Source: Amphiscolops sp. MND2022 (taxonomy: Eukaryota). From it: a stretch of DNA of 64,000 nucleotides. The translations under genes and the position numbers were made by a program. Below the pieces are notes generated by a model that searched no databases, was not told where the DNA came from, and saw only the letters and a program-made list of their open reading frames with translations. Shown in pieces: positions 1-64,000 of this stretch. Where the stretch lies: positions 23,064,001 through 23,128,000 of the forward strand of contig OZ076412.1 of NCBI GenBank assembly GCA_964187785.1, read 5' to 3'. How positions within the stretch are numbered: position 1 is the stretch's first letter; the number at the start of each line of letters is the position of its first letter.

Positions 1-24
1 TCAATACCTGAAGGTGTTTTATAA

Positions 25-1177
25 TTATCGCAACTATTCTCTGGTCAAATTCGTGTTGATTTGTTTAATAATCCTCGTGTTTCAGATAATTCCGCATTCG
101 CAGAAGTCCGTGATCAGTTCGGATCTGGGTTCAGGCTGTATAATCAATTTGCAGTCTTTGTGTACAGCCAGCTTCAAAATATACTCCCTGGCAGCTATTT
201 GGGCGACATATCCAATTGGGAGAAGTATCTGTCCATCGACTTGAATCAACCGGACCTGCCTTACAAGACTGCTCATGAATTCGTTTTTTCATCCTTTGGT
301 GACCACCAGCAAGCTCCCGAGACCTAGTAAGTTCGTGGAAAAAACGATTTCATTTTGTAAATCGTTCTGCAGCATTTTACTCTCCCACGAGATTATCAAG
401 TCTGATCTGATTCGAGGGTTGGCCTGTTTTGATTCCGCGGTGATCCTCCATGGGAGCGAAGGGCACTACTTGACAGCGGTTGAATGCCTCACTACCCATT
501 TCGTCAGTCTTGGATGGATGAGCCCGAGTGAGACAACTAGAGCCATTAGCCAATATCGTTCCCTTGTTTCTAAGTTTCGCGAATCGAATGTTGGTCAAAA
601 GGATGATTGGTTCCAATTTCTGGTGTCTCATTACGAGCTACAGTGTCGTCCCGAATTACATCAGTTGTTTAAACTTTCCAGTTTGTGCTTGCCTCCTCTG
701 ATCCAGATTCCACCCAGTTTTAAAGTGCCAATTCCTGAGTTGGGGAATGACGAGGAAGCCCTTAGTTCATGTGTTGAAAGTATCCAGATTTCATTCAGCA
801 ATGTTCCTAACGTCTCTAGTCTTTACCAGGATCCTCGTTCGGTTCCTGGAGTGTTCCGATTATTGGGAAGGGGGGAAGAGCTTCTTGCTGATTGCAAGTT
901 TTCCATCTGGAACATCTTGAAAGGAAGTGGACCCAAGAGAGCTTCACTATTCGCCAAGTTTGACAATGCTTACAAAAAGGCGGTTGTTGCGCCCGAAGTT
1001 CCATTTCTGGCCGATGATGGAGATGTTACTTGTGGAAGTGGCAATACTACCAGCACTAGTTCTCCTTCTCCTGATTCGAATTTGGGACGAGCTACGATTG
1101 CCTTGGCTCGGTGTGTCGGGGAAGGTGCCAGTACTTCTAAGATGAAAGCCAAAGTCTCCAAGGGCAAAAAGGACTGA
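25..1177 (+). CDS. Antisense ORF downstream of Gypsy pol, unknown function, one frameshift
   Basis: ORFs 61-327 and 275-1177 join through a T6 run at about 283-288 (EFVF/HPLVTTSKL). It converges on the pol stop across a ~190-bp T-rich spacer. Confidence 0.6.
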
Positions 1178-1370
1178 ATCAAACTTTTCAGTTGTTCAAT
1201 TTGAGTTTGTTTGTCTTTTTTTTATAGTTTGTATGTTATTTGTGTGTATTTATCCGTTCCACCAGTTGTTGGTGTACTTATTATTCAGATTTGAGAGAAG
1301 TATACTCAAAAAAGGAAACTGCTAACGGGTTTATACCGTTGAAAAAAGATGATTTCCTGGCTGTGTTTTT

Positions 1371-4300
1371 CTAGTATCTGTAAGAGTCGGAGTATTTTGG
1401 GTTGGGATTAGGTCGTAAATTGTATTTTTCACCACGAGTATTTATGGGTTCTTCTTGCAATGGGGTATTTTCTGAATTTTCTGGGGTTTTGTGGTTTTGC
1501 GTTTCTGGTGTATTTTTTTTGGGGTTTTTTGGGAGATTTCTGATTCTTCATCTTGGATTTCTTGTAGATTTTCATCACAATTTTCTTCTTCGCATTCAGT
1601 GGTCTGTTCCACTGGGCTCCCCCCACTATTTTTTGGAAATTTGGGGGAGGGAGGGTGGTTATTTTTAGGTACTTCAACAGTTACATATTCAATATCACCA
1701 GTAATTTGTGTATAATCTGGAGGGCTTTCCTCAAATGGGTTAGGCCCAAAATTTGTGTTCCATGATTGGGCATATAGGTCATCATGTGTTACTGGCATTT
1801 GATCATCTTTTTGCCAGTCAGATTCTCGTACAAAAATATCGGCTAACGGTGCTTGCGGTGTGAATTTTCTCAACCTGATTCTATGTAAAAGTTGTGTTTT
1901 ATTTGTTCCCAGTCTCCTAACTATATAATTGTTATTAGGAAGGACTTTTTCGACTTTGTAAGGACCCTGCCATCTGAATTCCCGAAACGGTATTTTTGTT
2001 CCTTGTGTGTCAGCTTTCGGGTTTAAAATGTAGCAGTAGTCGGTTGTTTCTAACGGTGATGCTTTTGCTTTTCTGTCATAATAGGCTTTGTATTTGAGAT
2101 AGGATTGCACTATGTTCTTTTTGGTCTGGTCTAAAAGTATTCTCATTCGTCGTTGTATTTCTTCTGCAACGTCAGTTTGGGGTTGATATTTCGGATTAGG
2201 ATTGTATCCTAACTTGTAATCCAGTATGTTGTGAGGGATGCGGCCATGAAAAACTCGTGAAGGCTCGCAACCAAGCGATGCATGATAGGTTGTGTTGTGG
2301 TTTAGTACTGCTAACGGGAGAAATTTATGCCAGTTATGTCGGAATTCTCCAGTTGCTGCTTTGAGTTGGGTTTTGACTGAAGCATGTGTTCTTTCCAGAA
2401 GTCCTATTGTTTGAGCATGTTTCATTGTTGCATGTTTTAGCTCAACACCAAGGACAGCTGTAACTTCATGGGTTACTTGGGCATTGAATTGTGTGCCAAG
2501 ATCTGTGATGATTGTTGTTGGAAGGTATGTATGTTTGCATAATATGTCCATTATCACTCTGGCTACTGATGTTGCAGTGATGCGGGTCACTGGATATGCA
2601 AACAGGTATCGAGAGAAAACATCGATCGCTGTTATTATATGGTCGTATCCACCGCTGGGTGGTAGATTTGGTAGAATGTCCATTTGAAGAATGTCTTCAG
2701 GGCCGAGATCCCATTCTGGGCATTTAAGTAGTTCGGTCCTGAGGAGGTCATTATTGATCCTTTTGGTTTGTATGCAGATTTGGCAATTACTCACCCATTT
2801 TTTAATGTATTTTGCAATACAAGGGTAGTAGTATTTGTGCCTTACTTCTTGTATCATCTTTGTGATACCCGGATGGTTTGAGTTGTGACCGTGTAAGGCT
2901 TGAAGTAGTTCTTCTAGGAGTTGTGTTGGTAACAAAATCTGATAGTGCGAAGTGGTTCCTGTGTCTGTGTAGTACCTTCTCGTTAGAACCTCTTGCTTGA
3001 TTTCGATTCTGGTTATGTTTTGGAGGTAATGTTGATATCTGTAATCAGATGCCAAGTCGTTTTCATCAAAGGGGTTTCCTTCTATTTTAGCTCTGAGGTT
3101 CCTAAGGACAATGTCATTGTTTTGTTCGAGTCTGATTCTGCCATTGTCTCGGAAATGCCCTTCAGAGCATGTGTTTAAGCCTGATGTCGGTTTGTGAAAC
3201 TGTTGAAGTTCAGTAACATTGTTTTCTGAATCATTGTGAGTTTCAGTTTGAGCTTGAATTCTCACGTTTTGTTTTTCTTCCCAAAGTTTGTTTTCATCAA
3301 AATCATCATCGGGGAGGATGTAGATTTGTTTTTCTTCCACAATGCCAAAAGATTGTATATTGACTTCTATTGCTTTGGTTTGGATATCGTTTCTTATGCT
3401 CATTTCAAGTTTTTCAACTGGGTTGACTTCCGTTCTGGATAGGAAATCCGCCGCCGTATTAATTGAACCAGCAACATGGGCAATGACAAAATTGTATTGT
3501 AGGACATAATCGCATGCGTTCCAAAGTGCCGGAGGAATGAGTTTTGCTTGAAAAAAGCGGGTTACAGATCTGTTGTCGGTGAACACTATGACTGGGAAAG
3601 TGCTTCCCCACATAAGGTGACCGAATTCAACAAAAGCAAAGTATATGGATAGGAATTCTTTCGCATAGATCGACAATTTTGTTTGTGTTGGGTTGAAGGT
3701 TTTCGAACCAAATGCTATGGGTGCATATGTTTTGCGTTTTGACTGGAGTTTTTGGCTGGGATCATCTTCTATCATGATAGCATATCCTGCTGCTGTAAAG
3801 CTTGCATCAGACATGACTATGAGTTGTTTGTCTTTGAGGGGTTGTCTCAAAGCTAATAGGCAAGAATTTTCGAGAAGTTTGTTTAGGTTGGTGAAGTCCT
3901 CCACCAAGTTCGTGGGTACATAGAATTTGGAGGTTTCTTTGAGGAGTTTGAAAAATGGAGAGAGACGTTCAGAGAGTCTCGGGATGTAATTGCGGTAATA
4001 GTTTAGAAATCCTATGTACCTTTGGAGTGCTTTTTTGGATTTGGGGAATCTCAATTTCGCCAGGAAATCTTTGACTTTGTCAGCTTGAGGGGCTATGCCA
4101 ACAGGTGTGATTGTGCGGCCTAGAAAGTCTACTTGTTTGACTCCGAAATGACATTTGGACATTGTGAGTTTTAGACAAGCATTTCGGATACATTCAAAGA
4201 CCGTCCTGATGTTAGCGCATAACTGTTTTAAGTCATTTGCTGCTATACCAATGTCATCGACGTACTGTGCACATTGGTCAGTCTTGATCGCCTTGTCAAG

Positions 4301-6242
4301 GTACTCCCTCATGAAGCTAGAAAAAGCCGAGAGAGATCTGCTAAGGCCTTGAGCGAGTCGGCGATAAGCGAAGTTTCGGCTTGCAAAGTTGAAGGCAAGC
4401 ATTTGAATAGATTGGTAGTCTGCCATTTGAAGGCAGTGGTAAGTTTGGGAGCAATCTAATTTGCAGAAAAGTTTCTTGCCTGCTATGTGTTGTGCTGCAT
4501 CCGACAGCGTGCTTACCGGGTGGTTATTGTTGATGTAGTTTTCAGTGATTAAATTGTTGATTTTCCTGAGATCCACAAGTAGTCTGAGGCGTCCGTTTGG
4601 TTTGCGTTGTGCAAAGATTGGACTAGCGTATTTTGAAAAAGGTAGGGTTGTTGTGATTCCATATTTGTGTAGAAGTGCTAGTTCTACGGTAATGTCATCT
4701 TTGAGGTTGATTGGTGTTGGCAAACTTTGACTGTAGGCTGGTCGATCATCGTTTGGAGTGAGTTTAACCTTGAATTCACGATTGGTGCCAATGTCGAATC
4801 GGTGTCTGGCGAAAATATCGTGAAATTCAATGAGGATTTCTTCAATTTGTTTCTGTTCTTCTTGGCTGAGCGTTGTGTTAGTCCAGTCGAAATTCGAGAG
4901 GAAAGCTTTTCTTGATTTTGCATCGTCTTGTGGGTTGAGTTGTTCAAGTTCTTTGAGCTCAAGGAGTTCATTGTATATTCGTTGTTGGATTGGGGTATAC
5001 GTTGTAGGATCCCCTGGTTCTTCTGGTGTTGGGAACCAATAAGATGCTTGTTCGGGGTTTTGTGAAGGAACTTTCAGTAGTTCATTTATGTAGATCTCGG
5101 TTGTTTCCTCATGTTGTATCATGAATGACAACATCGCTGGATCTACAGGTTGTATATGTTTGATTTGTTCTGGTGTGAGGATTTTGAAGTCTGCTAGATG
5201 GGTGTCACAGACTATTGTATATGGAAGTTCTGAAAAGTTGATTACTTGGTACCCGATAGCATTATTGTTGACCGTACTAAGTGACGATGTGATAAAAATG
5301 CTGTCGTGGCTTTCGAATTGTGGTGAAGGTGTGACTATTCCTGTTGCATCGTGGTCTAACAGGTGGGGCATTCTGCTTGCTATGGCGAGGGTTTCGCCTG
5401 GTTGGAAGGTGTATGTATTTTCAGCAAACAATGGTGTTGCTTGACGCATAGTTACTTGTGGGTCTGGTTTTAATTGCATTGAGAGGTATGGAAAAGTTAG
5501 GATGCCTTGTGTGACATCAAAAACTGCATTGTTTCTGCGAAGGAAGCAGACACCAATGAGTGGGTTTGGTAGGTTTTTCATGAGGATGAAGTTTTCTCGT
5601 AACATGAAATCAGCCACTTCGAATTCAAGTAGTACTGTGCCGATTGGTACTTCTAGTTGACCATTGGCCACCATAATTTGGAAATTTGGCGGTGGGCCAG
5701 TATCTTTTATTGCTTCATTTGCAGTTAATTTGATTTTGTTAAGGTCTTGTTCGGAGATTGCACTAGTCAGGGCTCCTGTGTCAATGATTCCGTCAAGTGT
5801 GAGTTTTTCGAAGTCCATTGGCATGTAGTACATGTGACGTTTTTGTTTCAATGTTAGCGAGGTTGACATAGGTTTGACAGGTTACGTTCCTGGTCAAACT
5901 GGATGTGGTTTGTGATATCTTCATCTAAAAGGGGTTGTTTTTGTTCATTGCAAGAGAAAGTACTCGGGTGATGAATATCTGGTGAATTGTCTGTAGGTAC
6001 AGGGGAGGTTTCAGTATTGTCTGAAAAATACTTGTCAGGAGCATCTCTCATGAGTTCATAGTATGATTCCTGTGGGGGTTCATCGTTGTCAGGTTGATTG
6101 TGTGTTTGAGGTGTGTAGTCTGGTTCTGTAGTCAGTTGTTTAAGTTGTATGTTTGTTGTATCCACTTGACGCTGCCAGTCGTCTTGTGGTTTTGTAGTTG
6201 TTATTTGGGCGTTTTCTTTGCTAAGGCGTGGCGTTTTTAGTG
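1371..6242 (-). CDS. pol: Gypsy Pol polyprotein (protease, RT, RNase H, integrase), frameshifted near both ends
   Basis: Main ORF 1442-5869 has DTGA protease, YVDD RT, RNase H (DAS...KE...TDN...ADFLSR), HHCC zinc finger, DDE core and GPY motif. The N-terminal piece (5854-6242) is in the -1 frame of gag. The natural C-terminus KYNLRPNPNPKYSDSYRY* (stop 1371-1373) is in another frame after homopolymer runs near 1510-1530. Confidence 0.93.
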
Positions 6243-7928
6243 TAAATCCTTGGAAGAGGATTGCTGAGGTTGTTCTATTTTTGGTTTTATAGGTTTTCTA
6301 GCTTGTTTGTAAGCTTCGATAACCTTCTTTTGGGCTTCTGTGAAGTTCCACTTCGGTGGTCGGTTGTCCATGTTGGCGCCGAAGTAGCAGTTTTCTTCCT
6401 CATGACCTGGTGTATTGCAGTTTTGGCATTTTTCTGCGTCCGGATCCTCTTCAAGTTTACGCCGTTTTGCTAGCTTGGGGCAGTCAGCCATCATATGACC
6501 CGTCTCCTTGCAGTACCGGCATTGGTCGTTTTTAAGTGTCTTGTTAGGTACTGTTTTTGGAGTCTGAGCTTTAGACTTCTCATTTTGTTTTTTAGTTGGT
6601 TTTTCAGCATTTTGTTCTTTTTTGGTGACGGTCATTAGGGTCTTGACCGAGGTTTCGTCTGCTTCCAAACCATTTAGCTCCATCTCCCTCTCGAGGTGTT
6701 TAACGATCTTGTCGTATGTGCCGTTCTCGAGATAGGCTTGGTTGATGGACTTTTTAAGGTGAGGGGTTATCTTTGCATAGAGTAGGTTCTCTATCATCTG
6801 GTGTCCGTTATCTCCGAAAGCTTTTTCAGCACTTTCTTGGAGTTCTTCAAGGAAATCCGGTAGTTTTTGGTTTTCGGGATCAAAGAAAAGTCTTTTGAAT
6901 CGGTGCTTTGCTGAGGCACTGGATTCTGGTTTCACGTATTTTCTGCGAAAGACTTTTAGAATGTCTTCCAGTGTGGTAGATGGCGTTCTTTTTAAGTTTT
7001 TGAATGTTTTCAATGCCAAACCTCTGAGGTGTGCGTGAAAGTGGTTAATTTTCATTTCCTCTGTTAGATTCGGCTGCATGCGAAGTGTTGTATGAAACAG
7101 GTCTTCAAAGTATTCAAATTTCTCGTTTTTCTCGTTTTTTCCATTGAATGTCAGTGTGTTTTTTGGGTGAAAAAGTGATTGTTGTGAGTTTTTATTGGCC
7201 AGTTTCTCGATTGCTTGTGCAATTTGATTAACTGGGTCAAGGGGTTTATTTGTCAATGTTGACGTTGTTTGATCTGCGTGGGATCCAACTGTATCATTTA
7301 AAGACTGAGGATTTTGGGAGCTTTGTCTATGGAGTTGTCTGTTGGCTCCTGTCACCATGTGGTAATCCTCCTCCTCGGAGTCTCCTTTTGACATTATTGT
7401 TTCGTCTAGGTTCGGTTCATTTTGACAAAGTGGTCTAGCAGGATTCCTTAATTCTCTCATATCAGAGGCTCTGAGGGGATGATCATCCTCGTTTTCAATA
7501 TCTGAGTTTTCTATATTTGATGCGTGAACTCCATTAGACCGAATATTTTTGGATCCCGAAGGTTGTAAATTGTGGATTCCATTTGGTTCAGACCTAGGTT
7601 TTGTTATTGTTGATGCTGTTTTACTTGTTCTTATTTCTTTCAAAATTGCATCAAACTTGTTCTCCATCTCTTCTCTCATTTTCACTATCCTGTCATTGTT
7701 CTTTTGTTCGAAGTTTTCTGGCCAAACTTGGATTTCGTTACTGATCTGACTAGGTTCTATCAGACTAGATCTGTTTTCGTTTTCACCTAAAGGTTCCTGA
7801 ATAACAGTACTAACATTAGTTAAAGTTTCATTACCTTGCATTGGCGTTTCTACTTGTGTTTCACTCAATTCTCGCTCAGGTGAAGGTGTTTCATGTCTTC
7901 TAGATCTTCTGTTTCTCTTATTTCCCAT
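6237..7928 (-). CDS. gag: Gypsy Gag with two CCHC zinc knuckles
   Basis: Open ORF with first ATG at 7928. Capsid-like region (FEYFEDLFHTTLRMQP...HLRGLA) and knuckles CRYCKETGHMMADC and CQNCNTPGHEEENC. Confidence 0.92.
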   Translation of the reverse strand: MGNKRNRRSRRHETPSPERELSETQVETPMQGNETLTNVSTVIQEPLGENENRSSLIEPSQISNEIQVWPENFEQKNNDRIVKMREEMENKFDAILKEIRTSKTASTITKPRSEPNGIHNLQPSGSKNIRSNGVHASNIENSDIENEDDHPLRASDMRELRNPARPLCQNEPNLDETIMSKGDSEEEDYHMVTGANRQLHRQSSQNPQSLNDTVGSHADQTTSTLTNKPLDPVNQIAQAIEKLANKNSQQSLFHPKNTLTFNGKNEKNEKFEYFEDLFHTTLRMQPNLTEEMKINHFHAHLRGLALKTFKNLKRTPSTTLEDILKVFRRKYVKPESSASAKHRFKRLFFDPENQKLPDFLEELQESAEKAFGDNGHQMIENLLYAKITPHLKKSINQAYLENGTYDKIVKHLEREMELNGLEADETSVKTLMTVTKKEQNAEKPTKKQNEKSKAQTPKTVPNKTLKNDQCRYCKETGHMMADCPKLAKRRKLEEDPDAEKCQNCNTPGHEEENCYFGANMDNRPPKWNFTEAQKKVIEAYKQARKPIKPKIEQPQQSSSKDLH

Positions 7929-8319
7929 TGTTCTCAAGTGAAAAACGTGTTGGGTTTGCTGGGGAAGAATTTGAATTCAGCTGAGAATTTCAACAACGCA
8001 AATTGGAAAATGAGACAACTGTTGGTTATAAGAAACTGCTTTTACAGTGGTTTGGAGTGTGGGTTTTATCAACTGTTTTCAACGAGAGTTATTTCAAAGA
8101 ATGAATGGGATCTAAGGTCCTGAGCACAAGGAAAAAATGGTGGGGATTACACCCGTTTTTATGGGTGTCATGGTCTTCATATTCTATAAAAAGGATTACA
8201 TCATGTGTCGTAATTCTATTTATAACTCCAAATTAACATTGCATGACAAGCAGAAACAAGTATTGTACAGCTACGACAAAAACCCTGGAAAACTGCATAA
8301 TGACGTATATACGGTCTCA

Positions 8320-8555
8320 AATTTCCGCATATCAACGAATAATCACAATATAATAGTAGTAAAGCACCGCATGATGAAAAACGCGGAAAACCGCATATTG
8401 ACGCATAAGCGCCGGCGATTTTCCGCATAGTGACGTGCAAATATCACCGTGACAACATGTCAGGGAAATTACTGTTTTCCGCATGGTGCCGCATAAGCGG
8501 TGGTTAAAATCCGCATATTACAGTATATGCGTCAGAAATTTTCCGCATAATGGTG
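8320..8555. repeat. Cluster of CCGCAT motifs, probably subterminal repeats of a non-autonomous DNA transposon
   Basis: About 8 copies of CCGCAT within ~230 bp. Confidence 0.5.
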
Positions 8556-9351
8556 CATAATTATTAATCACAAACAGCATGATGAAGTGTATTCATTTTC
8601 ACATTTTCGTACTGTGGCACATACTCATTGATTTAAAAGGTCCACGTTTAGATTAATCATTGCTTCCATTCAGAAATTGTGGCCTAAATTCAACTAAACA
8701 TCTCAATATTTCGAGCAATAATTAGGGTGAAAAGTTAAGAAAACTTGGTCAACATGTCTTAATTCGCATCTGGCTTCCACAATTCCACCAAAGAAACTAT
8801 AAAATAAATATTTACATGACTTAATTCGTCGGTTAAGGTAAACAACGAGACAATAAAAGCAAAGAAATAAAAGGGGGGAGGAGGCAGTTTATTGAGTTTC
8901 ATCAAATTGAGTTTGTCTTTCAGGCTGCTTCTTTGTTTTCCTTTTACTCTTGCAGAACAGGTCCAGAATACCCATGAGGCTGCGACAGCATTGTTACTAC
9001 TATCATAAATTATCATACAAAGCAAACTCCGAATCAAGTTATTGCAACTTGCGGGTTTGCGATATCGGTGTGAAAACCAACTTTTCTAGCTATGATTTGT
9101 TTACAATTATGCAAATCATGCTATTACCGTATCTATTGAGGTAACGGGTTCTAATTACTGAAGTTCGAGAATTACTAATTACTGAATGCAAAAATTGTCG
9201 GAGCAAAAACATTTTTCCTTGAATGTCTTGAGTGTCAGTTTTTTTCTGTTTAACCCTATACCTGTCCGTTTTTGGTCCGAATAAATTTTTAGATACTAGT
9301 TACAATTTGAAAATAAGAGCTCTGAATTTTCTAAAAGTTTCGCTAATGGTA

Positions 9352-9453
9352 CCATGGAACCCTTGCCAAGATCATGGTTAATCATGGTTAGCCTTTGCAC
9401 GATCTTGCATGGCCATGATCTTGGCAAGGGTACCATGGCTTCGAACACTGGGA
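9352..9453. repeat. Hairpin MITE fragment
   Basis: CCATGGAACCCTTGCCAAGATCATGG (9352-9377) pairs with CCATGATCTTGGCAAGGGGTACCATGG (9413-9439). Confidence 0.6.
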
Positions 9454-9760
9454 AATGTGGTCGAAATCAACGAGTATACAATGCACAGATTGGATACTCT
9501 ACCAGTTACCAGTCATGCACTTCATCAAACGGGAAACGATAATAGCATGATTCATCGTCCACTAGAGCCACAAGGCATTGAGCAAAACGTCTACATAGAT
9601 GACATTGCAGCGTCTGTTGCAACCCCGAAAGTTGTATCAGCAATTGAAACAGTCTTTCCGCAATGAAGGATTCAGTGTAACCAAATGATTGAGCAACAGC
9701 GCTAATGTGACGGAGTGTTTTCATTAAGCTGACAGCATAAAGAAGACAGTCAAACTGTTT
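9454..9760 (+). mobile_element. BEL/Pao RT remnant
   Basis: ...IEQNVYIDDIAASVATP... followed by EGFSVTK*LSNS, matching the Pao YVDD...GF.L.KW.SN pattern. Confidence 0.7.
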
Positions 9761-10261
9761 GAACATGAACCAAACGCTACATACAGGGCCTTCAGTAGAA
9801 CATGAAGAGTTCGCTCCAAAATTCGTCGTAACCCAATAAAAAGAGTCCATGTTAAGATAACACCTGTTGTTTTGCCTGTTGTAGCGTCTGTTTTTTCTGT
9901 TTTCTTATGCCCGTGGATCTTTGTCTCTTTTCACAAAGCACATTCTGTTGGGAACGATTTTGTCGAAAAGTTTTTGAATCGAGGATGAAGAGATCCCAAA
10001 GGACAACAGAGCGTATTTTGAAGATTTGGTAGAAAATTGCAACACCCGACAAACAAAAAATTGATAGATGGTAATGTCACAGCCCGCCCCCGGCTTTTAT
10101 CGCTTTGAATGCGATGACAATTAAATTTGCTTTCATGAACTAATTAGAATGATTTTTGTGACGTCATCAATACGTTGTTATTTGGAATGATTTTTCTGAC
10201 GCCATTAGCACGAGAATTGGAATGATTTTTAAGTTGCGTAATACCTCCGTAAACCACCGCT

Positions 10262-10452
10262 CAGCTATGCCTAATCTTAATACGTACGGAGCAGTTACGG
10301 TGCAAATTACAGCTATGTCTAATCTTAATACGTACGGGGCAGTTACGGAGCAAATTACAGCTATGCTTATTCCTAATACGTACGGAGCAGTTACGGAGCA
10401 AATTACAGATATGTCTAATCTGAATACGTACGGAGCAACTACCGAGCGAATT
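10262..10452. repeat. 48-bp minisatellite, 4 copies
   Basis: Unit CAGCTATGCCTAATCTTAATACGTACGGAGCAGTTACGGTGCAAATTA starting at 10262, 10310, 10358 and 10406. Confidence 0.9.
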
Positions 10453-11135
10453 GTAAGATTTTAGTTACAAAATTAGGGAATTGAACACAATTCAGTAGGA
10501 AATTTCCACAGGAATTGACAAATTGCAAAGGTTTTGTGAATAGAATGCAACGTAAGGAAAACGTCAAATGAATGGGTGCTTCCTTTTAGTTGAACTTCAT
10601 ACCAGTGTTTTCAGTGAGTGTTCTGCATTATAATATTGAATCGAAATTGTCAATCGTAGTGATAACGTGTTTATGTTATCAACTGATGTTCTGATTAGCA
10701 TTTTTCAAAGTATGGAATTTGTTGTCCAAAAAGTTTCCGTTGTTTTAGTGTTTATGTGCTTGTATGTTTATCGTAGATATATTTACGTCGTTTTATGTTC
10801 GTGCTAATAATAATGGCAATTACTTGAATTTGTTGTTCCGGTATCATTTGTTCCTTTTCATCAGTATTCGGATGTTACCGCTCTCAAAATTATTTACTCC
10901 GTCTCAGTTACGTCGTCATTTTTGCTAGTCATACTTTTGTCTTGAGCACTTGAATTCCCAACTTGGAAATTGACAAATTGATCACGCCGGCGTGCCTCCG
11001 TCGATGAAAACATCAACCAGGCTCTCATTTTGCCGCCATTTTGACGCTGAAACAGGAAGTGTATTGTTTGAACAAAAATGATTTCAACAAATGTTACGGA
11101 AGGGCGACGCAACTAGGAATTTCGATACCTGATTT

Positions 11136-13160
11136 TGTGACGTGGGACTGAAATAATATGAATCAACTGGGATTTTGATTGAACAAACCCGATTTTTATG
11201 ATACCTAGGAATTTTTAGGTGAGGAACAATTGATGCTAGGAAAGTATAAATATCTTGGTTTTGTAAATTAAATCAGAGAAAGTTGTTTGTAATCTTTGTT
11301 ACACTGTTACGTTGCTAAACCGATTTTTCTTGAAAAATTCAAATCTCTTTGAAACATATTGTTTCTTCTGAAAAATGACAACTCGAGGTCAGAAAAGCCT
11401 TAAAACACATTCATTGCACCTACATCAATTCCTATAAACAATTAAAACGACTACCCAAAATAACATTCCGTTAGGTAGTCGTAACAGGTAATTCAAAGAA
11501 AACAATGTTCTGTTGAACTTTAGATATACTCAGACGCCTTTCTGGAAGCAATCTACGCTGTTGCATATCTTAGAGCTGCGACCAATAAAGGCTTTGCAGT
11601 CAGTTTTAGATAGGCCTTGAGATTTAGGTCATGATATAGGAAATCTCGAGAAAGTTTACTATTGGACAGATTATGTGTCAGTGCTATAAAATGTACGTTT
11701 GTCTTCAAGAAACAGGTTAGATGACATTTCGGACACGTTCACAGTAGATGAATGGAGGCATACCAAAACCCCGCGGAATCTAGCTGACATTGGTACGCGA
11801 GAAATGACGGTGTCTCAGTTGCTTGAATTTGAATGGTTAACATGGCCCACTAGGGTTTACATAACTCCGGAAAGGTGTCCCAGTCTAAAACCAACAGTAG
11901 TCATGAAAGATGATGCAATTGCCTTTTCGTGTTTTTGTATCACTCTCGGAGTCTGTTATCAACTGGACAACGCTCAGCGAGTTCCGAAAATCAACTCAGC
12001 GTGGAAGTCTGCTCTCACAGAGTCATTAGTAGACAAAAAAAATGCTCAATCAGCGTTGAATAAATAGAACGCGCCAAGATAGCAGCGCTACAGCTCCACT
12101 GAAGAAAGCCTTCGAAGAGGTATTGAAATACATGATTAGAAATTCGCAGGATAAAAATTGGCATTATTCTCAGAAACGAGTGTTTTTGTAAATGAAGAAG
12201 AGGCCATTCGAATGAATTTGAGATTTTCTGTCTGAATTGAGAACATGTGCGAGTCACACACTTGACACAAGCTGTTGAAGACGGACATCGTAAGAGTGCA
12301 GAGTACGTTCGAAAGGTCTTTAGCAAGAGTTCTAACAATAGGTTTCTGAAAAGCTTTCCGAAGCATCAAACGCCAATATACACCGCCGATACACCCTGAA
12401 TTGTATTGATGGATTCTCATATCAAATGCAGAACACTGGAGCGGAAAAATTTGGCCCATTGAAATCAATATTCTACGATCGACCTAAAAAACAGGTGCTG
12501 TCTACTTCCGAGCTGTTAATTTTGAGTTTGCGAAAAGTTTAGAGACAGAAAAGTTTATTAGTATGATAGTACTAACAAATTTCATGGCAAGACGAGATAA
12601 ACCTTTTGTTATTGTCAGCGATAAGGGTACCAACTCATGGGTGCGGCACGTGAATTCTGTGAGATTGTGCAATGGAACCGAAATCTAATCAGTGAGTGTC
12701 TTGCACAACAAAGTAATTTCTAGAACTCCAACCCCCTCGGAGCGCAGCATTTCGAAGGCGTTTGGAAGCGCTTAGTTAGAAGTCGTAAGAAAGCAATGTT
12801 TTCTACATTGGGCACAAGATCTCATGTTTTACCCGCCCTGACAACGACTCTGTGTTTTGAGGAACACACACTAAACCCCTGTTCATTCATACCCGTGGTT
12901 AACGATTTTGGTGACCCGGAAGCCATGGCCTGTAATCAATTTTCACTCAGTGACTTTTGAGCCCAGAGTCATTACCCAAACATCGCTACATGTTGCTTCA
13001 AGATACATTGACTGTGGCAAAGCGTACCAAGTGTTCAAAGTTACAAAAAATGGTTTTGCAACGATGGACTGAAGAGTATCTCCCACAATGCAATCTATGT
13101 GTCAAACCGAAGAACAAACCGTTTCTTCTCTTGATGTTGGCAACTCAGTTTGACTAATCT
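11136..13160 (+). mobile_element. BEL/Pao remnant: possible LTR (11136-11356) plus degenerate RNase H and integrase
   Basis: YSDAFLEAIYAVAYLR, RNRLDDI..EWRH..RNLADIGTR..WLTWP, FMARRDKPFVIVSDKGTN and EEYLP are recognisable, with many stops. The TG...TATAAA...CA block is only a tentative LTR. Confidence 0.8.
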
Positions 13161-13269
13161 GTGAACTATCCAAGCGCTTTTCCAAAACACCTAAAGTTTT
13201 GCAAATGTATGTCTTAGCCAGTAATGTTCGGAATGTCGAGGAGGTCTCTAACCTGCTCTCAATGAGAAG

Positions 13270-15450
13270 CAGTAGAGTGCTTCCAGTAATTTCAGTAACG
13301 ACAGAGATTTGGAGCAAAACACTGGAAACATTCGCTTGTGCCACTCTGGAGCTAGTTTGTCGCTTGTGGACGAGCGTGGGATGAAAGCGCTGAATCTCAG
13401 ATAAAGAGAATGCTAGTCAAGCTTGGATATCAAGAAGAAGTGGTTGACGAAAATATCCTTGCCTGTAGTCAAACCAATATTAAAAGTGGGAACACGAACA
13501 AACAACTTCAAGAATATGGAGGAAACATATCCTCATCTGTCAGTTTTGAAAGATTTTATCATCAACCTGAAAGATGTCAAAGTTATCGTGGGCCAAGATT
13601 GTTATCACCTGCATAGAGCAAATGATTATAGAAAGTGTGCAAACGCTAGGCCTTGGGCAGTACAGAAGAAGCTTGGATGGGTGCTCAGTGGGCCCTTGTC
13701 TCAACAAGAGAATGCGGAACACGCAATTGGAAGCCTAGTTGCAGCTGATGTGGACCCACTGGCGGATCAAAAGAAAACTTGGTTGAGCATGGAAATGTAT
13801 GACTTCCAACTCAGCATAATCAGGAAATTCCCAGGAATGTGAGAAGGCCCTTGAGTTGCTCGAAGCAACATCGAAGTTCGACGGAGAGAAGAAGGAGATC
13901 GGCTACTTCGGAAAAAAGCAAAACCGCATCTGCCAAACAAGTACAGTTTGCCAGTGAGGCGATTGAAATCTCTCGAGCGCCGAATGGAAACGAATGAGCA
14001 ATTAAAACAACCTTACCGTGAGACCATTGACAAATAACGGGCTTTGTGAAGATGCATGGTTAAACAGAGCTTGAAAACACTAAAACAGACCTTCAGTGGT
14101 ACGTTCAACATCCCCCTGTGCTGAAACCGAACAAGGCGGACATAGTGAGTATGCAACGCTACTTCAACGTTCGGAGGTGTCATACTCAATGATAATGTGA
14201 TTGCCGGACCCGACTTTATCTACTCTCTCAAAGGAATTAACATCAGATTCAAGGAGAGGCAAATTGCTCTGACAACGGACGTTGAAGCGATGTTTCTCTA
14301 AGTAAAATTTGCTTGCAGACTGCAAAGTGCTCACATCTTTGCGGAAAAGAACAGCACTGAACCTATCCCTTTGTATGAAAATGAAAGACACTTTTTGGAG
14401 CTAAGAGTTCGCCAACATGTGTCACTACGCTTTGCAACAAGTCGAACGAGACTGCAGAGATGACAATGGGTTGGCAGCAAACTTGACCAACAGACGTTTC
14501 TCTATAGACAGTTCTGTGGATTCAGTAACTTCAGAGGAAGAGGCTGTTGAAGTGTACAAAAGCTTGCAAAAGTCCTCGGCGAACAGTGGTTTCCAACTAA
14601 CGAAATGGACTTGCAACTCGAAGAAAGTAATGGACGAAATAATTCCTGAAGATGGGTCAGTCGCGCTAAGTAGGACTTTCAAAGCAGAAGCCTTGGCACC
14701 GTCTCTTTTTGCACTTCAGTTGAGTTGAGTCACATGAATGAGATGGGTATCAAAAGAACAATCTATCAAAAAATTGAAGTAGTGTACTTGCTTTTTTTCA
14801 ACGATGCACCCCTGGAAGCAATGGCAGAGTTGCATATTTTCGAGAGCAGCAAACCGGAGAGCTTGTCTATGACATAAGAAAATGCCGGGAGGAGCCAAGG
14901 AAGCAACTATCAATACCACTGTAGAGCTACAAGAAGCTATGTATGGCACTCGATTGAAACAACTCATCGTAGAGAGATTTAAATGGAGCACAGAAGAAGT
15001 TAGACAACTGGAGGTTATTGATTTGGTTTGGAAAGTGGATGAGAAGGTTAATCGAGCACACGAGAAACTTGGGTAGTGTGCTGGAAGTCCGTCATTTAGG
15101 CGATGGACTAGTGAGATCAAGGCTGGGGAAAACCGAAGTTGGAAAACTCAAAAGACTAGTACAAAACTAGCACTTTTGTTCTACTGAAGTGATTTCAGGG
15201 TGAAAAACATTGCCAGCAATGCTGGCGCTAGTCAATTGCAAGAACAAAGTTTCAAATTCAAACGTCACTGATGAAACCAAAAACTAAAAACATTTAGACA
15301 CTCAGTTAGCACTGAACCACATTTAGCAAAAAAGGCCCTGTGTAAGAAAAGAGCTTTTCCTTCTTTGAGACTCACTTATCCAACCAGCCTGAATCTTGTC
15401 ATGAATATACTCAAAGTGCGAACTTAGCATTTTACTCGGAGCACCCCACA
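13270..15450 (+). mobile_element. BEL/Pao remnant with internal deletion and 3' LTR
   Basis: Protease region (PWAVQKKLGWVLSGPL), RT (VDSVTSEEEAVEVYKSL..GFQLTKW) and RNase H fused directly to the integrase tail. Confidence 0.82.
15220..15450 (+). repeat. BEL/Pao LTR
   Basis: TG(C)TGGCGCTAGTCAATTG...GGAGCACCCCACA directly after the pol end. Homologous copies at about 22215-22430 (partial) and 22617-22845. Confidence 0.78.
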
Positions 15451-15966
15451 ACGTTTTGCCCCTGGGTTCCGAGCATTAGCACCGCAAGTGTTGTACGTCG
15501 ACCCCATAAATACTCAATTTTCTCATACAATTTATTTTGTGATTTTTTCAAATGACTTGAAGGAAATGTAATTCTCAGGGAATTGGTGATATAGACCTTG
15601 TGTAAACATACTTTTGTGACCAACATAATAAAAACGCCAAACAGACCACATAGTTTGATTACACAGCCAATAACTCCATCTTATGCATTGAATGTCATTC
15701 ATTTATACTTACTTAATATTTGATTTATGTTTACTGAAGAATTGTAAGCCATATTCATACCAATACTACAGAAAAATTTCCACGAGTGAATGGTTTTTGA
15801 AAATTTGAGTTGCTGGACCACGAGAATAACCTTTTGCTGAAAGTCACAGCGAACAAGTAGCTACTCTCATAGTTGGAGAGTTGGAGAGCGTGTAGATACA
15901 GAGCAAAGCGTCATCGCTGGCGATCCTGGGTCACATCCGTTGGGTCACAACGGACCTTCCAGCTAA

Positions 15967-18900
15967 AAGATATAAACTTTTACGAAGACGAAAACCAGGA
16001 TAGCTTAGTAGTTGCAGAATTCATGCAGCTAAATTCTTCGGGATTGTCAAACGCGAAACTAACTGTACTCGAAAAATACATCAACGACATGAAACCCGAC
16101 TTTATATCACTAATCGAAACCAAACAAAGGTTTCCACATGACGTTTTCAAAAACTATCGGACGTTTTCACATCATCAACAAGCACATCATGGCGGAGTGG
16201 CCCTTTCAGTGCCTAAAGACATTAGCTGCAGCGAAATTCAGAACTTCCGGAAAAAACTTTTGACTCTATCTGGTGTGCAGTGTACCTTGGTCATAAATTC
16301 TTCATTCTAGCAACTGCGTACATTCCTCCAAACGCCGAAGACAGTTTTAAAGACTTCCTTGATTCCTTGGAAGGTGCAAGAGCATATGCTCAAAGAAGCA
16401 ACATGACGGGAGTTATCTTGAAGGGAGACCTGAATGCTATAAGTCTTTTGTGGGGCGATACACGTTGCAATGAGAAAGACGAAATGTTGGAACACTTCGT
16501 CGAAAAGCCCGAGGTGAACATTCTAATTGATGGCGAACATACTTTTCACGCAGCTAACGGAACCTCCATCATTGATTTACTCATCGAACCGGACAGTATA
16601 ACCAGCTGGAATTTCTCTCTTTACACGGACACTAAAGTCGAGCTGTTCACTGGCTATCCTAACAGTAGACATGTACCGGTTTTCAAATCGTTTGACATAA
16701 CAATCAAAAGTAGCAACAGAAAAACCAAACTTGACCTGGAAAACGCTGACTGGGACAGATGGCGAGAAGCTTTGGAAAAAGAAGACAATAGACGGACTCC
16801 ACTAACCCGATATACAACAGCCCTGATGAAGCGTGGCTGATGATTAGCAAAACATTGGAGAAACTAAATAAGCTATGCATCCCAACCAACATTTGCTCAG
16901 TTTATAGTTAATCTTTTTGGAACAAACATCTGGCGAACTCAAGCAACAGCTTAAGAAAACTTCAAAAACGATTCAAACGTACTTCGACTCCAGGAAATCT
17001 TGCAGCTATGAATGATGCTCGCGAAAGTTCAAAAAAGAAGTTAAGAGGCAGCATCCAGATGGACTATACAGAAAAAACTAGACTTTAGCAGTGCCCATCA
17101 CGGAAATGAGTTCTAGAAAAACTTCAAAAAGATCTTCTCTAATCAAATAAAACAATGATTGCTCCTCTTAAATGTAAAAACGGACTTTGCTTCACAGCCA
17201 AAGAAAAAGCCGATGTACTCATGGACACTTTTTTCAGCGGAAAACAATTGAATGAGAAGGACTTTGACCAAAACTTTGAGCAAATGACGAATCAGCAAAT
17301 TGAACTTATTCGCCAACTCGGGCAAAAACAAGAACAAGATAGTTTATTGTATATTGAAGATGATGAGATGCATGAACTTGCAAACGTCTTTAACAAACTT
17401 CACAACACAACTTCATTTGACAAAAACAATTTTCATCGCAAGATGATTGTCAGTTCTGGCCCAAATTTTCGCATATACCTAGTGAGTCTCTTCAGCTCCT
17501 GTCTAACAAATGGTCAATGGCCGTGGACAGAATCTCGTGTTCTTTTTAATAAAAAACCATCTAAACCAGACTATACTGAACCCTCTGCAAATAGACCCTC
17601 TGCATGAGCAGTCATATTGGTAATGTGTCTGAAAAGGATATTAAACAACAGAATAAAAACTTTCCTGATGAATAACAACTTAACTGACCACGAACAAGAA
17701 GGCTTCTTACCTAAAAAGATTCTACACGTTCACTGTACCGACTCAAGATTGAATACGAAATATTTACTAGAGACAAAACGATAGCTGCTCTCGTTAACCT
17801 CGACCTTGAAAAAACGTTTGATAGGGTTTGGCACAATGGGTTGTTGCTCGAACTATGGACGGCAGGAATAAGAGGACTTCTCTTCAAACTACTCAGGCAA
17901 GTTTCTCACTTGCCGTGTTGTGAAAACAAGACTTGACAGTGTGACCAGCCATCCTTTCCAACCTAAACAGGGCGTACCACAGAGAGTGAACTCCACCCCT
18001 GCTTTTTATTTTCTACATTGCAGATATGCCAAATTATACAGCAGGGATAGTTCAAATATGCTGATGACTCACAGGTATTCGTAATAACTGACAACCAATC
18101 AACCACGTGCCTCACTGTTGAACAAAACCTGAACGCGGTCGATATTTGGTGCCGAACATAGCGGATCCAAATGAATGGCACCAAGACCGAAATCGTGCCC
18201 ATTAACAGACATGAACATACCTGTGTTCAAATTGAGACGAAAAAATTGCAAAATGAACTATGAGACAAAGATGCTTGGAATGACAGTCGATGACAGTTTC
18301 TCGTTTAAAAGGCATGCAGAGAAGATAACTGCTCGTTGAAAAGGTCGGTGGAAAGAAATGAGAGTTCACCATAATAAGAAATGGGGTCTTTCGCGGAATA
18401 CACTTGTCCTTCTATTCAAATCTCTCGCTTTACCAACGTTACTCTACTGTGCTCCTGTATGGGCAAATCAAAATACCAAGAAGCTCGGAAGTTTTCAATT
18501 GTTCGTCAATCGCGATATTTTAGAGACAAGGTACTATCCGAATTCAATGGCTACCGAAGTGCCACTGGGCATACCTCCAATAGACATTGTTGTTCGAAAC
18601 GTCTCAGCAAAATTTCTTACGAAAGTTCTAAAATATCATGATCATCTGAGGAATTGCGTTATTCAACACCAAAATTCTTTGACGTTCATCACTACTCAGA
18701 GATAAATATTGGAACAATTCTACAATCTGAAATACATTGATTTATCTGACGACCATAGCTACACCGAAGGTGTGAGAAGAAATCACATACTTCACAGATG
18801 GAACTCTAGGTGGCTATACCCGGATTTTGCTACACAACTAAAGAATCTTGTTCATAAAGTTGACATTTACCCAAAACTGGTGAAAGTAAACACTACTAAA

Positions 18901-19249
18901 CAAGTATGGCGGACTTCTATCGAACTACTACTGGATATAAACCCCTCAATAAATAACTTTGCTTACAATAGAAGTCTGACTGCTAGCCCGTTTTGCCCTT
19001 GTAAAGAAAGTGACAAAACGGCTACTCGTTTTTTATTCGACTGTACCATATACGAAGCTACGAACTGACCCGCAAAAATTTCAACCTCTACGACCTACAA
19101 GACTGTGTAAATCTGATTGAATCCATACGAACTAGCGGACGTTTCGATTAACTACAACATCCTATTACTGACAAGTGTAAATTGATCTCTACTCGTGATT
19201 GCTTATTCGGTGATAAAACATGCCCGCATGAAAGGGGATTTAAAGAGTA
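15967..19249 (+). mobile_element. 5'-truncated LINE (APE-RT-CCHC ORF2), decayed; I/Jockey-group-like
   Basis: APE (FMQLNSSGLS..LIET, GDLNA, SIIDL, HVPV), RT (LDLEKTFDRVWH, GVPQ, YADD) and C-terminal SPFCPC...FLFDC, with many frameshifts. The 3' end runs into the N gap. Confidence 0.9.
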
Positions 19250-19449
19250 NNNNNNNNNNNNNNNNNNNNNNNNNNNNNNNNNNNNNNNNNNNNNNNNNNN
19301 NNNNNNNNNNNNNNNNNNNNNNNNNNNNNNNNNNNNNNNNNNNNNNNNNNNNNNNNNNNNNNNNNNNNNNNNNNNNNNNNNNNNNNNNNNNNNNNNNNNN
19401 NNNNNNNNNNNNNNNNNNNNNNNNNNNNNNNNNNNNNNNNNNNNNNNNN
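19250..19449. other. Assembly gap (200 N)
   Basis: Run of N. Confidence 1.
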
Positions 19450-19959
19450 GTAGTTGTCACAGTACCTATCAACGGATCAGGGCGGCGTTAGGCTTGTAAA
19501 GCCACAGCGAAAGATAAAGTGCAAGCAGCTGTTACAATCTTGTTATGTTCCATCGTTGTAGGTCTGAGATCAGATAGTTATGGAACGAATGAGGCGGTTG
19601 CTGAAATTAGCACCTACTAACGATTGGGTGTTTTTATCACGTTTACAAATCACTTGATGCAAAGTCCCTTGACTTCACAATTTTCTAACAAAAGACCACA
19701 AAATTAAGTCAAGTCCATTCTAACTCAAGCAATGACACAAAAAATTTTAGCGACCAAAATGGAACTGATTTTTCAACAAAAGGAAAGAGAACATGATGAG
19801 AAACAATTAGCACATTTGTTGTATCGCTAGGTTGCATCGCTTTCCTTGCCAAGTAGCAGCAATGATGCATGGTCTTAGGGCACGTCACTCAGATTCGCTT
19901 GGCTCTTGATTTTAGTCTCCTAGGGGTATGTGAACATAGCTAACTACGTTATTAAATAC

Positions 19960-22845
19960 TTACACAAAGTTATTTATTTTCAAGTTCGTATTAAGCCTTG
20001 TGACCACGTACTCAAGGCAATTGGTTGAAAGAAAAATTCACCTGCCCAGGTGACTAAGGGAATTGGTCTATTACATCTAGCCCCTGTGCTTGATCCGTTG
20101 CGACAGTTTTCTCCTCTCACAGTGAGGATGATGAGATAACTGCTCAAAGAAACTGGAAAAAGCATGGGCTTCGTGTGACTAAGAATTTTCGCAGGACGAC
20201 GAGATGATTTCCAAGGATTAGGCATCGGAGTTGAGTAACATGAATGAGACGACTTGCAAAAGAAACAATCTATCAAAAAATGTTGAAGTTGTGGACTTGC
20301 CTTTTCCAACGATGCGTCCTTGGAAACAATGCCATCGTTGCTTATTTTCGAGAGCAGAAAACCGGAGTGTTTGCCTATGAAATGGGAAAATGCCGAGAGG
20401 CGCCATTGATGCAACCATCGAAACCACTGCCCCAGCTACAAGAAGCTATGTATGGCACCCTATTCGAACAACTCATCGTAGAACAACACGATATTGAAAT
20501 TGAACGAACTTTCTTTTGGACGGATTCGACAACTGTTTTCCAATGACACAACAATTGATTAGTGGAGACATGTCGAAGATACATAGGTACAAGAGGAAAT
20601 CCGTTTCTGATTCAGAACAAAGCGATTTTTTCACAGGGCCAGCATGACTTGGATAGAAAGGAGATCCTTCGTCATAAATTTCACCACAGTCGTTTCAATA
20701 GAAAACAGAAGACACAGAGCAAGTCCTTGAAGCCGTGAAGGAAGAAAAGGACAGCTTGCCGTAAAGGTCGGTTACTTCAGAAGACAGACTCGGATCTTCG
20801 CCTACTTCTTTCGATTCCAATCCAATGTCAAAAGAAAAATGGTAAAGGCAGAAGATTTGCAATGAGTGATCCGAATGCTACTAAAGAAAAATGGTAAAGG
20901 CAGAAGATTTGCAATGAGTGATCCGAATGCTACTGCGGATATTCCAGACGGATATCTTTGGTTTAACGTATCAAGCATTGCCTTCAGGGACACCTATGGC
21001 TGCATCTGATCACCCAGACAAACTTTCCCCATTTTTAAACGATCAGATGCAATTAGGAAATTACGACAGCGCTTTCGTCATGCTTGAGCAAGTTATGTTA
21101 TGAAACAACCAGTTTTGCTCATTGTGAAACATCCAATCGTAGGGAAATCGATTGAGGATGCGATCAAAATTACCTGTCACGAACGAAGAGGCAGATGTTT
21201 GCAATTATTTGCAGCAAAATTAATAAATAAATGGACTCCCAAACGCTCTCGAAATACGAAGTGGAAATTTGTTGAATGCAAAAAGCAAAAAATTACGGGA
21301 GACATGTTTAAAAAACGATTGGAAGAAAGCGTTTTCCGTCTTGTCAAAACTGGATTAGGTTACTTTATACCCTTTGAAGCCAGATTCACAAGAGAATGAT
21401 TGAAAAGACTGTGTTGTCAATTCACATGTTCAAAAACAAGAGCTGTGCATGTTAAAAACGTGCCCAGCCTGGAAGCAAACCCGGTATCTATTTACCTGAT
21501 AATTTCCTGTACTTTGTGGTCGCAGCAAAAGAATTTCGGGAGTGGATTGCAGGTTGGAGCCAATCGGAGATTTTGCAATCTTGAGCTCAAAAGAAAATGA
21601 AATGCAAGTTAAACCCTCCAGGTGAGCTACATTTCCAAGGTGTTTGGGATGGAATGGTTAGAAGCTGCAAGAAAGTATGTTGACAATAGTGGGAAACCGA
21701 ACACTGACAGACGATGTACTATGCATAACCTTGTGTTCAGACGAAAAAATTTTGATTTCGCGTGACAGTGATGAACCTGATGATTTTGAAGCTTTGACTC
21801 CAAACCACTTCCTGCTAGGACGCGGGAGTCCTGCAACTCCATTCATTTCCGACGATCAGCGGCATACAGATCTTCGAAGATTTCGATGTGGTGCGGAGTA
21901 TCACAAGCACAGTCTTATATGATCTGAAGCAGATAAAAGACAAAACGGAGAACATTTACCTCCATGGAATGAGAGAACTAAAAGGAACAAAGAAGAAGTT
22001 CGACAACTGGAAGCCAATGATTTGGTTTGAATAGTGGATGAGAATACGAATTGAGCACACAACAAATTGGGTAAAGTTCTGGAAGTCTGTCATGTGAGCG
22101 ATGGGCGAGTGAGATCAGCGCTTGTGAAATCTGAAGATGGAAAACTCGGAAGACCAGTATGAAACTGGCACGTTTGTTTTACTAAATTGTACTTAGGGAG
22201 AAAAACATTGCGAGCAATTCGGCCCCAGTCAATTGCAAGATCAGAAATTCAAATTCGAACATCACTGATGAAAGCTAAATCTCGAAACACTTAGACACTT
22301 AGCTAGAAACTAACCACTTTTAGCAAAAGTGATCCTATGTAAGAAAAGGTCCACCCATTTCGAGAACCTTTCACCCAACCAGCCTGAATCTTGGCATATT
22401 TAAACTCAAGTGAGAACATAGCTTTTTAGATGGATGTAAAGGTGAATCGAGCACACAAGAAATTGGCTAGCGTGCTGCAAGTCCGTCCGTCAATTAGGCG
22501 ATGGGAGAGTGAGATCAGCGTTGGTGAAAACCGAAGTTGGAAAACGCAAACGACTAATATGAAACTAGAACTTTTGTTCTACTAAATTGTATTTAGGGAG
22601 AAAAACATTGCCAGCAATATTGGCGCCAGTCAATTGAAAGATCAGAATTTTAAATTCAAACGTCTCTAATGAAACCAAAAACTGAAATCATTTAGACACT
22701 CAGTTAGAAATTAACCACTTTTAGCAAAAAAGGTCCTATGTAGGAAAAGGGCCATCCCCTCGAGAACCACTCATCCAACCAGCCTGAGTCTTGGCATTTT
22801 CATACTCAAAGTGCAAACTCAGATTTTACTCGGAGCACCCCACAC
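19960..22845 (+). mobile_element. BEL/Pao remnant with tandemly repeated integrase tail plus LTR
   Basis: RNase H (NDASLE), integrase (DSDEPDDFEALTPNHFLLGR). The integrase 3' end and LTR occur twice (about 22030-22430 and 22430-22845). Confidence 0.82.
20831..20934. repeat. Perfect 52-bp tandem duplication
   Basis: AAAGAAAAATGGTAAAGGCAGAAGATTTGCAATGAGTGATCCGAATGCTACT twice. Confidence 0.95.
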
Positions 22846-24254
22846 CGTACAGCTCCTGGATCCCGAGCATCTGGCACCGCAAGTGTTGTACGTCGAACCC
22901 TCATTAATCAATATTCTCATAGTTAATTTTGTGATTTTTTTCATTTGACCTTGATGGAATTGTATTTTTGTGGGAAATGGTGCATAGTGTAAACATTTTT
23001 TCGTGCCAACATAATGAAAATGCCAAAGACACCACTTAGTTTTTTATATAGCCAATAAATTCTCATCTTATGCTTTAAATGTAATTTATTTATACTTACT
23101 TATATTTGATTATGTTACCTGAAGAATTGTAAACCATATTCATACCATTACTAGAGAAAGATTTCAACTGAATGGTTTTTGTCAAGTTGAGTCTCAGGAC
23201 CACATGAATATTTTTTCTCGAGACTTCACAACTTTTTGCTAACTGTCAGAGCGAACAAGTAGTTACTCTCATAGTGGGAGAGTTGGCGAGTTGGATAGCG
23301 TGCCAATAAAGAGTGGAACGTTTCGGACGGTTCTCAGAAGGTCCAACCTAATGAGAAACGGTATTACAGGAGATCCTGGGTCACATCCGACGGGTCACAT
23401 CGGACCAACCAGCTAACAGTTACAGTTTTCTACAAAGTTGAAAACCAAGATTGTTTGTTAACGGTTCACAGTACGTGACAACGGATCAAGGCGGCGTAAA
23501 GCGTGTAAAGCCACAGCGAAAGATAAAGTGCAAGCAGCCGTTACAATCATGTTATGTTTCATCGTTTTAGGTCTGAAAGCAAATGTTTGTGAAACGAATG
23601 AGGCGGTTGGTGAAACCAGGACTGTACCATTGATTGGGTGTCCTTATCACGGCTACAAGTCGCTTGGCGCAACGATCTTCCAAAAACTTAGTATTTTCAT
23701 AACACACGACCACTAAATTAGGTAAAGTCCATTTTTTTTCGAGCAATGGCTAAAAACAACTTCTCAACGAACGAAATCGAATGGATTTTTTAACGAAATG
23801 CTTAAGAAACGAAAATGACAAGAAACGTTCTGCATATTTCTTGTATCGCTCGGCTGCTTCGCTCCCTTTCTCAAGTTGCAACATTGGGGAACGGCTATAA
23901 GGCAAGTCGCTCCGCTCCGCTTGGCTCCTGCCCTTGAGGCACGAGGGTTATGTGAGCATATTTGACTGCGTTTTAATAAAGTTAAACAAAATCTACCTCG
24001 CGTTTTCGACTTGGCATTAAACCACGACCAACTACCCGAGACGAGACGTTTGACTCGAAAAAATTCAGCCAAATGTTCAAAAATGCTAAGCCAAATGACT
24101 TCAAGCCACGTGACTTCAAACGAAGACTTTTGCAAAAACCTTGCTTGTAAACATTTGAGATGTCAGTTGAGACATCACGGATGAAGGACTTTGCTAGCTC
24201 AGTTCTTGCCCAATTTAGAGAGACATAATATGTGAAACACGTGGCAAGTTCATT

Positions 24255-25075
24255 TCATTGCCCACGTCAAACCGTCTAGAGGGGTATTTCTCTGCCCATG
24301 ATTTACTTTCTAGAAAAGATGACAAACATTCGAAAACTTTCAACCCTCATCAAGGCAAGTTCGGGTCTCAGTTGCTGAACGTTGTTTCTCACAAAAACTT
24401 AGGCCTGAAACTTGCTGATCAGCAGCTTCGTATTTCGATTGGTTCACGTCTCGGAGCCAACGTCTGAGTCCTCTGTATATGCCATTATGGTAGGAGTTGA
24501 ATGGGACTTCCTTGCAATAACAGTGCAGGTCGCTTTTTACGTCATGCTACTCTAAATTATCTCAATTGAAAGACGTTGTGATCGCTCGACTTGCCTTCAA
24601 TGCTGGAGCCGCCTGGATTGTACCGAACTGATGGCAACCCCCCAGAAGGTGTAACCATGAGTCCTTGGGAAACGAGTAAAGAGTTGGTGTGGGCTGACAC
24701 AATTGTGGATGATCCTGCACTCAAGATTCTTTGGGAAACGACTAAAGAGCTGGTGGGGGCTGAGACCGTTGTGTTTGCTCCTGCGCTCCTGAATCAATGC
24801 TCCTTATGCAACCCGGGTACCACCGCTATTGAAGCTAAAGAAGGGAAAATTTAGAAGTACCGCAAACTGATAGACAATGGTTGCATTTTTCTAGTGATGG
24901 TCATTGAAGTATAGGGTTCCTTAGGCGAGAGCAGTGAAATTTCCATCTCGCGTGTCTGAAATATTTGCTCTGTCGTTCGCACGATGATCAACGAGGTGGC
25001 GGCGTTTTGTAGCAACGCATTTCAATTACTCTTCAGATCGGCAATGCGGCCTATGTTCTAGGTACTGTGAGCGAC
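24255..25075 (+). mobile_element. 3' remnant of an RLE-type (CRE-like) non-LTR retrotransposon
   Basis: LRISIGSRLG..C...GRFLRHATLN, MLEPPGLYRTDGNPPEGVTMSPW..KELVWADT, EAKEGK and GNAAYVLGT match the CCHC plus PD..D endonuclease tail. Confidence 0.75.
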
Positions 25076-26499
25076 AGAAATGCGTTTGAAGATTTTTTTT
25101 CTGTTTTTCTTGCCAACCTGTATATCATTGCAGCTCTTTTACCTTGTTTCTGCCGGTCGACAGGGATAGTGGCTGGTATGAGTAATGTTTTTATTGTTTT
25201 TTTGTTGCTACTTGTCTACTGGAGTAAGAGCTGGTATGGGTTCCCTCCTTTCATTGCAGACCACGGGTGCCAACACAATTCTTCCCCAACACAATGGAAC
25301 ACAAGGGACTTGATTGATGACGAAGATCTTCGATTTCTGACAGTGGATACTGAAGACCTTCTATCAAGTTCAACAAAAGGTATAGGGTTTTTAAGTTGGT
25401 ACTTGAAAATGATAATGCTGCTAAGTGATTAGTTTTTACCTTGATTTTTGCTGCCGAGTGAGATGTTTCTTGATTTGTAGAAAAAAATTGGACATTTTCA
25501 TGAATGAACTATGCTGGAAATTGTTGTTCTAACAGTTTCCAAATGTTGTGATAAACTTGTTGAATAGTTTAAGAGAAGTACTGATTGATTTGATTTGTTT
25601 GATTATACTGGAAATCACTGTGAGGGCTGGAAATCACTGTGACAACTGGGACTGGACGGCCAACACTCTCCAGTCTCTGGGCGATTCTGTTGGTCTATCT
25701 AAACAATACTCGAATCAAGTTAGTCCGTTCGAAGTTTACTGACCTTTCGAGATCATCTATTCATATCTTCTCATACATTTATGGTGTTTAAAATCGGTGC
25801 CAGCTCACTGGACCGTACCCTTAATTCTATCCACTATCGGCAACAAAAACTCTTCAGATGGTACTGTTACTCTCGGCCTGGACTGAGTTTCAGTTCCAAC
25901 GCGAAAAACAGCCTTAAAACTTTACAGAAACTACTGAATTGTGGAGTTCTTTGCAGGAGTAGAGAATTGAATATTTGCCACGACATAATCAATCACTCTT
26001 CTTCGGCACACAAAAGCAACAACAACCAACCCTGTACGACTAGACGACTGTTTGAAATCTTTTTACAGTGGCGAACTAGACTTGAAGCTGGAGGTTACTG
26101 TCACTCCAGGCGCTCTGGTACGGAGAACATCCGAAAGAAACGTTTTGGAACGGCCATCGTTATATTTGATGCGAAGACAAAATTGATTTCACAGCGGAAA
26201 CAGAAAGACGCTTTCATTCTGACTGAGCTGAAAAGAAATCACCTAATAGTATACCTAGAATACAAACTACTGTCAACAGTTTGGAGAAACTGAAGTTGTT
26301 TGTCCAAATTCAAGTCTGCGAAAAAGAGTAGAAAAAAACCATCAAAAAAGATTTGGAAGAAAATCAAACAGGAGAGAAATCAAACTTAAGAGATTGGTTA
26401 ACTGTTTCTGTTGGGACTTCAAATCCTTTTTTTGGTTAGGAGGCCTAATTGAAACAGTGATCCAACCAATTTGGGCCTAAATCTCGAAACCATTTTACC

Positions 26500-29400
26500 T
26501 TGGATGGCTGCTGCCCTCATTGTAAGAAACAAGTTGTGGAGACTGAAAAAGACTCCTTTTGTTGCAATGGGCGCGAGGTGTGGTATCATGGTTCCTGTGG
26601 AGGCATAGATGTGAACGACATATCAATACTTTCAAAATACGCATCTGTACATTGGTCATTGGTACTGCATGAAGAAAACAGTATGCAAGGAAAATCATCA
26701 AACGTTTGGAAAGCACTAAATCAAAAAAATCAGAGAAAAAAACAGACAACGAAACACGTAAGCAAGAAATGCAACTAATCGAATTGATGGAAAACGATGA
26801 AAAACTCACCATCGAATTGACACTGGATAATCCAGAACAAGCTACAAGCTACGCAACTGTGGTTAAAACAGCACCGCCCGACCGTAGTGTCGGTCCCAAA
26901 GAAGTTCATAAGGTAAACAAACAGCGCTCACCGCGGGATCCAAACAAGACTTTAATAGTAACTAGTAAACAGACGTTTTGAGACAGTGTTGATATCAAGA
27001 GGACGTTCGCAAAATTTTTTCCGCCAAAGAAGTTAGTATAGTTAGTAGATGCTTTCACAACTGCTCGAGGTTTCACACACTTGGAATTCTTCACAGTGGA
27101 AGAGGCCGAAATTGTCTTGAAAACCTTGAACCCGGAAATCAGTGAAGGAGATTCAGTTGCGCGGAAAGCAAATGATAAAACGAATGAACATAGCGCTCTC
27201 AATAGAGGGGTACCCCTAGAATTTGATAACAATGAAATCGAGCAGCATCTTGACAACAACTTTCCCGGTATAAAAGCGAGACGATTCGTCAAAGCGGACA
27301 AACAGCTCTACAAAGTGAAACTCTCGTTTCCTTCAAAACTGCCGTATTTACAAGGCCATGTCAGACGGCATAATCCTGGATGCTCTTTTTATCATCCCGT
27401 TGAGTTCGTACAACAAAGTATAAGAATCATTCGATGCTACAAATGCCAGAAGTTTGGCCACATGAGCAGTAACTGTCATTCAAAGGAATCTTGCAAACAT
27501 TGCGCCGATAAACATGGCGTCGCTAGATGCACCAACGAAGACAAACCAGCTAAGTGTAACAACTGCAAAGGTAACCACGAGGCTGATGATGCTAATTGTC
27601 CGGCATACATCAAGCAAATACGTACCGTCCATGATGCTCGCGGAATACCCATACGAGTCAGAAATGGATGAACGAAAACTGACCTTCATGCAAATTAACA
27701 TCAGCGGACTAAGTGAACACTCTGAAAGTGCAGTAAATCATTATGTACATGAAAAAGATCCGAAGGTGGTATTCTTGAACGAAACAAAAGCCAATATACC
27801 ACGGCATTTTCTGAACAACTACAACGCTATTAGGGAACGTAGCTCATAGCTTGGGTTGAGTCGCAGTACTACTGAACAAGAAATTCCGTACTCCAGACTG
27901 TTAGAAACTAAGGAGAACTCAAGCGACAACATAGTGTTAACAATAATGTAGATGGTTTAAAATTGGTCGTTTCTACAGCTTTTGTACAACAAGAGAACTT
28001 AAATGAAGTCAAGATTAAATTAAGGTTTCGGAAAACTATAGGGAATTGGTTGATGACAGCAAAACAATAGGTTGCATACTCTTCGGAGACCTGAATGCTC
28101 GTCATCAATACTGGGGTGACTCAAAGAGTAAACGTTTAGGAGAATAAAAGGTCAAAAGTGTGGATACATATAGCATACTCAACAATGGAGAACCAACTTT
28201 CACTTCAACAAACGGTTCAAGTGTAATTGACCTATGTCTCATCTACGGACCAATGGTCAGTCAAAACGAACATAATCTAACAACAGATGAGAATGTTGAA
28301 ATCTTCACAAGAGCTCCAAATAGAAGTCATGTGCCAGTTTTATTTGATTTGCAGTGTTCACTGGAAAAATTAAAACAAGAAAGTTGTGGATGGAGAAAGC
28401 AAATTGGCAGCTTTAGACAGATTTTGTTGAGACTGGTGTTGGTGAAATCGATCCGAATGACAACAACTCCACTACACAGTGGAATTTTTTTTGAACCTTC
28501 CACTGGAGAAATACATACCTTGAAAACTATAAATTGATAAAGCAAACCTTTTTTGGAATTCCGAATTAACGAAATCTAGTCAAGAGCTGAGACATCTGAG
28601 AAAAAAATTCAAATAATGTTCGAACTTCATAATTGGTGAAAAACTGGCGAGAGCTAAAGAGAATTTCAAGGAACCACTATCCGACAGTACGTCCAAATGG
28701 ATGAGTTGTTTCCTCAGCAATCATGGGCATAAGAGATGCCGAGACTTTTGGGCATGGTATAAAAATTAAATCAACAAGAAGAAGGAAGAGGTTGGGCTAA
28801 TAAGAAAAAAGACTGGTGAACTTCTTTACACGAAGAGCGAAAGTTGTACACAAAGTGAAACAAACTTTTTCTCCGGGCAAAATATCTCAAAACAAGCGAG
28901 GTTTTCTTACGACGCGGGGTTCTTTGAACATGTCGAACAGGAAGTCAGAATGCCTGACAGCAGTGAGGAACACCAAGATGATCCCTTCGTCGACCCACTT
29001 AATATGGAAGAGCTAATTGCAGCAATCGCCAACACAACAAGTACTAGGACTTTCCATACCCATGGCCAACACCTGACAATGGTCAAAAAGATGGGATAGA
29101 AAGCTCGAGATATGCTTCTCCAAACTTTCAACAACTGCTGGGAGACTGAGTCATGGCCTTGGAAAGAATCGCGAGTTAATTTCTTCCGTGAGCCGAAGAA
29201 AGAGAATTACGACGACTGTTCATCTTACCGACCCTTGTCCATCTCCAGTCACTTTGCTAAACTCTTTGAACGAATTTTGGCCAGTAGAATTAACAAATAT
29301 CTCGACTTGCACAACATCATTGGTCAAGAACAAGAAGGCTTCAGAACGAAAAGAAATACTGTGCTATCACTATACAAGCTTCGTCTATCGCTGGAACGAG

Positions 29401-32400
29401 CCAAAGCATCAAAACTTCCTACAGCTTTGCTTTCTATTAATTTGGAAAAAGCTTTCGACAGCGTCTGAATAAGTGGACTTCTCTACAAACTGAGGAACTA
29501 GAAAATAGCTGGCAGACTGATTCGAAATTTGGAGGCTTTCTTGAGATACCGACAGGTCTTTACTGAACTAGGGGAATATAAATCCCACACTTTTCCTGTT
29601 AACACGGGAGTACCTCAAGGGAGTGTGCTTTCCCCGCTACTTTTTATCAAATTTCCCAACGACTTTTTACTAACCGAAGACTACTCTTTAAAATTCCGGA
29701 CGACAGCTCAATTGTAGTCACCGGCGAAACCACAGACGATCTGACGCGAAAGCTTGCTCTGTCTTGTGCTGGAGTGGGAAGTTGGTGTTCAACCTGGAGA
29801 ATGGTGGTCAACTGCGGGGTGACAGAAATTGATCTTTCAGGTTGTGAGGCAAGTGACATTTAACCCCTATGCTAAATGGTGATCCCTGCCAAATCAAGAG
29901 CCACACTTAATCACTTGGAAAGTTAATTGACAATCAGTTAACATACCGACAACATGCAGAAGCAACAGCTGAAAAAGCAAACCGAAAGTGGAACCTCCTA
30001 TCTTGCTTGTGTAACAACAAAGGGAGCCTCAACATTCCTTCTTTGATTCTGCTGTACAAGATAACAATTCTTCCCCTCATTCTATATGCCTCCCAGATCC
30101 GGTTTGAACGAAATCACTGCAGCATGCAAAGAGTACGAAATAATTTCAACAGAACGGTTTTCAAGAATGGCTATTTGCCGAAAATTGAATATTGTCAATT
30201 GTCATTGGGCGTACCACCTAATGATATATTGAAATCGAGTATCAACGTCAAATTCCTTATAAAAGTTACATAGCAAATGATCTTCTCACAACGACCAATG
30301 ATTCCTCGGATAACGACAAAAAAGTGTTGCTAATCTTTTGGAAAGTCATCTTAGAAGATTTGTCAAACTTGTGAACAATGAGAGCAGGTCTTACGTAGTG
30401 GATAACATCAACGATTTCATCGATTTCATGAGGAGACGTAGATGGACAGCTTCGGACAACAACTCCTTCCTCAAATGTTATACTGAGACCACACCAGCCT
30501 ACAATCACTTCACCCCATTTTTAAAAGGATGCCACGAAACAGGTAAAAAAACAGGTCGAAAAAAATTTGGGTCGAAAAATGTCGAAAGGTCAAAATTGAA
30601 AACACTAGAATTCGAATCGAATGAATCAGGTCGAACCTCCATTTTTTTCGTGAAGCAATCGAATTTGCAGGCAAATTTGCTTACCTGTGACCAAAGTTGT
30701 GCTTGATTTCAGGGCAGAGATGTATCCGAAAATGCGCCGGCTTATCGGGTGATCGATGGAGCATGCAAGGCGACTCAAGTTTAGGTGAACAAAGAAAAAC
30801 ATAAATATTCTCGAGACAAATCTTACGGCATAACCTTATATCTTCGCTGTGTGGATGTTAGACATGGATGCTACGTGGTACATCCCAAATTGTAGATGGA
30901 ATAATTGCCCATTGTCGGGAACACAATCACGAACCTGATCCGAGACAAGTGGAGAGAAGGGAGATTAAGGCGAGTTTGAAGCGAAGAGCGGAGGCCACTA
31001 GAAACCCGTGAGAACGAGGCGGTTTTGTTGATATTACTTACCGGTGAAATGGAGCCAACAACGACCAAAAGGCGAACCAACTTAGCCGTAGCGTCATTCA
31101 ATCGCTCCATTTCTAACCAATTTCGCATCAATCATCCGAACTTTTGGACCTTTCTTGGTCGCATTAAGATGATTATTCAAACTAACGACAGCGAAATTGC
31201 ACAATCACGAAACGGAAGTGAAATTCGACGCCCGAAACGTCGAAAACATGTTACAATTGAAAGACGCGTCAAAGCTGCCGAAACCTTGTTTTTATATGGT
31301 ACCTTGAATGTTGACAAGTTTTTGACCAAGGCGTCGTTTCAAATTGAACATTTGAACTTTAAGAGACAGTATGTGACTGATGAAGACCATGTTCGTCCTA
31401 AATCAAGCGTGTTGCCATTTACACGACGAATAGAAACTCGGACACAGTACCGGAATGATGAACCTGGTACCTCTGACCGAGTTTTGCCAAATGAAAGTTT
31501 TGACGACAACTCCGAACACGCGAATAGTTCCATCGATGAAGTCTCAGATGGGAACTATTTCGTTGAAGGCCACAGTCGGGCATCTATTGCATCTGCCATT
31601 ATGATTAGTCGTCGCTAACTCTCTGCCCTAACCGGTAGATCTCAATATTTTGTTCAAAAAATTATTAAAACCAACATCAAATCATGATGATAATCGATTC
31701 AAAATCAATTTTCATATATTATGTGATAACTAACAATTCATGATGTGAATTCAAGCTTTTCAAATGTATATTTTCAAGCCAAGACGTTAAATTTTAATTT
31801 TTGGTGTTATATGTTCTGAAAATGCCGCCCATTTCGTTATTTAAATCGTAATTTTTGTCACTGAATTGAATGTCAATGCGCATTTCCACGTACTTTTGAA
31901 GCTGTTTATTGATAATTGTGTTTCTGTTGCAGTTACAACTGGTTAGATTTGGGTGGGCGGAAGTAGGTCGAAGGAACGGGATCGAAAATCAGAGTTAGTC
32001 CTCAGGTCGACATACCAAATTTTTGAATGGGATCGAAACAACTCGGATCGAAATTTTTGTAACGTAATCAGATATGTTCACATACCCCTAGTGCCCTTAA
32101 TGCAGGAGCGAAGCGAAGCGGAGCGACGTGCCATATGGCCATGCCTCAATGTTGCTACTTGGCGAAGGGAGCGAAGCGACCGAGCCATACAACAAATACG
32201 ATAATATTCGACCACATTCCATTCGATCCCTGCAATTCGATCAGAAGGTTCGACCTCTGTCCTTTCGACCGGAAAAATTCGACCTATTGACAGCCACCCG
32301 TTACATTTAAAATTTATTAAGTAAATTTCGTTTTTTCGATTTTTTAGCTTTTTTCGATCGGATTCATCAAATTTGGTTTCGATTGGTTGTATACGTTTCC

Positions 32401-32745
32401 GCTTTATCGATCAAAATTTTTCGATTGGATGACTTCGATCAGATTCCTTCGGCCGCAGTTTTTTCGATCGTTTTCAACTGTTTTTTTACCTGTTTCAGTT
32501 GACCCCTTCAAGCCATTCAAAACACGAAGCAAACAAGATCTGTGAACTTGTTCTGGGGAATTCTTTCTCTGTATCTTATTACGCCTGGAAAATGAGTAAG
32601 AAAGCATCACCCTTATGTGATTGTGGAGCTTCAGAAGAGACTGCTGTACACTTTCCTGAATTGATAAATTGAACCTACTGTGTTAAGACGACTGCGACGA
32701 AATCGAAAAGTTCGTGATGAAAACCAAGAAGCTAAACAAGGACGG
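26500..32745 (+). mobile_element. Near full-length decayed LINE (ORF1 26500-27671; ORF2 27664-30535 and 32497-32700), split by a MULE
   Basis: ORF1 has a PHD-like N-terminus and three zinc knuckles. ORF2 has APE (FMQINISGLS, GDLNA, SVIDL), RT (YRPLSISS, NLEKAFDSV, GVPQGSVLSPLLF) and a displaced tail KASPLCDCGASEETAVHF. Confidence 0.9.
30536..32496 (+). mobile_element. Mutator-like (MULE) deletion derivative
   Basis: 19-bp TIR GAAACAGGTAAAAAAACAG at both ends. FLYWCH-like YLRC..RHGC...HNH (about 30790-30990) is joined to the transposase C-terminus (RTN..SFNRSI..HPNFWTFL). The DDE core is missing. Confidence 0.8.
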
Positions 32746-33175
32746 AGGGTTAGAGACAATTTGCCGAAACCCAATTTGCCGAACGTGAAGGAGAATTTGC
32801 CGATTTTTTTCGGCAAATCGTCCCCTTGACTTTGCCGAATTCTGTAGGGACAATTTGCCGAATACCTAGCGTTTTCAAATAATGTTTTTGGCCGTCGGAT
32901 ATGCCCCCATTTGCCCTAGTGCCCCGCGGCCCCTTGGGGCCGCTTATGTTCCTATCTTGCTAAGGGAGGTCGAACAGGAGCAAAGACCTAGCGGGAACGG
33001 AGATCGCGAAGCGATCGTACAGGTAGCTGGTCTTTGCGACGGTGAGGGGAACGTGCATACACCGTATATGACCACATATTAGGTGAGAAGTACCTAATCT
33101 GTTTTAAACGCTTCGCAGGAGCAAAACCGAACGTGAAAGACAGTTTGCTGAAAATTATTTGCCTGTAACTATCCA
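32746..33175. mobile_element. MITE-like element with TTTGCCGAA repeats
   Basis: Imperfect terminal inverted repeats (GGAGGGTTAGAGACAATT / GGATAGTTACAGGCAAAT) and repeated TTTGCCGA motifs. Confidence 0.5.
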
Positions 33176-33674
33176 ATTGGTGGACTGAAGTAATTGATGA
33201 AGAAGAGGGTTGAAAACTACGTGAATTGAAACGAATAGAGGAGTTAGAACATATATATTTCTAACGGTCAAAATTTGTATTGCGAACCCGTGCCCCCCTA
33301 ACATGATGGCCCAATTGGCACAAGAATAATGATCATCGATTTGTATCATCTGAGAGAGGCTTAAAAATTCTTTGCAATTTTGTGTGACATTACTGCTCAA
33401 CGGCGATTTGACACTGAAGCTTTTACCGCTGAACTACAGAATGGTAGTCCGACCAGGCGGTGTATCCTCAACATTGAAAGTGTGAGCTGAAAAAACCAGC
33501 TGATATTGTCTTCTACTAATAGTCGGTAAGACCTGTCATTGATGATCCTCCCCATCCTATATTACTACTACTGGAGAAATCTTTTAGAGGGTCCCCTTTA
33601 GCTGTTGTAGATATATCGGTTATATTTTAATGCATTTATTTTAAAGCGCTCTATCATTTTTTTATATAGATGCT

Positions 33675-36600
33675 ATGACAGATTTTGGTAGATCTTCGTT
33701 TGCTCCGGGACGACCGTCAACTGCCATCCCGCAAAAAGGACGAAAAGTTCCAAAGTTTTTTGAAGAAACTGATGCTTTTGTGTTGAGTACTTTTGGGGGC
33801 TTGTTACCAATTGCTGCCAAAGACAATTTGAAAAATGCCGCCTCGTCAAGTGGACTAATGGACGAAACTAGTGAAAATATTTTATTCGTTTCTTCGAGGA
33901 ATATGTATTTGTGGAGTTTGAAATGGGGCGAACATGGAATGAAAAAGTTTTGTTTGCCTTCTAGCGCTGTTGCTATAACGAGAAGGCACATTTCATTAAC
34001 CGTTTTCCCAAAATCTGTGGCTTTGGTTTGTGTTACCCCGTCTGGCTATCTTCGATACTGGAAAACCTTAACATGTCCAAATGCATTCTCAGAAGCTGCC
34101 CTTCCTATACGTGATCAGGAAGTTTTTTCTGTTGTTCAAGTTATGTTTGAAAAAATGGTCGTCGCTACAACTAATTGCACAATTTTGTTTGTTGATAAGA
34201 ACATGGCAAGCAGAGAATTGAAGATGACGTCTAAAAGTCACCGGAGATTATCAAACACATTTTTTCTCAATCTTTTTCTTGACTCGCGTAAACCTATAGA
34301 AAGTTTTCAGGATTTCGCTATGAGCCATCGCTTTAAGTCTACATCACTACATAGAATTCTTTCGATAGTAATGATATAATTGGAATAGCAATATTAAATA
34401 GAATATATTTCGAAAAATATTCAACCATTTGATTATTGATACATGGTGAAAGTATCTAATATTTTCAAAAAAGGTACTACAATGATAAAAATATTTTCTA
34501 TTTACTTCGCTATTCAATAAAAATGGCCCTTGGTTAGGAAATTGTTTGTTTTGTAGTTATTCTTTCAAAGTCCAGTATGATAATCTCGGAAGGTGGTTTT
34601 ACTTCTCGCCTGGCGTCCGTGACGTCATATTTCATGCCTTCGTCAACCAGTCAAGAAGACATGGAGCAACTCAAAGCTCTTCTAGTGCCTGTCAGATCTG
34701 AAATGTGCATAATGGCGATTTCCAACCTCAATTTATATTTGATCAACTTCCAAGAAGAAAAGCTCGTGTGGTGTGTAAACGTGTGTGATGCTTTGAAACC
34801 CCATTTGGAAGATAAAGATGCCCGAAATATTTTGGTGTTGAATGCGAGCTACTGGGGCGACGAGAGTGACCTGATTTTGCTTTTCAGTTACAAGCAGGGG
34901 TGCGTGTTTACATTTCATGAACATAATACACAAAAAGCGCAAAGTCTCAAATTTGCTCAGAGTGGCCTCTAAGAAATTCTCATGAATTTCAGAAAAGCAA
35001 AAAAATCAAAGGGGCGCCCTGTGGGTTTAGGAAACGAATTGAATTTTTTACGGGAAAAACTTCCGGAAATAAAATTCTCAAGTCCCCTATTTTGCGGTAG
35101 CGTTTCGCCAGCATTCATCATGACTGAAGGATTCTACTCCTCTGGATGTCTGGGTCACTACGGGAAATAAGTCCCAGTGTCGAAAAGGTTAAAGAGGGGA
35201 CCCTTTAGGCTCGAAAAAACTTTGACCCTCTAAAGTTAGCAAACATGTCGTTTTTAAGGAGAATCTCACTAATATAAGAGTGCCGAAAAACAGGGTCGGG
35301 CAGTATTTTTCACGAAAAGCGCCGACTAAAAATAATGGTTCAAAATAGTTTAGCAGAAACCAGCACATCTGTGGACTAATTAATTTTACTTCAATGTTCA
35401 TATACGGAGATGTATAACTATTCCTATGAATTTATCTTGTGGTTAACGATTACATGCGGTTACTAAGAGAAGCAGTCAGATCTGCAAAGTGTCAGATCGC
35501 CCAAATTTCATATAAATGTGCCGTTATGCGATCTGTTCTCATAAAAGATCCTCAATAAAACATGTCCAAATCAAGATTTGAATTCAATCATCAGTAGAAA
35601 TTATTCACTATTAGTAGTAAAGGAAGGGGGGGTTTATGAACGTTTTTGGCTCCCAACCGAAAATTTTCTAAGATAGAATTCTTATGCACGTTTTGGGCTC
35701 CCAAGTCGAAAACTTTCTAAGATAGATTTCTTATGCACGTTTTGGGCTCCCAAGTCGAAAACTTTCAAAGTCTTAAAGCTCAAAGGTCAAACTGACTCTT
35801 TAATCAAAATGTGTGCCATATGTCAAGTTTTGTTTACATTTCCTTTTCTGACTTAGAATAATCTCGACTTAGGAGCCATAAAAATGCAATAAGAATCTGA
35901 GAATCTTAGAATATTTTCCTCTGTGAGCAATGCCATCAGAATATATGACTGAATCTGAGAAACATAGTCAAAATCAGCCCAAGAATGTCCAAAAACTGTT
36001 TTTTGACGTTCTCAAAAACTGTCCGTATGATTCAAACGAATTTTCTATAGTCGTTCTACACTATATTAGAGTCCTATATGTACAAAGGCATCAAAATCGT
36101 ATGGCCGGGATTTGAGAAACAGCCAAAATTGGATCAAAAAGTGACCAAAATCGGCCATTTTTTGACTTTTTTCGATTTTTTCAAAACTGCACGCGATTAG
36201 AGTTCGAACGATTTTTAGTCGGTGCTTTTTAGAAGAAAATTAGCCCAACTATTACAGGGACTAGTTTTTTTCGTCAGATAACAGAATGTATGCGTAGTGG
36301 ACACTTTTTCTACAGAACTATTAAACTACTGGACCGGCAAGCGGGAACGCATCTAAGTTAGTGCAAACGGTCCCCCCTTTCGTGTACTCAATTTTTAACG
36401 AAAGATACAAAATCGGACGGGACTACAGGGTCGCCCCTTTTCGGCACTGTGCGACTTTTTTTGAATTATTTCATGTCGCCAAAGGGTCCCCCTTCATGTT
36501 TTTTTTATATTTTGCAGCAAACTGAAGTTTCAAAAAGCCCAATGGGTCTCTTTTTTAGTTTTTCGGCACTATGAGACTGTTTCAAAATTCTCATTTTTCG

Positions 36601-39600
36601 GTCCTATGTGTGCAGTTAGATCAAAATACTATGTGAAGCTGAGCAACATAGGCAAAATTACTTGAACACTGACCAAAAATATGTACTGTATATTGAAAGA
36701 TAGATCGAACAAAGGTCCTATACGGCTGTGTTCATAGAATCTCAGCTACTTTAGAACTATAGTATGGTACTGTATGTTGAAAGATTGATCGAATATAAAA
36801 CCTATACGATCGTGCTAATTGGATCTTAGCTACTTTAGAAATATAGTATGGTAATGTATATTGAAAGATAGATCGAATATAAGTCCTATAAGACCGTGTT
36901 CATCGAATCTCAGCTACTCTAGACCTATAATATGGTACTGTATATTGAAAGATAGATCGAACAAAGGTCCTATACAGCTGTGTTCATAGTATCTCAGCTA
37001 CTTTACCCCTATCGTTTTGTAAAGTAAATGGAAAGATAAATCGAATATAAGTCCTATACGAAAGTGTTCATCGAATCTTAGCTACTTTAGACTTATAGTA
37101 TGGAACTGTATATTGGAAAATAGATCGGATATAAGTCCAATACGACCGTTCTCATCGAATCTTAACTATTTTAGACCTAAAATATGGTACTGTATATTGA
37201 AAGATAGATCGAACAAAGGTTCTATACGGCTGTATCTCAGCTACTTTACTTCTACAGTATGGTACTGCATATTGAAAGATAGATCGAATATCATTCCTAT
37301 ACGACTGTGTTCATTGAGTCTTAGCTACTTTAGTCCTATCGTTTTGTACTGTAAATGGAAAAATAAATCGAATATAAGTCCTATACGAAAGTGTTCATCG
37401 AATCTTAGCTATTTTAGAAATATAGTATAGTATTGTATATTGAAAGATAGATCGATAAATAAGGCAATACGACCGTGTTCATCAAATCTTAGCTACTTTA
37501 GACCTATATGGTACTGTATATTGAAGGATAGATCGAACATAGGTCCTATACGGCTCTGTTCAATGGATCTTTGCTACTTTAGTCCGATAGTAGGTACAGT
37601 ATACTGAAAGATAGATCGAATGGTCTGGTGGTATGAACTAACTGAAACTACGTTGACAAATGAAACGAACTTCCCATCCAAGTTGAATTTAGAAGTTTTT
37701 AATCATCCTAATAGTGGTCAATATCGCTACAGAATCAACTGAAACCTGAGCGAGTTGATTCAACGAGGTATGGTGATATAAACAAACTGGAACTTTCTTG
37801 ACAACTCAATCGAACTTCCCATTCAAGTTGAACTTTGAAGTTTCCATTCATCCTAATAGTCAATATCAACAAAGAATCAACTTAACATTTCTACGTTGTC
37901 TAATGGAAGTTATACAAACGGTTCTCGGAATTGATAAAACCAAACCTGACTCAAATAAAAACCGTTTCCATTATCATAACACTTTTTGACAATAAACGGT
38001 GTTGGACGAACTTCTGCAACAAACACGCAATGAACAAATCCGGATCGATTGAAGCAATTATTAGCGCTATGTTTAGCGGGAAAACGACCGAGCTTCTCAA
38101 ACGGGTTAAACGTTATAGTCATCGTCAAAAATCCTGCGTCGTGGTCAAATACGCAGGTGACTTGAGATACAGCTCCACGCATGTTGTTTCTCACGACGGG
38201 CAATCACTTGAAGCAATTGGGACATTGACACTGGATGCAGTTTACGAAAAAATGTCGCAATATGACGTTGTAGGTAAGTTGTGGTACCTTGCTTTTCCAT
38301 TCTTTTTATCTGAAAAATTGCTCAGAAATCGTTTCAGGCATTGACGAAGGACAATTTTTCGATGACATTGTTGAAATGTGTGACCAATTGGCTATGCCAA
38401 TGAAAATTGTCGTCGTCGCGGCACTGATTGGTATCCACCGCAGAGAGGGCTTCAAAACATTCTCAATCTCCTACCCAAAGTTGAATCAATTAAGATGTTT
38501 ACCGCTATTTGTGGTATGTGTTCGGAAGAAAGAAGTTGTTTCACAAGGCATCGAACATTAGTGGAACCAGAAGAAATAACAATTGGTGGTGAAAACGATT
38601 TCATCACACTGTGTCGCAAGTGCTGGAAACTCGAAGAACAAAACTAAAGAAAAAATTGAGCATTACAACCTCGATCACAAACACTAAATAACTGATTTCA
38701 TGTGTAACCCGTGAAAGTAAAAGATTTAATTTCAAACTTTTCTAGTCAGAGAACACACAATGCAAAATAGTCCAGTCAACAATTTCAGGACTTAGGAGCT
38801 TGAACAATTGGTTGTGGATGTTCAACTGGTGAGGTGCAGTTAATTCGTTTTCTGTGCTATAGTTTTCTTTCAAAATCATTTTCTTTCATTGTTTTGGATG
38901 TTTGAAAATATTTGTGTCAACTCAGTGAATAATTCTTTTTTTGGTCTCTTGTGCTGCACAAGCAAGCAGTAAACCTTTTAAAAACTCGCGATAATGTTAT
39001 TTTGACAAAAACTCGCTCATGTTCATCTCATTTTCGGTTTGCAGAAACCTCCCGTTACAATACTTGAGCGAATAGTTAAAAATTTCATCGTCGAACACAG
39101 CCTAATTTTCCGGGTAGATTGCTGCGAGCATCGTGACTGAACCAAGGCTGAATGTTTTTCGGTTGGTGTCAGACAGTCAGCAAAAAGTCCATAGCAACAA
39201 ATTGTACATTGTGTCACTGATTTCACTACGCAAAGAAAAATACCCAGAGAACTGCAATCAAGCTATCAATTCTACCAACTCCAATACGAGCAGCAGGGAG
39301 AAGGCTATGCGTCGATGAGAGCAGAACGCGGACTGGTTCCCGGATGAGCGTAGGTACCCTGAGTTTTGAAGATACGAAGATGTAGCATCTCGACTGTATG
39401 AATGAAAATTGAGTTTTGAAAGCTCAAAGGGGAAACTTGAAAGTAAATAGTCTCAGTGCTCAGAGTTTGGTCTTGCAGCTTTATACGAATTCATCCGACT
39501 TGTATACAGCAATCGCACTGTATCAGAACAGTGGCTACACTGGGATTGCTGTGTCTGTTCTGCTGAGCAGAACTTGAATTGCTGCTGTTGTTGGTTTGTA

Positions 39601-42600
39601 TGATTGAATACGAAGAAAAATTGACTAGCAACATCTGAATACTGGTTTGGAGATCCACAGGAAAAAAAAGTGAATTAATAGTCCTACAGAGTAACCAAGA
39701 ATTTGTTGTTCTTGCTAGCACTTTCATTCTGAATCGCGAGATGATTTGTGAATCCTGGCGCAAAATTATTTTCATGATCCTTTGCAAACCATGTATTTTC
39801 AGTTGACGTGGACAGTGTTGAAACAATATTATGAGAGTTTCCAGAAACCTTTCTGAACGTATACTCTAAAAAACTAGGTCAAAAACAACTTACAATCACT
39901 TTCCAAAGCCCGACTCCAAAACGGATTGTATTTGTATCGAAATTATTTCCCACAAATTATCGAATTTTTACCGTTTAAACATTGTGATTCTTGTGTTGAA
40001 ATTGAGTGCCCGGTAACGCTGGGTCGAAAACTTCAATTCAAGCAGGCAGTGTGGTCTGAGTGATTAGTCCTGCAGCTAGATACCATACTAATCTGAATTG
40101 TATCGAGCGATCAAATCACTGGGGTCACACGCAGAAAACTTCGCCGTTACAATACTTGAGCGAATAGGTAAAAATGTCATCGCTAAATACAGCCTAATTT
40201 TCCAGGTAGATTGCTGCGAGCATCGTTACTGAGTCAAGGCTGAATGTTTCTCGGTTGGTGTCAGACAATCAACAAAAAGTGCATAGCAACAAATTGTACA
40301 TTGAGTCACTGATTTCACTACGCAAAGAAACATACCCAGAGAATTGCAATCAAGCTATCAATTCTACCAACTCTAATACGAGCAGCAGGGAGAAGGCTAT
40401 GCGCCTATGGGAGCCGAACGTGGACTGGTTCCCGCATGAGCGCAGGGAGCCTGAGTTTTGAAGAAAAGAAGATAAAAAAATGTAGCTTCTCGACTCATTG
40501 AATGAAAATTGAGTTTTGAAAGCTCAAAAGGAAAACGTGAAAGTAAATAGTCTCAGTGGTCGGAGTTTGGTGTTGCAGCTTTATACGAGTTCATCTGACT
40601 TGTATACAGCGATCGCACTGTATCAGAACAGTGGCTAAACTGGGATTGCAGTGTCTGTTCTACTGAGAAGAACTTGAATTGCTGCTGTTGTTGTTGCTGG
40701 TGTGTATGATTGAATACGAAGAAGAAAAATTGATTGGCAACATCTGAATACTGGTTTGGAAATCCACAGGAAAAAAGTGAATTATTAGTCCTACAGAGAG
40801 ACCAACAATTTGTTGTTCTTGCTAGCACTTTCGTTCTGAATCGCGAGATGAACTTTGTGAATCCTGGCGCAAAATTAGTTTTCATGAACCTTCGCAAACC
40901 ATGTATTTTCAGTTGACGCCGACAGTGTTGAAACAATTTTATAACAGGTTCCAGAAACCTTTCTGAACGTGTACTCTAAAAACTCTTACAAGTCAAAAAC
41001 AACTTACAATCATTTCCAAAGCCCGACTCCAAAACGGATTCTATTTGTATCAAAATTATTCCCCACAAATTATCGAATTTTACCGATTAAACATTGTGCT
41101 TCTTGTGTTGAAATTGAGTGTCCGGTAACGCTGAGACGAAAACTTCAATTCAAGCAGGCAGTGTGGTCTGAGTGATTAGTCCTGCAGCTAGATACCATAC
41201 TAATCTAAATTGTATCAAGCGATCGAATCACTGGGGTCACACTACTGTTTTGATGGTACAATTGAAGACTAGTCGCTCATCTCGTGAAGTCTCACATTAA
41301 CTGCTTCGGGTTTGATTCAATTCTTCACTGACGGATTGCCGTCTCACTCACTGATTTCAAAGCGACTCCTTCATCGCAATGTGGCTCCTGAAGGCAACTG
41401 ACCGAAAACCAAACGACGTCGAAAAAATTGTGACTTTCACGAAGCAGAGGATTTTTGAGACTCCAAGTTGTTTTTGTACAGCTGTTCAAATTTCACATTT
41501 CTGTGCCAACCGTACCTTACCAACTTAACTCCAAGCAGGTGGAGGCCATGCGCCGACGAGCGCAGGGCGCTGACCGGGGTCCGGTCCGCGCTCTTGGCCT
41601 CCACCTGCTTGGAGTTAAGTTGGTGCTATCGAAGCATTCCGGGCCGCGCTCAACGGCGCAAGGCCTCCACCTGCTTGGAGATGAGTTGGTAGAGTTTTGA
41701 CATTTGAACAGCTATACTTCGCCACCGACCGCCGCGATCCGGGTTTCGGCTCGCCGATCGCCGCAATCCGGGTTTCGACTCGCCGATCGCAGCGATCCGG
41801 GTTTCCACTCGCCGACCGCAACAATCCGGGTTTCCACTCGCCGACCGCAGCGATCCGGGTTTCCACTCGCCGCCGCCGAGTCAAAGGGCAACTCTTGGAA
41901 CCAAACCAAACGAGGTCTATGGTACAAAGAATATTTTGATCCTCTCAGCAAACATTTGATTTGGTCCATCCTGGCTCTTTGGGAAATCTGTCTGCAGATC
42001 AAACACCAGCAAAGCTTGTTTTTAAATATGCGGTAATCTTGTTGACTTATCCATCAAACGGGCCTCAAACTTTTGACTAAATCGCACTGTATTCTAAGAT
42101 TGACCTCAGCATTGTATATCAAACTATTCCTACCTATCAAACTGGTCATTTCCTTACTAGTCGTATGATGAAGACTTAACTTGGGTTTACAACCAAATTT
42201 CAGAAACTAAAGTATGATGAGAATGTTAGGTTTCAGACAATGTTGCTTCAGACGATTATAGTGACTGTGATGAATCAGTGAGCTGCAGCAACAGCAGCAG
42301 CAGTGTCCCCAATTCTGACAGTGATACTTAAATCGACTCCCTCAATATTTTAGATGCCCTCAATAACAGCTGCTCGTCGCGTGCTTCGAGCTACGCGAGG
42401 CCACTGAAACAAGCTTCGAACTCTGACTCGGCAAATTCCATTTGGTACCGTTTCATTCATAGTGTATCGATCACTTGATATTCACCATTGATATTAACCT
42501 AATTGTTAATTTAGATGCGGCCGATCCTGGCCTTAATCAATCAATCAGCTTCTAGCTCTAACGATGATGGAGAATTCGCAAATGTTCTTGACTGGGATGC

Positions 42601-45600
42601 TCTATCTGACTGAATATTCGTCAAAAACGCCAAATAAAATAAAGACACGTTCTAACCATTAGTTGTCTCGTCAGATCATCGATTTTCTGCAGGCGTTCAC
42701 TTGTTATCCTAGTTGTGTGCACCATTCCTGACTTTGGAAGCCCTGCAGTTGAAATAAAATTTTTGAAAAATTCTGAAAAATTTCGAAGTCCCACAACGTT
42801 TGCTCGGGAAATGCTAGAACGCTGAAACCTCGTTGAAAAGGCCAAACGGTTTTGCTCGGGAAAATTTTGGGCAGGGGTTCCCCCTATACAGGAGGGGTCT
42901 TGGAAGAACTTTTTCGGTAAAACGGTAGTGATCAATCGGGATTTTCCTGAAAAATGGTCAAAAACGCCAAATTAAAATAAAGACACGTTCTAACCAGTAT
43001 TTTTCTCGTCACATCATGGACTTTCTGCATGCGTTCACTTGTACTTCTAGTTGTGTGCACGATTCCTGACTTTGGAAGCCCTGAAGTTGAAATAAAATTT
43101 TTGAAAAATTCTGAAAATTTTCAAGTCCCACAACTATTGCTCGGGAAATGCTAGAACGGCGAAACCTCGTTAAAAAGGCCGAATGGTTTTGCTCGGGAAA
43201 AATTTGGGAAGATGTTCCCCCTATACAGGAAGGGTCTTGGAAGAACTTTTTCGGAAAAACGGTAGTGATAAATCGGGATTTTCCTGAAAATTCGTCAAAA
43301 ACGCCAGGTTAAAATAAAGACAAGTTCTAACCAGTAGTTTTCTCGTCAAATCATCGACTTTCTGCAGGCGTTCACTTGTAATCCTAGTTGTGTGCACGAT
43401 TCCTGTCTCTGGAAGCCCTGCAGTAGAACTAAAATTTTCGAAAATTTCTGAGAATTTTCTAAGTCCTACAACTTTTGCTCGGAATATGCTAGAACGCTGA
43501 AACCTCGTTAAAAAGGCCGAATGGTTTCGCTCGGGAAAAATTTGGGCAGGGGTTCCCCCTATACAGGAGGGGTCTTGTAAGAATTTTTTCGGAAAAACGG
43601 TAGTGATAAATCGGGATTTTCCTGAAAGTTCGTCAAAAACGGTCCTAAGTAAAGGCCAGGTTAAGATAAGAAGATGTGCTAGCCAGTATTTTTCTCGCCA
43701 CATCATGGACTTTCTGCATGCGTTCACTTGTACTTCTAGTTGTGTGCACGATTCCTGACTTTGGAAGCCCTGAAGTTGAAATAAAATTTTTGAGAAATTC
43801 TGAAAATTTTCAAGTCCCACAACTATTGCTCGGGAAATGCTAGAACGGTGAAACCTCGTTAAAAAGGCCAAATGGTTTTGCTCGGGAAAAATTTGGGAAG
43901 ATGTACCCCCTATACAGGAAGGGTCTTGGAAGAACTTTTTCGGAAAAACGGTAGTGATAAATCGGGATTTTCCTGAAAATTCGTCAAAAACGCCAGGTTA
44001 AAATAAAGACAAGTTCTAACCAGTAGTTTTCTCGTCAAATCATCGACTTTCTGCAGGCGTTCACTTGTAATCCTAGTTGTGTGCACGATTCCTGTCTCTG
44101 GGAGCCCTGCAGTAGAACTAAAATTTTCGAAAATTTCTGAAAATTTTCTAAGTCCTACAACTTTTGCTCGGGAAATGCTAGAACGCTGAAACCTCGTTAA
44201 AAAGGCCAAATGGTTTCGCTCGGGAAAAATTTGGGCAGGGGTTCCCCCTATACAGGAGGGGTCTTGTAAGAATTTTTTCGAAAAAACGGTAGTGATAAAT
44301 CGGGATTTTCCTGAAAGTTCGTCAAAAACGGTCCTAAGTAAAGGCCAGGTTAAGATAAGAAGATGTGCTAGCCAGTATTTTTCTCGTCACATCATGGACT
44401 TTCTGCATGCGTTCACTTGTACTTCTAGTTGTGTGCACGATTCCTGACTTTGGAAGCCCTGAAGTTGAAATAAAATTTTTGAGAAATTCTGAAAATTTTC
44501 AAGTCCCACAACTATTGCTCGGGAAATGTTAGAACGGTGAAACCTCGTTAAAAAGGCCAAATGGTTTTGCTCTGGAAAAATTTGGGAAGATGTACCCCCT
44601 ATACAGGAAGGGTCTTGGAAGAACTTTTTCGGAAAAACGGTAGTGATAAATCGGGATTTTCCTGAAAATTCGTCAAAAACGCCAGGTTAAAATAAAGACA
44701 AGTTCTAACCAGTAGTTTTCTCGTCAAATCATCGACTTTCTGCAGGCGTTCACTTGTAATCCTAGTTGTGTGCACGATTCCTGTCTCTGGGAGCCCTGCA
44801 GTAGAACTAAAATTTTCGAAAATTTCTGAAAATTTTCTAAGTCCTACAACTTTTGCTCGGGAAATGCTAGAACGCTGAAACCTCGTTAAAAAGGCCAAAT
44901 GGTTTCGCTCGGGAAAAAATTGGGCAGGGGTTCCCCCTATACAGGAGGGGTCTTGTAAGAATTTTTTCGGTAAAACGGTAGTGATAAATCGGGATTTTCC
45001 TGAAAAATCGTCAAAAACGACAAATTAAAATAAAGACACGTTCTAACCAGTAGGTTTCTCGTCAAATCATCGACTTTCTGCAGGCGTTCACTTGTAATCC
45101 TAGTTGTGTGCACGATTCCTGACTTTGGAAGCCCTGCAGTTGAAATAAATTTTTGAAAAATTCTGAAAATTTTCAAAGTCCCACAACTTTTGCTCGGGAA
45201 ATGCTAGAACGCTGAAACCTCGTTAAAAAGGCCAAATGGTTTTGCTCGGGAAAAATTCGGGCAGGGGTTCCCCCTATACAGGAGGGGTCTTGTAAGAACT
45301 TTTTCGGTAAAACGGTAGTGATAAATCGGGATTTTCCTGAATATTCGTCAAAAACGCCAGGTTAAAACAAAGACACGTTCTAACCAGTAGTTTTCTCGTC
45401 AAATCATCAACTTTCTGCAGGCGTTCGCTTGTAATCCTAGTTGTGTGCACGTTTCCTGACTTAGGAAGCCCTGCAGTTGAAATAAAATTTTTGAAAAATT
45501 CTGAAAATTTTCTAAGTCCCACAACTTTTGCTCGGGAAATGCTAGATAGCTGAAACCTCGTTAAAAAAGCCAAATGGTTTTGCTCGGGAAAATTTGGGCA

Positions 45601-48600
45601 GGGGTTTCCCCCTATACAGGAGGGGTCTTGTAAGAACTTTTTCGGTAAAACGGTAGTGATAAATTGGGATTTTCCTGAATATTCGTCAAAAACGCCAGGT
45701 TAAAACAAAGACACGTTCTAACCAGTAGTTTTCTCGTCAAATCATCAACTTTCTGCAGGCGTTCGCTTGTAATCCTAGTTGTGTGCACGTTTCCTGACTT
45801 AGGAAGCCCTGCAGTTGAAATAAAATTTTTGAAAAATTCTGAAAATTTTCTAAGTCCCACAACTTTTGCTCGGGAAATGCTAGAACGCTGAAACCTCGTT
45901 AAAAAAGCCAAATGGTTTGCTCGGGAAAATTTGGGCAGGGGTTCCCCCTATACAGGAGGGGTCTTGTAAGAACTTTTTCGGTAAAACGGTAGTGATAAAT
46001 TGGGATTTTCCTGAAAAATGGTCAAAAACGCCAAATTAAAATAAGGACACGTTCTAACCAGTAGTTTTCTCGTCAAATCATCGACTTTCTGCAGGCGTTC
46101 ACTTGTAATCCTAGTTGTGTGCACGATTCCTGACTTTGGAAGCCCTGCAGTTGAAATAAAATTTTTGAAAAATTCTGAAAATTTTCTAAGTCCCACAACT
46201 TTTGCTCGGGAAATGCTAGAACGCTGAAACCTCGTTAAAAAGGCCAAATGGTTTTGCTCGGGAAAAATTTGGGCAGGGGTTCCCCCTATACAGGAGGGGT
46301 CTTGTAAGAACTTTTTCGGTAAAACGGTAGTGATCAATCGGGATTTTCCTGAAAAATGGTCAAAAACGCCAAATTAAAATAAAGACACGTTCTAACCAGT
46401 AGTTTTCTCGTCAAATCATCGACTTTCTGCAGGCGTTCACTTGTAATCCTAGTTGTGTGCACGATTCCTGACTTTGGAAGCACTACAGTTGAAATAAAAT
46501 TTTTGAAAAATTCTGAAATATTTCTAAGTCCCACAACTTTTGCTCGGGAAATGCTAGAACGCTGAAACCTCGTTAAAAAGGTCAATTGGTTTTGCTCGGG
46601 AAAAATTTGGGCAGGGGTTCCCCCTATGAAGGGGTCTTGGAAGAATTTTTCAGAAAAACGGGAGTGACAACTCGGGATTTTCGTGAAAATCAAAACGAAT
46701 CAAATAATAAAGTTTGCCAATTTCAACTGGTTATTAGATTTTAAACACTCGTTAAAACGGGTTTGTCAAAAATCTCAAGGGGGATCCTTTTGTACCATTG
46801 GAAAATTCGCCAAGAAACGTTATATTCGTTATACGTTAAATCCGGTATGGATCATTTTTGTCGAAGGGGACTCATTAGCACTCGAGCGTCAGTTGCCTTG
46901 TTCGTTTGCAAACAAAATTCGCGCCTAGTCTACCGAAATCCCCTTTTTCTATGCAATCTGTGAGCTAATTAGAAAGAAGTGTTGACATATCGTTTCACCA
47001 ATTTCAACAAATTCAACTCAAGATTCGTGAGAAAAATAAATTAACTCTCTGAACGTTCAGAATTTGTGATTGGAAAACAGTTACAGCTGAGAGGTTTTTC
47101 TAGGTCGTTTCGGAGCCTTGAATACAACCAGGGCCTGATCATCTTCATCTGTCGCTTCTCCTTGTTGCACTTCTTCAGCTGTCTGTGCTTCTTGTTTTTC
47201 TTGCTCTGCTTTCTCCTCCACTGATGCAGTTTCTCCAACTTGTCCCAGTACCTCTCTTGCTTCATCTTCACCGTGTGATTCCAGCCAGCTACGATACTTC
47301 AATACCAACCCGCAATGATGGATGCTTAGGTGAAACTTTTTCTCCATCCGATCTTTGTCCTGATTGAATTTGAACGCCTTGAGTGTATAATACACTGCCT
47401 TTTTAGAAACCAAATCAACGTTGTAGATGTTTGTTGAGACACGGAAGACGTCGTGTTCTCCTAAATTCGATAAGAACTCACGAGACAAACTATAAATGTT
47501 ACCAACTTTCACCTTTTGTAATGAGCGGGAAAAGAACAAATGGAAGTAACTGTCACGTTTGAACATTTTCAATGATTTTACCTGAAATTTCAACAGTTTG
47601 AATTGACGTTTTTGCCTTTTTGTTTCGATTTTTAGACCTTTTTCTTTGCCCTGATTCTAAATCTTATCCAAGTCCTAAAATTATAGATCTCAACTCGTAT
47701 TGTGTTCGTTTTTGACTCTAGAATATTAGATCTTTTTCTTTACTCCCACCCGAAATACAGTAACTTGAAATTCCATGAAGCACCAATTCAAATTTCAGAA
47801 ACATACTTTGTTGGTGAAATATGATTGTAGTGAACCTGCTGTCCGTTTTCAACCCGTTATCTTCGGTGACCGGAGGCTTATAAATAAGTCCCACAACTTT
47901 TGCTCGGGAAATGCTAGAACGCTGAAACCTCGTTAAAAAGGCCAAATGGTTTTGCTCGGGAAAAATTTGGGCAGGGGTTCCCCCTATACAGGAGGGGTCT
48001 TGTAAGAACTTTTTCGGTAAAACGGTAGTGATCAATCGGGATTTTCCTGAAAAATGGTCAAAAACGCCAAATTAAAATAAAGATACGTTCTAACCAGTAG
48101 TTTTCTCGTCAAATCATCGACTTTCTGCAGGCGTTCACTTGTAATCCTAGTTGTGTGCACGATTCCTGACTTTGGAAGCACTGCAGTTGAAATAAAATTT
48201 TTGAAAAATTCTGAAAATTTTCTAAGTCCCACAACTTTTGCTCGGGAAATGCTAGAACGCTGAAACCTCGTTAAAAAGGTCAATTGGTTTTGCTCGGGAA
48301 AAATTTGGGCAGGGGTTCCCCCTATGAAGGGGTCTTGGAAGAATTTTTCAGAAAAACGGGAGTGACAACTCGGGATTTTCGTGAAAATCAAAACGAATCA
48401 AATAATAAAGTTTGCCAATTTCAACTGGTTATTAGATTTTAAACACTCGTTAAAACGGGTTTGTCAAAAATCTCAAGGGGGATCCTTTTGTACCATTGGA
48501 AAATTCGCCAAGAAACGTTATATTCGTTATACGTTAAATCCGGTATGGATCATTTTTGTCGAAGGGGACTCATTAGCACTCGAGCGTCAGTTGCCTTGTT

Positions 48601-51600
48601 CGTTTGCAAACAAAATTCGCGCCTAGTCTACCGAAATCCCCTTTTTCTATGCAATCTGTGAGCTAATTAGAAAGAAGTGTTGACATATCGTTTCACCAAT
48701 TTCAACAAATTCAACTCAAGATTCGTGAGAAAAATAAATTAACTCTCTGAACGTTCAGAATTTGTGATTGGAAAACAGTTACAGCTGAGAGGTTTTTCTA
48801 GGTCGTTTCGGAGCCTTGAATACAACCAGGGCCTGATCATCTTCATCTGTCGCTTCTCCTTGTTGCACTTCTTCAGCTGTCTGTGCTTCTTGTTTTTCTT
48901 GCTCTGCTTTCTCCTCCACTGATGCAGTTTCTCCAACTTGTCCCAGTACCTCTCTTGCTTCATCTTCACCGTGTGATTCCAGCCAGCTACGATACTTCAA
49001 TACCAACCCGCAATGATGGATGCTTAGGTGAAACTTTTTCTCCATCCGATCTTTGTCCTGATTGAATTTGAACGCCTTGAGTGTATAATACACTGCCTTT
49101 TTAGAAACCAAATCAACGTTGTAGATGTTTGTTGAGACACGGAAGACGTCGTGTTCTCCTAAATTCGATAAGAACTCACGAGACAAACTATAAATGTTAC
49201 CAACTTTCACCTTTTGTAATGAGCGGGAAAAGAACAAATGGAAGTAACTGTCACGTTTGAACATTTTCAATGATTTTACCTGAAATTTCAACAGTTTGAA
49301 TTGACGTTTTTGCCTTTTTGTTTCGATTTTTAGACCTTTTTCTTTGCCCTGATTCTAAATCTTATCCAAGTCCTAAAATTATAGATCTCAACTCGTATTG
49401 TGTTCGTTTTTGACTCTAGAATATTAGATCTTTTTCTTTACTCCCACCCGAAATACAGTAACTTGAAATTCCATGAAGCACCAATTCAAATTTCAGAAAC
49501 ATACTTTGTTGGTGAAATATGATTGTAGTGAACCTGCTGTCCGTTTTCAACCCGTTATCTTCGGTGACCGGAGGCTTATAAATAAAGTCTGTCGGCGTTT
49601 GGCTGAACGCGAGCTGGGTAAAGATTATTTGAACCCAGTCCAAGTCCATCAGTTCAGAGAAAATTGATTTATCAACCATCAACTTGATTTCGTCCTCGTT
49701 GTGTTTTTGCATTGTAATTTGCATTTTGTCAGTGTTTTCCACGACTGTTAGTTCCCTACCATTGCCAGTTCACAAACAAGAAGTTCGATTGATCCATTTG
49801 AACGAATGAGTTGGGGCTGATTGTCAAAGATTTTTCGGTGTTTAGCTCGAACAAAGTTTCGGTGTTCTGTTCTGAGTTGTTCTTTGGGAAATTTGCTGAT
49901 TGCGGGTTTGTATGATTGTTAATCTGTGAGTTGATGGTTACTTTTGTTCATTCAGTCATTTGATAACGGATGAAATTTATTGAAGTTTAAAATCTGATAG
50001 CAGTTGAATTTAATTGAAGTTTAAATTTTTCAAAGAGGCAGTTCAATCATCTTGACACTAGCTAACTGAGTCAATGTTTGAAAAGTATTAAAATTCGGTT
50101 CATTTTCCGGTGTTGTCTGCGATAAAAGACCATTTCGATTGATAATCAATAATTACCATAGTTTATGATCATAATTATTGACTATTTGGTCTCGAAATAT
50201 TTGGCATGAATATGAACTTCAGAAAAGAGTCAGTTTGACCTTTGAGCTTTAAGACTTTGAAAGTTTTCGAGTTGGGAGCCCAAAACGTGCATAAGAAATC
50301 TATCTTAGAAAATTTTCGGTTGGGAGCCCAAAACGTGCATAAGAATTCTATCTTAGAAAATTTTCGGTTGGGAGCCAAAAACGTTCATAAACCCCCCTTC
50401 CTTTACTACTACTATTATTCATATTTCTAGTCGGCGCTTTTAGAATACAAGAGCCGGACTATTACAGTCACTCGTTTTTTAGTTTGTTCAGCTAAATGAA
50501 TACCTCGGAAACGCATCTAAGCAGAGAGTCTCTTTCATTTTTAATTTTTAACGTAACATACAAAACCGGACCAGACTAAAGTGTTCCCCTTTCGATTTTT
50601 TTTCGGCACTGTGTGAGACTTTTCGAAAATGCCTCCAAAAAGTTCCCCTCATTTTTTTTGCAGCAAATCGGGTGTTTAAAAACCCCAAAGAGTCCCCCTG
50701 TTACATCTTTCGGTACTATGAGACAGTTTCAAAATTCTCATTTTTCTCTGAAATTTGGTTTTCTCAATGCTTCATTTTTTCAATACTATTCGAATTTTTG
50801 ACGTTACTTCCGAAGTAAGTTGCGTTTCACTAGAGAGGAAGCTGAGGTTCGAAAAAGCGCTCCTGTCTAGCCCTGCACGCTATATCATAATTTTTGAAGC
50901 GTTTTCAGAGCACCAAAGGCACGCTTTGGCTGTTTCAAAACTGTTGTTCTACATCTTCTTAGTTGTTTGTACTGTTACTTAAGCAATTTTTAGTTGATCT
51001 AAGAACCTAGCTCATCGATCAAGTTATAATGTTGTTTTTTAGAACCATTCAGTCGACACATTTTTTGTGATGTACCTGCTCAATTTCATCAAAACCTATT
51101 GAAATTACTATTCCTCTGTTTTTTCGCGTCATGCGACAATACAATGAAATCCGCGTAGCCTCTAGTGTTTCATTGTATGATCATTTGTGGTCCCTGAATA
51201 AGTTTCGTTTTCTAATATTCCGTACCCCTGCTTGTTGAAGGCAAAGTGATGCTTCATTGTATGCTTTCGCCCATCTGAGTTTCGACTTGACAAAATCTAC
51301 TGCGGAATTCTCAGTTGCGATTTTCCCTTTCGACTTAAATTCAGTGTTATCAAATCCAAACATTCAGGTAGATAGAGCATGAGCCATTCCTTGAAAACTT
51401 TTCAATATTTTTAACCTTCTAAAACCCGGATATTAGAAAGTTCGATTAAAAAAAACACCAATAGTCGTTCCCCTGATGTTGATTATATCCGGGATCCATT
51501 GTAATTAATTTATTTTCATTCATTCTTTTCATTGTGTTTTCAATTAAGCACTGGAAGTTCAAACTGATGATTGGTTCTTGCTCTACAGGTTAACATCAAT

Positions 51601-54600
51601 GATTGTGAACTTTACTTTCCATTCACCAAGTTCTGCGATGGATGTTTGGTGTTTAAAAACGGAATTATTCATCTTTCTTCCATTTTCAACGAAAACCAAG
51701 AAGACTGTGTCTCTTCCATTGTTGATTTCTCCGTGAGCGAGGACAAAATTGTCACTTTTGGAGCTTATCAGGGTCCGGCATGGGGATTGGAAAATTATAA
51801 TTGTAACAACTATTATTTGAATGTCTGAAGGGGACTTCCCGCTTGGCCGAATATCCACTTAGCTGAAAAAAGGGGTTAATGTCGAATTCATAATATCAAT
51901 CAACGGCTGATCAAATTCATTACTCAATTACTGAAAACTATTCAAGACATAACGGGAACGGCATAAGTCTGCGCTCGCTTAAAACTCAAAGTGTTTCGAA
52001 ACAAAGTGCTCACACTGTTTTTCAGTATTTTAATTTGAGGCTTCCTTTTGAAAGTAAAATTCTGTTGCGTTAACAGTCTCTCTTATTTCAAAAACGTTCT
52101 TTCCACAAAACAGCGACAAATGTTTGGTTTCGTAGCATGAAATTTTTGTCTATCAAAAAAATTTTACAGTGTCACAATGCACTCAAATTTGAACTCAAAT
52201 TTTTGTACATTTTTCAAGCTTTTTCAGCATAAACTAATTGAAATGTGTTTTCGGTTGTTTTCTTGAAAATGATTTGAGACGGAAAGTATCCCTTTCTTTG
52301 TTCAGCGGTGTCTCCTTAATTTCAATTGACAAATGAGTTGAATCTACTTCACTAATGCTTGTAGAAGCACCCAAAAAATTCCAATCCCTGAAATTTGAAG
52401 GAACAATTTTGATGCTGACGGCGAAACGCGGCCTGATCAGTTTTGTGAGCAAATATGAAAGACAGCTTCGCGAGTTCCAGTCGGTCACTTCGTTGCAGAG
52501 GACGCTGCAAGAAATCTTCGAGATATATTCGGCTGAACCCGATCAGCAATTGAAACAACTTCTATTAATTTACAGACGTGCAAAATCGTCCAACCAGGGA
52601 TTACCAAAAAGCAATTTGATCACTTGTTAATTTTCCCACGTCTTTTCAACTATTGTTGTTTGAATCCATTAAAAATCAATCGTTAATCGGGACCACATTT
52701 TCTAATGAAAAGTCATCAATCGTTTTTATCTTGCAAGATTTTGCAATGGGCGTTTTAGATTCAACAAGAGAATATTATGTCAAATTCAGCATTTTTTGCA
52801 AAGCTGATGTAAAAGCTTCGTGAATATTTAGATGAAATATGCATTCATGTAGAGGAGTGAATACGTTTATAACGATATTCCAGTTATAGCGATAGAGTTT
52901 CACGGTCCCGGCCACGATGCTAGTATATAACGATTTTCGCCTATAACGATATTCGGATATAACGACTAAAAAAACGCCGGTCCCCGGGCAATCGTTATAA
53001 GCGGAGTTGAGTGTATACAAAAGTTGAGATGCTTTTAAATTTTGGCAATCCCTACTAGTTCTTATCCGCGGCTGAACCTTACATTTCTTCTTTGGCCTTG
53101 TGTATCAATTTAGACGCCATTGTTTATGAATGCGCTTTGTCCATTGCCAACGGGTATCTCGACTACAATGATGCTGTAGCTTCAGGAATGTTTATAACTT
53201 TGAAAAACTTAACCGCGGAAAAATTTCGATTTCTATCCACCAATATAGTGGCGATTTGAACCTATTTGGAAATGCCTATCAAATCAAACATTCCCGTATT
53301 GGAATTCAAATTCATGTGTGTAATTGGAAAAATGCCAAAACTTGAAGAAATTGCTGCTTGTTTTCAAGCTAATGCAGCTGAAACCTTTGAAGACGTTCAA
53401 ATAAGTTTTCATCAGCCTTCGATGTGAGTCATTTTCGAAACATTTGACGGGTTTACATCAAGTTGAAAAGATTTCAAGAATTTTGAGGACATTTGGTTCT
53501 GATTTTGAGGTTAATTTTTTGATATTCCTCTTCTGCAGCTTCTACGCCTACTTTGAATATTGAAAATGTGCTGCAAGAAAAACTGGAAGTGATGGCAGTG
53601 TTTCTGAATTTCTTGCAACAATCGAAGCTGATCGGTCATCTCAAGTCTCTAGAAGAACTTCCGCACTTGGGTGAGTCTTATCAACTTCGGTCAGAATCAA
53701 TATGATGTCATAAAATTTTACTCTGTTCTTAATGCTTCCTGCTTCCGTTAGGACATCGTTTCCTCCTGATTTCCCAGTGGTATCCCTTTAACTACTTGTT
53801 TTAAATTCGCACTTGCTGTTTGGTGGCTGATAATTATGGAGGAAATAAATTTGATTTTTTTAAAAAATTAGTGTTTTAGTATTTAGATGGACTTGCTCCG
53901 GATCTTGAAAACTTGTGTCATTGAAAAGTTCATCTCAACTGCTGAAACAATGACTATGAATATTTCCAGATTAAATTAGCAAATTAGTCCATTCAATTTA
54001 GACGAGCGTGAAACTGAGCTTATGAAATTTCTATTCATTCAGTTTTTGAATTTCAGGTCTCAAACAGCCATTCCCTACGTTGCTTGCAGTATGTCGAATT
54101 TTTGAAAACATTGGATGTATGAAGACCTTTTACAAACTGCATTGCAGCAACCCTTCTGTTTTTGACCCCTTCATTCACGTGGCAGTGGAGAACAGGGGCA
54201 CTCATTCCCATGCAGGTAGAGCATGGACCACTTGAAGTTTTTTTGCGAAAATTATCTGGTTTTTCCTACTAATGTCCATTTTTTTGAACAGGACATATTT
54301 CAAACACATTTAATAGAAACTTTCTTTTTAACACGTTATATGAACCTTAACATATACATTCTGTTCTGAGCGTCTGCAAAAAATGCAGTAATTTATTCCT
54401 GAGAAGCATTTCAAAAAAATTATGAATGCAAATGTTTGAAAAGATCATCGCTTGCAGGTTTGCAATGTGAAATTGCTTGCTCATTAAAGATGGTAAATTA
54501 GGTAAATGGTCCTTGCACTAATAAATCTATGCAGGCGATATCACCCTCAGCTTTTACAAAAATGCATCTAACTTCGAAGAATTGTTCGACTTGATAGCCA

Positions 54601-57600
54601 ATTCTCAGAAGTCAGGCAGCTTGGAGAGTAATTTCGACAACGCAGTATCAATCATGAGATTGTACATTGCTACTTTTGACAAGACGTCGGAGATTAGACA
54701 GCAGAACAAGCATTTGGAAGTGACCGAAGAAAACTTTTGTTTTTGGAATTTGAGTGATGCGTTTGGTGATTATATCAAGTGATGACCATTTTTTAAATGT
54801 GACTCCCATTCCGGGAAGACTAGATTACACTTAAACCTTTCGCATCAAAATAGGAATTCCCTTTTGCCAAATATCTTGTGTTTTTAAGCTGAGATAACTG
54901 AAAAAAAACGTTTAAATGTTTTAGCTATAGTAAATTTCCACGTATCACCCCTACTTTTGATATACAAGAGCTATTTTTAAATGATGCGCATATGAATCGC
55001 ATTCCCAACTTTTAAGTTAAAACTGACTTTCAGGTGCGACTTATATGCGGAGATTTACCGTATATAAGTTCATTTCGATATTTTAAAATCATTTTCTTTA
55101 TTATGAAACTTCCAGTGAATGGTCATCACTTACTCTGATTGGTTTATTCAGGGCGCACTTTGATTGGCTGAAACTGAACGTGGATTTGTTTTCGTCAAAT
55201 GTGACTACCATTGAACTTCTGCAATGCCATTATGACTTTTCTGTGGTCTGTCTCAAGGCTTACGGGGCTTTTTGTGAGCTGCTTTCTAAGGTTCAGTCCT
55301 ATTGTGGTGTCCAGCAATATAATCCAGGGAAAATAATTTTGAGCAATGCTAGATGCAAGTAAACCTGGGCTTTCAGAAAAACCAGCTACTTCGACAATTG
55401 ACTCATCCTACAATGAGCCACGTTGCGTGGAAGTCATCAGCTAGAAATTAATGCATTAATGATTTCATCAAATTCCAGTATCTGGATCACTGAAATTTTA
55501 GCGTTACATTCGTTAACTTGGGGGGGGGGGTATGGTGTTTTGGAAGTGGAAAGAAACTAAGCATCTTTTTAGTTCCTGAAACATTAAGTTGAAAAAAAAC
55601 AGTTGTCAAAGAGACTTAGAACCAGGTGATTTGAAAGTGTGAAAGTCGGCTCTTAAGGCTCAAAACGAACCTACTCTCCGAAGCGTAAAGAATTCTCTTT
55701 TGAATAAATTCTCAATTCCATAGTACGGAAAAATCCAAATGGGGACAAAATATCGAAAAAATGGAGATGATTGAATAATAACTAATTTTTTTTTCAAATG
55801 ATTCTGTCAACATTGAAAGGAAGGACCCCTACGAACAATTAGCTATTTCGTAGGAATTTGATAAAAATTTTGCATTCGGCATGAAATGGTCACTGTGACC
55901 TAGTGATGTTCATTTCATTTTTTAGAAAAAAATGATTGTCGATTTACGCTTTCAAAGTTTGTGAGAAATGGTAATTTAAATTAATTCGATTTCCGATATT
56001 TAAATGTTCATTACTGCTTCAACCAGATTGAAAAAAAGCGACGAAAAGCCACTACAATAGTCGCGTTTTAATTCTTGAAGAGCCAATTAATAATGGTGGG
56101 TTGTAAGTTGTCATTGTGGGGTATTCACAACTGGACATTACTGGCGACAAAGGCTGAGAGAAAAAATGAACTCTCGTCAACGATGGAATCGAGAGTGAAA
56201 GACATGCGATCTATGTTTATATCCTTTTTCGCTGGAATGAACCAACCAACATTCTCACTCGGCTTAGCAGAGAAGTTCCTCGATTTCGAAACTTTGATTT
56301 CCATATGCCTGGAAACGAAAGACTTCGAAAAGTAATCATTGGTTCCACAATTCAGATCACTCATTTGCTTCGATAGCATATTTTTGACTGCAGCAGGGTT
56401 TTGACATGGCTGATTTTTAGTCGGCGCTTTTCTTAAGAAAACAGCCCGACTATTACAGTCACTGGTTTTTTTTATTTAAGACAGACTCGAAGCGACGAAC
56501 GTTAACGTTCAACTAAAGGAAACTAAATACCAAGGAAACGCATGTAAATTATTCCAAAGGATCCCCCCTTTGGTTTTTTACTTTTTAAACGTTACCTACA
56601 AGCCCAGACGGGACTAAAGGGTCCCCCCTTTCGATTTTTTTTTCGGCACTGTGCGACTTTTTTTCGAATTTTTTTTATGTCCCCAAAGGGTCCCCCCTTT
56701 GTGTTTTTTGTTATTTTGCTACAGAATGCGTGTTTATAAATCAAAAAGAGTCCCCCTTTTACATTTTTCGGCACATTTTCCGAAAGAAATTTTTTTTCGA
56801 AAATTTCAAGTTTTCCAAAAAAAAATGTTTTGCGCTTTTTGAGCCTTAGATATAGCGCCGACTCGAGACGTTCCCGTCTTGTTTCTGCTAATCGCTAAAC
56901 CGCCCATTCAAAAATCACTTTTCGCTGAAGTTTTTCTCCAAACTTTTGAGTGTTTGATTTCAAATATCTTCCAAATTCGAAGGATAACTCAATATACTTT
57001 TGCAAGAGAAACAAACTGGAATTTTTATACCGCGTGGGTTTTACAAGACATAGAGTTGGATTTTTTTGATTGAAATTCTTCCTCAGAATCCGACTATACT
57101 CAGAGGAAGAACAGATTTTGATTTTGGACATTCTATCAATTGCCGTTGATTTGAATCGCTGAAAATTTTCTGCGCGGCCGCTAATTAGCGGTGTCAAATC
57201 TCTGTACTACAGATGTACTGGAGGAATGAAGTTTCTTTCGCAAGTATCGCGTTTTTGGCCTTTAGTAGTTTGTATTTTAATAGTGAAATTATGTCAAACG
57301 TTTCAAAAATTCTTGGCAAAATATTTGATCGAATTTCTATAAAATTATCGTTTATTCAGTAGTTTCTGTCAATGGCTTCAATAATGTAATCTACTGCCGT
57401 GAGCTTTTTCTTTATGGTTATTATAGCTTTCGTCTGTTTTCGTTTTGGAAATACTAAAATACCGAAAATACAGTACTGTGATGAAAGAATTGACCCCCTT
57501 ATATTTCCAGCTCATATGTCTAAAACTACTTGAGGATCAGGAGAAATGCTCCCGATAAAATTGCAATTTAATCTAGTTTATAATCTTGTTTGTTTAAACC

Positions 57601-60600
57601 CTATGATAAATTTTGCATGAGTTAACTTTACCACCTCTCTAAATATTAGAATTGACATTTGGTTTGCGATCTAAGTTTTTGGCTTCTGCGTAAGTTAGAA
57701 ACAAGACGGGAACGTCTCAAGTCGGCGTTATATCTAAGGCTCAAATAAAATCGAAGGGGGGACCCTTTAGTCCCGTCCGGTTTTCTAGGTTACGTTTTAA
57801 AAGTAAAAAACCAAAGGGGGACCCTTTGAAATAACTTAGATGCGTTACCCTGGTAATTAGTTTCCTTTAGTTGAACGTTAACGTTCGTCGCTTCGAGTCT
57901 GTCTTGAAAAAAGAAAAAAAACGAGTGACTAATAGTCGGGCTCTTTTATTAATGAAAGCGCCGATTAAAAATCATGATCAAATTTTTTTTAATCTTCCGA
58001 TTCATCGCTGTCAACTGATTGCATGTCGAACTTTTAGGCCCTTAGCGTTCAAACTTTCGAAGAAGAGCGACAATCTCCACTAAAATGTTTCCGGTACATG
58101 TATTAACAAAGTTTTCGAGTTTAGTTAGTCACTTATGATATTATGCTCATCGGCATCTTGAACAATATCAAAAAGTAAGCAATGACAAAAAGTAAGCAAT
58201 GACTTCTGCTTACATGTAGAAACTATTGCTTGCAAACTTCTCTGATACTGTTGGCAAGACTTTCAAAGTTATAGGAATGTAAATTAGACAAAAATCCGAG
58301 AAAATTTCATTATCCTATTTTGAAAAGGTTGACAGTGTTTCGAAAATTCGCAAAATCATTAGCTGTTCCAGACTTTATTGCCAAACAGGGGTTCCATCCT
58401 TTTACGATAGGACTGTATCTATGTACGAAGGTATCATTCTATACTGAGATGAACCAATGATCACCATCCTGAAGGCTGAGCTCTTATCGGCAAATGTTCC
58501 ATGACGAGGAATTTGATGCTTACTTGATCCAGATTCTTTACAATCAAGGGCGCGTCCGCACTCTGGTGACCTTAGATTCGCCTTTATTAACTCCTTTCCT
58601 CAAAGGTTGGGTGAACAAATGGATCGGTTATATTCATGAAATTGTACACTTTTCTTCTATTGAAAAAAGCTAGTTTTTTGTGCAAATATTATTGATTTCA
58701 CCAGGAGCATTACAATATTTTAACTCTTGAGACACCAAATTTTCGGAGTTTGTTAAATTTTCGGAGTTTCGGTTATGACCAAGTAAAACGGTAATGCAGT
58801 TTACTGAAGCAACTGTTTGTTCATTATCAAAACTGAAAGAGATTTATACCTCGAATGTCATCGCAAGTTGTATTCTCCAATATTCAATTTTCAGTTCTCC
58901 GGAATGTATTTTCAATAGCTTTTCACCCTAGAACAAACTTGAACTTATCTGAAATCAAATAAAATCTCATAAATTGCTGTATAACCCTTACCACACATTC
59001 ACAAACACATAAAACTTTTTTGCAAAAAATTTTAAAGCAAAAAACATCTTATTATGCTCAGGTTTCCTCACGAAAAGCGCTTGAGCTTTTAGGAAAATTT
59101 TATGGGCTTCATATTACATTTTTTTGTGTCTTTCAATGTAAACCCTTATTCATTATATTGTGCTGCCCTCTGATGAATTAAATTATTAATGTTATTACTT
59201 GTAACAAAATTTCACCCAACCATAATGCGTTAAAGATGTTCCCCAGTTACGTTGGGTGGTGGAAGCCCGCCAGAAAGAGTGGAACAAAGCCACTGAGACA
59301 CTGTTGGAACTGATTCACAAGAACGGTCACTCATTCACATTCCACAAGAAACGGGTTCTCATGGCGTTTGCCAAAATGTACGCCATGATGGCTCACTACG
59401 ACAAAAATGGCCATGTGTTTCGCAAGATCGAATCCATTTTTCAAGTAAACAGGATTCAGGTGAGAAGCTCTAACATGAGATTTCATAAACTGGCGTTTTT
59501 TTAATTGTTTCAAAAGACAATGTAAGGGTAGGAGGTTAAAACATGTTCGCAATGAGTTTTTTGTACTTCCCGATGAAACCTTTAAAATGTTTTTTTCAAA
59601 AATTATTTAAATAAAAAGAATCGAAATAAAACATCGTATGCCGACATCACAATGTTGAAAAAAGGTAAATACTAAATTAATATAAAAAGTATATGTGGGG
59701 AGCATCTACCTGGCATCTTGTCTAGAAAGGGTATGTATTTTCAAAGAAAAATTTATCGATGGTAATTTTTATTAATTCAAGAAAAATATGAATGTTGCAG
59801 ACTAACCTGCCAGATTTGATAAAAGCCAAATACGCGCTTCAAGATGATAGAAAATCTCCGGTGCTGGATGCGAAACAACTCATAGACCTGCTCCTGGAAG
59901 CCGTTGTTAGCACCCTGGCTCTCGATGGCACCAACGTCGATGATGCTGTCAAATACACCCTCTCTGCGTTGTATCTTCTCGATGAACTGGGTTCGTTTTC
60001 TACTCCTGCACAAAGTGATGAGAGGTCCTTTGTATCATCCAGAAATAATTGTATTTAGCATTCGACGCAAGTCTTTGCACCATTACAGTTGAGATTTTGT
60101 GTGATATAAGCTCTTTACGAAATACTTGCGTATAGTGAATTGAGATTGCAATCCGATCGATATATAAAAACACTTGTGAAGTTCGGAAAAAGTGAAGCAA
60201 ACGCCATTTGATTAGGTTTGTGGCCGTAGCTCGTTTTTGCTCAAGTATGATGCCAAGCCTTCAAGTTTTCAAATCAACAGTACACAAAATTCAATGAATT
60301 CTCGACTTTTTTTGAGAGCATCAAACTTTTATCTGAAAGCACTATTTAATGTTTCACGAGTTACTTCTCATTGATTTGAAGCATAGGATCAGTAGTTTGG
60401 ATGTCAAAACAGTGGTGGCAATATTGCTTGTGAATTTCAGGAGATGAGAAGGTGAGTGATATGGCTAAACTGAGTATTTGGGCTGTTGTGGTTTCTGAGA
60501 CTGACTGGGAGCGAGTAGACATGAACAAACCAGACTGCTTGACTGCTGATCTCAGCAAGACTTTCTTCTTCAGAGTGCTTTCAGCCGTTCACCAAACGAG

Positions 60601-61812
60601 TTCACCTCGACATGCATTGAGTGTGGGAATGTTGGATTTGTTGCTCGATCCACAAACAGGGATGTTGAATGATGAATTGAGCAAATACGTAGTGGCACTG
60701 CTATATTTTTTGTTCACTCCTACGAAACTCCTTGAGGAGATAATCAGGCAACTTCCAGCACCATTTGTTTAACAAGAAAAATTTACGGATTATTTAAAAC
60801 TAAAAATGCCTCCAAAGATTTGAAAACTAGTTCATGCATTTATGGCATATTCGGATTGAAATTGGCAACTCAAAAATGTTTCCGTTGCCTTCTTCCTGAC
60901 CAGACATGATTCAATCTGGTAATAACGTTAATAATACGGATATAGAGCATTTCCAAAATATTTGTTCATTACAATACATATTCGAAATCCTCCCCCGGCC
61001 GTCAAGATGTGATGTATTTCGGATATAGCTTAGAAAATAGCATATTGTTTCGTTAGGTACGTATTGTTAGAAAACTATTAGTATAGTTCGTTTTGCAACC
61101 GTAAGTTTCCCGCCGCAGCGGGAATCGAACCCACCTATTGTTGCGTCTAAACCACGCACCCTTACCACTATATTTTCCAGCTATTCAGTAGTTTTAGAAA
61201 AAAATGTTTTTAAAAATGAAACGCTTCTAAATTTGAGTTTTTTAGATTATCTAAAAACGCCTCTAAAAAGCAAAGTAAATCATTGAAATCAACCAGTTTC
61301 AATTCCCAGTGGAAACTATTTGAAACAAGAACGCGTATGTAAAACAATGTCCAGATTCATAAATTCATAGAAGTTTCACAGGAAAGTCTGTAACTGTTTT
61401 AATTTTTTCGGATCGTATGAACGACAAGCCACCAAGTTGAACCTCCGAAAAAACAGGCCCCAAGTTTCACTTCCTGAACAAAAGGCTCAAGCATAATGAG
61501 GGATTGTCATACATAAGATCCAATGTTTCTCCTAAAAGTGGATAGAAAAAAACGAAATTTTCAGTGCATGAAAATGAATTGCCGAACTAATCAGTGCCGA
61601 ACTAATCAATGCCGAACTAATCAGTGCACGAAAGATGAATTTTGCATCATCAACTTCCCTCGACAGAAATAGAAGCCAAAGGTGATGTCTTGGAATCGAT
61701 CAACCAGAAGCTAAATTATTTCGAAGATGCTGATTTGAAGAAAAATATTCGAACTATGGCGACATCTTGTATGGAACACATCGTCTTCGCAGATGCAGAC
61801 GAATCGAAATGA
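33675..61812 (+). CDS. NUP133: Nucleoporin Nup133 (about 1,094 aa, 16 main exons plus up to 3 microexons)
   Basis: All-GT-AG model: 33675-34236, 34557-34899, 51241-51367, 51589-51772, 52401-52577, 52738-52751, 53059-53189, 53416-53423, 53539-53670, 54057-54215, 54535-54778, 55152-55290, 56153-56331, 58475-58605, 59236-59459, 59801-59990, 60441-60620, 60904-60918, 61667-61812 (3,285 nt, in frame). Motifs STFGGLLP, GYLRYWKTL, LAEKFLDFETLISIC, KKRVLMAFAKM and PVLDAKQLI match remembered vertebrate Nup133 in colinear order. The exon 1/2 junction and the microexons are less certain. Confidence 0.88.
35613..35801 (+). repeat. Left TIR with about three internal ~49-bp subrepeats
   Basis: AGTAGTAAAGGAAGGGGGGGTTTATGAACG... 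with repeated GCACGTTTTGGGCTCCCAA..GAAAA.TTTCTAAGATAGA.TTCTTAT. Confidence 0.93.
36211..36605 (+). mobile_element. Dispersed non-autonomous repeat (Helentron/HINE-like by inference); other copies at about 35185-35335, 50425-50790, 56415-56840, 57745-57972 and 62290-62680
   Basis: Shared end TTTTAGTCGGCGCTTTT...CCCGACTATTACAGTCACT (AGTCGG/CCGACT hairpin) and GGGTCCCCCTTT and TCGGCACTGTG motifs. Confidence 0.65.
36680..37621. repeat. ~84-bp minisatellite, about 11 diverged copies
   Basis: Recurrent TATGGTACTGTATATTGAAAGATAGATCGAA...CCTATACG..GTGTTCAT.GAATCTTAGCTACTTTAG. Confidence 0.9.
38030..38647 (+). pseudogene. TK1: Thymidine kinase (TK1 family), two exons, degenerate
   Basis: Exon 1 38030-38273 (MFSGKTTELLKRVKRY, KYAGDLRY, SHD). 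GT-AG intron 38274-38337. Exon 2 38338-38647 (GIDEGQFF, AICGMC, IGGENDF..LCRKC). Frameshift in an A run at about 38454-38457, P-loop GPMFSGK changed to SAMFSGK and ALDG to ALIG. Confidence 0.88.
39041..41241. repeat. Diverged tandem duplication of a ~1.1-kb unit
   Basis: 39041-40130 and 40131-41241 are colinear from GCAGAAA...CCGTTACAATACTTGAGCG to AATCACTGGGGTCACAC, with scattered substitutions and indels. Confidence 0.92.
41479..41714. mobile_element. MITE with TA target duplication (Tc1/mariner-type)
   Basis: TA|CAGCTGTTCAAAT ... ATTTGAACAGCTA|TA, with an internal perfect 28-bp inverted repeat. Confidence 0.7.
41724..41868. repeat. 29-bp GC-rich minisatellite, 5 copies
   Basis: Unit GCCGACCGCAGCGATCCGGGTTTCCACTC. 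Confidence 0.92.
42613..46695. repeat. ~338-bp satellite, about 12 copies, with a 689-bp dimeric higher-order repeat
   Basis: Marker CCCCCTATACAGGA recurs every 336-349 bp. Two monomer variants alternate with a 689-bp period in about 42960-45010. Confidence 0.95.
47081..47593 (-). CDS. Orphan 170-aa ORF with acidic tail and KRPRK basic C-terminus (copy 1)
   Basis: Open ORF inside the Maverick-type element. No family recognised. Confidence 0.5.
   Translation of the reverse strand: MKFQVKSLKMFKRDSYFHLFFSRSLQKVKVGNIYSLSREFLSNLGEHDVFRVSTNIYNVDLVSKKAVYYTLKAFKFNQDKDRMEKKFHLSIHHCGLVLKYRSWLESHGEDEAREVLGQVGETASVEEKAEQEKQEAQTAEEVQQGEATDEDDQALVVFKAPKRPRKTSQL
48779..49291 (-). CDS. Orphan 170-aa ORF (copy 2, identical translation)
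   Basis: Second copy produced by the 1,698-bp duplication. Confidence 0.5.
   Translation of the reverse strand: MKFQVKSLKMFKRDSYFHLFFSRSLQKVKVGNIYSLSREFLSNLGEHDVFRVSTNIYNVDLVSKKAVYYTLKAFKFNQDKDRMEKKFHLSIHHCGLVLKYRSWLESHGEDEAREVLGQVGETASVEEKAEQEKQEAQTAEEVQQGEATDEDDQALVVFKAPKRPRKTSQL
49416..49960 (-). pseudogene. Disrupted orphan ORF upstream of the 170-aa ORF
   Basis: Open frame 49416-49742 continues upstream through a frameshift/stop near 49760 (...SFVQMDQSNFLFVNW/NGRELTVVENTDKMQIT...). Confidence 0.35.
50224..50410 (-). repeat. Right TIR
   Basis: Reverse complement of 35613-35801. Confidence 0.93.
52849..53017. mobile_element. Small pogo/Tc1-like MITE remnant
   Basis: TTATAACGA inverted subterminal motifs, end TACACTCAACTCCGCTTATAACG on the minus strand, and repeated CGTTATA. 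Confidence 0.45.
56415..57972. repeat. Long foldback: ~280-bp inverted arms around ~800 bp
   Basis: 56415-56640 plus 56835-56887 match the reverse complement of 57697-57972, including GAGACGTTCCCGTCTTGTTTCT. Confidence 0.85.
61100..61181 (-). mobile_element. tRNA-derived SINE head
   Basis: Minus strand has an A-box-like TAGTGGTAAGG and a B-box GGTTCGATTCCC, but no proper cloverleaf. Confidence 0.45.
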
Positions 61813-63256
61813 AAAATATTTTTGGTCTTATTGCATACGTTTATCATTATTTTTTGTGTGATCTGTACTTTAGTTTGTTGTGAAGATTAATTCATTGTTT
61901 TTTCAAAAAATGCTTGTTTTAGTTTCTTAATTGGGTAAATAGTGATAGTTTTCACGTAAGTTTTGATGAGTTTCGGCAGTTTTCTTTCGACCTAAGTTAA
62001 CCGAGTTACTTGAAATGCATTCTACTTATTTGGCGTTAAAAGTTTTGAAACTTTTATCTGAGTTTTGATCTTTGTTGGACAGATGAAAGCTGGAATATTA
62101 TTAACAAGCTGGGAACGGCATAAGTGGGCGCCATATCTATGGCTCAAAAATAGCAAAAGGACTGTTGACCACTTACTCTGTTTGACTAGAATACGGTTCG
62201 TTCTCGTTTTACGGAAAATACACTTTACACTTGATGATAAAATCCACTTTTGCGGCATATGTAGCGTAATGGACATGAAAGTGTCAAAAAACTCAAAGTA
62301 TCAAACTCACGCAAAACCCAAACGACGGATTTTCCAAAAAAGTCTCAAAAAGCCCAAAAAAACTAAAAGGGGGACCCTTTTGGATTTTTCAACATCCATT
62401 CTGTTGCAAAACCGAAAAATTGAAGGAGGGACCCTTTGGGGAAATTTTTTTTGAAAAAGTCTCAATGCCGAAAAAAACTGAAAGGGGGGACTCTTTAGTC
62501 TCTCCCGGTATGGTGTTACGCGGAAAAAGAGGAAAAACCTTTTTGGTTCAGTTCGCTTGGCCAAATGATTCAATTTGGGACCATAAAATTTTGTAGAACT
62601 ATTTTGGTCAGTTCGTTTGGATTGAAAAAAAGAGTCACTATAATAGTCGCGTTTCACTTCATGAAGCGCCGACTAAAAATCTGAGCAGTAGTTTTTGCTC
62701 AGACAAGAATATCGTGACTGGTGTTCAGTCCTGCTCAAGAAAACGAGCGAAACTATTATTCTTATAATAAAAGGTGTCGATTAGTTACTTGACTCTAATC
62801 GTTCGCTGAAAGTTTGGGCTGCATTTAAAAGGTCGTTGGCGCTATTTCATGTTCAGATGCAGATCTTTATTCTCTCCTATCCAGCAACAAAGCTGATGCT
62901 CCAAAATTTGGATGCTTTCAGTGAAACTTAACAACAGCTAGCTCTGCTATATTTCGGAAATTGGGACTTTCGAGAAATCTGTCTGCACTTCGAAGGATTA
63001 CCTGTGGATATTGTCAGAAAGTTTTTATGATTTTATTTTCAAAAAATGAAGGAATATAAATAGAACGTTTCATAATAACTTCAATTGGTTGATAGATTTT
63101 TGAAAACCGGTTTTTGAAGAGTTTTAATTTGAAGACTTCCGGGCTCGTAAATGGAGGAGTCAACTGGACTCTGGATCTTCAATGTTGTGATTGTTTTCAG
63201 ACCTATTTGTTGCTCGCCTTTCCGCGACCTCTTGTTGAACACGCATCTAAATCACA

Positions 63257-64000
63257 ATGTCTGAAGTGTCTGAACTTGCCTGTGTGTACGCCTCTCTGAT
63301 CCTGCAAGACGAGGGTCTCGAGATCTCAGCCACCAACATTAACAAGCTTATCAAGGCGGCAGAGGTCAACGTCGAACCCATTTGGCCCACCCTCTTCGCC
63401 AAGAACATCTCGGGAGACACAATTGCTTCATTGCTGTCCAACGTCGGATCAGGTCAGTGGAATTGAAATGCGATTGGGCAGTAACATTGATAACAAATAC
63501 CTCAGATAATGTTTTTTCATAGAAATTAGACCATTTCAAAAATTTCAGAATACTTTTTGGGCTCCTGGGGACTTTATTTTAATTTATTTTCAATTCTTGG
63601 TTTCTCTAATCAAGGGACACCCAATAATGTCGCCTTTTTCGTGCTGAAGGGTTCATTTTCTTCGAAACAGCCTTGTCAGTCTACAAATCTTGAGAGCGCA
63701 GTTTTCCATTTTCAGATGACGAGGTGCAATGGCACTGCAATGTTTTGCTTTTTTTCGGCATTTTAAGTACCTAAAAACGATTTTTCGATCAATTCAATCA
63801 ATCATAAGTACGAATCAGAATGAAAAGATGAAAGCGGTGTTGAAATTTGAACTGTTTTTGTGTTGCAGGTGCGGCAGTAGCAGCCGGTGCAGCGGCCCCC
63901 GCAGCTGGAGGAGGAGCAGCCGCAGCTGCTGCCCCCGCGGAAGAGAAGAAAGAGGAAAAGAAGGAAGAGCCAGAAGAGGAATCCGACGACGACATGGGTT
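63257..64000 (+). CDS. RPLP1: 60S acidic ribosomal protein P1 (3' end just outside the window)
   Basis: Exon 63257-63452 (MSEVSELACVYASLIL..VEPIWPTLFAK), GT-AG intron 63453-63868, exon from 63869 with an Ala-rich hinge and EEKKEE..EEESDDDMG. Confidence 0.96.

What the first reader, a model, noticed from the sequence alone, without database searches (positions are those of the whole stretch)
35607..50416. A 14.8-kb non-autonomous, cargo-carrying Polinton/Maverick inside a nucleoporin intron
Seen: ~190-bp TIRs with about 5 differences, termini AGTAGT...ACTACT, and a perfect 6-bp TSD ACTATT. Known: long TIRs starting with AG/AGT simple repeats plus a 6-bp TSD are the signature of Polintons/Mavericks (protein-primed PolB, retroviral-like integrase), and cargo genes on Mavericks have been reported in nematodes. 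Seen: none of the core genes is recognisable inside. The interior holds a TK1 copy, orphan ORFs and four kinds of tandem array. Inference: a Pack-MULE-like 'Pack-Maverick' that keeps only cis ends and is mobilised in trans. Near-identical TIRs and an intact TSD around much older-looking cargo suggest it moved after the cargo decayed.
Basis: partly seen in the sequence, partly recalled or inferred. Interest (0 to 1): 0.92.

Follow-up and report, generated by a model that had tools for sequence, protein, structure and literature searches.

The report
Gene-less Maverick-ended transposon carrying thymidine kinase
This 14.8-kb insert is a real, recently mobile DNA transposon with the end motif and 6-bp target duplication typical of Maverick/Polinton virus-like elements. 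It encodes none of their proteins, only a passenger thymidine kinase gene and repeat arrays, so it must be moved by enzymes made elsewhere.

Summary
The element proper is window 35613-50410. It has 189/187-bp terminal inverted repeats (TIRs) about 97% identical, termini 5'-(AGT)2...(ACT)2-3', and a perfect 6-bp target site duplication (TSD), ACTATT.

It belongs to a multi-copy family in the same assembly (ENA ERZ25074608):
- 14 of 15 element ends on 11 contigs start exactly at AGTAGTA, each with different flanks.
- A second complete copy (L011) is 98% identical and has its own perfect 6-bp TSD, ATTGAG.
- A third copy (L009) is 99.3-99.8% identical to L011.

The (AGT)2//(ACT)2 motif plus a 6-bp TSD is the published Maverick signature. 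None of the 30 interior reading frames I tested matches a polymerase, integrase, ATPase, protease or capsid family.

- The thymidine kinase (TK) is a family-wide passenger, not a capture private to this copy. It has a shared 64-nt GT..AG intron, is intact in at least one copy, and carries one frameshift here.
- The usual family member is a large palindrome with TK on both arms. The window copy is an asymmetric derivative.
- The two complete palindromes lack 6-bp TSDs.

Verdict: non-autonomous Maverick-ended element, confidence about 0.7. It is a new variant of a known kind.

The parts
33675..34379 (+). Upstream host exon-like ORF (234 aa), weakly Nup133 N-terminal-like
   Evidence: Pfam Nucleoporin_N at E=0.0058, below the cut-off. 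The exact protein is on ENA contig ctg185847_106x_l, and L006 is 100% identical to window 23675-44379.
35607..35612 (.). Left copy of the 6-bp target site duplication, ACTATT
35613..35801 (+). Left terminal inverted repeat (189 bp). It starts AGTAGTAA, followed by a G-run and 2.8 copies of a 49-bp subrepeat.
35802..36670 (.). Subterminal unique segment 'A'. No protein-family match.
   Evidence: 98% identical in L011 and 92% in L012. A 60-bp core is conserved in all subfamilies. ORFs have no Pfam hit.
36671..37621 (.). 84-bp satellite array (11.3 copies; 252-bp higher-order unit)
   Evidence: The same array sits at the same position in all family members, 0.5 to more than 9.7 kb long.
37622..38029 (+). 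Spacer upstream of TK (segment 'B' and the TK 5' region)
   Evidence: Conserved at 81-96% in other copies
38030..38647 (+). Thymidine kinase (TK1 family) gene. It has two exons and a 64-nt GT..AG intron shared by all 14 copies examined. In this copy it is broken by one frameshifting indel, with no stops. Start codon, stop codon and splice sites are kept.
   Evidence: Pfam PF00265.
38648..39051 (.). Segment 'C' downstream of TK
   Evidence: Conserved at 81-93% in other copies
39052..41242 (-). Two direct copies of a 1.1-kb unit (U1.1), 90% identical, each with an orphan ORF on the minus strand
   Evidence: There are 10 clusters of homologous ORFs, all from the same ENA assembly, with no Pfam or PDB match.
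41243..41691 (.). GC-rich former palindrome centre. It holds a 46-nt inverted repeat, 41518-41563 / 41646-41691.
   Evidence: In L001, L003, L005, L008 and L012 the arms turn over within this segment; in L010 they turn within the adjoining U1.1 unit.
41692..42520 (.). Start of the right half that is specific to the asymmetric subfamily. It includes a 29-bp tandem repeat (41725-41876, 5.3 copies).
   Evidence: It is present in L009 and L011 but absent from the palindromic copies.
42521..46690 (.). 338-bp satellite array (about 12 units in two alternating variants). The ORFs read through it are probably spurious.
   Evidence: The array has about 13 units in L011 and about 17 in L009. No Pfam hits.
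46691..49769 (-). Two tandem copies of a 1.7-kb unit (U1698), 99.7% identical. Each has an identical 191-aa orphan ORF, and the repeat unit includes one 338-bp satellite unit.
   Evidence: A homologous ORF cluster of 12 members lies in the same assembly. No Pfam or PDB match.
49770..50223 (.). Subterminal segment 'D' next to the right TIR. It is unrelated to segment A.
   Evidence: 98-99% identical in L009 and L011
50224..50410 (-). Right terminal inverted repeat (187 bp), ending ...CCTTTACTACT
50411..50416 (.). Right copy of the 6-bp target site duplication, ACTATT
56072..56332 (+). Downstream host exon-like ORF, weakly similar to the Nup133 C-terminal region
   Evidence: Both best PDB hits are Nup133 (3i4r_B, 5a9q_3) at E=0.2-0.34

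Best explanation
Window 35613-50410 is a non-autonomous member of a multi-copy DNA transposon family. Its cis ends are of the Maverick/Polinton type: 189-bp TIRs, 5'-(AGT)2...(ACT)2-3' termini and a 6-bp TSD.

Shown: the element encodes no recognisable replication, integration or capsid protein. Inferred: it is inserted by a retroviral-type integrase supplied in trans by an autonomous Maverick of the same genome, and perhaps copied by that Maverick's protein-primed polymerase. The terminal trinucleotide repeat would suit such a polymerase.

The interior is passenger DNA:
- A TK1-type thymidine kinase gene with a spliceosomal intron. It was therefore taken up as genomic DNA from a cellular gene early in the family's history, and has evolved nearly neutrally since.
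- Satellite arrays of 84, 29 and 338 bp.
- Orphan units of 1.1 and 1.7 kb.

The ancestral architecture is a long palindrome: TIR, A, 84-bp array, TK, C, U1.1, GC-rich centre, then the mirror image. The window copy keeps the left arm and the centre. Its right arm is replaced by unrelated DNA that still ends in a matching TIR.

This asymmetric subfamily moved recently. A TK-less deletion derivative has inserted at two or more other loci.

Shown: discrete ends, TSDs, family structure, absence of core genes, recent copies. Inferred: the identity of the mobilising enzymes and the mode of replication.
For: - The TIRs and perfect TSD are confirmed.
- 14 of 15 ends from 11 insertions on 11 contigs begin exactly at AGTAGTA, each with unrelated flanks. 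The 15th end has a single substitution in the motif.
- The complete copy L011 (1971-13062) has a perfect and different 6-bp TSD, ATTGAG.
- The window copy is 98.1-98.3% identical to L011, and L011 is 99.3-99.8% identical to L009, at three different loci.
- Literature: in vertebrate Mavericks the commonest end motif is 5'-(AGT)2//(ACT)2-3' with perfect 6-bp TSDs, and TIRs span 46-1,447 bp (PMC8097293). Polinton TSDs are 6 bp. The other 6-bp families, IS3EU and GingerRoot, have TA..TA termini (PMC10045372).
- None of the 30 interior ORFs matches a Maverick core family or any transposase in Pfam. The gene tables of the 11 related loci fetched from the same assembly show only TK, plus retrotransposon genes in the flanks.
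- The TK gene model has a 64-nt intron (GTAAGT...TTTCAG) and gives an uninterrupted 184-aa product in L001. The intron's splice sites are kept in 12 of 14 copies.
- Median dN/dS among copies is 0.72.
Against: - No autonomous Maverick (protein-primed polymerase plus integrase) sharing these ends was found. No whole-assembly search was possible.
- The (AGT)2 motif is documented for vertebrates. The host here is unidentified; it looks like an invertebrate animal.
- The two complete palindromic copies lack a 6-bp TSD. L003 has a 72-bp flanking direct repeat instead, and L012 has none. So 2 of 4 complete copies fit the rule, although the two that do not are the old ones, with arms 90-95% identical.
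- The boundary at the window's right end is slippery, (ACT)2 or (ACT)3. A 3-bp TSD (ATT) cannot be formally excluded for this copy alone, but L011 removes the ambiguity.
Confidence: 0.7

Rival explanations
1. A non-autonomous element of another, possibly undescribed, integrase or transposase superfamily that happens to give 6-bp TSDs. An IS3EU/GingerRoot-like or Foldback-like family would be examples. On this reading the long TIRs built of subrepeats and the palindromic bodies are foldback-transposon features, not Maverick features.
For: - No Maverick protein is linked to these ends.
- The family is dominated by long palindromes whose TIRs contain tandem subrepeats, which resembles foldback elements (own knowledge).
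- IS3EU and GingerRoot also give 6-bp TSDs.
Against: - The termini are AG..CT with a doubled AGT. IS3EU/GingerRoot have TA..TA or TG..CA.
- Drosophila Foldback and Galileo elements give 9-bp and 7-bp TSDs (own knowledge, not tested here).
- The exact (AGT)2//(ACT)2 plus 6-bp combination is the published Maverick motif.
Confidence: 0.15
2. A remnant or satellite of a linear double-stranded DNA virus, with inverted terminal repeats, terminal tandem arrays and a viral TK. On this reading it was integrated by host repair rather than by a transposon enzyme, and later amplified by segmental duplication.
For: - TK genes and terminal repeat arrays are common at the ends of large DNA virus genomes (own knowledge).
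- The two complete palindromic copies lack 6-bp TSDs, and one has a 72-bp flanking duplication, as repair-mediated capture could give.
Against: - The TK has a 64-nt spliceosomal intron with canonical sites, shared by all 14 copies.
- Its nearest named relatives are animal cellular TK1s at about 45-51% identity.
- The terminal 19-nt motif gave no hit in IMG/VR.
- The young copies have exact ends and perfect 6-bp TSDs at unrelated loci. That indicates enzyme-mediated integration, not segmental duplication.
Confidence: 0.07
3. Two independent solo TIR insertions that by chance bracket 14.6 kb of ordinary intron DNA, with ACTATT a coincidence.
For: None beyond the a-priori possibility. The left and right subterminal segments (A and D) are unrelated.
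Against: The same left end, interior order and right end recur at 98-99.8% identity in L011 and L009 on other contigs. L011 is bounded by its own 6-bp TSD.
Confidence: 0.01

Closest known systems
Maverick/Polinton elements with 5'-(AGT)2//(ACT)2-3' ends (described for vertebrates; PMC8097293)
   Same: The same 6-nt end motif, perfect 6-bp TSDs, and a TIR length (189 bp) inside the reported 46-1,447-bp range.
   Different: - None of the eight core genes is present (polymerase, integrase, ATPase, protease, capsids and others).
- The interior is satellites plus a cellular-type TK.
- Many family members are near-complete palindromes, so their effective inverted repeats are 4 to more than 12 kb long.
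- The host is not a vertebrate as far as can be judged.
Cargo-carrying Mavericks of Caenorhabditis nematodes (bioRxiv 10.1101/2022.07.12.499685; seen only as title and abstract)
   Same: A Maverick-type vehicle carrying a gene that is not a core gene.
   Different: As I understand them (own knowledge), those are autonomous or formerly autonomous Mavericks that keep viral genes alongside the cargo. Here no viral gene remains in any of about a dozen copies.
Pack-MULEs / transduplicating non-autonomous DNA transposons (own knowledge)
   Same: TIR-bounded non-autonomous elements that carry host-derived genic DNA with introns and are amplified in trans.
   Different: - The superfamily signature differs (9-11-bp TSDs in MULEs).
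- Here a whole gene with start, stop and intron was taken up once, not a mosaic of fragments, and it was inherited by the whole family.
Foldback-type elements and Tlr1 of Tetrahymena (Tlr1 has at times been viewed as a non-autonomous Polinton; PMC5499653)
   Same: Long, complex inverted termini containing tandem subrepeats, and large palindromic bodies.
   Different: - Tlr1 encodes proteins (helicase-polymerase fusion, integrase).
- Drosophila FB elements give 9-bp TSDs (own knowledge).
- Neither is known to carry TK.

Membership tests
Maverick/Polinton | 6-bp target site duplication | tested here: met
   ACTATT in the window and ATTGAG in L011. Not met in the two old palindromic copies, L003 and L012.
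Maverick/Polinton | Terminal inverted repeats of about 10^2-10^3 bp | tested here: met
   189/187 bp at 96.9% identity. The published range is 46-1,447 bp.
Maverick/Polinton | Short tandem-repeat end motif, 5'-(AGT)2 ... (ACT)2-3' | tested here: met
   14 of 15 ends in 11 insertions begin at AGTAGTA; the 15th has one substitution. The motif is as published.
Maverick/Polinton | [quoted passage not shown] | tested here: not met
   No Pfam hit among 30 interior ORFs or among the called genes of related loci. This is expected for a non-autonomous derivative, but it means membership by gene content fails.
Maverick/Polinton | Encodes a retroviral-like (rve) integrase | tested here: not met
   No rve hit inside any copy. 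The rve hits in the window and in the L001 and L005 flanks belong to LTR retrotransposons with reverse transcriptase.
Maverick/Polinton | Capsid, packaging ATPase and adenain-like protease genes | tested here: not met
   No matches.
Maverick/Polinton (as a non-autonomous member) | An autonomous element in the same genome shares the TIR sequence | not testable with these tools
   The assembly (ENA ERZ25074608) can only be reached through exact-protein look-ups, and those caps are exhausted. The terminal motif gave nothing related in IMG/VR or JGI metagenomes.
IS3EU / GingerRoot | 6-bp TSD with TA..TA (occasionally TG..CA) termini | tested here: not met
   The TSD length fits, but the termini are AG..CT.
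Foldback (Drosophila FB-type) | Long TIRs made of tandem subrepeats, with a 9-bp TSD | tested here: not met
   Subrepeats and palindromic bodies are present, but the TSD is 6 bp. The 9-bp figure is from own knowledge.
Thymidine kinase, TK1 type (Pfam PF00265) | Profile match above the curated cut-off over the whole domain | tested here: met
   Bit scores of 69.8, 38.6 and 43.1 against a cut-off of 20.6 on the window's pieces. The spliced L001 model covers positions 6-188 of a 201-position TK profile at 214 bits.
Pack-type gene capture (transduplication) | A parental cellular gene exists elsewhere in the host genome from which the passenger was copied | not testable with these tools
   The host's own TK1 was not identified. 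The nearest TKs outside the family are about 45-51% identical. The shared spliceosomal intron argues for a cellular DNA source.

The most novel reading that the evidence does not exclude
The palindromic TK elements may be natural 'snap-back' defective genomes of a Maverick. On this reading, strand-switching during protein-primed replication produced hairpin-like molecules that retain only the replication and integration ends. These persist as a satellite lineage that parasitises the Maverick's polymerase, integrase and perhaps capsid. The TK gene on each arm would have been kept at first because it aided nucleotide supply. The asymmetric window subfamily would be a recombinant that escaped the palindrome and is the currently active form.
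Probability: 0.15. Interest if true: 0.8.

Novelty: new variant of a known kind. Interest (0 to 1): 0.6.

Why it matters
Mavericks/Polintons are usually described as large self-sufficient virus-like elements. In the open-access literature searched here, a phrase search for non-autonomous Polintons or Mavericks found one paper, which mentions them only in passing.

This family has dozens of copies, keeps about 190 bp of Maverick-type ends and no Maverick gene, and inserted recently with perfect TSDs. That implies the Maverick integration machinery can act in trans on short cis sequences, and it marks out which sequences those are.

The family also shows that such ends can carry and spread a complete cellular gene and several kilobases of satellite DNA. 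That bears on how Mavericks move genes and seed satellite arrays.

The long-palindrome architecture, and the contrast in TSDs between palindromic and asymmetric copies, are unexplained and could say something about how these elements replicate.

Tried and rejected
1. 'Intronless, twice-frameshifted TK retrocopy' was my first reading, from the three Pfam pieces (recorded in notebook entry 1). I rejected it. One discontinuity is a 64-nt GT..AG intron shared by all 14 copies, and L001 is uninterrupted.
2. I looked for an empty site or alternative haplotype. The exact upstream exon is on a single contig that carries the same insertion (L006 is 100% identical to the window). No empty allele was found.
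3. An exhaustive HMMER search with the 218-aa TK ORF (P0005) was meant to find the TK donor. The top scores were inflated by tandem-TK proteins (trypanosomes, Anaeramoeba). Single-domain hits are about 45-51% identical and taxonomically mixed: horseshoe crab, planthoppers, nematodes and unnamed metagenomic proteins. No donor and no host identification came out of it.
4. A test for selection on TK gave a median dN/dS of 0.72, so there is no clear constraint.
5. The terminal 19-mer in JGI metagenomes and IMG/VR gave two chance hits with no further similarity, and none, respectively.
6. Rfam and tRNA scans of the window found nothing.
7. The orphan ORFs of U1.1 and U1698 have no significant Pfam or PDB match.
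8. I considered using ORFs read through the TIR as protein handles to find more ends. I dropped the idea because the collection's gene caller had not called such ORFs in any locus seen.
9. Further window ORFs at 13-31 kb were scanned for Maverick genes. None was found; they show only retroelement domains or nothing.

Full report

**1.
- ACTATT occurs at 35607-35612 and at 50411-50416.
- Between the two copies, the element (35613-50410, 14,798 bp) starts AGTAGTAAAGG and ends CCTTTACTACT.
- The TIRs (35613-35801 and 50224-50410) align at 96.9% with two single-base gaps.
- Each TIR contains 2.8 copies of a 48-49-bp subrepeat.
- The right end has one extra ACT unit. For this copy alone, a 3-bp TSD with a slipped repeat cannot be strictly excluded.

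**2. The interior**

From left to right:
- a unique segment A;
- an 84-bp satellite (11.3 copies);
- a TK1-type thymidine kinase gene on the + strand (38030-38647);
- segment C;
- two direct copies of a 1.1-kb unit (90% identical);
- a GC-rich stretch with a 46-nt inverted repeat;
- a 29-bp tandem repeat;
- a 338-bp satellite (about 12 units);
- two copies of a 1.7-kb unit (99.7% identical, with identical 191-aa ORFs);
- segment D;
- the right TIR.

I scanned thirty stop-free ORFs covering every non-satellite stretch against Pfam. Only TK scored. There was no polymerase, integrase, ATPase, protease or capsid match. Rfam and tRNA scans found nothing.

**3. It is a family, and the window is part of a public assembly**
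- A protein search with the TK piece returned 21 clusters of TK ORFs at 56-94% identity (about 31 distinct sequences), all from ENA.
- The upstream host exon is found exactly on contig ctg185847_106x_l of ENA analysis ERZ25074608. That locus (L006) is 100% identical to window 23675-44379. So the relatives come from the same genome.
- I fetched eleven related loci (L001-L005, L007-L012).
- Mapping the window's segments onto them shows one conserved order: TIR, A core, 84-bp array, B, TK, C, U1.1, GC-rich segment.
- In L001, L003, L005, L008, L010 and L012 the order then turns over at or near the GC-rich segment and runs back as a mirror image. The usual member is therefore a palindrome, with a TK on each arm where both arms could be seen. 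The complete ones are 9.0 kb (L012) and 13.8 kb (L003). L010 exceeds 16 kb because its 84-bp array is longer than 9.7 kb.
- The window copy keeps the left arm and the centre (the 46-nt inverted repeat at 41518-41691). From about 41692 onward it is unrelated to any palindromic copy.

**4. Discrete ends and TSDs**
- Fourteen of fifteen ends, from eleven insertions on eleven contigs, begin exactly at AGTAGTA, with unrelated flanking sequence. The fifteenth (L012 right end) has one substitution in the motif.
- L011 is a complete copy of the window's asymmetric subfamily (1971-13062). It is bounded by a perfect 6-bp duplication of different sequence, ATTGAG.
- Two independent perfect 6-bp matches are far beyond chance, at about 1/4096 each.
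- L011 and L009 lack the B-TK-C block and share that deletion. They are 99.3-99.8% identical to each other and 98.1-98.8% identical to the window copy.
- So a TK-less derivative has transposed recently, and TK is not needed for movement.
- This disposes of the 'two solo ends' scenario.

**5. What the ends say**
- Barreat and Katzourakis (PMC8097293) report that the commonest end motif of vertebrate Mavericks is 5'-(AGT)2//(ACT)2-3', with perfect 6-bp TSDs and TIRs of 46-1,447 bp.
- Kojima (PMC10045372) lists 6 bp as the characteristic TSD of Polintons. The only other 6-bp families named there, IS3EU and GingerRoot, have TA..TA or TG..CA termini.
- The element therefore carries the full cis signature of a Maverick and none of its genes.
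- The inference that a Maverick integrase, and possibly its protein-primed polymerase, acts on it in trans is reasonable but unproven. I could not search the assembly for an autonomous partner, because the only tools that reach it were exhausted.
- The terminal 19-mer finds nothing related in JGI metagenomes or IMG/VR.

**6. The TK**
- All 14 copies examined share a discontinuity in the coding sequence that behaves as a 64-nt intron. The sites are GTAAGT...TTTCAG in L001 and GTGAGT...TTTCAG in L005.
- Removing it as it stands gives an uninterrupted 184-aa product in L001. That product covers positions 6-188 of a 201-position TK profile at 214 bits.
- Lesion counts against that model are below. 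No copy has an altered acceptor site.

| Copy | Frameshifts | Stops | Other |
|---|---|---|---|
| L001 | 0 | 0 | none |
| L005 | 0 | 0 | altered start codon only |
| window | 1 | 0 | none |
| L002 | 1 | 0 | none |
| L003a | 1 | 0 | none |
| L004 | 1 | 0 | none |
| L007 | 1 | 0 | none |
| L008a | 1 | 1 | none |
| L003b | 2 | 0 | none |
| L010a | 2 | 0 | none |
| L008b | 2 | 1 | none |
| L012a | 0 | 1 | altered donor site |
| L012b | 3 | 0 | altered donor site |
| L010b | 4 | 2 | none |

- The window's frameshift state is shared by 7 of the 13 other copies, including only one arm of L012. It is either a mutational hotspot or an old lineage marker.
- Pairwise dN/dS has a median of 0.72, so evolution is close to neutral.
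- Outside the family, the nearest TKs are about 45-51% identical animal TK1s: horseshoe crab, planthoppers and several nematodes.
- A spliceosomal intron and animal-type affinities point to a cellular gene taken up as DNA early in the family's history. They argue against a viral TK or a retrocopy. The donor was not found.

**7. Host gene**
- The + strand exon-like ORF upstream (33675-34379) hits Pfam Nup133 N-terminal at E=0.0058.
- For a + strand ORF downstream (56072-56332), both best PDB matches are Nup133, at E=0.2-0.34.
- Each hit is weak. Together they fit an insertion within an intron of a divergent Nup133-like gene.
- The host species is unknown. BEL/Pao, Ty3 and LINE elements around the loci indicate an animal genome.

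**8. What remains odd**
- Both complete palindromes lack a 6-bp TSD. L003 is flanked by a 72-bp direct repeat (94% identical, abutting the right end and 4 bp from the left end), which occurs nowhere else in the ~260 kb I held. L012 has no flank repeat.
- Their arms are 90-97% identical, so they are old, but ordinary decay does not erase a TSD completely.
- Possible causes are ectopic exchange between copies or a different route of insertion for palindromic molecules. I could not tell which.
- The source of the asymmetric right half is also unknown.

**9. Verdict**
The cargo is family-wide and only lightly damaged. The family's ground plan is palindromic. The trans-acting Maverick remains hypothetical.
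- This is a new variant of a known kind and is of moderate to high interest.

Noticed in passing
window 1445-7976 (-): An apparently intact Ty3/Gypsy-type LTR retrotransposon interior. It has a 1,479-aa pol ORF (protease, RT, RNase H, integrase) and a 579-aa gag ORF with a zinc knuckle. The LTRs were not mapped.
   Followed up: partly
window 16226-16837 (+) and 27042-27668 (+): An ORF with a LINE-type endonuclease domain (Exo_endo_phos_2), and a separate zinc-knuckle gag-like ORF. The long series of + strand ORFs between 13 and 32 kb otherwise has no Pfam match. The region upstream of the Nup133-like exon seems to be mostly retroelement debris.
   Followed up: partly
The matching ENA contig record covers window 23675 onward only in what I fetched.
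   Followed up: no
L003 4400-4471 and 18250-18320: A 72-bp direct repeat (94% identical) flanks a 13.8-kb palindromic family member that has no 6-bp TSD. The repeat is not found elsewhere in the sequence held.
   Followed up: partly
L001 7606-9971: A tandem duplication inside one arm. A second 84-bp array, spacer B and the first ~250 bp of TK precede the full TK. This shows that the arrays and the gene region are reshuffled within copies.
   Followed up: no
L010 1-9734: The 84-bp satellite of one palindrome arm runs for more than 9.7 kb, against 0.95 kb in the window. The element's internal satellite expands greatly in place.
   Followed up: no
L009 (contig ctg183416_178x_l): This contig's stated coverage (178x) is well above the 74-119x of the other contigs. 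Near-identical copies of the asymmetric subfamily may be collapsed in the assembly.
   Followed up: no
window 10262-10452, 20831-20934, 24665-24788, 61561-61641: Four further short tandem repeats (periods 48, 52, 66 and 30 bp) lie outside the element.
   Followed up: no
window 35315-35334 vs 50422-50441: A 20-nt inverted match (95%) between the host flanks on the two sides of the insertion. It is probably a chance match or part of an older repeat.
   Followed up: no

Follow-up and report, generated by a model that had tools for sequence, protein, structure and literature searches.

Protein-primed strand-displacement replication is the established model for Mavericks, and non-autonomous Polintons are already known. 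The hallmarks of Mavericks given in the available text of PMC8097293 are (AGT)2//(ACT)2 ends and a 6-bp target duplication. In nematodes, Mavericks carry intron-bearing cargo genes, the wasp proteases and krma kinases, which have been read as host-derived; in the available portions of bioRxiv 10.1101/2022.07.12.499685 this cargo encodes a protease or a protein kinase and lies a few kb inward from the left terminal repeat of complete or partial Mavericks. Here we describe a family of elements whose cargo, an intron-bearing thymidine kinase (TK) gene, lies at a similar position, but which differs from the nematode cases in that the gene encodes a nucleotide-salvage enzyme, was found on non-autonomous elements only and is often present in two mirror copies. 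With the animal Mavericks/Polintons of PMC8097293 and PMC6431247, as far as the accessible text of both describes them, the family shares the (AGT)2 motif, the terminal inverted repeats and the 6-bp duplication, and it has DNA homology to autonomous Mavericks of the same genome both at the ends and inside. In contrast to Mavericks/Polintons, no pPolB, integrase, ATPase, protease or capsid genes were found in the family and many of its members are near-complete palindromes. In our literature search we met no report of non-autonomous Mavericks that are palindromic or carry TK, although such families may be described in Repbase, in supplements or in papers under subscription. The available text of PMC6431247 and of bioRxiv 10.1101/2024.01.15.575659 contains no palindromic non-autonomous Polinton.

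The 64,000-nucleotide stretch of DNA analyzed here (the window) contains a broken gene of the TK1 type on a non-autonomous element. With a probability of roughly 70%, we regard such elements as having been copied and integrated by full-length Mavericks, the kinase having raised the nucleotide supply. The element is 14.8 kb long (35613-50410), has AGTAGT ends and is flanked by a perfect 6-bp target duplication, ACTATT (35607-35612 and 50411-50416, both + strand). Its left terminal inverted repeat (35613-35830, + strand) begins with AGTAGT followed by a G run, and the right one (50224-50410, - strand) terminates in ACTACT. Over about 230 bp these ends are 93% identical to those of a pPolB-bearing Maverick at C3:75266385-75280180. 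By its ends, its target duplication and the ends shared with an autonomous element, the window element is a non-autonomous Maverick/Polinton, and the preliminary description of this DNA was right to call the TK gene the cargo of a Maverick-type element.

Inward from the left repeat, an 84-bp subterminal tandem array (36671-37621, + strand; 11 copies in the window element and as many as 77 in its sisters) precedes a conserved region upstream of TK, a putative promoter (37625-38029, + strand). The TK gene is followed by an inner arm (38648-41517) with an internal 1.1-kb tandem duplication (39031-40130 and 40131-41242) and by a Y-shaped hairpin made of a stem and two unequal branches (41519-41624; predicted -55.8 kcal/mol, z -12.75), which is the symmetry centre of palindromic family members. 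Then come a third copy of the hairpin stem (41646-41691), a 29-bp tandem repeat (41725-41876, + strand), two segments 79-80% identical to DNA just past pPolB of the autonomous Maverick at C3:75.27 Mb (41895-42610), and twelve copies of a 338-bp tandem array (42610-46690, + strand). A 191-codon open frame (47081-47656, - strand; second copy at 48779-49354) has neither a Pfam match above the cut-off nor an Atlas match; by tblastx it is homologous (E 9e-8) to a small ORF that autonomous Mavericks have next to pPolB. In the inner arm no ORF is conserved across five copies, tblastx against a 70% homologue gave no clear frame, and Rfam yielded no match at E 0.1. Neither Pfam nor tblastx matched a pPolB or an integrase in the window element; for packaging ATPase, protease and capsid genes, tblastx against the autonomous loci gave one small shared ORF and otherwise non-coding homology. 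The only recognizable enzyme gene of the TK elements is the intron-bearing TK.

On both sides of the element there are matches to a Nup133-like gene (33645-34972 and 51500-61900, + strand), at E 0.006 and 0.01, below the cut-off; since these weak matches flank it, the 14.8-kb element probably sits within a Nup133 intron. RPLP1 is also matched in the window (E 1e-8). Elsewhere in this intron-rich genome, at C6:65484018-65486045, we noted an intronless 1422-codon frame matching Nucleoporin_C at E 9e-104, which could be a retrocopy, an intron-free paralogue or foreign DNA. Among the other repeats of the window is a dispersed MITE-like sequence with GGGTCCCCC motifs and inverted arms (36331-36670, 50520-50750, 56400-57980 and 62350-62520), one copy of which lies within the element. 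There is also a Gypsy-type LTR retrotransposon (1442-7976, - strand) with a gag of 579 codons and a pol of 1479 codons covering protease, RT, RNase H and integrase, and there are LINE-type fragments (15873-18000 and 27042-27671, + strand) with an endonuclease domain (E 3e-12) and a zinc-knuckle ORF. A 200-N assembly gap occupies 19250-19449.

The TK gene lies on the + strand and consists of exon 1 (38030-38273), a 64-bp GT-AG intron (38274-38337) in phase 1 within G|IDEG, and exon 2 (38338-38647). A profile search matched it to PF00265 in three pieces, at 38030-38272 (E 1.5e-19), 38340-38453 (E 4e-8) and 38459-38644 (E 2.7e-10). After splicing, the frame departs from that of TK at about 38453-38457, where comparison with open copies places a 1-nt deletion, and reaches a stop at 155 aa. 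Profile matches, splicing and comparison with open copies thus agree with the TK1-family gene, the intron and the single-nucleotide frameshift proposed from the window alone. The same proposal had read two altered motifs, SAMFSGK in the P-loop and ALIG, as signs of decay, and both sequences are indeed present. In the P-loop the G-to-S change is found in the window copy only, among six copies compared, and the P-to-A change recurs, together with the frameshift, in two further insertions at C13:32.53 Mb (L106) and C5:35.80 Mb (L065). ALIG cannot be counted as decay of the window copy: it is a trait of the whole family, as all 23 open 184-aa copies have it and so do 18 of the 19 stretches that could be aligned from 20 lower-scoring loci. 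The frameshift had been taken for real decay, and this holds. Three separate insertions carry the same break, which rules out an assembly error and also means that the window branch was copied after its TK broke.

To place this copy in its family we searched the genome for TK; the copy counts were drawn from 150 of 167 exon matches, and 150 of 270 candidates were scored. The matches listed belong to at least 95 element TK copies and one host-like gene on C12; a search for all TK1 copies had been proposed in the preliminary description. Within this set 44 copies form 22 convergent pairs less than 10 kb apart, and no divergent pair occurs. All 14 pairs that were fetched are the two arms, each 5-7 kb long, of palindromes. 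An arm has the order end, 84-bp array, TK, non-coding inner part and Y hairpin, and the palindrome consists of two such arms. The hairpin of the window lies at the centre of 13 of the 14 palindromes, a self-complementary form with a fixed central hairpin that is known here as integrated sequence. Fold prediction gave a stem with two unequal branches for five of six hairpin copies folded; shorter variants lack the small branch. Because six of the ten single TK copies first fetched run into a 200-N gap at the hairpin or directly beyond it, palindromes are probably undercounted. Asymmetric elements with an open TK also occur.

Many palindrome centres coincide with 200-N gaps or bear short hairpin repeats, and four of 12 palindromes lack a target duplication. 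On these grounds one might take the palindromes for artefacts of the assembly or the library, in a family that is an ordinary non-autonomous Maverick. We consider this very improbable, as a perfect 6-bp duplication spans both ends in the other eight of the 12 (and in 12 of the 13 asymmetric elements for which both ends were located; four elements have one end missing by the search pattern used), three palindromes are free of gaps (L023/24, L027/28 and L029/30), and the arms, 0.5-8% apart, have private changes and arrays of unequal length. In six of nine palindromes each arm has the other as its sister, and 7-53 columns are private to the pair. Of the three with non-sister arms, two lack a target duplication and lie by assembly gaps, and the arms of the third both pair with other elements. 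A test for mis-joining of two half-elements on C3 and C4 gave no overlapping flank. The hexamer CTTATC is common to the left flank at L053:3294 (C4) and the right flank at L022:7201 (C3), which hints at mis-joined or recombined arms. Another palindromic element, between L157:1339 and L158:4311 (C7:73.18-73.20 Mb), has inverted CAA/TTG repeats in its outer flanks rather than a direct duplication. A flip/flop reading of the hairpin was ruled out, its orientation in a palindrome merely mirroring the direction of insertion.

The elements carry six types of end. Their distribution does not track the inner-arm tree, and three of them match separate autonomous ends at 89-94%, from which we infer that ends were swapped among family members; for one type, T1, no full-length partner was seen. 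With 91 of 1905 candidates scored, the genome has at least 74 pPolB loci. The autonomous Mavericks fetched are about 14 kb long, encode pPolB, integrase, A32 ATPase and adenoviral protease, and have AGTAGT-G-run ends like those of the TK elements. It had been suggested that intact TK might lie inside such autonomous elements. This was not borne out: tblastn found none in 30 autonomous Maverick loci (from the pPolB loci among the 91 of 1905 candidates scored), TK having been found on non-autonomous elements only, and the scored pPolB nearest to any of the 95 TK copies is 237 kb away. GC3 is 0.41 for the element and 0.42 for pPolB as compared to 0.64-0.72 for host TK1; six host exons in the window range from 0.33 to 0.67. 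From the ends, the duplications and the dispersed near-identical copies we infer that the family was mobilized in trans by protein-primed replication and an integrase.

Several features of the autonomous loci were noted in passing. At L087:6780-8730 an array of ~84 bp, related to that of the TK elements, lies just past pPolB of a different Maverick lineage, and a second Maverick adjoins (L088). The pPolB frames at L078:4258-8100 and L072:3477-7304 start with C2H2 zinc fingers, and a helper pPolB gives a weak endonuclease VII-like match (E 5e-5, just below the cut-off). One autonomous lineage has a phospholipase A2-like ORF (L071:5354-5863, E 0.006), which is also a feature of adintovirus-type elements. 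A search of viral contigs and metagenome contigs for relatives of the family gave no locus. Database proteins at 84-100% identity were not counted as spread to other species, some of them matching copies of this genome letter for letter.

We then considered where the TK gene came from. The host TK1 on C12 has its intron 1 at the same codon and in the same phase as the element TK intron, and host intron 2 is missing from element TK. The comparison of intron positions thus came out in favor of the DNA-level capture from the host genome that had been proposed from the window. The trees, by contrast, do not show a host origin, they allow it: in free quick trees host and element TK are never joined, and the element branch is long (1.1-1.5) and has no stable sister. 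When the two were held together, using 38 of the 125 rows, the log-likelihood was 13.3 above that of the free quick tree with a p-AU of 0.68. Element TK is 47% identical to host TK1, no higher than to other homologues (46-48%), and its best matches among solved structures, above human TK1, are chains 4uxh and 5fuv, which we take to be trypanosomatid TKs. Identity and tree shape would suit a TK acquired from a virus or another eukaryote, with the intron gained independently at the proto-splice site of the host gene. A precedent for such a viral source is offered by the bidnavirus segments described in the accessible text of PMC11071296, where a TK-like gene sits, as here, on a separate piece of a system with a Polinton-type polymerase; those segments belong to a parvovirus-like virus, whereas the TK element has Maverick ends, a spliceosomal intron and no capsid-associated gene. 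A foreign source nevertheless seems somewhat unlikely to us. The intron is identical in site and phase to that of the host gene, the AU test does not reject host and element together and the tree constrained in this way scores higher, and the core genes of Mavericks lack introns while cargo with introns is likely host-derived, according to the available parts of bioRxiv 10.1101/2022.07.12.499685 and PMC8097293. Likeliest, judged from the gene comparisons, is a capture at the DNA level from the host lineage. The shared codon and phase of the intron speak for the DNA level, and the 47% identity together with the long branch for an old event.

If the gene came from the host lineage long ago, the next question is whether it has been of use since. 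Among 43 better-scoring copies 24 are open after splicing and four are not spliceable by the pattern used; among 19 lower-scoring ones a single copy passed the open-frame test and ten could not be spliced by this pattern. In L023, L024 and L061 the intron measures 66 bp, and a single open frame of 245 codons between stops runs across the unspliced TK. For a test of selection, 18 open copies were taken, one per element, excluding five second arms or likely duplicates and one 182-aa copy. Variants shared between elements comprise 15 synonymous and 12 nonsynonymous changes, which gives an omega of 0.22 (binomial p 1e-4); for singletons the counts are 23 and 55 and omega is 0.65 (p 0.10; 6 ambiguous singletons set aside), and the two classes differ with a Fisher p of 0.02; the test rests on 27 shared variants among related, non-independent copies. 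Thus the dN/dS analysis that the preliminary description had suggested points to purifying selection on the shared variants. Divergence across 13 arms was 0.041 in exons, 0.077 in the intron and 0.087 in downstream DNA. The pattern is that of a TK that would be selected during element copying and free to decay after insertion.

The gene is dispensable to the individual element. Eight sisters that are 98-100% identical to the window element have lost TK together with its flanks, and as seven of them show target duplications of their own, TK is not required in cis; this TK-less derivative is the youngest-looking expansion of the window branch. A benefit of TK to a self-synthesizing element, as first envisaged, is consistent with the selection on shared variants, but the carriers are non-autonomous only and do without the gene in cis. 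That TK-less and TK-broken branches have spread well, that older copies are mostly broken and that singleton variants are near neutral could also be taken to mean that TK is a passenger, its open frames stemming from young copies and the apparent selection being a remnant of a previous existence in an autonomous virus. We find this quite unlikely in view of the depletion of amino-acid changes among variants shared between present elements, an exon divergence half that of intron and flanking DNA within the same copies, and the lack of an autonomous TK carrier in the 30 loci tested, with the nearest scored pPolB at the distance given above.

Element TK contains the P-loop, the DEGQF and D-x-R-Y motifs and the two CxxC motifs of the TK1 family PF00265 (human TK1, vaccinia and trypanosomatid TKs) but has 184 aa without a C-terminal tail. 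Compared to 120 homologues and numbered as in human TK1, the family retains the P-loop, D58, R60, E98, Q100, L124, F133 and the zinc cysteines. All 23 open copies have equivalents of E98, R60, D58, M28, Q100 and L124, and the four zinc cysteines are found in 21-23 of them. Against this background four positions have changed: D125I (in none of the 120 homologues), F128H (in 6 of 120), Y181F (in 3 of 116) and histidine at R165 (in 2 of 117), where an arginine follows one residue later or the alignment is shifted by one residue. All four changes are fixed in the 23 open 184-aa copies and occur in most older copies, and host TK1 retains D, F, R and Y. In the portions of PMC8757434 available, E98 is the catalytic base, with roles also for R60, D58 and M28, and F128, R165 and Y181 lie at the thymidine site, R165 and Y181 stacking on thymidine and F128 bonding to it. 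The thymidine pocket, the R165-Y181 stacking pair and F128, is thus not conserved in the family TK, and with such changes at thymidine-binding residues the protein may not phosphorylate thymidine.

This leaves room for a selected pseudo-kinase or an enzyme of altered specificity, which would bind ATP and zinc but act on a modified base, escape dTTP feedback or alter host TK1 by entering its oligomer. Family-wide change at four pocket positions, old copies included, next to an intact P-loop, catalytic base and zinc site is what one would expect of it. It is a possible reading, though a doubtful one. HMMER places the arginine one residue later opposite human R165, some homologues have single changes of such kinds, the bonds of F128 to thymidine may be main-chain, and the mobile-element part of our main explanation would stay the same. 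Judged by its residues, the family TK is probably an active enzyme with a changed thymine pocket whose specificity or feedback control likely differs from that of host TK1.

The preferred reading, a broken TK1-type gene on elements served by full-length Mavericks, can be put as a sequence of steps. Once the gene had been captured, in the form of genomic DNA, from a host-lineage TK1 with an intron, a helper pPolB would copy the element from its protein-primed ends via strand displacement. A new strand that runs past the hairpin could fold back to serve as its own template, which would yield a palindrome usable at both ends, and a template switch at the hairpin would join an arm to another right half, giving asymmetric elements like that of the window. 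An integrase would insert either form with a 6-bp duplication. One might speculate that the endonuclease VII-like part of helper pPolB could resolve the central cruciform. TK protein made from replicating copies would be a shared good that raises dTTP for all copies in the cell, which would explain both the selection on TK and the success of TK-less derivatives; the window branch, having lost its TK, would depend on helper functions and, perhaps, TK supplied by other copies.

With regard to their palindromic form the elements resemble two further systems. Foldback transposons have long inverted arms and internal tandem arrays of variable length like the TK palindromes; they have longer target duplications and cut-and-paste transposases, whereas the TK elements have Maverick ends and 6-bp duplications. 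The snapback subgenomes of AAV, as described in the accessible text of PMC8235507, are likewise helper-dependent and self-complementary with one end folded back, and have been proposed to aid the population. However, they are transient virion genomes of a Rep/ITR system, while the TK palindromes are heritable and integrated and combine a fixed fold site with a captured gene. One may go further and regard the TK elements as an accessory half-length segment of an integrated Polintovirus, with a protein-primed end and a parvovirus-like Y hairpin, a head-to-head dimer through which it would replicate and as which it would integrate, ends swapped to suit different helper subfamilies, a re-tuned host-derived TK as payment to the helper, and TK-less cheaters arising from it. 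We put this forward tentatively, as an unlikely case. If true, Polintons would be naturally linked to segmented viruses with hairpin ends, and a single animal genome would preserve the record of a public-goods system.

For annotation, the family carries a risk, in that one host-like TK1 found next to about 95 element copies could be misread as an expansion of a gene family. As far as the substitutions tell, it also seems to offer a naturally re-tuned TK1. Maverick replication in animals has been modelled, not observed, and from a family with one fold site, the ends of several helper subfamilies and a metabolic gene under selection, particular free DNA intermediates can be predicted. Selection on the trans-acting cargo of a non-autonomous element, lost in a younger branch, would make this family one in which cooperation and cheating of mobile elements can be put to the test.
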